The notes under the pieces: model-generated
The model's database searches: none
What the model saw: the letters and a program-made list of their open reading frames with translations, nothing else
Told to the model about the DNA's origin: nothing
DNA from: Podarcis vaucheri
Taxonomy: Eukaryota
Reading direction: 5' to 3' (one strand)
NCBI GenBank assembly: GCA_965113315.1
Contig: OZ220365.1
Length of the DNA stretch: 64,000 nucleotides
Translations under genes and position numbers: made by a program
In this document: one piece after another, positions 1-64,000 of the stretch
Layout of the letters: the number at the start of each line of letters is the position of its first letter
How positions within the stretch are numbered: position 1 is the first letter of the stretch

Positions 1-1374
1 CAAACTTCTGTGTGTGGCCAACAAGCACTGCAATAGAAAATAATTTGGAAGGCTCCAGTCCTTTCTGTTGAGGTTCTGGCAGGGACAGCAGGACTTGGGC
101 TGCCTGTAGCCTGATTGACTTAGACTGAGCAACCCTGGTTAGGATTGTTTCAGCGTACAAGTGCTGCAGGCTACTCAGGTGAAAGCTGTATGTTCAACAG
201 GAAGCTCACATACCCTGTGATTCCATGTGCTGCCCCTGACATTTCCCCCCTCTGATTTTGCACCTCCCACTGCTGTGCCCAGACCTGTATAAACACTGCA
301 TACCTTTCAGTTTGGTCTTTTGCTTTTATATCAAACTTGCTATAAGTGGATATCACTAAAGTGATACGTTGCACTTTGAAGTGCTGGGTGATGTGCCAGT
401 TCATGTCAAAAGGAGTGCTGGGTGTTAGTGTGTGATTGGGCAGTTAGTGTGTAGCAAGAAATCAATCTCCATGGGGATGCTGTCATAAAGAGAAGTGATT
501 TGCAACGCACTTGAATTCATGTAATTTATTGGGTGCATGCTGTGTCAAAGAAAATTATGCCAACTGCGTTGGGAATTATGTGAGACGATGCTGCTTTGTG
601 GGCTAAAGTGAATTGGAGGAGAGGAACAAAAGCCAGTCTGGACTTTTTAGTAACTGTGGTATAGCAAAAACAAAATATTTTTCTGTTGTTCTCTATGCTC
701 CCTGTACATAGCTTTTTTAAAAAATACAACACCCAAAATATGTAGTTTTTGCTTCTATATAGGATATAAGTATCAAGTAAACTTCATATAAAACATGTGC
801 ACTTTTAATATTTACTTGTTGGTGCACTAGTTGCTGTTGAACAAATATAATGTGTCTATTTGGGGAGCTGAATAGAGGAAATTTCATCTTAGCTCTTTTG
901 TGTTCGAGTTGGAGATGGGTTTCAGATGATGCACTTTAGGTTAATACAAAACTGTAGCGTTCCTGTTCCCTGTATAGAGGGCAGTACATAGTTTTTAACC
1001 CTTTTTATTTTTCAGCAGAAGGCTGAGAGAAAATAGCCATCAGTGTCATCCTGACTCCTGTGTGCACAGTGGAACTCCTGAACAGACAGGCTTTCCCATT
1101 CATGTCAGTGGAGGGGCAGGGTCTGAATGTCCTTTCCGTTTGTGAACACATCTCTCCTCTCTGATAGATAACAGGGGAAGCCCTTATAGGCAGGAGAGCT
1201 CTGTGTTGGCTGTGGAAGCCTTTGTGCGTGCAAGTTAAGAAGCTATTGGGGCATTTGCACTTTTTAAATGTATAGAGAAAATCTGTGTGCTCAGATGTTG
1301 AATTGTAGCCATGTAGTTGGGCTACTAGTCACATGAAATAACATAAAAGCAACAGTAGTCGAGCAATGTCACAA

Positions 1375-1657
1375 TGGCCACCAGCTTTGATGGTTTTAAA
1401 AGGGGGTTAGACAAATGAATAGGGGACAAGGCTAAAAATGGCTACTAGCCATTGGTGTGGCTGAATCCTACCTTCAGCATATGTATGCCTCTGAATACCA
1501 GTTGCTGGGAATCACAAGTCAGGGGAGTGTTGTTGTACTGAAGTCCTGCTTATATGGTTGTGCTAAGGTCCTGCAAATGGTTAGTCAATTTGAGAACAGG
1601 ATACAGGACGAGATGGGCCTTTGCTGTGATCCAGCAAGCCTCTTATTGTGTTCCTAA
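1375..1657 (+). mobile_element. CR1-type LINE 3' end fragment
   Basis: GATGGTTTTAAAAGGGGGTTAGACAAAT...GATGGGCC...TGATCCAGCA...CTTATTGTGTTCCT resembles a squamate CR1 3' terminus. Confidence 0.55.
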
Positions 1658-2504
1658 GCACATTCAAAAGCAGTTAATCCAAGATGACATTGACTTAAAT
1701 CCAAGGGTTCTTTTCCTCCAATAAGAAGGACTTCTTCTCTAGGAGGATCCAACCCAATTATTCTCAATTGTTACAGCAATGAATATTACAAGAAGATAGG
1801 AACTGAGGGAAAGAGTTTATTTCTTTTGGCACGACTCCTGCTAAAGCACAATAGGGGTCTCTGTTTATAGGAGATCAAAATAGTAGATGAAACATTTTAT
1901 GAATTGTTATTTGGGCAATGTAAAATTTACCTGCCCTTAATCAAGAGTGTCGTCATTCATAACATGGTATCATAAATGCCCTTGCCATCTGAATTGCAGC
2001 CATAATTCAACTTAACATCCATTTTCTGTTAAAAGTAGCACTCATGGGAACTTTTTAGAGGAAAATATTACAACATGGTTTCAAATTTACTGCTCAAAAT
2101 TTTTCCAAATTATTGCAAATTTGTTCTGACATCCATAGGTATGGTCTGTTCCAAAATGATGTGTATTAAATGAGGGATCAGTGTCAGGGACCTTGCATAA
2201 CAACTTTTTGAAGTGTTTGAATTAGGGAAAGAGTTTTGATAGACAGCAGAAAGAGAACTGCAAGCAGAGATAAATAGATGATACTTGTGTTTCTCACTTT
2301 AGGACATATCAAAGTGAATGCCAGTGAAGTCCTACTCATTTGCTAGTGAGGCAGTTATAAAAACTAGTGATCCAGGATGGTCTAGATGGTTCCTGCCAGG
2401 TATTTTTGGTGTGTGTGTGTGTATAGGAATGCAGTGAATTTGGATGACATGGGGTATCTACTGCTTTTCTAGAATTTGTCACTCTTGGGTTAAAATCATC
2501 CAGG

Positions 2505-2505
<1 letters not shown>

Positions 2506-2543
<38 letters not shown>
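2506..2543. repeat. (GT)n microsatellite
   Basis: Uninterrupted GT run of about 19 units. Confidence 0.95.
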
Positions 2544-2547
<4 letters not shown>

Positions 2548-2867
2548 AAGCTGAAGGAAAACTATTTTAATTAAATCCTGGAGAAAGCTAATCAGTTTTC
2601 TGAAATTTGCCAACAAATTCATGCTTTGGATAATGTGCTAAAATCCTCATGCTGAAAATGGAGGTCTCAAAAGCTGTAAAGTGTTCCACCACAACATATC
2701 CTTAGGCAATGAAAGAACTGATTGGTCATTCATGTATAAACACAGGCTGATTTGGTAGCATTATATAATGGTACCAGCTAGCATGATACATACTTTTCAC
2801 ACAAATTTCTTTCTCAAAATGTAGATTTTAATAAAAGATTATAAAATTTCAATTGAAAAGCTAAGAT

Positions 2868-2873
2868 TTTATT
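2868..2873 (-). terminator. Candidate polyadenylation signal (AATAAA) of the Vac8-like gene
   Basis: TTTATT on + strand, ~660 nt past the stop codon; first canonical hexamer I found downstream. Confidence 0.4.
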
Positions 2874-3529
2874 ATTTACAACTGGACATCTGGAAGGGGT
2901 GAAATTAGGGTTCAGGTATTCTGAAATGGGAGGCTGCCATCAACTTGCAGATGAGTTTAAGGCCATCAGAAACACCTAGGCAGCATGAAGATATTTGTCT
3001 CGTGAAATGGATTGCATGCTGCCAGAGCTGAACCTAGAGCAAGATTGATTAGTCTACCAGTATAGGCTCTCATAGTTCATGAATGCCTCAACAAGGACAA
3101 GGCAATGCTACAGTCTGTACATCTAAGGATAGTGAAAGTATCCTCAGGCCTGGCCCATCCATGTATCAAATAATGAGCTGCATTGTATGAATCAGCCATC
3201 ATGGATCAAATAGCACTAACAGACCTTTTATAAAACTTCAAGCACAGTGCTTTTTAGTAGAATCTGCAGTATCTGCCCACACATGCTACTGTGAGTCATC
3301 AAGCATTGAATAATGGGGCAGTAATACATTACTGTGTAAACTGGTCCCTAATTTCCACCCATATGGAAGTTAAAAGTCCTATTGCGCATGTGCTTGCTGT
3401 GGATTTCCCCACAGCCAAGGCGTGAAGCTGAGACACCCACATTATGAGTCAGCTCCCTATACAGAGGCAACAAGCTAGCCACCCAGAGCGACATCACCTA
3501 GAGCAAAACGCATAGGGTGGAACAAGGCT

Positions 3530-3651
3530 TCAGGTGTCCATATGTCTGACAGCAATACTGAGAAGCTCCTGTGTTTCTGCAATTTGTTGACGGACTTGGT
3601 CAAGGTGCTTCTTCAGTTGGCTCTGGTTGAATGCTGATGAAAACTCTGCAT
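3530..3651 (-). CDS. Vac8-like terminal coding exon 14 (DAEFSSAFNQSQLKKHLDQVRQQIAETQELLSIAVRHMDT*)
   Basis: ttttttag| acceptor, in phase, TGA at 3532-3530. Confidence 0.82.
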
Positions 3652-6600
3652 CTAAAAAATAGGGAAGAAACAACTCAACTTCTAGACCTGCACAACTCGT
3701 CATATGTGTACATCTTGCCCTGGTCCACAACTTTACAAAACATTGGAGAGAGGGTTTGTTCTCCTGTCTTGCATTCAGCTTGGATCTACAAAAATCTGAC
3801 ACTCATATCAAAGCCAAATTGACCAACTTTGAGAACAGGAGTTATCTATTACTCACACCTAATATATTCCTTGTTGTTTTAATACTTCCCAAGAGTAAGT
3901 TTACTTGTTCAACAATGTCTCCTGAGAATCTTGCCTCCTGCTTTCTTTGCTAGGGATATTTCATCACTTTTAGACACAGAGTGCAATGATAATCTAAGCC
4001 ATTTATCAAACATTTATGCATGCAAGTTATTTTGCATTCCATGTTAACGGATACATTTTTTAAAAAAGTAAGTCAGGTTTGGTGCTGGAAGGTGCATATA
4101 TAACTACTTTCCCACTCTGATATTTTTAAAATGCCAAAAAAGAAGACTGCTCCCCACTTTTTTATGAGAACCGTAAATAGCTGTTTCCAGGATTCATATA
4201 TGAGATTATGAGAACAGATTCAGTTCCAGTAGGAAGCTTGTAATGAATACGGCAAATGAGCCTGTATAAAGTTCTGATTGCATTCTCAGTGAAATGAGAG
4301 TCAATTAACTTTCCACCAAACCTTTTTTAAAGGAGGACTTTGGTTTTCATTACCAGAAACAGGCACGACTCAGCTGTGCATTATAGCTGCGGTGCTTCTG
4401 GTAAGTACTGATGAGCTTAGCTGTTATGCCATAGCATAGGAATCCCATGGGATATTATGTGGTGAGTGATACAGCAGTCCATACCTTTCTGTAATATGCA
4501 GAGAGTGGATATGCCCAGATGCTGAAAGCGATTCTCTTGGTGAATAAGATACTTGATGAGGTATTGCTGCACCTTGCTCATATGAGGTTTCAACAAAGAC
4601 ACCACCTCTTCTGTGCAATTAATTTGGAGACAGGAATAATTATAAAACTGAATGCATGAGGCAACATTTTACACACTTAACCTGGGAGTAAGTCACTGAA
4701 CAAAGTGGGATTTCTTCTGTGTAAACATACACTGTAAAATGTTGATACCCCATTACATTGCTGATGCACTACTTAGTTCTCTTGTTACTAAGTTGTTGGG
4801 TGAATGACAAATTATAAATTGGTATTCATAGTTTGATAATGCTTATGATAATTTTATGGTGGGAAATGTATGCTTGGGCAGATGTTTAGTGTGATCATTT
4901 TTATTGTGTTTTTTATATTTGTTTACTATGTAATTTGCCTTGAGACCTTAATAAATAAAGATTTTATAAAGCTAATTAATAATATTCAGAATTCATATAT
5001 ACCAGTCATGAATGCCAGTATGGCATGGAGAATAGAGCCTTAAACTTCAGGTTTGGTTCATAAAGTTGAAGTTTGTAAATCGGAATGATAAGATTTCTTG
5101 ATGATTTTGGCTGCTATAATAATAATAATAATATACACTCACTGTGATTATTCTGAATCTGACACTTATAACAGCTGTTATTTTTAAATGTTATATTGTG
5201 CATTCAACAGAAACATCATGTTTATGTTATCATTGGAAGCAAATTAAGCATCACTTCATATGGTGCGCAGTGATGCACAAATATTTTAGCGGCTTTGTGC
5301 AGTCTTCAACAGGGAAATGTAATCCTGAGAAAAGGATGTACACACACAAAACAGAAGCTCCTGCCATGAACTCAACATGTATTCTTTGCACCCAAAGGAG
5401 TCTGCTGGTGTGGGACAACTGATAGATGCAGCTGCCACTTGGTCCAGAGGGGGGGGGGCATCTTAGGGAGTCCTATTGTAGCCCAGGGAACTCTCTGAAA
5501 ACTCTCCTAGAATTAGCAGGATTGGAAAATAAATAAAAGTTTTGTCAAAGCTGACTGGTACAGTGCTCTCCCCTGCTATTCAACCTGTTTGGGCCCATGG
5601 GACTTCTGTTGTTGTCACCTGAGTGATATCAGGCATGCTGGAAATGCAAACATCAGATCTTTTACATTGATACGTACTGTGCTGTAGGAGGTGTTTGATC
5701 ACAAGGGCAGCGTGGAACGGAAGCTCTGCTTGTTCCAATTGGCCAGCCAGTGTCGCTAGACTGCATACCACTGAGTCATCCACCGATTCCAGCATGCGCA
5801 CTGTGGCTCCCTCTGGTGGTAGAAGAGCAGAGTAAAAGACTAAATCAGCACAGTTGAAATAAAAGACGACAAATGAACAGGCCTAGGGCCAAGGCTGAAA
5901 AGACACTAGCAGAGCTTGGGAGGCCAGTAAAATGGATTTCAGAAGACTAAGGTGGGGTGGGTCAAAATGTTCAGAAGCAGATATAGGTGGGAAGATTCCT
6001 TAGGGAGGGTTTCACCAATGGGAAATTAGATGTCCTGCTGCTCTGCTACCTCCCTTTCCATACATTCAGCTAGTAAACACCTAGAGGGCACCATGTTTGC
6101 CTCTGCTGGTCTAGAAGCACTAGAGAAATTACTAGCAATGTCAACACTACGTTACAGATACAACTCTTTAAGTTGGGATTAAAATCACTTGTCTGTGGTG
6201 TTTCACTCCTATTAGCAGCTCTGGTAGCTATGCAGCCAGTGGATAATGTAGAACTGACTGTGGGAATCTGTTGATTTTTACGACTGCCCTTTGGTTCCCT
6301 CTGTGTCCCAAAATTGTAAGGCTGCTGCAACCCTATGCACACTGACTTTTGCATAGGTAAAGGCTACAGCACTTCCTTCTGAGCAGACATGCATAACACT
6401 GTGCTGTAAAGTTGGCAGCAGCAACGGAAATCAATGAGTACAAAATGTGTGTGCTCTCAACCCATCCACTCAGCACTGAATGCCCCCTTACCATGTTTCA
6501 TCAGGTCAACAAGACAAGACATTACACAGTGAAGAGATTCCTCTTCTAGAAAGTCTATACTCTGGACAGCTTGAAAAAGTCCTTCAATGCACGGACTTTC

Positions 6601-9600
6601 TATGACTCTCTGCAAATAACAAAAGTAGATAATGTTATTACATTCATTCTGAAAATTGTGGTGCCCCCCCCCCCCCGCAATTATAGATGCCAAGCTCTTA
6701 GTTTGCCTTGGGCCTTCAGGGCTGTGCCTATTCAGCTGTTAAGCCCAGAAATGTGTGCAACAAAGGCATCTGTGGGGATATTATCTATGCAAATGCATGT
6801 TCTATTAAATGCTCTAGTTATGCATCATGACGCCCTGAGACTGTCCCACCAGGAGAGTTCAAATTACATGGATGTGCTTGAAACTAATGAGTACAGAGTA
6901 AGTCTGCAATGATATGTGTTACAATAGCCTTCATTTCACAAGAAGCCATCAAGTGTGTGATAACAAGGCAATCTGGGAGATGGTATGAGGAGCCAAGAAT
7001 ATATGGAATATTTCCTGCAAACATTTATCCATACACAGTGGGTTTCCACTTTCTTGAGCAATTATCATCTAAGGCCCTTCTTTGTGTGCTTCCTCTATGA
7101 GAGGTCTGGAGGATGGCAACATGAGAATGGGCCTTTTCTGCAGTTGCTCCCTGTTTGTGGAATGCTCTCCCCAGGGAGGCTTGCCTGGTGCCTTCATTAT
7201 ATATCCTTAGGTGCCAGGCAAAAATGTTTCTCTATAACCAGGCCTTTGGTTGGTTGAGAATTCTATGGCCTTTTAAATGTGTTTGTGGGAAGGGGTGTTA
7301 TTGGTTGGTTTTTGGTTTTGTTTTATTATGTATTTTGTGTTCTCATTTTGTATTTTTATGTTGTGAACTGCCCTATGGTCTTCAAATGGAGAACAGTATA
7401 CAAATTTAATGAAGGAGGAGGAGGAGGAACAGGAACAACCTAGTTGAAAAAGCATGTATACCAACAAAGCCAAATTTCCAAAAAGCCTACAGTGAAGGCG
7501 TAAAAGTCACAACTTGCTTTTTATTTGTTGGTAAGATTTTTCTTGTGTACTTTTTGAAACACGTGGTCATTTACTCCCTTGAATGAAGCAAAGACAATGT
7601 ATCATTTTAATTATAAGGTTGCCAGATGTCCCTGTTACCAGACAGTCCCCAGATTTACAAATCAGTCCCCATACAAAATTCATTGAAGTTGAAAAGTGTC
7701 CCCAGATTCATTGGGGGGAAAATCTGGTAACCTTCTTTTAATATCACTTAGTAAGAGAAACAGTGAAGTGAAGCCTTCAGAACAATGTGTAATCCTGAAA
7801 GGGAGACTTGGCACTCACCTCTATGCTTCTTGAAAGGCTGAGATTTTTAATAAAGCAGGCAGCGTGACCTACAATCACTGGGTCCATTTTCCAGGCGAGC
7901 AGCAGGTTCCCTACCGCCTGCAGCACTTCATCACACATCAGTGCATCCTGCAGAGGGAAAGGTAGCCAGTGAGTAGCTGAAATGAAGGCAGCAGAAGAGA
8001 CATGGTTCTACCATACCACTGTGAATGGGACTAGAGATGGGTGATTGAGATATAGATATATAGATATAGATCACTTGATTGTTAATAAAAAGCTCAAAGC
8101 AGGTAAAAAAAGAATAAAAACAATAAAATTATCAGTAAAAAAAACCCCAATTAAAACTAGTATTTAAAACATTAAAAAAATTAAAAATCAGCAATAAACT
8201 AAAACCAGAAAACACATGCCAATATTCTGCATGTCCAGACAGGCCTTTTGAAACAAACATGTTTTTTTTTTTTAAAAAAAGCAGGCACCAAAAAGAGTAG
8301 AGTGAATGAATTACTAAGGAATCAAAGAGATAAGCTTTAAGTTTTTAAAACTTTACATTTAGGATGAACTGCAACAAGTGTATTGCAATTTGGGAGCTAC
8401 AATTATGAAGAACTATGAAAAGCTCCACAAATTGTCTCTTCGTGTTTCAGTCCCAACTAACGGCAGCAATGCGGAGAAATCGAGCCTCCACTACCTCCAA
8501 ACCACATCAGATGATACTGAAATGTGTGTGTGCATCCAATGGCACATGCAGGATTTGACTTTCCTGTTCCACCACAAAACTCCCATGTTACAAGCTCCAT
8601 TCGTTTTATTGATGCCTGTGTCCCACCATATTGAGACTCGTATGTCACTCCCACATCCGAATGCATTTTTGCAGGCAAGTTTATATTATGAAGATGTGGG
8701 GCTTTTCCGTTTGTTAAGGAATGAAGGTGCTATGAAGTCAACCAAACCCAAAGTCACCAAAGAACAAATGATTTCTTCTTCCCTAGGAACACAGTGTAGT
8801 GTTGGTAACCACTGAAACATTAGTTCATCTTGGTTGGAAATGTTAGCTTTGTCCCACAGTTTGTTTTCCTGCTGGGGTTCCCATGGAGAGCTCCTTTTCT
8901 ACTTCACTTGGAATTCAGGTCAGAGCAGAATGGGAATCCTTGAAAAGGTCTTTTAAAAAACAACCCTAGGCTGGAGGGCATTGAAACAAGTAGTCTGAGC
9001 AAACCAAGATGAAAAGATGACCCAACAGAAGACAATATAAACATCTCTACTGAGGATTAATTGTTCAGGTTTCCTCTGTCACAGAACATTTTCTCCAATG
9101 CCAAAGCAGCTATACCATCCATCACAACCACAAATGGATATTTGCTACAGAATGTGAATCTCGAGAAGACAGATTAGATCCCAATATGATTATAATCAGA
9201 ATTTGTTCCCAGCGCTCCCTTTCCAACCTTATTTCTGGATATGCACATCATCCCACACTTTCAAATGCATGCTGAAGCCTTTTCAGAATGAATTTTGAAT
9301 TATTGTCTACTGATCACCTGGCCGTGTCAAACTGTCATTTTAAATGTGTTACCTTTGATGAAACTTTTGTCCACTGTCATCTTTCAAGGTTGAGCTGCCT
9401 CGGAACATTACGGCCATGCACATTTGACTAAAGCTTACAAGGCAAAGGGTAGTATAAAACAGAAATGTGTACCTGGTTGTCTGGGTGCTGGGATAAAATC
9501 CGGAGAAGAATGATGGAATTGTGCTGAGTGTCTTTCTTGTTAGATGCCAGGAGAGGGAGCAGGTGGGACGGGATCTGCAAAGCAACGATGCTGGTCTGAC

Positions 9601-12600
9601 CACTCTCTGTTTGGAAAATGAGAAGGTTGCTCAAGGTCATGTGTGTAGATCAATAGAAGCTGCTTTGGAGAAAAGGATTTGTGAGAAAAAGGGGCCTCCT
9701 CTAGACTGACTCAATCAAGTCAGCTGGACTTCACAGATCAGACAATGTTATGTTATGATAGTATAGAAGTTAAACTTCTCATTTTAATGAAAAGTCAAAA
9801 GAAGATGAAGACCAAACTGCACAAGAGGGTTGGATCGGTGTTCTGGCCAATGGCATAAAAGAACGGGGGAAAGATAGACCAATAGGATGTTTGAGCAATG
9901 CAAAATGTTTGTAGAAAGGCACTGCTGGAATTCTCTTCAGAATCAGGGGACTGAAATTGATAGAAAGGGTACAGTGGGTACAGAGAGTTGTGTTTCTGTA
10001 ACTTTGGTTGGGATTGTGGTTGTTCAAAATCAGCTGCTAGGCGGAAGTGGCTGACTGCAGCCTCTGGATTAGATAACCACTGGATTAGATCACACACACA
10101 CAATGGCACATGGATTAGATCACACACACAGTGCGTTTTTCGGGGGGGGGGATGTATAGGGGCACTCTCATTTTCCTATTCATAAGAATACTATTGAAAT
10201 ACTGCCCCTCAATGAGGCCAAACTTAGATTCACAAAATGTTTAGGGGTATGCATACCCCTGCAACCCCCCAGAAAAAGCTGTGTGTGTGTGTGTGTGTGT
10301 ATCCATACTCTTGTCTACTTTTTCCTTACAGAATTGACAGTTTAAGAATGGTAAAAGGAAGTGTATGGATTTGTAGTTATAATCCATATTATTATCCATA
10401 TTATCCATAATGATCTTGCTTGTCAGTTTAAAACACAGAGAGAGATCTTTCATTACAAGCACATGAGCAAAAATGTCAGTGACCAGGGATATTTTTCACC
10501 AACTCCTTCTTCAGTCTCTTTTCTCCTTTTATAGATGGTGTAAAACTTCCACATGATCTCTCCCCCGCCCCGAACATCTGTGGCAGAAATGTGCCTTGAG
10601 CATTGTAAGGTATTGGTCAATCAAGTTTTACTAATCTTTACATCAGTCTGAATGCTGGATTGGTTTGCAGTCACCTCCTCTAAAAAACTGAATCCGTGTT
10701 GGTTGGTATACTTTAGAACAACAGTACTGTCATTCTCACAGCCTCTGGTAACTGAAGGGTTTATTAACTTTCAAAAAAAAAAAAGTCACACCATCCACGT
10801 GCCTGAAACCAAAACATGGTATTCGTCTTACTTAAAAGAACAAAGAGTGACTTGAGGACATTCCTTCCAGAGGCTAGACTGTACAAAACACAGGAAGGAG
10901 GGGGTTCTATTTTTGTATGTTTTAAGTGACTGCAATTTTTCGTTTATTAGCATGCTAGGACTGTAGTACTTACCACTTGCGGCTAAATTCCTGAGACAGA
11001 CACAAGCCTGGTTGGAAACCTAGTTGCAGAAAACAAAGAAATCAGAACCCAACAGAGAAACAACTTTTGGCTGTGAAACGGCTGCAAAACTGACTGGTCT
11101 ACAAATAGCTTCGTGCAATACTTGCTAAACCTCCAAAATGTTCTGACAGGATTATGTGTCAATGATGGGTAAAGTTGAAATGTAAGCATGTCCTCTGTGG
11201 CAACATGAGGCAAAACTAAGCCTTTAAAGCCAACTGTGAGAGTGCCCCATAGATATCTGAGAGATACTCAAAAAAGCACTACTTATGGGTGCCTAATAGT
11301 ACAAGGATGTGTAGCCTTTCAGAAGAACAAATTGCTCTTGATTTAAGGTGCATACACACCATACATGTAAAACATACTTAAAACACATGACAACTCCCCC
11401 CAAAAAAGAAAAGAATAATGGAACTGTAGTTTAACAGTGCTACAAATTGAAGCTCTGTGAGGGGTAAACTACAGTGCTCCGGATACTCTGAGGGAAGTCA
11501 CGTGCTTTAAATGCATGGTGTGTATGCAGCCTTAGTGAACAATCCAGTTAATTTTGCATTTGTTTGGGAAGATCTGTAATTGTGATATTTTACTCCCCAC
11601 ACTACCTCACAATCTTCCCCAGGCAGAGATTAGGAAAAAGCCCATCCCTATATTCCCAGGCCATCACTGTGAGAATTAAAATATTGAACCAAGAGATCTC
11701 ACCATTATTTAAACATGGAATCCCCTCTGACTGTAGGAGATTCTGAGTTTGATCTCTTAGAAATTCATGGAAGATGCCACATCTAGCTAACTCCAGCCTT
11801 TGTGTATTCTTGCGCCCCCATGCTGAAGAAAGCATCTTTTCAGTCATTTCCCTGAACACAAGATATTTAGCCTGCAGTCCTAAGCATACAGTACCTTACT
11901 TGGAAATACATCCCACTGGTATCAATATAATATTTCTGAATAAACCAGGGAGGCTGTTAGTAAAACAAACCTGCATAATCCACAGCTTTACCTTGTCTAC
12001 AGATGAATACAGAAGGAAAAGGAGCATCCGCAGAAGAAACCTATCACTGGTTTGGAGCATGGCTTTATGGTGCTGCGAGTTTGTGGCCATGTTGCTCAGA
12101 GCTGCACAGCTATAATACTGTAAGAAGGAGAAGTGTTGTGATTTAGAGAAAGGAAAGCTTGTGGCCAAGGGTTCTTAAACTGTGGTCAAGACCTCACAGC
12201 AAATGAAAGGGACCATGACTGATGATGGCGTTCCTAGGGTGATCAGATTGAGAAGAGTATTTGCATACAGCATCTCCCTGCATTTTCTGGATTGGCACTG
12301 TAGTACACCTCCAGGAGTTTTGGGAATGTCCCAGGAAAAAAAGAATATTTGTCCAACGAGACACAACTGTGATCGCTACAGTCCACACAGAATGTGCTGG
12401 TCCTGCACTAGACCCTGCCAACTGTGTCAACCAGCATGTATTGAATTCCCTTGGATTCCCTTCCAACTTTACAATTCTATGGGTCTATGAAATACTCTAT
12501 TTGCCTATATGATTAGAAAATTATCATTGTGTAGAGAGTCTGGATGTCTAAGAGTCAACAAAGGGGGAGAATACTGCAACGGTGAGATGACCAGATCCCT

Positions 12601-15600
12601 TTTCTTAACAAATCATTCACACACTATTTTGTCCCCTTCTGCTAGGCAAATGGCATTCCTTGCATTCGTAAAATGCTCTTCATGAGGCTGTTTACAATTC
12701 TCAGGAGTAATAGTAATAGAATAAAAATCTACACTCCAGTCATGTATTTACATGTTTGCATTTCTCTTGCACTAGCCTATTTGAAGATGAGAAAGAAGTA
12801 TTTGTTCAGTTCTTGAATCTCAAACAGGTTAGAGCCTATTAATAGCTATTTCCAAACAAAAGTTGAGAACAGAACTGAGGAACTGGAATACCCCCTGGCT
12901 ATTTTCTTTAACCCTACAACAAATCTGAACTATGAAACGAGCACCTTTCTTCAAGCTGCAATGACCTGTTTCTTCATTTCACTAAAGAGGTTAGCAGTTC
13001 ATTTCCAAGGTGCACAACCCTATGTAGTACCCCCCTTCAAGTAAAAGTATGTGCAACACCATTGAATTACTAATTTCTGGAAGTTAAAATGTTAAAAGAC
13101 TACTGTCTCGTCTATCTTTTCCTGTGTCTGTAGGTTCAGTTGAGCAGCTGACTATTTCCACAGCTTTGAATGCTCAAAAACTGTTTTAAAGTCAAGTTTA
13201 CCTGTACTTCCGAGTCGGCAGACTGTAACAAAAGGGTGAGGACTGGAAGAGCACCTTGTCGAAACAAAATTTGCTGAATCCATTCTGCAAGGGAAGAGTG
13301 GTATTGCTAATGAGCTATTTTGACCAAATGAACATGCTCTTTATCATCACTGCATAGTTAAGAGCTAAAAATAGCATCTTCTGGGAATAAGCCCAATTGG
13401 AATCAATTGGCTTTCCCACTGAGTAGACATGATTTAGCATTGTACTTGAAGTAAAACATTTCATTTTAAAGAAAACAATAGCTTTGACGATAAGTTTCCC
13501 TTGCCACAAATTTCTGTGTCAATGTGCTTGGCCCATTGAAATAAATCCTCTGCAGCCTAATACCTGATTGTGTGAGGTTGAAAATTGCTCCAACTGCATT
13601 TTGTTGGACTCTTGGATCGTAGGATTTAGAAAGGGCCAGTAAGGGTACCACTCCTCCTGCTGCTGCGATGGCTTCATGGCTGACATCTGGCAAAACAACA
13701 GGGCAAAATAGAAATCAACAAGGTTTCTTTGGAGGAAGAAGTATCCATGTTCCTCCAGGCACACTTCGAAGAACAGAGAGTGGACAGCATAAAACAGTTG
13801 CAGCATATGAGTTGGGGGTCCTGGGTGCCTAGTGGCAGAATGAATAATGTTAAAAGTTTACCATCAGGTTTTTGTGAAGCTTATTGCTATGGGTCACCTG
13901 ACTTTAGAAAGTACACTTCATTATTTATTAAGATTTGAACCCAGGACTCCAAGGCCAACTTTATATTTATTGCACAGTATGGGGCCAGTGACTAGGCAGT
14001 TCTTAGGCAATCCTGGAGGACTGCATTGGCTCCACTTGTGCGTCTGTGAAGCACCAAGCGTGTCACCACCCGGAGCCATCTAGGTAAACTACAGTCAAAC
14101 TGGTGTCAGAAGTGTGCCTCCACAAGCTCTGCCCCACTACACTGGCCACGACTAGTTATAGCATACCAGTGTGAATAATCCACTCTGCTCGCAGAATTCA
14201 GCTCTTCTTGATTCAGAATTTATATAACGATAAGGCACATCATTACCTCCCAATCACAAGGTGTGGATGTGACATTGTCCCCGGACCTGATTATTGCGCT
14301 ATGCTTTGGGCACGCTCCTCACCTGTGACAGCTAGTGTCATTATGCAGGCACAGGAATTACACTGGACCGTGGCATCTTCAGACTCAAGCAGTTCCAGAA
14401 TTGGCTCAATTAGATCCATTTGGACGACATGATCCTTGGTTACTGTTTGTCAGTAAAAGCAGGAGTAAATGTTATTTTTAAAGTGCCTTTAATTCAGCTA
14501 TATACTGGAGAGAGAAAAGGATTGCCATCAGCACACAGTATCAGTACATCTTACACCGGAATAAATGATTTCTCATCCTTTTGGTACGAGAAGTAAGCAA
14601 AACCTATCCTCTGAATGAATGCTTCCCCCCCCAAAAAAAAAAAACCCCACACATTTTATCAGGGCAAACATCCATCCTACTGATTATCACTTTTTAGTAT
14701 AGGAATTTATATCTTGCCCTTCAAATAAAATACCAGGGCAACTAGACAGTGGTAGTTCCTAAGATCACAGCAGATGCTGATGGAGACTTAAGGATATGGT
14801 ATCTTGGGCATTTACTCACCATTTCCTTCCAGTAAGAAATTCACAAGGGACGACGATGAAATCTGCTGAACCTCCAAGTCATTAGACTTCAACAAAGCAT
14901 AGTATATTTCCAGATGCTCTCGAGGCAGCTGGATGTTCACTGCAAGAATGAGATGAAATGCTGATTGTAAAAAGCTCTTCTGGAACACTTTCCCCTTACA
15001 TCTTCAAACAGTTGATGCTTTTAGAGCAACACCTAGATGGCCTGCTTTGCTTTTCAAAATACCTTGTAGCCCTCCTTCCAGCTGTCTGTGCAAATTCACA
15101 TGAAAACTAAACCTGTATTACTTATTTTTACTAGCCCCTCTTCTGCCAACCTCTCATATGAGTAAAAAGCCAGCTAGCACTCGCCCACCTCTATAAAATA
15201 ATAAAATGGGAGACTAGTAACAAAAGTTACTGCCACATTATCTGAGCTCCAAGTAAATATCCACAGAACTTGCATTAGAAGGGGCTAGACCCAATTCACA
15301 CATTCTAGGGAACCAATAAGACTGCCTTGGGCACAACTCAGCTATGTTTGGGATAAATTGTTTTGCTTCTCCAGGTTTCTACAAATTTTCAAAAAAGAGA
15401 GTATGGAATGGATCTTACAGTTTTGATGATTTATGTTCAAGTAATACAGAGCAGCAGACTTTTGCAAGCCAGGGTTCTCTGAAAACGCCAAGGTCCTCAG
15501 AGCCTCCAGGGAGACTTTGCCAAGTGGTGACATTTCAAAACCTTAAGAAAGATGTGATAATAACAGAGTCTGAATTGTGTCAGAAGAAGTTAAATACCTG

Positions 15601-16639
15601 AAGAGTCCAAATGCACAGAATTTAAAGCAACAGATAAAACACAAGAGAGACAAACTTTCATGTAGGAATATTCTCTCATTTAAAATTAGCATACTAGATA
15701 GAGCTAAACAAATGACCGCAAAAACTATTAATCCCCCCATTCGTTTTTGCAGTCCAAACCTCATGTGAGGAAAAAAGTTGTTATATATGCCAGTTTGTGA
15801 GAGTAGTTGGGACATTCCAAACTTGGATTTCTGTTACTGTATTTAGCAAACCAGCTTAGCCATGCTATTTCCTTGATTATCAAGGATGAAAACAAAAGAT
15901 GGGAGCACTTAAGAGTTGGAAGAAGTGGACAGCATTCCATTTGACGTCTTTCTGTTTTCAAATAATAAATTCAAATCCAATCCTCTAATACCTAATAGGT
16001 TTTTACAGAGAGTATTTCAGTGTTGGCTTAGGAAAGTGCTCGTGCTTGTAGCAAAAGTGTTTTTTAGTCTTTGAAGATGCCACAATGTTTTTTGTTGCTT
16101 TTATGCAACAGGCTAACAGGTCTACCCCTTGCTATGATGCCTTTTGTAGAACTGGGAATTCAAATGCTGAATGAGAGTAATTTAATCAATCAGCCTGGAA
16201 CTGGGATCCACTGCTTTGTCTGAATATTTGGTGCTGGTGAAATACTGGTTCCCCCATTCTCCCTCCATTGCTCTTAAGAGCAGAAGCATAAACAGCTCTG
16301 TGTCATTCACTTTATAGGATCACTGAACTGCATGATCTTAAACAAAGCAACCGAGCTCAAGTAAACATCTCTCCAACTTTGGCTGCCCCACCTTCATAAC
16401 AGAAACTTCTCACCTCTTTCAATCTGCTGCAGAAACTCCTGAGCAATCTCCTCTTCCTGGGTCTGAAGGGCAGGCTTGTATAGCTGCTTTGTTTTAAAGT
16501 TTTTCCGCTTCAGACAGGGGCACTCATGGATCTGACCCAAGCACTCCTGAATATCCTGCACCAGACCCAAAGACAGTGTTTTTACTGAGAGAGCCAAGTC
16601 ACAAAGCAACTGGACACACTTTGTACACAGCTGACCCAT
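3530..16639 (-). CDS. Vac8-like armadillo-repeat protein, 14 coding exons, 576 aa (whole CDS span)
   Basis: Exons on minus strand: 16639-16414, 15541-15419, 14939-14820, 14442-14323, 13686-13564, 13284-13202, 12117-11992, 11019-10974, 9606-9473, 7947-7819, 6609-6492, 5812-5678, 4610-4485, 3651-3530. All introns GT-AG with matching phases; total 1731 nt = 576 aa + TGA. Peptides such as [47 protein letters not shown] and EVQYYSCAALSNMA track yeast Vac8 ([61 protein letters not shown]; from memory). Confidence 0.88.
4485..4610 (-). CDS. Vac8-like exon 13 (KEVVSLLKPHMSKVQQYLIKYLIHQENRFQHLGISTLCILQK)
   Basis: gcacag| acceptor, G|GTATGG donor; resembles Vac8 FLIRFLKSDYATFEHIALWTILQL. Confidence 0.83.
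5678..5812 (-). CDS. Vac8-like exon 12 (EGATVRMLESVDDSVVCSLATLAGQLEQAELPFHAALVIKHLLQH)
   Basis: caccag| acceptor, A|GTACGT donor; 135 nt, phase 1-1. Confidence 0.82.
6492..6609 (-). CDS. Vac8-like exon 11 (RVIESPCIEGLFQAVQSIDFLEEESLHCVMSCLVDLMKH)
   Basis: ttgcag| acceptor, G|GTAAGG donor. Confidence 0.83.
7090..7420 (+). mobile_element. Degraded L2-type LINE 3' fragment
   Basis: GGGCCTTTTCTGCAGTTGCTCCC...TGGAATGCTCTCCC (RAFS..AP.LWN.LP-like) followed by a T-rich tail. Confidence 0.5.
7819..7947 (-). CDS. Vac8-like exon 10 (DALMCDEVLQAVGNLLLAWKMDPVIVGHAACFIKNLSLSRSIE)
   Basis: ctgcag| acceptor, GAG|GTGAGT donor. Confidence 0.87.
9473..9606 (-). CDS. Vac8-like exon 9 (ESGQTSIVALQIPSHLLPLLASNKKDTQHNSIILLRILSQHPDNQ)
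   Basis: aaacag| acceptor, CAG|GTACAC donor; phase-compatible. Confidence 0.85.
10280..10300. repeat. (TG)n microsatellite
   Basis: Direct observation. Confidence 0.9.
10974..11019 (-). CDS. Vac8-like exon 8 (VSNQACVCLRNLAAS)
   Basis: 46-nt exon, actag| acceptor, G|GTAAGT donor; matches Vac8 VKCQATLALRNLAS. Confidence 0.88.
11344..11534. mobile_element. Degenerate palindromic MITE
   Basis: Ends AAGGTGCATACACACCAT... / ...ATGGTGTGTATGCAGCCTT are inverted repeats; inner CTGTAGTTTA / TAAACTACAG are also inverted. Confidence 0.6.
11992..12117 (-). CDS. Vac8-like exon 7 (YYSCAALSNMATNSQHHKAMLQTSDRFLLRMLLFLLYSSVDK)
   Basis: ttacag| acceptor, AAG|GTAAAG donor; phase 0. Confidence 0.9.
13202..13284 (-). 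CDS. Vac8-like exon 6 (EWIQQILFRQGALPVLTLLLQSADSEVQ)
   Basis: ttgcag| acceptor, CAG|GTAAAC donor. Confidence 0.9.
13564..13686 (-). CDS. Vac8-like exon 5 ([41 protein letters not shown])
   Basis: tgccag| acceptor, G|GTATTA donor; textbook ARM repeat. Confidence 0.9.
14323..14442 (-). CDS. Vac8-like exon 4 ([40 protein letters not shown])
   Basis: aaacag| acceptor, G|GTGAGG donor; 120 nt ARM repeat. Confidence 0.88.
14820..14939 (-). CDS. Vac8-like exon 3 (LNIQLPREHLEIYYALLKSNDLEVQQISSSSLVNFLLEGN)
   Basis: ttgcag| acceptor, G|GTGAGT donor; 120 nt. Confidence 0.88.
15419..15541 (-). CDS. Vac8-like exon 2 ([41 protein letters not shown])
   Basis: cttaag| acceptor, T|GTAAGA donor; 123 nt; ARM-like. 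Confidence 0.88.
16414..16639 (-). CDS. Vac8-like coding exon 1 (MGQLCTKC...QQIER)
   Basis: ATG in AATCATGG context; donor G|GTGAGA; phase 1. Confidence 0.85.
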
Positions 16640-17319
16640 GATTAACTTTCGGATCCAACAGAAAATCAGAAATGCAGACTGAGAGTTTGTACTCCCGCTG
16701 TTGCTCCTGTGTTCCCTTGTACTGGCAGATTGTGATCTAGATATCTCAAAAAATAATTATCTAGACAAGTTGGGAGGAAAAGCTACTGCTGCTTTCTGTG
16801 TCCAAGCAGCATGGCTGAGCAAAATCTAACCGCTGTTCTCTCTTGCGAAGCATAAGAAATACTTTTAAAACTTTAGGCTGCAGCCGGGGGTGATCACCTT
16901 TCCTCTATTTTAGGAAAGAGAAAAATTAGGCGGTCAAACAAAAACTGTACATTCAGAATCCACCTCTGTTCTGTAGCAGAGAAATCATGTTTTGTATGCC
17001 AAGAATAAGGTCAACTGTTTTGGAAGGCTAGCAGCAACAGCCTCTGGGATAACAAACAAAAGAATGCTTGCATATTGTGGAGTGACATCATGGGTGAGGG
17101 CAGCACACCTGCTGGGCTCCACCTCTACAACTGAGCTGCCAATCAGAAAAGACAAAAAATAATAATAAACTAACAAGAAATTCCAGTTTCTACCAGACAG
17201 AAACAATAGTACTGTCTGGTTGGCCGGCCGGCCATAATGGCTTTGAATACTTCACGTAGGCAAACGCAGAAGAATACACAAATGCAACCACAATCATTAA
17301 CATTTAGTTTGCTATCCCT

Positions 17320-17710
17320 CCCACTTTGATGTCATCTGCAAATTTGATGAGCATCCCCTCAATTCCTTCACCCAAGTTGCTTATAAGGACACCACAGGAG
17401 CCAACTCCTAGGGGCAGAACCCTGCAGCACGACACTTGCCACTTTCCCCCAGGATGATGGGGAAACATAATGGGTCTTAGTAATCACAGCATCATTTTCC
17501 TACTACCTACACCAAGTTGACCAGTTTGTAGTTACCTGGTGTGTGGGGGAGACATTTGCCCACCTCCAGTCTGCAGGGACCTAAACCTAATCCAAGAATG
17601 CTCAAAGATTATAGACAGAGGCTTTGAGATTACACCCACAAGCTCCTTTAGTAGCCTTGAATGCAGCTCATCAGGCCATGGAGATCTGAATTCATTTAAA
17701 GTAGCTTAGC
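17320..17710 (-). mobile_element. CR1 LINE reverse-transcriptase fragment
   Basis: Minus strand of 17331-17351 reads CTCATCAAATTTGCAGATGAC = LIKFADD (RT catalytic motif). Confidence 0.65.
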
Positions 17711-17797
17711 TGTTTCTTTACCACCTCTTTTCTTATCTTAGTCTGTCCTGACTTCTATTAAGCCAAATTTCATCCTTACTTCCTGGCCACTGCCTCC

Positions 17798-17940
17798 AAT
17801 CATAGAATATTAGAATTGTAGAGTTGGAAGGAACTACAAGAGTCATCTAACCCAACCCCCTGCAATGCAGGAACCTTTTGCCCAACATTGGACTCGAACT
17901 CACAGCCCTGAGATTAAGAGTCTCATACCGACTGAGCTAT
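17798..17940 (-). mobile_element. tRNA-derived SINE with CR1-like tail
   Basis: Minus strand starts ATAGCTCAGTCGG (A box), has GAGTTCGAGTCC (B box) and ends CCTTCCAACTCTACAATTCTA..TTCTATGAT. Confidence 0.65.
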
Positions 17941-18317
17941 CACAATCAGTACATAAAATCCTACATAAAATAAATATAAATACCACATGGTGCAAATATT
18001 CAATTTATTCCAAAGGCCTGAATGCATAAATGCCCTTCAAGTGGCAACAAATTGACAATACTGAGGGGGGCAGTCATTTCAACAATGAGATGTAGTTCCA
18101 CAATTGTGGTGCTGTCACAGAGAAGGTCCTGCTCCGCATATGGGCAACATATTCAGCAGCACAGCAAGCAGGGATGTGCTTGATCGAAAATTTGGGGTTT
18201 GACTCAAGAAAATCACTATTTTATATTTCAAAATGGGAAAAATAAATACAGTAAATGGACAAAAGTACAGAGGTTCAAAAAATGTTTAGGGGACCCCTGC
18301 GTCCCCCCAGAAAAAAC

Positions 18318-18354
18318 CACATACTATACTATATTATACTATACTATACTATAC
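18318..18354. repeat. (ATACT)n pentanucleotide repeat
   Basis: Direct observation. Confidence 0.8.
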
Positions 18355-19499
18355 CTAAATTGCTTAAACTTATACTACTGTAAGTGATATATAACGATAG
18401 CAGCATGAGTGAAGAGTGCCACCTATTGATATGTTCTGTCCTTAGAGTCATAAAGTATACAATACGGCTTCTTTCCCTACCTATTCAATTTTGTAAAGAC
18501 CCACAATGTACAAGCGATAGATGACAGAAGCTGCTTTATTTCTTTCGTAAATTGTTGCTTATAAGGTATTTACAAGAGGTGTGCTTTGGCTCTCTGTGAA
18601 GCCTAAATGACAATGTGAAATGAGGGATTTGGACAGTATGTACATGCCCAGGTCAGATTGTGCTGTTAATAAGGTGTCTCATGTTGAATCAGGGATACTC
18701 TAAAGTCCCAAGTCACTTTGTGGACTTAAGTGCTCATATATGGCAAAACCATGCCAGCTAGGCAAACACCATAACCTTGAGTGGGGAAGGAACTGAGAGG
18801 TTGGGAGCATCTTTCATTTTGATGGATGGACAGGTCTAGGTTTCAATAACAGTGGATCATTTCCCCAGGACACTCCATGTGAAAACGGATAGGGTCAGTT
18901 AGCCAGTTTTAAAACATGGGTTCTATGAAATTGAAATGCTAAGTAATGATGGTTGGGATTGATGGGGATGGAACTGATGGCTGGGAAATGAGCTCAGCGT
19001 TAGCGCCAAAGGTACAGAAGCTGACTGGATGGCAAGAAACAAGTTGCTGTATCTCAGTCCAACCTACATTAAATGGATGTTGTGATGCTACAACGCTGTT
19101 CTAAAACAACAAGAAGAGTTTTGTGGCACCTTACAGGGTAACAATTGTGGCATGAATTTGTTTTAAGATGCCACGGAACTATTCATTCTTTATGCAGCAA
19201 CGGACTCAAAAGACTGAAAAATGCCATTCTATACTTTTCCCAAGAAAGGGCACAATAAACTAAAAAGAGAAGTGCAAAGTAGGAGACTGTACAGTATCCT
19301 GGATTTGAACCAAGGAACGCAGCTCAATGGCTGGCTTTAAGGCAGTTACACAATTTCCCTGCTAACCCTATGCGCGAACATTTTCCTAAATGAGCAAAAT
19401 AATGAGAACCCGAAATTATCTGCCCTTATGTTTTCCCCAAAACTATGGCGTAATCCCGCAGCTATAGCAAAACTCTGAAGACTCGAGCAATCAGCCCTA

Positions 19500-20900
19500 T
19501 TTATTACCCGTGATTTGTTGCGCAGACGATACCTAACAAGAAAAAAAAAGCGCCACAGGGCGCATGCGCCTCAGCAGCATAGGCTTTTCCCTCCGTGTCC
19601 TTCCCGCACAAGGAAAGATCACGTGAGCCCGAAGACTTCCTGCCAGGGCAGCTAGCGTCACTCACACCGCCTCGGCCGCTTCTAACCGCCATCTTTCATA
19701 CGGGTAGCCGGAGACGCCAAGGTAAAGAGGTCATATTTCCTCTCCGCCCTCTCTCCGAGCGGAAGTGATGCCATCGTGCTATTCTAACGTCGCAGAAAGT
19801 GGTTTTCTCTCTCTATGGTTGTTCCTTCCTCTCTGTCTCTCTCCCCCGCCACCCCCCATTTCTTTTCCTTCGCCGAGACTGGAAATGGCCGCCGAGCGGT
19901 AGAGAGCCGAAGGGGAGCTGTCGCTCAGAGAAGGGTGAGCCATAGCCAACGCAGGACTTGGAACGGCCCGAGGAGGGCTGGAACCAGAGAGGTCTTTTGC
20001 CTGCTCGGGTTTTTCCTCGGACGCCATGGGTGCCGCTCCCTCCAAACACCCCCCCCCACCGCCAGCTTTCGGAGCTCCGGCGCGAGAAGCCTCGTTAGCG
20101 CGCTCGGCAACCCTCCCCCGCCCCCCGCTTCCAGACGCCGTTATTTTTTGAAAAATTCCCTCGAGTTCTTCCCTTCGCAACCCCCCCCCCTTTTTCTAAC
20201 TGAAGGCGGGGGAGGGGCTTGGTCTGCCTCACAAGGGCGGGAGGAACTGAGGGGGAGGGGGACTAGAGGCGGCTCCCATCTCCCTCACGCACACACTGCG
20301 CGCAGCCTCCCTTGTTTGGACCAGGGCCCGTCATCTCTCCCCGCTCCCTACCGCCTCTTTCCCCCATGGGGCGGGGGGGGAGGAAACAGGTAGGCCGGAA
20401 CGAGGCCGGCTGGGCGGGCCCAAGGAGAGCGGCCCGCCTCGCCCCTCGAGAGCCGGGGGGGGGGGCGTCGCTTTCTGATTAGTCTTTTCCGCGCGACGAG
20501 CGGCGCCTGATAACGTTTTGACTTGCCTCCATCTTTCGCCACCCTGACCAATCAGTTGAAGGGCGACGAGGTGTAGCTAGGGGGAAGGAGAGAGTCCTTG
20601 GCAGCCTCCCGGCACACTCGCCGCACCGAAGGCCCTAAATGGATGCCTCGAACACGCATGTCGCCATGCATGTGTCCTGCCAGGCAGCTGCCCGTAACTG
20701 GCTGCAGCTCCCAGTTGAGCACCAGACCTTTTGTTGAGAAAGGCGAAAAGGTTTGCAGAGTACAGTAGTCAGTGGATCGAGCCTTCTTCACACAGTGCCA
20801 GGACTCTGGGCAAGTCCGCACGATTAAATTTGCTTCCAAATGATGCTCAAGAGTGTTTCGCGGGAGGCCTTATATTGGAGAAAGGGGGTGTATCCTTAAG
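19500..20900. promoter_or_regulatory. BCLAF1: CpG island / BCLAF1 promoter
   Basis: High CpG density; NRF1 palindrome GCGCATGCGC 19560-19569, E-box TCACGTGA 19619-19626, YY1 CCGCCATCTT 19686-19695, ETS CGGAAGTG 19760-19767; first donor G|GTGAGC at 19934/19935. Confidence 0.85.
19780..19934 (+). other. BCLAF1: BCLAF1 non-coding exon 1 (5' start approximate)
   Basis: Follows the promoter motif cluster; ends at donor AAGG|GTGAGC. Confidence 0.65.
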
Positions 20901-22370
20901 AATTTCATTACCAACAGATACAAAAAACGACTTATCGCAGTAATTTGCAGTATCTTTCAACTACAGCAGTGTGTGGATATTGCCCCAGGCTCATGCAAAT
21001 GTGTCCTCTGAGAGCAGCACCTGGAGGTAAAATTTACAGTGTGATCCAAGCCCTTTCAATTCATTTCATGTGATTGAGCTTACCCAAGTCAAAGCAAGAA
21101 AAGAGTTGTTAATTATGACTCTTTGCCTCATTCTCCACAGTGAACTTGGTATAATTATTATTTGGCACTTGGGAAGCTGCCTTACACCAAGTCAGCTGCA
21201 TTCTGTGGTTTCAGTCTTTTCCTTGCTGTATCCGGGGCATGTCAATCAGCAGTTGCTCTACCATTGAGCTATGGTTCTTGATATGGTATACTTCCTTCTC
21301 TAAGTATTAAGATCTTCAAATAGCATTAAGGGAGATTGTATTGGCAAATTGTATTAGGGCTTGTACCTGTACTTTCACTCAGGAAAGAAAAGACTTCACT
21401 GTTAGGCTGCAACATTTTCCAAATTATGATGGCAAAGAACAGGTCACTTATACCTGAGAAGGTTTTACTTTCAGAGTGTAAATGTCAGGATTACTTGCTC
21501 TCCTGTTCTGAAAGCTAGTAAGCCTAGCTCAGTGACTCACACTGAGATGGAACAGGCAGTCTACTCTGTCTGCATCAGAAGTAATTGAATGGTCAAGTCA
21601 CACTTGATAGTGGTGGTAGAATATTCCAACATCAGCAGAGGCTTATCAGAAAAAACAAGCTGGATCAGTAAATCATGCAAAATGCAGCAGGAATGCTCCT
21701 TAATGAATGGGTGTGTCATGCTTATTATTATTTTAAGCAGTCTAACTGCTGTACCAAACAAGCTCTCATTTATGTATCTTGGGAGTGTGTACTGGAGGGT
21801 GGCTCATAGCTTTTCTTTTTTAATGTTTTCTTTAATGAGATTTGCATAGACAATAAAAAAAAATCAAGCTGAAAAATTATTGAGTACCTTCTTAAGAACT
21901 ATACCTTGAGGGAAGACAGAAGGAAGAAGTTTAGACCAGGGAACAGATTTCATCAGCTCCTGACAGAACCATCACAGTTCTACAGAACGCTTAGGCCAGC
22001 AGAAGGGTGGTATATAAATGACATCTTGGAGTTATTGCTGTAGGGTTAATAAGTAACAGCACTGTTACTTACTAGTCAGAACATGTTTTGAAGAGAGTCC
22101 ATTGTACTTTCCCGTGTTAGAAGTATAAATCACTTTAAAAGTGGCTAGTAAGTGGTGCAGATTAGTATGTGCAGTATTTTTCTCCCATTATGGATTTGTC
22201 ATAGACTTGCAGTTCTGGAAGCATTGTGAGATGTGTTCATTTGGGTTGGTTGTTACCAGATAACATTAAAAATGTGTGATTAATTTTAATCTGGCTTTTT
22301 TAAATAAAAAAGTTCATTTTTATCTTGCTAAATGTGTAGGTTTACATTGCTTGGTCTGAGAACACACATT

Positions 22371-22500
22371 GAAGCTTAAGTTAAACAGGTCTGGTAACTA
22401 GTTAGCACCTGGATGGGAGACGACCTGATAATCCCATATATTCCACTTTGAGCTCTATGATGAAAGAAAGACAGGATATAAATGCACTAAATAAAATAAA
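22371..22500 (+). mobile_element. 5S rRNA-derived SINE fragment
   Basis: GAAGCTTAAG..CAGGTCTGG..GTTAGCACCTGGATGGGAGACGACCTG resembles the 5S internal control region (GAAGCTAAGCAGGGTCGGGCCTGGTTAGTACTTGGATGGGAGACCGCCTG); AATAA-type tail. Confidence 0.55.
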
Positions 22501-23167
22501 TTCTTTAACTATTCTGAAATACTGAAAATTGCATTCATATTCAGAAAAGAGGCAGGTATTGAGGTATAAGCAGCCATATATGTTGAGCATATATTTTTTG
22601 TGATTCATTGAGAGCTCTTACATGCAGAAAATGTTTTCTGTGTGTGTCCTTTATACCATTGTTCAGCACTTGAGGTGGATTGGGCACTGCATTCAGAGGC
22701 AAAGAGCATTGGCACCTTCACATCAGGATAGGGCCTTAGATTTAGGTTTCCTGTTGCTCCCAAGCAGGTAAGGGGCTCTGACTAAGCTCTGGCTTTTATG
22801 CCCCAAACCCAAACATCTTTATTAATTTGTGGCACCACAATAGGTGGTGGCACTAGGATAGGTTACTGTAAGATACAAGAATGTTGTGAGACAATGCTTA
22901 TATATTCTTACTGAGCAATTTTTGGAAAGGCCAATAAATTAAGTCAATGTGAACATGTACTGTATTTCTGAACAATCAACTTAAACTCAGCAGGCTGTGA
23001 GACAGTGTTGCACTGAGTAAATGTTGCTTTGAGTTTGAAACAACATAACCCACCACATCAGACTGTGCTTCAGATCTTCTCTGTTTAAATACTTCAAGCA
23101 TTTTTTAAAACCTGTATTAACTATGCAGTCAAATAACATTTGCTTTTGTTTTGTTTTTTAAAAACAG

Positions 23168-23231
23168 GAATTAAACATTTGCGTGCATACCAATAATTTT
23201 AAATCCATTTCTTGTCTAGCAGGATTGCAAG
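23168..23231 (+). other. BCLAF1: BCLAF1 non-coding exon 2 (64 nt)
   Basis: T-rich tract then aaacag| acceptor and strong AAG|GTAAGC donor, between exon 1 and the ATG exon. Confidence 0.65.
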
Positions 23232-23298
23232 GTAAGCTAAATACTTAGCTATTTTAAATATTTTTAAGACCATTAACATTAAAAAAATATTTTTAATA

Positions 23299-23562
23299 CA
23301 GTGGTGCCTCGCAAGACGAAATTAATTCGTTCCATGAGTCTTTTCGTCTTGCGATGTTTTTCGTCTTGCGAAGCACGGTCTGTCGCAACTGCGCCTCTTC
23401 AAGTGGCTTTGAGAAAAAAGCGAACAAACTCGCAAGACGTTTTTGTCTTGCGAAGCAAGCCCATAGGGAAATTCGTCTTGCGAAGCAGCTCAAAATACGC
23501 AAAACCCTTTCGTTTAGCGAGTTTTTCGTCTTGCGAGGCATTCGTCTTGCGGGGCACCACTG
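23299..23562. mobile_element. Tc1/mariner (pogo/Tigger-like) MITE
   Basis: TIRs CAGTGGTGCCTCGCAAGACGAA / TTCGTCTTGCGGGGCACCACTG, TA on both sides, repeated internal TTCGTCTTGCG. Confidence 0.85.
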
Positions 23563-23988
23563 TATTTTGTTGGAAGCTGCCCAGAGTGGCTGAGGAAACC
23601 CAGCCAGATGTGCCGGGTATAAATAATTTGTTGCTGTTGTTATTTTATTAAACTATATCATTTATAGTTTCATTTGGGGGGATGGAGACAGCTTGCTGGA
23701 ATCCATCTGTCTCAAGAGACAATGGAGTGCATCTCCAGGGGTGAATTCAAACCTCTGGAGAATCACAGGACCTGCTGTGGCTACAGAGATTGGTACTTTG
23801 TAACTTCTCCCACCTACATTGTTTTTGCTGCGTTAGGAGCACCAAAGTGAACTCTCTGGTGGTGCAAACCTGGACAGTGTGTGTGGAGATCCTGAATTGC
23901 CTAGACGACAAGACCCCCCCCCTTCACCCACACTAATGTGATCCAAAGGAAAGCAGAGCAATACATTTGGCACCAGCTTGGTTGCTGT

Positions 23989-24350
23989 GGGACGTGGGTG
24001 GCGCTGTGGGTAAAACCTCAGTGCCTAGGACTTGCCGATCGTATGGTCGGCGGTTCGAATCCCTGTGGCGGGGTGAGCTCCCGTCGTTCGGTCCCAGCTC
24101 CTACCCACCTAGCAGTTCGAAAGCACCCCTAAGTGCAAGTAGATAAATAGGTACCGCTTTATAGCGGGAAGGTAAACAGCGTTCCGTGCGCTGCGCTGGT
24201 GCTGGCTCACCAGAGCAGCTTTGTCACGCTGGCCACGTGACCCGGAAGTGTCTTCAGACAGCACTGGCTCCCGGCCTCTTAGGCGAGATGAGCACGCAAC
24301 CCCAGAGTCGGTCACGACTGGCCCGTACGGGCAGGGGTACCTTTACCTTT
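23989..24350 (+). mobile_element. Full-length Sauria SINE with 9-bp TSD
   Basis: GGGACGTGGGTGGCGCTGTGG head, GGTTCGAATCC B box, AGTAGATAAATAGGTACC core, ACCTTTACCTTT tail; TTGGTTGCT at 23978-23986 and 24349-24357. Confidence 0.9.
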
Positions 24351-25803
24351 GGTTGCTAGAGGTGCCAGAACGAGGCATGCAAGATGCCATCCAATTGCCT
24401 TAGGGACTCCACTTCATATTTGTGTAGGGTTTAGTCCTTAGCTCTGGTAGTACCTCTGGTGGGGGGCACATCATGCTCCTTCTGGGGTAGTTTCTCCACC
24501 TTTGGTCCCCACCCTGAACTCAGTTCTCACCTGTGACTCCTAAAATTTATCTGCATGAGACACCCTGGAAATGGCTTCAACTAACTGGGTAAACCAGGTG
24601 AAGGTAGCCAATGGGTCTCAAACCCTCAGTGAGTTAGGGAGTTCCCCTGCATGTGAATTAAACATAAGGATTAAACTATTGGTGGATGCCTAACCCTTGT
24701 GTGAAGGAGCAATATGTCCAGTGTTACTGTGATCCAGTGTGTTTTTCATAATAAGTAATAATAATGTTTTAAATAATGGTACTAATTTATTAAAGTGGCT
24801 GTAAACTTTTTCCTTTTGGTCCTTATTTCTCGACATTTATAACTTTTAAAATCCAATATATTCAGATCTCTAAAATTCCAAATTTCAGCAATTTCAGATT
24901 AGATCTCAGTTATCATTTCTTCAACCCAAACTCGGCATAGATTGGTAAATTGGAATGAAGATGGCTGTTTTGACTTTTATTGTCAAATAATGACTTAAAG
25001 TGTTGCCTTTGTTTAAAAGGAAAGTAAAATGACTTGGTTGAATTACTGAATGCATTAGGCAGGTTACATGAAAACAGCCAAATTTTCAAGTATGGAGGAA
25101 AGCTAGGAAAGAAAGGAAAATTATATTTTTCTGTCTGTTCTGAGTTAGCTATTTTGTCTTTTGGTTTTTTTGTTTTTGCTTTTCATTGAATATGAGCTAC
25201 TAAAATATATTAATGAGATAGCTCTTGCCTTGGCTGTCATATTTATACTGTATTGCAGTACTTCAGTGATGGGGAATACACCAGTGATGACTTTGTTCAT
25301 TGAAGTCTATGTTACTAGTCTGTTTTGATCTAGCTATGTTAGTACAAAAAGAATTGGTGTTTTGAGTGACTTTCTGAGTTATGGATCAAAGGTAGATCTT
25401 TGGGGTAAAGAACAGTAGAGTAGTTAGTGACTATTTTTAGTTCAATATAGACAAGGATAAATGAAAGTTTTTTTTTAATCAAGAAAGGAACAGCACACAC
25501 ACAAAAATGCATAAGCATTAAATGTATTCAGTGTGAATATTGAAAGAATAGTTGACATTTTTGTTCCCTGTTACCTATAGTGCTTTCCACTGATCTTTGC
25601 CATGATGTGGAACAGAATGTTTGAGGAGATTAGTGATAATTTGAAAAGTTTTTTTGGAAGAGTGGGATGGCTTTTTCTTGAATTTTTTTTTTAAAAAAAC
25701 ATAATTTACCGCTATCCATATATGAATTGATTATCCTGAAACTAAGGTAATGTGTTTCAATTTACTATTTTCTATTTGGTAGGTGTAAGCTACTGGGGGG
25801 AAA

Positions 25804-25907
25804 ATGGGTCGCTCTAACACTAGATCACATTCTTCAAGATCAAAATCCAGATCACAGTCGAGTTCAAGGTCAAGATCCAGATCACACTCTAGAAAAAAGA
25901 GATACAG
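25804..25907 (+). CDS. BCLAF1: BCLAF1 first coding exon
   Basis: Acceptor at 25782, ATG 25804, donor AG|GTACAT. Confidence 0.95.
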
Positions 25908-28900
25908 GTACATTTCTTCCATTTATCAACTTTCTCCGTGGTATAGTTCTTTAAAAACATTTGAAAGACAGACTTTATTATCAGCAGAAATTTGAAATGA
26001 ATGCTAAGAATCACATCATAGCTTAAGTGCTGTTTTGAGAAGATTCAACTGATTTTAGAAGACATTTTTTGCTTTGTCTACTGAAGCTTGTAGGCTACTG
26101 TTGAGTGTGGAGTAGTTGTACAGAGGATGTACAGGACTTAATGCTTATAGCAGATGAAATGTCAAGAAAGAAATGCCTATAAACAAGAGAAACCAAGGGA
26201 ATTAGTTGCTCTGATTCTTTACCCTGACTCTCCCCAGCCAGCTCCCATCATATAAACAGAAAGAGTAGCTAGCTGCACATTTCTTTGAGGGAGAGCTTCT
26301 ATATTTTATTCCATTGACAGAGCACTTTGAACCTCAAAGGCTGCCGTTCAGAGTGCCTCCTGATCTTAATGGAGTTACTTGGGGGCAGGGGTGTCTCTGG
26401 GCCATGCCACTGTACATAATATGGGTAACTCTTATTTTAGAAGAGTCATAAACTATGGGCACTAACATTTCTATTTATCTTAGTTCTAGGTCTCGGTCTA
26501 GGACGTACTCACGATCTCGCAGTAGAGATCGTGTTTATAATAGAGATTACCGCAGAGATTACAGAAATAATAGAGGAATGAGACGCCCCTATGGCTATAG
26601 AGGAAGAGGTAGAGGATATTATCCAGGAGGTGGAGGTAGATACCACCGTGGAGGTTACAGACCTGTTTGGAATAGAAGACACTCTCGAAGCCCTAGACGA
26701 GGTCGCTCACGTTCTAGAAGTCCAAAGAGAAGGTCAGTCTCTTCCCAGAGATCTCGGAGCAGATCTCGCCGATCCTACAGATCTTCCAGGTCTCCAAGAT
26801 CCTCTTCATCTCGGTCTTCATCTCCATATAGCAAGTCTCCTGTATCTTCTAAAAGACGTGGGTCATCAGAAAAGCAAGCAAAGAAAACGGAGGGAGCTGC
26901 TTTACAAGACAGTCCATTAAAAAATAAATCACAAGAGGAGGAGAAGGGTGCATTTGAACATGATCCTTCTGAGGCACTAGATGATTTCAGTAAATCTGCA
27001 GCAGCTTCAGGTGATATTTGGCCTGGCCTTTCAGCATATGATAACAGTCCAAGGTCTCCCCATAGTCTTTCTATTGCTTCCCCACCTAGTCAGAGTTCCT
27101 CATGCTCTGATGCCCACTTACTCAGCACAGTCCACTCAGCAAAAAACACACCTCAGCACTCACATTCCATTCAACATAGCCCTGAGAGGTCTGGGTCTGG
27201 CTCCCTTGGAAATGGCTCTAGTCGCTATAGCCCTTCCCAGAATAGCCCACTGCATCACATTCCTTCAAGGAGAAGTCCTGCTAAAGCAGTTGCATCGCAG
27301 AATGCTCCACGTGAGGAATCTCGGATACGTTCATTTTATCCTGAAGCTGGGGATCAAGAAAGTACAAAGGGTGCAAAATTTCTGAAAAGGTAGGAACCGT
27401 AACTACAAAAATAAAGATAGCATAAATAGTACAGTAAGCATACTTCTTTATACATGTATATTGTGCAATGAAAAGTACCTGAATTTTCTCTAATTTTATG
27501 CTGGTTATACTTAGGTTCTGACTTAGGAATGTATACATGAACTTTTCATTGTTTCTCAGTCAGAGCTGTAAATATACGTTTTCATTAGTATGTTACAGTG
27601 TCTTCATTGGAAGCAATTAAAGAATAAATACACTGCAGATTAATGTGTATTGAGAGTTCTGTTAAGAGAGTGATTTTCCCATACTTTTTATAGCTTTAAT
27701 AAGAGTTGCTCTAGCAGTGTTAAGCAGTAGTGCTGAAAGATCCTTTTGTCTTGGTAAAGGAAATACCATTGTGGTGGCCCAGATTTTTCAAAATTGCAAG
27801 ATTGTATCTATCTTCAGTAGAGAAACATAATTTGTTAAATTTAAACTGGACATTGGCAACTTTCTAGCTGACAAGGTTCTCACCTTTGTTTATAATGTAT
27901 CTGTAGAACTGAACATAGCAGTAACCATTTATGCAATGTTGTGTCTTTTAAAAACGAAATAACCAGTTGGAAATCTGTTTATCGGAGCTCTGCAGGATAG
28001 ATAGCACAATTCTGTTCACTTCTCAAATTACTGAATATATCTTCGGAAATATATATTTTTTTATAAAGGAAAATTTTTCTATTTGCTTAGTAATATATAA
28101 TAAATGGCATACAAATATCGTAGAAGATTACAAATGAAATAGACTAGGGGGCTAGATGTACTTTTAATATATAGGAGAGACTAAAAATCACATTGTATTG
28201 CTTCAGTAACTGCTTTGGCAAATGCCTTGCAATTTATTGTATCCAAATTGTGAGTGTGTTCTACTATGTAAGCAGTGTAAGAAGACATTTTATAAGCTGT
28301 TTTTTTACAGTGTTATATGCTCTGAACTTCTGGAATTAAATGGGATACAGATACTGTATTTGTGCTGAAATGTATTTAAGAAAAATAATGATTTGTAAAA
28401 GAGAGCAGTTTTCTTACAAGATAAAGTAGGCACAAGAAATAGTTAAAAAATCTGAAGAGCCACTGAAGAATCTCATCAGTCAATATATAAAAAACGTTAT
28501 AATTGTGTAATTAAATTTGTTTGCTTTGGTACTCATTTTGTGGAGTTGGGATGCCATAAGGATAAATGCTACAAACTGAAATGAAAGCAGTTGGGAGTTA
28601 TTCTCCTCTTCTTTGCCATCCACAGGTACACAGATGAAGAGTCTAGAGTATACCTGCTTGATAGGAGTAATGCTAGGGAGAAAGATGGTCAGAAGGAGAG
28701 AGGGCTAGAAAAAGGGAGGACAGAGGGAGAGAGAGAGTGGGAGGACCAAGAAGCTTTGGAATATTATATGGATAAAGAATCTGGAAAACAAAAATTTAAT
28801 GACTCTGAAGGGGAGGACACAGAGGAGACTGAAGATTATAGACAGTTCAGAAAGTCTGTTTTGGCAGATCAGGGTAAGGGCTTTGCTGCATCTCACCGGA

Positions 28901-31900
28901 ATGCTGAGGAGGAAAGCTCAAAGTATAAATCTAAAATCTCTCTAAAGGCAAACAGAGAAAGTGAAGGATTTAGAGAAGATAAAAGTTACAAGCTTAAAGA
29001 CACAACTAGCTATGTAGTGGAGAGGCCTAGTGCACTAAAAGATAAGCACAAGGAAGATGAGAAAGTATCTGAGAGAATGATGAAGAAAGAAAACCAATCA
29101 CCTGAGCAGGTAAAGTCTGAGAAGCTCAAAGAACTCTTTGATTATAGTCCTCCCCTGCACAAGAATTTGGATGCAAGAGAGAAATCTACTTTCAGGGAGG
29201 AGAGCCCACTTAGGATCAAAATGATAGCCAGTGATTCTCATCGACCTGAAGTTAAACTTAAAATGGCACCTGTACCACTTGATGATTCAAACAGGTAATT
29301 ATCTGAATTTGTAACAGTTTTCACTTATCCATAAAGGAATTGCTTTTCATAATTTTTTATTCTTCTTTTTGTGTTATGCACATTAGACCTGCTTCCCTGA
29401 CTAAAGACAGGCTGCTTGCTAGTACACTTGTCCATTCAGTCAAGAAGGAACAAGAATTCCGATCCATCTTTGACCACATTAAGCTACCACAGGCCAGCAA
29501 AAGCACATCAGAGTCATTTATTCAGCACATTGTGTCCTTAGTTCATCATGTCAAAGGTATGCTTTGAATTTGCCATACAAAGTGAGCATCACATGGCACT
29601 AGGAAAGTGACGGTGAAGTCAGTCCATTGGGAAATTCAGCCCTTTTGTGTTCAAGTAGACTTCATGCTTTCCTCTTATGGTTATATAACATTCAGCATTC
29701 TAGGAAATGGATATGTAGATTTTGATGCATAGTTTTAGAGAAGCTTTGGCAGATGTTACTTAAATTATTCCTCTTTTCCCTGGATTCAGATGAAAAGGAG
29801 AAGGAAATGAGATGGAGATTAAAGAGATGTGTAGGACAGAGAAATGGGAAAAGATGGGGATAATAGAGGTGAGAGAGCAGATAGTGTTAAGGGATACAGA
29901 GTGAAAAGATGGGGGTGACAGAAATTGAGCTGCAGAGACCCTTGTAGGTTGGGAGGAAATACTAAAAAGAGGGTTAACTGAGAAACAAAGGTTCAGGTGG
30001 AAAGATGAGTATGTGCTATGATGTACAGAGCAACCTAGTTAGAGATGACTAAATAAAGTGCTGGCATAAAATTGTGGGAAATATAGTGGTTTCCTAATAA
30101 GAAAGTGGCCCTCGGGGTGATTTGAGTTGTGTACCTCTGGCATAGGCCAGTCTCTTGCATCTAATTGTGTGCATGTGTATCTGATACAGTTACAACTTGC
30201 TGAGATTTCATCTGGTCTTGAATAATTTTGGTTTGCACTACATGTCAACTTAATATAACAGAGAAATACAGCATAACTTCTTTTTAGTTAAGTCTCCTTG
30301 ATCCTTACTGTCACACTCCAGTAGGAATTCTGTAGTGACAAATTAAGTCATCCTAATGTCAATATGTAGTGGAACTAAGTGCACTGCTGACTAAATAGCC
30401 TTGCATAGGTGTAAGTGTTTGTTTTTCAACTTACAGCCAGAAGTTGGGTCTCCTGCTCCAGTGTAAGGAACTTGGGCAGTCCATTTATATCTGGGTAGGC
30501 CTTGGATGGTACCCAAAGGGCAGAGATTGGCATGGGAGTGTGAAGTTAGTTGTCCTTAGGTACCTGTACAGGGCTGAACTTCAAAATCATTAGTTGTTTG
30601 GGAATCCAAAGACACACAGCATTGCATAGCCCCAGTGGGCAAATGGAATGCATGCTCCTCTCCATAGTTGCATACTTGATATTTTGAGATGAATATGAAT
30701 AATGCCATATAAAATTCCCCAGTGTGCCCCCTCCATAGTCCCATTAACACTCTGGGTGACCTCCATTGTCATGTGAATGGACTTCCACTTGCTCAATGGG
30801 ACTTCCCATTTCTCCTCTCCACCGTGTTGCCCTCTGCAGATCTTCTCTGAAAGGTCTCTGAACCATCAAGCAGATTTGAGGGGCATGGGAGCTAAAAGTG
30901 GGAAGAGAGGAAGGGGAAGTTTGATTGTACAAAGAAATATATGACACAGTTGGAACTGTAGTCTTGGATGTTACCCTTTCTGTGCATACACTATGGGTAA
31001 GAGCAATCTTATGTCACTTGGAAGTACAGGGGGCACAGACAGACATTATAACCCCAGCTTCAGTGCACTGGACCACCTGTAAAGTGAAAGATGGAATGGC
31101 AAGTTGGAGGCCAGACTGCAGTCTAGCTGTTACATGTACAAGGAACAGTGCACTGAAGCCAATTTTAGTTAGATTTTAGTGTGTTAGCACTTTTCTTATT
31201 TTGTAATTAAATGAGTTGCATTTAAATTAGTTATATTTAAAGCTGATTGGGATTGCCTGACTGATTCAAATGATATTCTTCTAGAAATATATATTTAAAG
31301 ACACCCTGGTTACTAATAGATTTCTAAGTTTCTCTTCAAAACGGTGATAGCTCTTACTTGCTAGCTAGAAAGCTGCTATTTGGTGTAGGCAAGTCACAAG
31401 ACTTACCTCCGAATCCAGCAAAACAAAACAAAAGCATCCACGTATGACATTGCTCAGTCATATATTTGAATCAAGCTGGTATTAGAAGGGGAAGATTTTC
31501 AATTGCAGCCAGAGGCATGTGCCTGTGTCTGCAAAACACTAGCTGGATGATTTAAGTATATTATAAGTCTAGAGATGTGATACGTTGGTTTGTTTTCTGT
31601 TGTTAGTCATTGGGGTTTCCCCCCTGGTGAAGTAGGCATCTGGGAAGAGAGCATAGGTAGCTGCCTTAATTTTGGTAAGACTTTTTGTCTATTTAGCCCA
31701 GTATGGTTTTGTTTAACTGACAGGAGCTCAATCAGAGGTCTTTCATGTTACCTACTCCTCTTTTTAACTTGAGAGGACTGGGATTCAATATGGGACCTTG
31801 AGATTGCAAAATATGTGCTTTATTGCTTAACTACAGTTAATTCTCTTATCTAATGTTACTGATATGTATAGCTGTTTTCCTAGCATTTCCACATGCATAT

Positions 31901-34900
31901 ACGTTAGTTTGAGTAGTGGGTCTGCCAAATCTATTGAAGGCACCATCACTCAAGCTCAGCAAATATCAACTGCATGTGACTGCATGATTAAGGACCAGAT
32001 TTTGGGTTGTATTCAATGTAGCACTAATGTGAACATTATGTTGGTGTAAGGATTTCTTCTTGTGCAATGGTATGTTCTTCCCCTGTGGACCCATGAAATC
32101 TGTTCTGGAGTTCCCCCAGCCCTCCAGAGCAGATTTGGGGATGATGGGGGAGAAGAGGGGGGTTTCATTTTGCTATTTCAAGAATGTAGTTAAATACCAC
32201 CCTAAATTTCCTGCTTTATGTTGCTTTTTCTTGAGGAACAGCTAGTTTTGTTATAATAGGAATGAATCATGAAGAATTTCAAAGATGTGAATTTGCTGGT
32301 GAAAATATTGAAAATAACATAGTATATGGACTGATTGACCAGATCTCTAACAGTTATGCAACATGGGCCCAATATTATAATAAAGTTACTAAAAATTCAT
32401 TTTCTTATGCTTTTATTTCTCTCACTGTACTAACTTAGATGTTGCTAATTGTTCATCAAGGGAGGAGCAAACAATTGATTTTTTTGCCTACTATAGGATG
32501 AGATTCAACATGGCAAGAGCCAGCATTTGTTCCCGTAACAAGCCAGCTTCTTCTCCTTCTCTCCCTTGCATGCCCCCAAATCTGCCCTGGCAAGTTGGGG
32601 GACCCTTGAGCAGATTTTGGAGCTGCAAGGAGCTGGAGGGTGGAGAAGAGAAACCAGTAGTCATATTGCATAAGCAGATTTTCTTTATGCAAGTGGGTGT
32701 ACATCATTGGATGTCACCCTTAGAATGAAGTATTTATCTTGGCCTAGATAGAAAGTTACATTTCAGTATGTCTTGTGTTATATTTGTACATCGACTGTGG
32801 TTGTCAGCTGATCTTCTAAACATTTTTTATTCATGCCAATTTGAGAACTGCAAAATAAATCTTAATAAGCTTCCCTACCCAGAAAATGTTTTACCAAATT
32901 ATGAAATCCCTGACATTATGCTAGCTAAAGAGATCATTTAAATTGAATGGTTCCAGTGAATATATAAAATACACAATTTGACCAGATATCACTAATCTGT
33001 GACCAAATTAGTGCTGTGTCTAAATCATAATTTGTTTCCAAAGGTATTTAAATCTTTTTACACACTTGAAAAAACAAAACAAAACCTGTGGATCGAGTTT
33101 TGGTAAAAGCGTAGTAGTAATTTTACATTATTGGTGCAATGCAGCTAGACTAAACAGCTCTTCACTTTCCTAGAGCTGAAAATGCCCAGTGATATTTTCT
33201 TTTTCATTGCAACTAGGTCCTGGAATGTGTTTTGAAATGGCAAAATCCATATTACAAAAGTAAAATAGCTGTTGAAAGATAACAGATGCACAAACAGGCA
33301 AAGTTGAACCTTCTATCTTCCTGGCAAAAATGGCACAAAAACTGAGTTGCTAGCTCAAATTCCTGTGTTTGATGGAATTATGATTGAGGCACTACCCTTG
33401 TAGTGGCCATATCAAGTTTTAATGATTGGTTATGAGAGATGTGCTGGATGTTGGGCGGTAAGTTGATACAGATGTACATTGACCTGTTAAGCGGATAGCT
33501 TGCTTTATTTGTAGCATTTAACAGTCCGTTATAACTTTACACGTGTTTCTATTTTACATTTACATTCAAACATCTGTTGAACTGGTCTTTCAAAATGCAA
33601 TGTGTGTTACTAATTTAATGGTCTTGGGTTAAAAAAAGGAAACTTTAAAATATGCTACCAAGTTTGCCAAGATGCCAGATGTTTAAATATATTCAGCTGT
33701 TAAGGTCTTCATTCTGGTCTGAAAAGAAGTTGTGTTTCTTTTAAGAAAAAAACCTCCCATATCTTTATCTTATATATGTTTACTTAGAAATAAGTCCGAG
33801 TGAATTTAAGAGGGCTTACTCTAATATAAAGGTGTGTAGGGTTACATCATTAATGAAGAACACTTAGCTCTATATGTATCAATTAATTAAATAACCAAAG
33901 AAGCTCTCTTTAAATTTGTAATATTTTCCTCTACAAATACAGCAATGTATTCTGCTCTTCTGGGCACAAAGCAAAAATGTTTGGTAAAAAGAACTGTCTC
34001 CGGCATTAAAAAGTTACGTTTTTTGAATTAGTAGTGGTACTGGGCAGTGTGTATGTGTAGAGAAAATTGTAAAATACAATGGTTACCTGTTGCTGTACTT
34101 TAAGAAAGATGTGGGAACAAATGTTATTTTTGTGTCTTGTATATTTTAAGAATTCATTTGCTTCTTTTACATCCTTGTTTGGTATGATATATATGTGTGT
34201 GTGTGTGTAGTGAAATTAGACAGTATTTGTCCTCTGCAACCAACAGAACAATATTTCAAGTCAGCTGGAATGACCCTAAGTGAGAGGTTCACTGCTTATC
34301 AGAAGTCTACTGAAGAACATAGCACCCGGCAAAAGAGTCCTGAAATACACAGGTGCAGTATTACATAGTTTTCTCTGCTTCTTGCCTAGCTGAAATACTA
34401 GTTACTCTCCAAAAGATAAATAACTTCTTAGTGAACCAATAAGTTCCTTATCTAAAATAGATATGGAGCAGGAATGGAGAAGAAATTATTGGGGGAAATT
34501 GCCAGATCAGTTGTGATACATGCTTAATTGTTAAAGTCTGGTAATAATAGAAAATGTTTCATGAATTGAAAATGTTTCTGTAATAGGACACACTCCTGAC
34601 TGGGTTTTTCTTTCTTTCAAAAAGGCAGGAGGTTGGAGATCTGAAAGTGGGGAATTTAATATGAATCCCTTGTCATGGTTACTTCCTCTTGAGGTTTAGA
34701 TTTCCCCCCTGTGAATGGATGGAGACCTATTGAAATGGGGCTCTGTAGGACTTCTGGTATGTTTGGCACTGCTGTTGAAGCCTTAGTTGCTCTGTAGAAT
34801 ATGGAGATGACTTGGCAGTTGACATCATAGTGCCCAGGTGTCCTTCTCCTTAGCAGAACCTGGGCAGCATTTGGTATATAGCTATACTGATACCTGTTTC

Positions 34901-37900
34901 TGGGGAAGAAGCGGGATATTATTATGGTTATGGTGAGGGAATCAGGACAGCTTAAGTGCAGAGAAATGAAGACTTGTGCTGAGACCTGATCACTATATTG
35001 AGATTATTCTGTGGGAGTGTTCCTGCTAAATTAAAAAATTATGTTCACCACTGTATTCTCAGTGTTAATTAGCTGAACCTTTCCAGATGTATAAAGGCCT
35101 ATTTACAGTGCAGTTCAGAAAGGCAAGCAATAGGAATACCACAAAGAGATATATATGGAGTTGCCTTAGAAAACAGTCCAAAAAATCCAGCTGGTTTAAA
35201 ATAGGACAAAAAGAACACCAATGCTTTGTTAACTGCACTGACTCCTAGTCCATTTCTAGGCCCAGTGTTGGTATTGACTGAAGATAGTCTCCTCCCGTGT
35301 AGATGTACCTGGACCACAAGATCATATTCAGGGGTCTGTCTGTAGGTGCTCCCATCCAATGAGGTGAAGTGGGTGGCCACTGGGTAGAGGGCCTTTTTAG
35401 TGGTGAGGCCCCAGTTGTAGAATGTTATCTCCAAAAATGTTGTTGTGTTTTTGGTGCCAAATGAATACTTTTTTATTTTCAAACGTCGTTTAGATTTCGT
35501 GTATTTTTAAGTTCTGTGCACTATTATTGTTTTCTGATGCTGTTTTAATTGATTAATATTTTATGTCTTCTATTTTTACATTTCATAGCTTAACTTCTAT
35601 ATGTAAACTGCCCAGGGAATTTTTTGTTGATGGGCAGTATAGAAATATTGTAAGTAAATCAATAAGTGCTTCATTCAGTTTAAATGGTAATTGTGTATAT
35701 TGGCAGGACCAGCACAAAATTTCCTGGTACCTGAGGGCACAGCCAGCACTGCTTCCCAGTGTACCATTCCCATGCACTGATCTACTGCCTACTCCTTTTG
35801 GGTTTTTTTTGCTGCATCAGTGGCAGCAGCATGGATGAGCTCTCTCCAGGGCTTCCTACTTGGCAGTGCTTCACTCTAATGAAGAATTCTAGAGAACATA
35901 GGATCATTGCAGACAGAGGCATTGTGGGCCAGGTGGCTCTGAAGGGTGTCTTTGTCTCTGCTTTGACACCATTGCAGCCAGCAAATACCTTTTAAATTTA
36001 ACAGTGTACTACTTTTAAACTTTAAACTGCTTACTCTTCCTTAGAACAAGGCTGGGTGACCCAGTTCCAGTTAAAAGCCTTGTAGGAACTCCTTGAGTGC
36101 TAAATAGAAGGATGACCAGACTGAGGGACAGTGTGTGAATATGCTCTTCTCAGTCTTCCATCTGAAGAGAAGGTCTCAGTATAGCTAATGGATGGGCTGG
36201 GCCTGTCGGGGAGGGGATACGAAACTTTATGGCCAGGATACAAAGAGCAAAGGGAGCTATCCTCTGTACTGTATCACAAATTGTATGTAGTTACAAAAGT
36301 ACATACAGTGCAATTGCTCAGAGAGAATTGGAATTCTCACTGGGGCTTTCTCTGATATACAGCTCTTTGACTCAAGGCCTGAGTTTGCAAAAAGTTAAAT
36401 AGGATATAAAACATTACTCCCTAACTCTAGCTATGTGTGTTTATGTGAATGATGATACCTGTCAAATGAACTACAGGTTTTGTTTTTCTCTGTGTGGAGT
36501 TGCTATGTCTGTGTATTGTTAATGTAAAAAGGCATTGGAATTTTCTAGTTTGAAATTGCCCCTGAAAGAAAATGTTACATTATGTGGTTTTTGAATACTG
36601 CTGTTGGTTTAACTTCGTGGAAATGTGTAGCTGTTGCTATTTTGATTTGACTGGTAGGTCTATGGGTTTTATTCTTGAGATGTATCTGTACTTTTTAAAT
36701 GGGTTCAATTTTAGACTGCACAATGGCACTTCTTCTTTTGTGTTTCCAGTTTTCCACTTGACAGAGATGAATGTTGGCAGCCATAATTATTACTTTTAAA
36801 AATCTTGCATTTAGGAGGATTGACATCTCTCCAAGTGCCCTGAGGAAGCATACCCGTTTAGCGGGAGAAGAGAGAGCCTTTAAAGAAGAAACTCAGAAAG
36901 TAGGTTCTAAATTGATATTCTTAATTTTAGTTTTGGTTTAAAGCATCCAAGCCCTTTATCCCAGAGGCATGTTTTACAAATTCTGCTTTTATCATTTTAT
37001 GTCTTAAGTGATAATAGGTCTGACCTAGTTCTGATCATTTTCGAAGGATGCAGTGGACCAGTTTTGTGTAATCTAATTGTGACATTTTATCACTTTGACA
37101 CAAAAGGATTAATGTACTTTTTGTTCTTAGAAAAATAGACAATGGATTCTCTGAATTTGCTTAATTCTCGAATTTGCCAGTCGCACTAAAGCCTTTCACT
37201 CTCAGGAGCAGTTTTTCCCCCCTTTTAAGTGGGGGTGTGATATCCAGAAAGCCCTGTTTCACGAGTGGTATCCTATCTCTGGCTTCAATCCATTAATTAC
37301 CAATGTTATCCACAAAGGATGTAAAATAAGCTTTTCTTTAGACCAGGGGTCTGCAACCCGCGGCTCCGGAGCCACATGTGGCTCTTTTACACCTTTGCCG
37401 CGGCTCCGGGGCGGATACTAGCGAGGGGAGGAGGCGCATTGTGCGCCCCAACACTCCCCACTGTGGCGGGCACTGTACTGGCTGTGACGTCGCATGGGGG
37501 CGGTGCGTACATTGTAAGGGGCATGTACGCTGGTCACTGCATTGAAAGGGGGCATGTACGCTGGTCACTGTTTTGGAGGGGAGTGAAGAACACACACACA
37601 CACAAAGGTAACTTGTTAATTTAACGTTTATTTCTATGAGGAGGAGTAATTCTGAGGGGTCAAACAAAGAAATAATAAAAAAGTTATTTTTATAATGACT
37701 AGTTTTGCGGCTCCCAGTTTTTTTTTTCTTCGGAAATGGGTCCAAGTGGCTCTTTTTGTCTTAAAGGTTGCAGACCCCTGCTTTAGACTGTCCTAGTAAT
37801 TGTTAAAGATGTTGTTATATTGAAGTTTTGTTCCTGGATAATACTTGAAAGCTTCTTTCAGGTCTGCTTTCTTTTTGTAAGAGTAACTTTTCAGTCCCAA

Positions 37901-40900
37901 TTCAAGCAAGTTTACTCTCTTCTGTGAAAGATCATTCTACTAAATGTGCAAAAGAACTATTGGGAAAGGGAATATCGCTTACATAGCTGGGTAACAATGG
38001 AATCCTATGCCTGTTTATTTAGATGCATTCCCCACTAGGTTCATTATGATTTACTTACAGGAAAGTGTGTATAGGATTGCATGCAAAGAAGTTGATTTCC
38101 TATTTCATTCTCTTAAGGGTTTTTAATACTAAAACACTGCACATTTCTGATCCAGGGAGATAAAAAATTAAAGTGTGATGCTGCAGATCTTCGACATGAC
38201 ATCGACCGTCGTAGAAAAGAAAGAAGTAAAGAACGAGGAGACTCTAAAGGTTCCAGGGAATCCAGTGGATCAAGGAAGCAGGAGAAAATTCCAAAGGATT
38301 ACAAGGATTATAAATCTTACAAAGATGACAGGTAAAAGGCTTAGCTCCCATAACCAGGCTTTTAGCTTCTAATTAGACTTTTGTAATTATAAGCTTAATT
38401 GCTTTCAGTTATCACTGTACNNNNNNNNNNNNNNNNNNNNNNNNNNNNNNNNNNNNNNNNNNNNNNNNNNNNNNNNNNNNNNNNNNNNNNNNNNNNNNNN
38501 NNNNNNNNNNNNNNNNNNNNNNNNNNNNNNNNNNNNNNNNNNNNNNNNNNNNNNNNNNNNNNNNNNNNNNNNNNNNNNNNNNNNNNNNNNNNNNNNNNNN
38601 NNNNNNNNNNNNNNNNNNNNNNNNNNNNNNNNNNNNNNNNNNNNNNNNNNNNNNNNNNNNNNNNNNNNNNNNNNNNNNNNNNNNNNNNNNNNNNTTTACT
38701 GACATGTAGGCTTAATGTGGGAAAGGGGGGGGTGAGAGTTATTTCCCCCCCTCAAGACAGATAGTGGGCTCAGAGAAACAGGTTAGTCTTTAATAAAGCA
38801 ACTTACTCAATGTGAACTTGTAGCAGTGATAAGAATTACTTCAGGTATATCTACCTTTGGGGACTTGTATTATATTCTATAAAAACTGTAAAATCAATGC
38901 CAAATGTATTTGCTTTGGGGAAATTGAATGTGAAGATCATATTTTCCTGCTCTTACTTACATAATCATGGATTTACTTGCACTTTCTGTTTACTTTCTTA
39001 CACTGATGTCCATACAACCATCAGTTGCTGATTATTTCTGCACCCTGGGTTTATATAGCAAAAAGGCAATATCAATTTTTGCTTCTTGGTAAGATGTACA
39101 AAATAAATGAAATAGTATCACTTTAGAATTTTACCCTTGGGGATTTTCCCCTACTTTTTATTCTCTCTTCCATTGTAAAGCATGCATATATATTTAAATT
39201 AGTTTGCTGGCCAATAGGTTCTCCTTGTTAGGTGCTAATGAGCCAGTAGCTGTTAAAGAGTTATAGATGGAAACTGGATAGTGTAATAATACTGCACGTT
39301 AGATTCAAACAAGAAAAGAGGATAGCTTCTATGGGCACAGAAAATAAATCCTATGTATAGGATGCTACAGCAAACAGTATGGTTTCTTATTTTTCAGTAA
39401 ACAAAAAAGAGAGCAAGACCGTTCTCGATCTTCCTCAACTTCCTCCCCATCTTCCTCCTCATCCAGTTCCCGAGAAGAAAAGGACAGCAAGAAAGAAAGA
39501 GATGAAGAATTTAAACCCCATCACGAGCAGAAAGAATACCCAGGTTTTACAGGAGTTGGAAGACCTAGAGGCACATTTGTGAGTTTCTACCATACTTTTC
39601 CTCGTTTTTTTTTAATGTCATAATTATAATAACTGCATTCAAATTATTAGGGTTTAGTTGTTTTATGTGAAATATTATGGAAGTGCATTTTGAAGAAGTT
39701 CCTGCTGGAAATGTAGCTTGCAAGGAGGAAATATATAAAATCCTATCCTAGATAGGGATATATTTATCTTTTTTGGCTTAAAATAATAAAAATATGCACA
39801 ATAAACATCTAGTCACACCTGCGGTATTTCCTATTGCGTTCTACCATTAGCTTGCACATATGCTTGGTAGTCATGATTTTAAGTGTTTGAAAAGTTGATT
39901 GTGAATTTTCTCACAGAATATTCTACCTTGTTGATGATAATTAAGGAGTAAGTTTTTCTGCTGTGTGTATTCCTTTTTCCATATTCTTTGTTTTGCTTTT
40001 TTGTAGTTCTAGTCTCTTTTTAATCATGAGCAGTGTTGAGCAGGAGGGACCAAATTAACCAGAGTAATGTGTGACTACAAGAGGAAACAGTGCCATCTGG
40101 GCTTTCATGTTCAGTGACAAATAAGGAGCCAATTCATACATTATTTGAGATTGGCATGAGAGACAGGTGTATACAATTTTAAAGCAGTTGCCTTATTTGT
40201 ATTGAGCTAAAGTTCATTGCACTCTGGATAGTATCATGTGCTTTAAAATGGGATGAGAGAGTTCATTATGGGGAGGAGCAAGATGCAGTTTTACTGCCTA
40301 CATCTCATTGCAGGCCAAATCGAACAATGGATTACTTATACCCAACCCAAACTTCACTAGTAAGGTGTTGGTTTTGTGTGACACGTAGTCACAGTTAAGT
40401 AATGCCTGTTAATTGCAAATGCCAAAATCCTGAGGCCCTTAAAATTGCAAGATTTAAATAATCCAGAGTTGGCTTGTTGTTGGGTCTCTTCTTTGCTGTG
40501 CTTATGGTTTCATTGTTTCAGAATAGAGTAGGATAGCTAAATTCTTTATAGTAAAATATTATAGTTTATCAAGAGTACCTAAACTAGGGCTAAGTATTTT
40601 AAAGAATTACAAGAAATTGTTATGTTCAATTGGACTGTGAGCAACCAATATTTGTAAAAACTGACCTAAGAAGTTACACAAGAATATAATCAACAATAAA
40701 GGGATATATAACATTCTTGCTATGGAATGACATGTATGCTGTGAAATATAAAGCAACATTTTAACAGCTTTAGTAGTTTAAATGGGAAGATGGAATTGGG
40801 ACTGGTTATCATTATTGAGGGTGTATCCAGTTTTAAATTTTAAGAAACACTATTACTTGGTGGCAAATAAGTATATTAGAGAGAGATAATTTAGTGGTGC

Positions 40901-43900
40901 TTTCTTTTATTTCTTTAAAGTATTTTTATTCTGCTCTTCATGCAGAAAAAAAACCGACTCTGGTGTGACTTACAAAAATCATCAAAAAGGTAGTCCTTGC
41001 CCTTGGGCTTTAGATCAAAAGAGAGACACACAGAAGCAAAAGGGGTTTGAAGGGGGGCGAGGAAACAAGCTCATGCACTTGAGCTTCTTGTAATGACCAG
41101 CTGGAATTGAAATATTTGGGAAAGAAGAGCTAGAAGTTGCTGGTCTTTCAGCAGACTCTTAATTTGCGCTCAATAATTTGGTTTGTTTTCTTCACATGAT
41201 GTGAGTGGACTTAAAGGGCAATACAACGCACTTGCCCAAGCATGCAATCCTGTATGCAAATTCTGTATCCCCATGTTATATATTAGACTTAGAATTTACA
41301 TACTTAATATAAATGTAAGTATGTAATTTTAAGAACCTAAGCTTCAGGCAACCTATTCTTTTCTTCCTTATAGCAGTTGCTCCTCCACATCTGCCTCAAC
41401 ACTACACCACAATCTTTTTATCTTTTCAGAAATGTTACCAAAGACCATTTTCCAAGATCTTCAAATTAGTTACTTAATGTGGTTTATACCTTAGTTATAA
41501 TCATTTAATGTTTTTGGTGTAAGTAATATTGTGCCATATAGTTCCTGTTATAAATGAGCCTTCTATATAGGATAGTGTATGAAACATTGAAAGGCAGCTA
41601 TGACTTGGACAGAACTGTGGGTCTTGCCATGCCAGCAACTAGAAACAGGTCAAGACTGTTTTTTTAATGCTACTTCTTTTAAGTTACTTGAAAGTATTTT
41701 TCCTATTACATCTCTGTTGTGCTATTTCAGTTAAAATGCATTTTTAAAAATCTAGGCTCTTTCCATGTCTCTTATTTTTTCTCCTTTCTTGCTTTTTATG
41801 TTGAATATTCTAGACTACCAGACTTTGATTGTTCATTGTAATGTGCAGTAAGAGAACAGTAACTCCCGAACACATGTGTTTAATTTCTCCATCCTTCAAA
41901 GCTAGGCTTTTAAGCTGCTTCTTTGGAGAACTAGAAGCATCAGCAAAAATTGCTGAATTTTGTGTTTTCCGTGGAATACTAGACATTAGAAATTTATCAC
42001 TATCATATACTACTTTTTCAAAGTGTTATCTTGGATACGCCCCTTTTAAAAAAATTGTAAACGCTCTTCTGCTAGCTAAAATGCCATTACCTTAAAGTGG
42101 CTGTTAAATTCTGTAGATTGATCCATAAGCCACTTCATTTGTGTGTGGTATTATCTGATGAATGATAACAAAGCATATTAGTTCATGCATTAGGAATTTA
42201 TCATTTGCTTTGTGTAAACAAATTAAATGCATAAATGCTTTGGTTAATCAGTTTCGAATTAGGGGCAGAGGAAGAGCCAGAGGCGTGTTTGCTGGAACAA
42301 ATACTGGTCCCAGCAACTCAAACACTACTTTTCAAAAGAGACCGAAGGAGGAGGAATGGGATCCTGAATATACCCCAAAAAGCAAGAAATACTTCTTGGT
42401 GGGTGCCATACTATTATGCATGCATCTTTTCTCAAAGCTTGTCTTATAAGCAAATTTATGTAGGCAATATCTAAAGCATCTTCTATCATTTGAAGAATCT
42501 TAAGAGTCCTATAGGGGGAGCATTAGAGCTCATACTTGCTTTTATATCCATCTACGGCTGATAAGAAATGACTAGCGGTAGAAGACAGGTCTTTTTGCAC
42601 AACCTCTTGCTTGTCAGTTGTGAAGAGAAAAGGAAAGAAAGTCTAGCACTTACAATAGGCGTCCCCAAACTCGGCTCTCCAGATGTTTTGGAACTACAAT
42701 TCCCATCATTCCTGACCACAGGTCCTGTTAGCTAGGGATGATGGGAGTTGTAGTTCCAAAACAGCTGGAGGGCCGAGTTTAGGGGTGCCTGACTTACTCC
42801 TGCAATACAAAGTTGTAAATACCTTATTCTATAGCAGATTTCACAGTTGTAATACCTGCAACTGTAAGGTGTTTGGCTTGCATAAGACCTGTGAGAGAAA
42901 CGGATAGTAACTGCACCACTGGTTTCAGTTGAATAAACATTAAAATCTTGCCCCTCCTGTTCACCCCAACCGCCTCCCCCAAGTACCTTTTAGGCCCTGA
43001 GGAAGTTATAAATGCTTCCCTGATCCAAAGCCTTTGGTCAATATATGACTAGAAAGAAAAGCACATTTTTGCATTGTATTCTCTCCTGATGCCCCTTAGA
43101 CCCAGGTTTTTTTTGGGGGGGGGGATGTGTACAACAAACTTTACCTGCACCATAACCTTGTGCTGCTTTTATGAGGCAAAAGAGAGTTATTTATGCCTTC
43201 CCTATCAGTCTTAGCCTGGTCGTCCAGTGTCAGGTAATGGGCAAGTTTATCCCCCAAAGGGTTGCCCCCCGAGTATAGCATTTCCAGTAGTAATTTATTT
43301 ATTGGAGGGAAAGTAAAAGCATCCATTCAAGGAGGCCACTGAAGTCCTGTCGTCTATCCAAAGTGATTTGGGCTTTGGAATTCCTTAACTTGTTTTTAGC
43401 CTGTTTGCATTGGGAAGGAAGTCAAGGCTATATCTGAATAGCCTTGTCTGTCCTGTGCTCTGTTTCATGGTCTACACTATGTCAATATTGGGAACTTGCA
43501 TTTCTGTGTAAAATCTTTCTGATTGCTCACTTGGCAGATTTTTATAGATGAAAATCAAAAAATGTAATGTAAGTGTGATCTGCAACAAAATGTTAACAGT
43601 GCTTGTTCCCCTTTCCCCTTCCTCCAGCAGCCGGCCAACATTTTGTAGGCATTGTACTTACCTAGCCCTAATTGGGCTGTTTTGGGAATCCTCCACTTTA
43701 TTCTGTTTTTTGTACTTCTGCAAATCTTGGGAGTTCCTCTGAGTTTTGACTATATAAGTTATAGTTGCAACCACACTCATTCCTCAACATTGGAAATTGA
43801 GAGAATGATACGGTGGGCATGGTTAGTTTTCTTTGATTTTTTTGATGTAGCAAAATCTGCCATGTGACTTTTCAGAAAATATGTATATTAACCCATTATT

Positions 43901-44763
43901 TATTGTTTCTTCCCATACATTTTTGCATTCCATCAATTAGTACTGGTAAACCCAAGGGTGTAGTATAGATAATTGAAACATAGACAATTTATATTGAATC
44001 AGACAAGCAGAAGCCTGTGCAAATGACTAAGATATTTTGTTGCACCTAAAACTATGAATAATCTGTTCTGTGTTCCTTCAAATCGATGAGGGCCCTTAGA
44101 TCAGTGGAACAGCATATGCTTTGTATATCTAACACACTAAATTTAATCACTGGCATCTCCAATTAAGGGAACTTTGGTAGCAGCTCTGGGAGATGCCTCT
44201 ACCCAAGACATAGTTTTGCACAAGCTTTCCAGTCCAAATGGACAATGCTGAGTTTGATGGACCCAATATTCTAACTTGATATCGGGCAATTTTGTATGTC
44301 TGTATGCTTCAGAACATCAAGAACAAATGACTCAGCTACAGTTTTTAGCTATGTGAAGCAGGCAGTTTAAACTTTTCCAAATAAAGTGTGTTGGATGCTT
44401 AATTTTCCATTGTTAATCCATGTTTTACTCTAGCATGATGACAGAGATGATGGTGTAGATTACTGGGCTAAAAGAGGAAGAGGTCGTGGCACTTTCCAGC
44501 GTAGCAGAGGAAGATTCAACTTCAAAAAATCAGGTAGCAGTCCAAAGTGGACACATGACAAATACCAAGGGGATGGGCTTGTGGAAGATGAAGAAGAAAC
44601 AATGGAAAATGAAGACAAGGAGAGACGTAAAGAAGAAAAAGTAAGTAGTTCTGGTTTATGAACTCCTTTATTGCTCTATGAATTCTAATTCTAATTTTAA
44701 ATGGCTTAAAAATCCAAAGTGTAAATAGTGCAAACATTTTCATCTCTTTTTGCACAGGAATAG
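25804..44763 (+). CDS. BCLAF1: Bcl-2-associated transcription factor 1, 11 coding exons, 918 aa (whole CDS span)
   Basis: Exons 25804-25907, 26484-27389, 28626-29294, 29387-29556, 34247-34352, 36815-36899, 38156-38331, 39398-39578, 42252-42398, 44434-44640, 44758-44763; total 2757 nt, all GT-AG and in phase. RS-rich N-terminus [62 protein letters not shown] and [21 protein letters not shown] closely match human BCLAF1 as recalled. Confidence 0.97.
26484..27389 (+). CDS. BCLAF1: BCLAF1 exon 4 (RS/RG-rich)
   Basis: Within ORF 26455-27393; tag| acceptor, AG|GTAGGA donor. Confidence 0.96.
28626..29294 (+). CDS. BCLAF1: BCLAF1 exon 5 (includes alternative 5a portion)
   Basis: Within ORF 28591-29298; cacag| acceptor, AG|GTAATT donor. 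Confidence 0.96.
29387..29556 (+). CDS. BCLAF1: BCLAF1 exon 6
   Basis: [11 protein letters not shown]...HHVK; follows a 92-nt intron. Confidence 0.95.
34247..34352 (+). CDS. BCLAF1: BCLAF1 exon 7
   Basis: [35 protein letters not shown]. Confidence 0.94.
35300..35665 (+). mobile_element. Degraded L2-type LINE 3' fragment
   Basis: GAGGGCCTTTTTAGTGGTGAGGCCC...TAGAATG followed by a T-rich tail ending GGGCAGTATAGAAAT..AATAA. Confidence 0.45.
36815..36899 (+). CDS. BCLAF1: BCLAF1 exon 8
   Basis: [29 protein letters not shown]. Confidence 0.94.
37344..37780. mobile_element. Young non-autonomous hAT transposon
   Basis: Perfect 15-bp TIR CAGGGGTCTGCAACC / GGTTGCAGACCCCTG and perfect 8-bp TSD CTTTAGAC (37336-37343, 37781-37788). 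Confidence 0.92.
38156..38331 (+). CDS. BCLAF1: BCLAF1 exon 9
   Basis: [32 protein letters not shown]...YKDD. Confidence 0.94.
38421..38694. other. Assembly gap (274 N) in BCLAF1 intron 9
   Basis: Run of N. Confidence 1.
39398..39578 (+). CDS. BCLAF1: BCLAF1 exon 10
   Basis: [14 protein letters not shown]...GVGRPRGTF; donor TTT|GTGAGT. Confidence 0.93.
42252..42398 (+). CDS. BCLAF1: BCLAF1 exon 11 (49-aa cassette exon)
   Basis: [49 protein letters not shown]; phase 0-0, weak polypyrimidine tract. Confidence 0.93.
42656..42791. mobile_element. Short hairpin hAT-type MITE
   Basis: Near-palindrome TAGGCGTCCCCAAACT...AGTTTAGGGGTGCCTG; imperfect 8-bp TSD ACTTACAA / ACTTACTC. Confidence 0.8.
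44434..44640 (+). CDS. BCLAF1: BCLAF1 exon 12
   Basis: [23 protein letters not shown]...KEEK; donor AAA|GTAAGT. Confidence 0.95.
44758..44763 (+). CDS. BCLAF1: BCLAF1 last exon, coding part (GAA TAG)
   Basis: tttttgcacag|GAA TAG TAA gives the ...KEEKE* C-terminus. Confidence 0.88.
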   Translation, partial: E

Positions 44764-46560
44764 TAAATTTGAAGATGAACTACAGCTGAAAACATCTATG
44801 TGCTATCTACACAGCGTTATAATATGACTTGTCTTCAAATGAATGTAAGCATTTTACTTAAATTTTATTGTTGGAGAGTAGTTTAGTTTAGTTTAGTTTT
44901 TGTTTTTTGTTCTTTTGCAATCTCACTAAATAGTAACTGTTGATGATTATACAAAAGCAAGTAGAAAAAGTACAATACTATTTGTCATGAGCAACTTTTT
45001 AAAATGTTTACTGATTGTTATAAGCAGTGTAACTTTGCTTTGTCCAGAATATATGGTGAGAGAACCCTGAAAGTTGTATTTCATTGCCCCTTCCACAGCT
45101 GTGTTTATTCTAAAGTAAAACTTAGGTCTGCACATCTAAATCTTGAGGCAGCGTTTTAAAATAAATCAGTACTAAAGATCAATTCTATGATGGAGCTAGT
45201 AATTTCCTGAACTTTTTATTTGTGTGGCTTATGTTTAAATTGCAGCATAATATTACTTTGACTGATTTGGGGTGGGAGACTAATAATTTGTTTAATGCAG
45301 CCACCAAATGTCTCAACATTTGAACAGCACTGCAAGATTAAGGATTTGCAATCTGTTTTCACAAAGCTTGCTATAGATCACATTTAAGAACCTGAGTACT
45401 TTGCTATCTTTTGTATCCCATTTTCTGAAAAATGAGTGCAAATAGGACATTATGCAAGTCAGTGTTGGGATCTTATTAATTCTCTCATACATTCACATTT
45501 CTAGAACACGATGGAAGTTCTCTTCTGAACTGATCTAGATCTGACAAGTAGAGCTGTAGCTTAACAGGTGCTACGTTTCTCCGTCCACATACCCTTACTG
45601 CTAATGGGGAAATGCCTCAACTGTTTGTGCAACAGCACTAAAAGTAGATTGACCTTCTGCATACTTTTCTTACAAGAAGACTTGTCCTACATTCCAAACC
45701 TTTAGGCGTACGACAGAAAGAGGTAAATTGTAGTGAAAAAGTTACCTTTAACACAAGCATGTTTCAGTGTTTTCCCCCCCAGAGTTTACATGCATAATAA
45801 ACATAGTCTTATGTAAAGCACTAGATGCTATCCATTTATAACATTTAAGCAGTGTGTATAACAAAATGACATTATTACTGCAGGAACATTAGAGGAAGAC
45901 TCACTGACATCTCGTGAAAGTGTTGGCCAGAAAACTCATGGCAATATTGATCCAGCTACCAAATGTATCAATCTTTTCCCCAGTTTGTAAAATAGTATTT
46001 TCCGTGGGTTTTCTTCAGATAAATAACTTGACCATTTGGATATCTTCATGTTTTCAGTCTTCAGTGGAATAAAGATGTGAAAATTCTAAAATGACAAGAG
46101 ACTTTCATTTGCAGGTCCAACACATCATAGAAACATTATTAAAGCTGTATGTTTAAGTCTAAGCTATAAAGATTCTTGGAGGAAAGTCTGACATTCTATT
46201 TTACATTTAAAAACCACATACTGAAAGAGTAATTTAAGCCAAACTTGAATTCATGTGTCCATTTAAAAGCTGAAGGCCAGTGTTTTGTCCAATAAATTCT
46301 ACTGCTTGAAATCATATTTCAGTAATTGCTAAGTTCTGAAAGTCACACTGTTGGTACTTGTACTCTGACTGCCATCAGCTATTGAGAGATTCAGACTACC
46401 GTCTTCTCTAGTCCTGCTGCCAGGTATTAGACTGAATGGCATCTATAAATGCAAAGCATTGAGGTGTACCGTTGAGCACACCCTGCTCAGTATCTTAATG
46501 GTAATGTGCAAAGTACTGTATTCAGTAGTAAAATAAATCATTTTTTTGTAAGGTAAACTG
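44764..46560 (+). other. BCLAF1: BCLAF1 3' UTR with several AATAAA signals (about 45160, 46068, 46291, 46532)
   Basis: AT-rich, repeat-free stretch after the stop; the signal at 46532 is followed by a T/GT-rich element. The 3' end is approximate. Confidence 0.55.
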
Positions 46561-47013
46561 TGATATGAAGATTATGGTCTACATTATGACATCACAACAG
46601 AGCTTCTCTTTCCTGTTCTCCCTTCAGCCCCCCAAATCTGTTCCAGAGAGTTGGGGAACCCTATGGAGCAATTTTTGGGAGCTCGGGGGGTGAAAGGGGA
46701 GAAATTGGAAGCTCTGTTGCACAAGCAGATGGGTATTATGGATGCAGCCTGATTTATTCTTACCTTGTTGGGTTAAGTAACCAAGAAGTCTAGATACAGC
46801 TGTCCAAATTACTTGTTTTCACAAAATAAATTCTAGGCTTTTGTAATATACGACCATGCATCTCCTTTATAAAACTGTAGTTTGGATCTAAAAGGGAGAT
46901 TTATGCTTTCTTAATCTAGTCACAGATCACACAGGATTTTTTTTATAAGTCCTTGGGTGGAAGCACAGTGCCTATTTTAAACAAGCAAGGTTACAAGAAC
47001 AGAGTTTACAACT

Positions 47014-47195
47014 AAACATTAGGAATAACTTTTTGACAGTAAGAATTGTTTGAAAGAGGAACGAAGTCCCTCAGAACGTGGTGGACCATCCTTCATTGGA
47101 AGTTTTTAAGCAGAGGTTGGATGGCCATCTGTCCTGGACGCTTTAGGCTAGATGACCCTCAGGGTCCCTTCCAACTCTACAGTTCTATGATTCTA
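47014..47195 (+). mobile_element. CR1 LINE 3' end
   Basis: AACATTAGGAATAACTTTTTGACAGTAAGA...GGTCCCTTCCAACTCTACAGTTCTATGATTCTA tail. Confidence 0.75.
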
Positions 47196-47329
47196 AGGTA
47201 GATTAGCTCAGAAGTCATCTATTTACAACAGTAGCATAGATTTGCAACATTGGGAGCAATGGATTGTCTCTGGCTAAATCATATGAGCAGACCCAGTAAA
47301 ATCAGTGGGCTTAACTTAGTTACTAACAT

Positions 47330-47435
47330 GAGAACATAAAAAGAGCCTGCTGGATCACCATCTAGCCCAGCATCCTTTTCACAGTGGCCAACTGGATGTC
47401 TGTGGGAGACCCACAAGCAGAATTCAAGCACAAGA
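47330..47435 (-). mobile_element. CR1-type 3' end fragment
   Basis: AGAACATAAAAAGAGCCTGCTGGATCA...CCAGCATCC; same family as the 56605 copy. Confidence 0.5.
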
Positions 47436-47456
47436 GCACTCAGACATATGATATAA

Positions 47457-47541
47457 AAGCAGTGGAAGACAGGAGTGCCTGGCGTGCTCTGGTCCATGGG
47501 GTCACGAAGAGTTGGACACGACTAAACAACAACAAACAACT
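47457..47541 (+). mobile_element. BovB/RTE LINE 3' end
   Basis: GACAGGAGTGCCTGGCGTGCTCTGGTCCATGGGGTCACGAAGAGTTGGACACGACTAAAC(AAC)n. Confidence 0.8.
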
Positions 47542-48418
47542 GACCACCTCCATCTACCTTCTCATACACCAGACTTCTTCTGCTCTATTTCTTTATTCAA
47601 ACTCAGCCACCTTAAAAAATGTGTTGGTGATACCACTTGTACTGTTCCAGAAAGAACTGATAAATGAAAATAAATGACTTCGACATAAATGTGTTGGTTA
47701 GTTTTATAATGTGGCAGGAGATGGAAAGTTTGTAGTGTATTAGATATATTTATATCAAAACTTGGAAGATTAGTGTAAAAGTAACAAAAGCATCTGCATC
47801 ATCCTACATATTGGTGAAAATCCCAAGTAGTCAGGCACACGCAGCACTAGTTCAGAAATGGCAAGAAGAATGAGCTATGGCACAGAATTTGAGCGTTGGG
47901 GAAAACCAAAGAGCAAATGCAGTGAGCAGCAAGGCCTGGAATAGCATTCTTTAGTTTCTGTTTTGGCTTAAATTTAAGAACCAAATACATTACGATGAAC
48001 AAGGGTAAAAAGCATGGATGTGGTGATACAGACTTCCAAACCACTTTGACTGAGCAAAGTAGCAAACAAGGAAGGCCCTGTCAGACTTGAGATCACTACA
48101 AGTGAAATAAGGTATGTGTTTTGACATGCAGGACTAATTCAGTGTTTACATGACTGAAACTGCTTCAGTGTTTACTGATGAACATAATGTTTAAAGGAGA
48201 GCTACATAGAGACATGTTCCAGGAAGCTGCAATTGGCCATGGATTCAAGATGTGACAGATCGGAGTGACCACAGACACAATCTCAATTTGGAAACAAGTA
48301 AGATTTTTCTGAACCAGATGAGAAGCTTGTTTTTTGGACTATGGAACAATCACAGTGCCAGTAGTGGTTAAGCACTAAGGTAAACCTGAAGGCATTGCTT
48401 TCTTGAGACAATATCGTA

Positions 48419-48660
48419 CAGTGGTACCTTGGGTTACATACACTTCAGGTTACATACGCTTCAGGTTACAGACTCCACTAACCCAGAAATAGTACCTCGG
48501 GTTAAGAACTGTGCTTCAGGATGAGAACAGAAATCGCGTGGCGGCGGCGCAGCAGCAGCGGGAGGCCCCATTAGCTAAAGTGGTGCTTCAGGTTAAGAAC
48601 AGTTTCAGGTTAAGAACGGACCTCCGGAACAAATTAAGTACGTAACCAGAGGTACCACTG
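48419..48660. mobile_element. Tc1/mariner (Tigger-like) MITE
   Basis: TA-CAGTGGTACCT...AGGTACCACTG-TA; internal CTTCAGGTTA repeats. Confidence 0.85.
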
Positions 48661-49479
48661 TATCTATTTGTTAACAGTGAATGTTGCAAGCAGAGAAAAA
48701 GCGTGCAACTTGGGAGTGAAAGCACACCTGGCATCTTTACAACAGGCAACAGAGTGTTTAGTGGTGGGAGCTCATACACTTTAAGCAGGCTCATACTGTG
48801 GGAAGGGGATTTATAGCAATAATCAAGACTAAATTTGAAAATAAAACAAGTTGAAACCTGGAATTTTCCTTTGCACAAAAATTAAATTTAGGAAGGTGAA
48901 ATCTAGTAATACTGTTCATTAGCATGTGCATAATTGCACTCCGGTTTTATATATTTGCATAGCCACCAGGAAACAATTGATTTGTAGTATACACTATTCC
49001 CTAGGGTTTAGCTTCCTGAGCAAAATACGGCTTCCCCCATTCCATGTAGAGAAGCGGAATTTGAATCTTCAGCTCTGGTGATGGGATAGCATCCTCCAAT
49101 GCACCTGAGTGGAGCTTTGAGAGTCCTGTTAGCTTAGGGTGGTGCACAAAAGATTTGTGGCACACAACTTCGTTCTCCAATAGGCTAGTGGACCTCTAGA
49201 GGAATGGCTGAGGGGCTGCCATGGCAGCTTTGTGTGGCAATTGGCTCACCTAAGCCGCCTTGATTCGCTGTCAAAGGGAAAGGCGGGATGCAAATAAATA
49301 AATAAATAAATATAATAATGGTAGGGATGGCAACGGTTGTTAAGTTTTCATTGGCTTCAATAGGTACTTGATGAAATATTAGGCGATTATAGCTTTTGTC
49401 TTGTGTGCTATCTCCCATAAAAGCAGCTAGAAGTGCAACTAAAACCACAACCCCTCGCTGACGTATGTTTAACATATAT

Positions 49480-50100
49480 AAGACACTGCCTCTGTGCACA
49501 CAGCGGACGCAACAGCACCCCGGGGATTCTGCCGCCGATCGATTAGAGCGCGCTGCCGCTTCCCATCATCCCCCGCGGTCAGAAAGCGTCTCTCCTACGG
49601 TTGGGCTCGCGCCGCGGCAAACCAGAAACGGCGCCTTATCGCTGCGGGATTGGCTGCAGAGCGAAGCCACGCCTCTTCCCGCTCACCCAATCGAGAGAGG
49701 GAGTGCCAAGGTTTGATTGCGCTGAGTCCTTGTCTCGCGCTCGGCGTCTTTCCGCTCATCTCTCGCTTCGGCGTCCGCGCGCGGGTGTCTGTGAGAGAGA
49801 AGTCTCGCGGTGGCGGGTGAGTTTCCCCTCCGGCAGCTGCTTCGGTCTCCGCGCGGCGCGCTCGTGCTGCGGGGCGGGCTTCGTTCAGCGTCCTGCTTTA
49901 GCCGACGGTTTGGGAAAGCAGCCCCTCAACGGCTGAAGAGGACCGTTGGGGCGGGGTTGGCTCTCCACGCGTGTTGTGGGCTAGCTCCCTCCCCGGCCGA
50001 TAGGAAGCGGGCCTGCCGAGAGAGAAACGAGGGGATGCAATAAAATAAAATAAAAAAGCAACCCGCCACCAACAGCCCCCTCACCGAATGGTAAAACTCC
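49480..50100. promoter_or_regulatory. MTFR2: CpG island / MTFR2 promoter and non-coding exon 1 (donor at 49816/49817)
   Basis: CpG-rich; ATTGG 49649-49653, TTCCCGC 49676-49682, CCAAT 49687-49691; donor CGG|GTGAGT. Confidence 0.8.
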
Positions 50101-50409
50101 CCTTCCTGACCCCTCAGCTGCTGCAATTAACGAGCGAGGGAAAGGGGCTCCTCTGCTTGAGACCTCTCGCCCCTTCTTCCTGTCACATTGGTGAGGTCTC
50201 TGCAAAAGCTGCAGAGTTTGTCCTGGTAACAGTTTCTCATTCAGCTAATACTTTTTTTGTTTTCAATATTTTTATATCACGGTTTAATCATATTTCCAGG
50301 TCTTTGGTTACAAAAAGTCGTTTAATTCAGTCTCTAAACGCACGGCCGTCCCTTTCTTTCGTAGAAACGTGACCCTCCGAATGTTGCAGCAATAAAACTC
50401 GCACATTTG

Positions 50410-50530
50410 CAAAGCTGAACCGGGTCCAGGTTGGTTTCGAATTGGATCGGGGAGCGCGGGTTGAGGTTGCTGCGTTGCAGAGGGTTGGACTAGACGACCC
50501 TGGGAGTCCCTTCCAACTCTACAATTCTCA
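50410..50530 (+). mobile_element. SINE/CR1 tail fragment
   Basis: GGGTTGGACTAGACGACCCTGGGAGTCCCTTCCAACTCTACAATTCT. Confidence 0.5.
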
Positions 50531-50958
50531 GTTTGAGGTGTTCGTGAAATGGTGGTTGTGCTGCCTCTTGAGTTAAGGGGCGGGGGGGGGGGGAGTTTGG
50601 CAATGTTTTTTAGTTGTGTGTGAGAGGTGTGTCCCTTTTGAATATTAATACTGCTTCTGGAAACGCATACTGCAGATCGAGCTCAAGTCTGGGGAAAGTA
50701 CTCTACAATTCAATGATTCAGTTATTATTTATAATCATTATTTATAATCTTCCTCATTACTCTTTTAACTAATTGTGCTTTTACAGTGCATTTATAAATA
50801 TTTCATGTGGATGTATAAGTAAACTGAGTTTGTAGTTTTAGCCTAATTATGAAATAAACTCTTCTCTTTGCAGCTGTAGCAAATATTTGCTGAGCCCCTC
50901 TGGCATGTGCAACAGTAATTTTTAACTGGCACTTGAGTTAATTCAAGTGCTTTGTACT

Positions 50959-61684
<10,726 letters not shown>

Positions 61685-64000
61685 GTATCACCTGCAAAAC
61701 CAGCAATTCATATTTAGCCATGGTGTAGAGCTTCTTGAAAAAAGCTCTGCCACTGGTTTTGTAGACCTCAATACTGTGCTATAAAGCAACGGCTTTTAGA
61801 GCTAACTGTTTTTCATTAATCTACTTCAGTAGCCAAGCATCTGGAATTTGTTTGTGTAAAATATTTTATCAGCAGGAGTATGTTTTACTGGTTTTTATAA
61901 CAACTTTCTAGTCTGGGCTGCAGAATTTAAAGCAGACACATAAACATGTCCAAAAAGGAAGAGAATAGTACCATAGAAACAAAATGTAAATTAATTTGGT
62001 TATATGTAGATGATAATATATTTACGAAACAGTATCCTGTTCATTTGTTTTCCTGTAACGGGATTAGCTGTTGTGTGAAGAGTTGATGCATGATGTGGCT
62101 TTTGGCCTCTCCCCTGCACATTCACATTCTCGGCAGCCTTATGTCAACACATTGAGGATATCTGCAGAGGGAGCATCTGTCGCACCTAACACATGTAACT
62201 TTTCCCCATCAACTGCAACCCTTATGTACAGAGCTTACATGTGTTTGATGGGCTTTCCCTTTGCAATCTTGCCCCCAATGTGTTTACAATGAGGGAGAGG
62301 TTGGAGGTGAAGACACAAAGACAGGACCAGTGGACAGAGTCCCACTTCCTCTTACATGATTGCTAATTTCATGATGGGAACATCACTGAATAGGGCTAAT
62401 GTGTTGATAATAAGGAATAGCTTCCTCAAAATTATCCCTTTCTCAATTTGATTCAGTGGTGCAGCCTTATAAGATCTCAATAATTGGCACCAGTGGTGTT
62501 TGCTTGGTTTTGAGTAAGAGACCATTAATTTCCTTGAATACTGTAAAAGTTTGTAAAGAAAACACAGGAACTGTGTGCATATTTGAAATGCATGATTCAA
62601 ATAAATATTGTTGTTGACTATTTGCACTCCAGTAAATTTTGCTTACAAAAGAAATCTTTTATGTCTAAACTGTATGATCATTCTCCATGACTGAAATATT
62701 TCAGATTTCGTAGTCTTGTGTATGAAGATTTGTGGAGAAATATAAGCTATATGCTATGTCATTCCCCTTGTAACTTACAGTACACTATACAGGGTGGAAG
62801 TGTTATCTAAAAAAAGTTTGCATCTTTTCTACCACAACCATTTAAACTCTGGATGCCCCGTCATACATGCAACCTAGATATTGCACAGCCCAGAGAGTTT
62901 CTGGATTTTACCCATAATGTGTGTTTATCAGGTTCTCCTCATGTATTCAAACCTTCTGGTGGACTCTTGCGGACTTTTGAGTGTTGCTTTTTATTTATTG
63001 TATTTTTATTTACTTACCGTATTTATATTTTTATTTATTTTCCCAGTTTTAGTGCATTGTTCCTTATAATTCTTGCAAATGGTTTTTTTTTGTGTGGGTG
63101 GCAAGCAGAGGAAATTTGGCTCAATATATTGGTTTCCTTCCCTGCGATTAAATTGCTTCCTTCTGATAATTTGTTGCTTGATATTTTGTATTCTGTTCCA
63201 TCATTGCATGGTTCTTACTCAAGGGAGAGATAACTTTTAGTTCTGTATTGATATTTGCATAGACAAAGACATTACTTGGCCTGTATCATAAATGATGTGG
63301 CCTGTATCATAAATAATGTGATAGCAGTAAATGCATGTAATTTGAATGTTGGCTATGTGTGCCTGTTTAGTTATTGAGTGATGTACCACTCTAGAGCTAA
63401 CAGTACATTGCTGTATGTCTTAGTATGTCACCTCTTAATTATAAACAATTAGCAGTGTGTGATATTTAGCCTTTTAATATTTAAACAGTGGGTTAGAGAT
63501 AACTTGGAAGCCATGTATGATTGGGTGTTTTTTGTGGCACTAATGGAAATTCTAGGACAAATTAAAAGATAGGCATTTTACATGCACTTCCCCACAAAAC
63601 ACACAGATTTCAATGCTTTTGAATGCATTTCCTCTTTTAATATGACTTTATTTACATAAAATACATATTTTTGTGCACAAGTTTTTTGGACCAAAACTAT
63701 TGCAAAATCCAGAGGAATGTATGATTGCATTTTGAGCTGAAAGGACGATCGGAAAAATACGGAACAAATTCCTCCGTCATCCTGGTTGTGAAAATTTTAT
63801 CTCAGTCATATCCTTTACCGTAGATGTTAATGACCAACCCATGTATTTTAAATGTGATTAACACATGCTTCTAACCACCAGAGGGCAATCTGATACTATA
63901 GCTTTGCAAAAAAAAAATAGTTTTGCCTGTCTTCCATAGACAGCACCTTTTCTTCCCAGAAGCAGAGTTTAACAACCAAATACCTTGGTGTTTTTTTTTA

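Follow-up and report, generated by a model that had tools for sequence, protein, structure and literature searches.

A vertebrate Vac8-family gene in the lizard Podarcis vaucheri

Gene structure, neighbours and transcription

The window, a stretch of 64,000 nucleotides from Podarcis vaucheri (assembly GCA_965113315.1, contig OZ220365.1), contains on its minus strand, from 16639 down to 3530, a gene of 14 exons whose 1,731 coding nucleotides read as 576 codons plus TGA without an internal stop. All 13 introns are of the GT-AG type and of compatible phases (1,1,1,1,1,0,0,1,0,0,1,1,1). The length and frame of the joined product were derived by arithmetic, exon-by-exon translation and junction peptides of 12-13 residues for each candidate splice site, and the coordinates, phases and exon translations agreed with the first-pass annotation, which had proposed 14 in-phase exons and a stop-free frame of 576 residues. 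In the searches described below, the queries were separate exon pieces or, as a proxy, the 98% identical protein of Podarcis muralis, in place of the joined lizard product. On the plus strand of the same window, exons of the THRAP3/BCLAF1 family are found at 26455-27393 and 28591-29298, in keeping with the adjacency to BCLAF1 that had been claimed; an MTFR-type exon lies at 58188-58520, and MAP7 is beyond the window limits.

The coding part of exon 1 (16414..16639) begins with the start codon at 16639, which has A at -3 and G at +4 and no in-frame ATG upstream, and supplies codons 1-75 plus one nucleotide before the donor gag/GTGAGA at 16414. The N-terminal helix, the Cys clusters and the H1-type helix are encoded in this exon. 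Introns 1-7 were reproduced to the base in the spliced contigs of four runs, representing three organisms and four studies. Exon 2 (15419..15541, 123 nt, between AG and GT) is joined upstream at 16414/15541 in three runs and downstream at 15419/14939, and exon 3 (14820..14939, 120 nt), whose upstream joint was seen in three runs, continues through 14820/14442 in 4/4 runs. Exons 4 (14323..14442, 120 nt) and 5 (13564..13686, 123 nt), for which splice joints were likewise found, each encode one armadillo (ARM) repeat and score above the gathering cut-off of Pfam Arm, at 26 and 28.7 bits, respectively. Exon 6 (13202..13284, 83 nt) is entered through 13564/13284 in one run and left through 13202/12117 in two, leading into exon 7 (11992..12117, 126 nt), which is in turn joined at 11992/11019 (two runs) to exon 8 (10974..11019, 46 nt). 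A spliced contig of 2,812 nt extends past 10974, its end running into the start of exon 9. Exons 9 (9473..9606, 134 nt), 10 (7819..7947, 129 nt), 11 (6492..6609, 118 nt) and 12 (5678..5812, 135 nt) were placed by GT-AG borders and homology, and their junction residues are those of the annotated P. muralis protein. The same borders and P. muralis junctions define exon 13 (4485..4610, 126 nt), which encodes the last ARM repeat with RFQHLGISTLCIL, aligned to the last repeat of Vac8, while the coding part of exon 14 (3530..3651, 122 nt including the TGA at 3532-3530), also placed by GT-AG and homology, encodes a C-terminal helix (residues 549-574 in the model). Canonical splicing was seen in several lacertids; spliced transcripts of the gene exist, with introns 1-7 bridged at the predicted coordinates.

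Comparison with Vac8 and other ARM families

Yeast Vac8 has 578 residues, and the lizard protein, with 576, is of nearly the same length. When the P. muralis proxy was compared with the PDB, yeast Vac8 gave a single collinear alignment of residues 84-532 with chain positions 37-480 (175 bits, E 2e-50), which agrees with the block-by-block likeness claimed earlier, while beta-catenin and importin-alpha reached 52 and 49 bits, both in partial alignments. The lizard exon pieces themselves behaved in the same manner, the best natural PDB match of pieces 4 and 5 being Vac8 (E 4.5e-14 and 2.4e-14, respectively), and with Vac8 as the query the best listed mammalian ARM chains gave at most 110 bits, again partial. 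In profile comparisons, vertebrate proteins were aligned throughout as one collinear domain, scoring 355-440 bits with invertebrate and 218-333 bits with fungal Vac8, and other ARM proteins scored at most 156 bits per domain. The Vac8-like matches listed for a scallop protein also speak for the family assignment, since they pass from invertebrates directly to fungal Vac8 (40-44% identity) and no conservative copy from a vertebrate stands between them. The AlphaFold model (pLDDT 89.2) was superposed by Foldseek best on the Vac8 crystal structures 7ycj, 6kbm and 5xjg, with TM values of 0.81-0.85 for these three and of 0.80-0.85 for the Vac8 structures as a whole. Overall, fungal Vac8 (S. cerevisiae Vac8p; PDB 5XJG, 6KBM, 6KBN, 7YCJ) shares with the lizard-type protein a collinear ARM superhelix of about 450 residues at 28-30% identity. 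Beta-catenin, plakoglobin and importin-alpha have the same 12-repeat fold with a groove for extended peptides, but their match to the lizard-type protein, which contains neither an IBB domain nor a catenin N- or C-terminal region, is limited to about 150 residues and about 50 bits, with a TM of about 0.6 and an rmsd of about 7 Å. Of the families that the PDB searches listed, namely the catenins, plakoglobin, importin-alpha and ODAD2/ARMC4, none is as close to the lizard-type protein as Vac8.

The likeness to Vac8 extends beyond the repeats, into the N-terminal region. Codons 53-74 (16418..16483, minus strand), which read LYKPALQTQEEEIAQEFLQQIE, are the counterpart of the pre-ARM H1 motif of Vac8, LYEPLL..NEREAV..LL.YLE, with a helix at 60-74 in the model, and the core LYxPxL...E.EA is common to fungi, invertebrates and the lizard; E62 is invariant in the 44 aligned sequences, in which L58 and L70 reach a conservation of 90% or more. 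A CxC cluster (C40/C42) at codons 40-42 (16514..16522, minus strand) is aligned with the cysteines clustered in invertebrate and fungal Vac8, and the LYxP motif follows this cluster at a distance of 10-11 residues in vertebrates, invertebrates and fungi alike. The C42 column of the 44-sequence alignment is Cys in 22/22 vertebrates, 12/13 invertebrates and 8/9 fungi. Compared with fungal Vac8, the vertebrate proteins have an additional N-terminal helix of about 38 residues, on which a further Cys pair is located, as is Gly2 in many lineages. Invertebrate proteins also have an extension ahead of the Cys cluster, as in vertebrates, and lack Gly2.

These features bear on the alternative that the protein belongs to another ARM family (ARMC3, ANKAR, RAP1GDS1, a catenin or importin-alpha), the Vac8 label being an artefact and ARMC3 the real counterpart of Vac8. 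ARMC3 is a protein of about 870 residues with a C-terminal non-ARM domain, associated with cilia and testis. The lizard protein, with 576 residues and Arm/HEAT-type Pfam matches alone, differs from this architecture as it has been described for ARMC3. In the literature ARMC3, an ARM-repeat protein, has been linked to autophagy initiation and placed beside Vac8, and it has been called the mammalian homologue or orthologue of Vac8 (bioRxiv 10.64898/2026.10.05.756849; Lei et al. 2021, as cited in PMC9735501 and PMC12859697). Annotation pipelines have given some teleost members the names ANKAR or p120-catenin-like, and an Atlas feature search gave RAP1GDS1 (0.96) and ARMC3 (0.94) as leads only, ranking ARMC3 lower than fungal Vac8. 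Against this, Vac8 is matched collinearly over the full length, with three to four times the score of beta-catenin or importin-alpha; Vac8 is the best fold match; Pfam found no Ank, IBB, BTB, kinase or further extra domain in the P. muralis proxy; and vac8p, armc3, armc4 and importin-alpha are reported to form separate clades (PMC3141441). Moreover, since the non-ARM N-terminal module, i.e., the Cys cluster and the LYxPxL..E.EA helix, is common with fungal Vac8, generic ARM similarity is insufficient as an explanation. Importin-alpha was rejected on its missing IBB and Arm_3 matches in the P. muralis proxy and its partial 49-bit PDB alignment, and ANKAR on the lack of an Ank match in the same proxy; the ANKAR names on some teleost members look like pipeline mislabels. 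We consider membership in another ARM family very improbable. PDB sequence, fold, profiles, the N-terminal module and the tree described below all support placing the lizard protein in the Vac8 family and not in any of the ARM families compared.

Ancestry and occurrence in vertebrates

The tree, in which algal, protist and bacterial ARM proteins served as outgroups to the fungal, invertebrate and vertebrate sequences, had the form (outgroups,(fungal Vac8,(invertebrate Vac8, vertebrates))), the family being supported at 100/100 and Metazoa at 100/92, and the branching within the vertebrate clade matched the species tree. In profile score as in the tree, the nearest relatives of the vertebrate proteins are the invertebrate proteins named 'vacuolar protein 8(-like)' of molluscs, a brachiopod, an annelid, a nemertean, echinoderms, hemichordates, amphioxus and sponges. 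These are conservative, with 40-44% identity to fungal Vac8 and an almost invariant Arg triad and Asn ladder (one substitution); their identity to the lizard-type protein is no more than 29-33%. The stem branch leading to the vertebrates is very long, at about 1.29 changes per site, and the invertebrates, sponges included, form a clade without the vertebrates at 98/92, a placement that fits long-branch attraction and also an old paralogy.

An ancient paralogy would mean a duplication within the Vac8 family before the sponge-bilaterian split, after which invertebrates kept one copy and vertebrates alone the other. Besides the 98/92 clade, it is favoured by the scallop protein, for which fungal Vac8 (346-365 bits) is a closer match than the lizard-type protein (210 bits). 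However, this history requires reciprocal losses in sponges, protostomes, ambulacrarians, amphioxus and vertebrates; both types occur together in no species among the matches listed; a grouping of vertebrates with amphioxus was not rejected by the AU test (p 0.286); and a long stem is the classic setting for such misplacement. We therefore regard the paralogue as unlikely, and strict one-to-one orthology of the lizard protein with Vac8 as likely.

In sharks, fishes, amphibians, reptiles and birds, the vertebrate members already bear the name 'vacuolar protein 8(-like)', just as the first-pass annotation had suspected of automated pipelines. From sharks to birds, well over 100 species have an intact reading frame. 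The lizard protein is 51-65% identical to those of birds, turtles, amphibians, the coelacanth and sturgeon, 47-48% to those of cartilaginous fishes and 36-39% to those of two teleosts; no mammal was found among the best 120 matches. It is the sole Vac8-family gene found for vertebrates. Of the earlier proposal of a true Vac8 orthologue in non-mammalian vertebrates, the family assignment and the retention in non-mammalian jawed vertebrates stand, but the strict one-to-one relationship falls short of proof, given the 98/92 placement, although a grouping of vertebrates with amphioxus was not rejected (AU p 0.29). None of the outcomes that the first-pass annotation had named as refuting its claim arose: among the ARM families compared, the protein does not group with a known vertebrate family, its best matches are to Vac8, and spliced transcripts exist. 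On balance, we favour, with reasonable though incomplete confidence, a real, expressed gene that is most likely a vertically inherited Vac8 orthologue, fast-evolving on the vertebrate stem, with an inferred role as a membrane adaptor.

ARM groove, N-terminal cysteines and proposed role

Conservation is unevenly spread along the superhelix. Of the near-invariant Vac8 columns, vertebrates keep 48/66 in ARM1-5, where mean column conservation among them is about 0.8, but only 17/44 in ARM6-11, where 25/44 are variable; the C-terminal helix is conserved mainly within vertebrates. Shared with fungal Vac8 are the Asn ladder of ARM2-7 (N185, N226, N233, N274, N318 and N366 in the lizard) and the first Arg of the groove triad, which in yeast we take to be R276/R317/R359. 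The corresponding lizard residues are R317 (exon 8, yeast R276), R358 (exon 9, yeast R317) and K401 (exon 10, yeast R359). Across 22 vertebrates the first column is R in 17/22, the second is W7/R5/S5/C4 and the third K9/Q5/E3/T2; hence the second and third Arg, unlike the first, are not conserved. According to a published study, the Vac8 groove residues that read partner backbones are R317, N318, N277, N234 and H196. The counterparts of N277 and N234 are kept in vertebrates, whereas that of yeast N318 is most commonly I or T; in invertebrates and fungi, the groove Arg/Asn columns are almost invariant.

The apparently relaxed C-terminal groove, together with the lack of mammals among the best 120 matches and the values below 1 (0.56-0.82) of chicken LOC421690 in a pituitary RNA-seq table (PMC5148799), could be read as the mark of a decaying, non-functional relic, transcribed but heading for loss as in mammals. 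The frame, intact in this lizard and in well over 100 species, the 51-65% identity to proteins as distant as that of sturgeon, the conservation of ARM1-5 and the canonical splicing in several lacertids make such a relic hardly credible.

For the conserved protein that we favour, the N-terminus suggests an attachment to membranes. Codons 1-13 (16601..16639, minus strand), MGQLCTKCVQLLC, begin with MGQLCT; Gly2 and Thr6 fit the N-myristoylation pattern, and Cys5, Cys8 and Cys13 are candidate S-acylation sites. Cys5 and Cys8 are each kept in 21/22 aligned vertebrates, and among 104 full-length vertebrate proteins 97 have the N-terminal Cys-x-x-Cys pair and 75 start with MG. Gly2 is absent from the other 29, including turtles, sharks and a caecilian, and myristoylation therefore cannot be essential to the family. 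As judged from these motifs, the protein may be tethered to the cytoplasmic face of a membrane by lipid modification, with putative S-acylation at the ancestral cluster C40/C42 and the vertebrate-specific pair C5/C8 and, in lizards and most tetrapods, predicted N-myristoylation at Gly2. The ARM superhelix of about 11-12 repeats would then be exposed, its inner groove binding extended peptide segments of partners. By analogy with Vac8, such a lipid-anchored superhelix would serve as an adaptor or tether at the membrane.

Since ARM1-5 and the H1 helix are kept and ARM6-11 is remodelled, the vertebrate partners probably differ from the yeast set of Nvj1, Vac17 and the yeast Atg13 segment. We know of no animal counterparts of Nvj1 and Vac17. 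In mammals, Nvj1 has been reported to have no counterpart (PMC4951168). The suggested transfer of function, to a lysosome-nucleus tether or autophagy scaffold, is not supported in the form proposed, in view of the stem of about 1.29, the 17/44 columns of ARM6-11 and the variable Arg triad. Within the fungal Vac8 family, the lizard gene falls in the vertebrate branch, already labelled in databases and seemingly unstudied, no functional study of the vertebrate gene having been found in the literature. A bolder reading, offered tentatively and on the doubtful side, is that animals from sponges to birds kept a true Vac8 orthologue that mammals lost, and that its doubly acylated ARM adaptor organises a lysosome/endomembrane contact site or an autophagy-initiation platform with new partners in the remodelled groove. 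If animals did keep this orthologue and mammals lost it, ARMC3 would not be the orthologue of Vac8.

Gene structure, transcripts and neighborhood

The landmarks of the first-pass annotation were recovered by an ORF listing and a stop-to-stop scan, namely MGQLCTKC... at 16639 and RFQHLGISTLCIL near 4500. One exon piece then served as the query of a deep search, which supplied full-length relatives, and these were mapped onto the window by tblastn; the exon junctions were set by AG/GT, phase and homology, and 12-13-residue junction peptides were translated across the candidate splice sites. By these criteria, fourteen exons were placed, all on the minus strand: exon 1 (16639-16414), exon 2 (15541-15419), exon 3 (14939-14820), exon 4 (14442-14323), exon 5 (13686-13564), exon 6 (13284-13202), exon 7 (12117-11992), exon 8 (11019-10974), exon 9 (9606-9473), exon 10 (7947-7819), exon 11 (6609-6492), exon 12 (5812-5678), exon 13 (4610-4485) and exon 14 (3651-3530). 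Their summed length is 1,731 nt, i.e., 576 codons plus TGA; GT-AG was found at 13 of the 13 introns, none of the exons contained an internal stop when read in its own frame, and the start ATG, with no in-frame ATG upstream, has A at -3 and G at +4. The originally proposed stop-free gene of 14 GT-AG exons and 576 amino acids was thus borne out by exon lengths, splice sites and per-exon translation. Another candidate exon, 11605-11895, had neither a Pfam match nor homology and was dropped. It is to be noted that the internal exons (2-13) are mostly ~120-135 nt, roughly one armadillo (ARM) repeat per exon in a modular layout, and that introns 1-5 are all in phase 1.

Searches were run with single exon pieces or, as a proxy for the lizard protein, with the annotated Podarcis muralis counterpart (P0258), which differs from the window by 12 mismatches in 567 whole-codon residues; the P. 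muralis, P. raffonei and P. lilfordi proteins showed 12-20 mismatches each.

Eighteen sequencing runs contained 5-14% of the sampled words from 10900-16700, a share that fits exon-only contigs, since exons make up ~17% of this stretch. Four runs, from three organisms and four studies, were placed on its 5,801 bases. The contigs were joined at 16414/15541, 15419/14939, 14820/14442, 14323/13686, 13564/13284, 13202/12117 and 11992/11019, each joint occurring in one to four runs and all seven being CT..AC on the plus strand, i.e., GT..AG on the minus strand. Exons 1-8 are all covered by a 2,812-nt contig, whose unplaced end at 10974 matches the start of exon 9. The runs are presumably RNA, since contigs that lack introns and are joined at the predicted canonical sites are hard to explain otherwise, and support of this kind was obtained for seven predicted introns. 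Junctions 9-13 are based on GT-AG, homology and identity to the junction residues of the RefSeq model. The 2,812-nt contig also carries ~480 nt of extra 5' sequence beyond the 5,801-base stretch, so a 5' UTR exon may lie close to a bidirectional promoter shared with the BCLAF1-family gene. Many contigs of all four runs start or end, with unrelated loose ends, at 11437-11536 (intron 7) and 12448-12490 (intron 6), as expected of interspersed repeats in introns, and intronic pieces in two of the runs (X1 and X2) diverge 4-6% from the window.

The BCLAF1 neighborhood named in the first-pass annotation was recognized by THRAP3/BCLAF1-family exons on the plus strand (26455-27393 and 28591-29298), so that this gene and the Vac8-like gene (minus strand) lie head-to-head. 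An exon at 58188-58520 (plus strand) matches Pfam Mito_fiss_reg (E 2e-19); it codes for the C-terminal portion of a mitochondrial fission regulator, probably MTFR2, downstream of BCLAF1. The layout fits the gene order BCLAF1-MTFR2, while MAP7 falls outside the window. Between the two head-to-head genes there is a GC-rich stretch at ~19.8-20.4 kb (GC 0.49 in the 20-22 kb bin) with CpG-island-like ORF noise, and a second GC-rich patch lies at ~49.5-49.9 kb. Overlapping ORFs at 53757-54379 (minus strand) resemble the end of a retroelement ORF of a kind frequent in the genomes of reptiles and fishes, and a run of 274 N occupies 38421-38694 inside the BCLAF1-family gene region.

Assignment to the Vac8 family

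Pfam Arm scored above cut-off in exon pieces 4 and 5, and in P0258, where it was the only type of domain, it reached 80 bits. When exon pieces 4 and 5 were compared with all PDB sequences, yeast Vac8 was the best natural protein for each (E ~1e-14). Residues 84-532 of P0258 aligned with Vac8 chain positions 37-480 in a single PDB alignment of 175 bits (E 2e-50), compared with 52 bits for beta-catenin and 49 bits for importin-alpha, over ~150 residues each. In the opposite direction, the best natural non-Vac8 PDB chains for a fungal Vac8 query were plakoglobin (110 bits), importin-alpha (104), ODAD2/ARMC4 (103) and beta-catenin (~89), all of them partial. The scores in both directions therefore make the lizard-type protein a nearer relative of Vac8 than are the mammalian ARM families whose chains were listed; no ARMC3 chain appeared in the PDB matches listed for either query. 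Ten representatives of ~850-950 amino acids from the deep search, inspected as possible ARMC3, were ARM+kinase, ARM+BTB and similar proteins, and none had an EDR1-type domain. Against Vac8 profiles built locally from invertebrate and fungal sets, vertebrate proteins scored 355-440 bits (invertebrate profile) and 218-333 bits (fungal profile), always as one full-length domain, while unrelated ARM proteins scored no higher than 156 bits per domain.

An AlphaFold2 model was built from a 44-sequence alignment (mean pLDDT 89.2, pTM 0.80), in which helix 6-38 is followed by a disordered linker (39-59), helix 60-74, an ARM solenoid (~84-545) and helix 549-574. In Foldseek, the Vac8 structures 7ycj, 6kbm, 5xjg and 6kbn ranked first, with target TM of 0.80-0.85, rmsd of 3.5-6.0 Å and identity of 28-30%, and beta-catenin came next at TM ~0.6; superposition on Vac8 thus agreed with the initial proposal.

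The strongest evidence against a generic ARM similarity is the putative anchoring module at the N-terminus. In fungal Vac8, an MG-Cys cluster is followed by ~10 residues and then LYEPLL..NEREAV..LL.YLEN; invertebrate Vac8 has a short helical extension and a dense Cys cluster, and then the fungal motif with the fungal spacing. The lizard protein has C40-x-C42, 10 residues, and then LYKPALQTQEEEIAQEFLQQIE. Vertebrate members have an additional N-terminal helix of ~38 residues. A Cys-x-x-Cys pair near the N-terminus was found in 97 of 104 full-length vertebrate proteins, and in the alignment Cys5 and Cys8 were each present in 21 of 22 vertebrates. Gly2, on the other hand, was found in only 75 of the 104, being replaced in turtles (MAQLC), in sharks and rays (METFC or MATIC) and in one caecilian (MDRLC). 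MGQLCTK of the window fits the N-myristoylation pattern, with a small residue at 6 and no Pro at 7 (the PROSITE rule as we interpret it). At the level of motifs, the lizard protein thus has two candidate acylation-type anchors, of which only the Cys sites are general across vertebrates. Overall, the claim that the protein belongs to the Vac8 family is right and well supported by PDB alignments, profiles, fold match, the N-terminal module and the tree described below.

Distribution and orthology

The 120 best matches of a coelacanth query included chimaera, sharks, rays, sturgeon, coelacanth, caecilians, a salamander, frogs (including Xenopus laevis and X. tropicalis 'vacuolar protein 8'), turtles, crocodilians, birds (Gallus 'vacuolar protein 8-like'), tuatara and many squamates, with no mammal among them; mammalian orthologues with bird-like similarity would have ranked within the 120 best. 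Euteleost members, likewise among 120 best matches, came from cichlids, stickleback, fugu, guppy, killifish, cod, salmonids and smelts, and that search yielded none from zebrafish, other cyprinids, catfish or medaka within its 120 best. A scallop query retrieved, among its 120 best, molluscs, Lingula, Owenia, Tubulanus, hemichordates, echinoderms, amphioxus and sponges, and past the invertebrates it led directly to fungal Vac8 (40-44% identity, 80-88% length coverage). Arthropods, nematodes, cnidarians and vertebrates were missing from these 120; in the first three, as in mammals, Vac8 may have been lost.

For the tree, 18 proteins from vertebrates, 14 from invertebrates and 9 from fungi were combined with 8 outgroup segments (550 columns, LG+C20+F+G4), the outgroups being algal, protist or bacterial ARM/HEAT proteins from a cluster look-up, with ARMC3, ARMC4, SPAG6, ANKAR, importin-alpha and catenins outside the tree. 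The topology was (outgroups,(fungi,(invertebrates, vertebrates))), and support, given as ultrafast bootstrap / SH-aLRT, was 100/100 for the Vac8 family, 100/99 for Fungi, 100/92 for Metazoa and 100/100 for vertebrates, within which the branching mirrored the species tree. The vertebrate stem measured 1.29 changes per site, far above every other internal branch. The invertebrates formed one group (98/92) with the vertebrates outside it and not beside amphioxus, as would be seen if the vertebrate gene were an old paralogue in the Vac8 family. We consider such paralogy improbable, since it would require many reciprocal losses, and a grouping of vertebrates with amphioxus was left unrejected by the AU test (delta lnL 5.1, p 0.286), a grouping chosen after the tree was inspected, though it equals the species-tree expectation. 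Moreover, neither lineage showed a second copy type: the 120 best matches of the scallop query contained no conservative second Vac8 copy in vertebrates, and those of the coelacanth query contained no vertebrate-type copy in invertebrates. From the single-copy pattern and the tree, the simplest reading is therefore one vertically inherited gene that changed rapidly along the stem of the vertebrates, and the lizard gene is likely a Vac8 orthologue. Of the original claim of true orthology, family membership stood, in a maximum-likelihood tree rooted with algal, protist and bacterial proteins rather than with the named vertebrate ARM families, while strict orthology is to be regarded as likely only.

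The guess that automated pipelines already label such genes 'vacuolar protein 8-like' proved true of RefSeq, and UniProt labels them 'Vacuolar protein 8'. In newer RefSeq releases many of these names have been reduced to 'uncharacterized protein'; by cluster look-up, the P. muralis entry, formerly 'vacuolar protein 8-like', is now 'uncharacterized protein LOC114594173'. Teleost members are inconsistently named 'ankyrin and armadillo repeat-containing protein' (ANKAR) or 'Juxtamembrane domain-associated catenin p120 catenin-like' (the related proteins P0479, P0483, P0484, P0487, P0496, P0541, P0542, P0550 and P0553).

The peptide groove and the place of animal Vac8

When the residues of the Vac8 chain were counted off in the P0258-Vac8 alignment, yeast R276, R317 and R359, the groove arginine triad, were found opposite lizard R317, R358 and K401. 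For the 22 vertebrates only the commonest residues are given: the first column is R in 13/13 invertebrates and 9/9 fungi, and R17, N2, V1, Q1 in vertebrates; the second is R 12, Q 1 in invertebrates, R in 9/9 fungi, and W7, R5, S5, C4 in vertebrates; the third is R in 13/13 invertebrates and 9/9 fungi, and K9, Q5, E3, T2 in vertebrates. A literature search for the phrase 'cationic triad' gave no match. The Vac8 residues that read the Vac17 backbone are R317, N318, N277, N234 and H196 (PMC10161063). The counterparts of yeast N277 and N234 are conserved in vertebrates whereas those of R317 and N318 are not, I or T being among the commonest vertebrate residues in the N318 column. Of the near-invariant Vac8 columns, vertebrates retain 48 of 66 in ARM1-5 but only 17 of 44 in ARM6-11, where 25 of the 44 are variable. 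This variability of the triad and of ARM6-11 suggests that the lizard R/R/K is probably not a constrained triad in the vertebrate clade.

We propose, as an unproven function, that the lizard protein would serve as an acyl-anchored ARM adaptor on the cytoplasmic face of a membrane; its groove would take extended peptides of partners, and its pre-ARM helix H1 would be available for regulation as described for Vac8 (PMC7469494). With one half of the groove remodelled, the partners would probably differ from the yeast set.

According to reviews, Vac8 is without an obvious mammalian orthologue (PMC4951168). A phylogenetic account places 'vac8p in fungi and plants', with vac8p, armc3, armc4 and importin-alpha as separate clades (PMC3141441), and ARMC3 has been called the mammalian Vac8 homologue or orthologue (bioRxiv 10.64898/2026.10.05.756849, PMC9735501, PMC12859697, PMC8664900), the first two of these papers treating it as the mammalian or metazoan counterpart. 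Our literature searches found no study of an animal Vac8 orthologue other than ARMC3; in RNA-seq of the chicken pituitary (PMC5148799), the values tabulated for LOC421690 'vacuolar protein 8-like' are 0.56-0.82. The gene itself is no discovery, as RefSeq and UniProt already name it; the novelty is an animal Vac8 that the literature has overlooked and that was not found in mammals. Many invertebrate phyla, and among vertebrates sharks, ray-finned fishes, coelacanth, amphibians, reptiles and birds, have a Vac8-family gene that is probably much closer to Vac8 than ARMC3 is, the direct comparison having covered catenins, plakoglobin, importin-alpha and ODAD2/ARMC4 among the listed PDB chains. These animal members share with Vac8 the non-ARM, putative anchoring module at the N-terminus, and no mammalian member was found among the 120 best matches. 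The question of which animal protein is to be compared with Vac8 is reframed, and Xenopus, chicken, stickleback and killifish, all of which carry the gene, are tractable for studying what a putative acyl-anchored ARM tether does in animal cells and how mammals manage without it.
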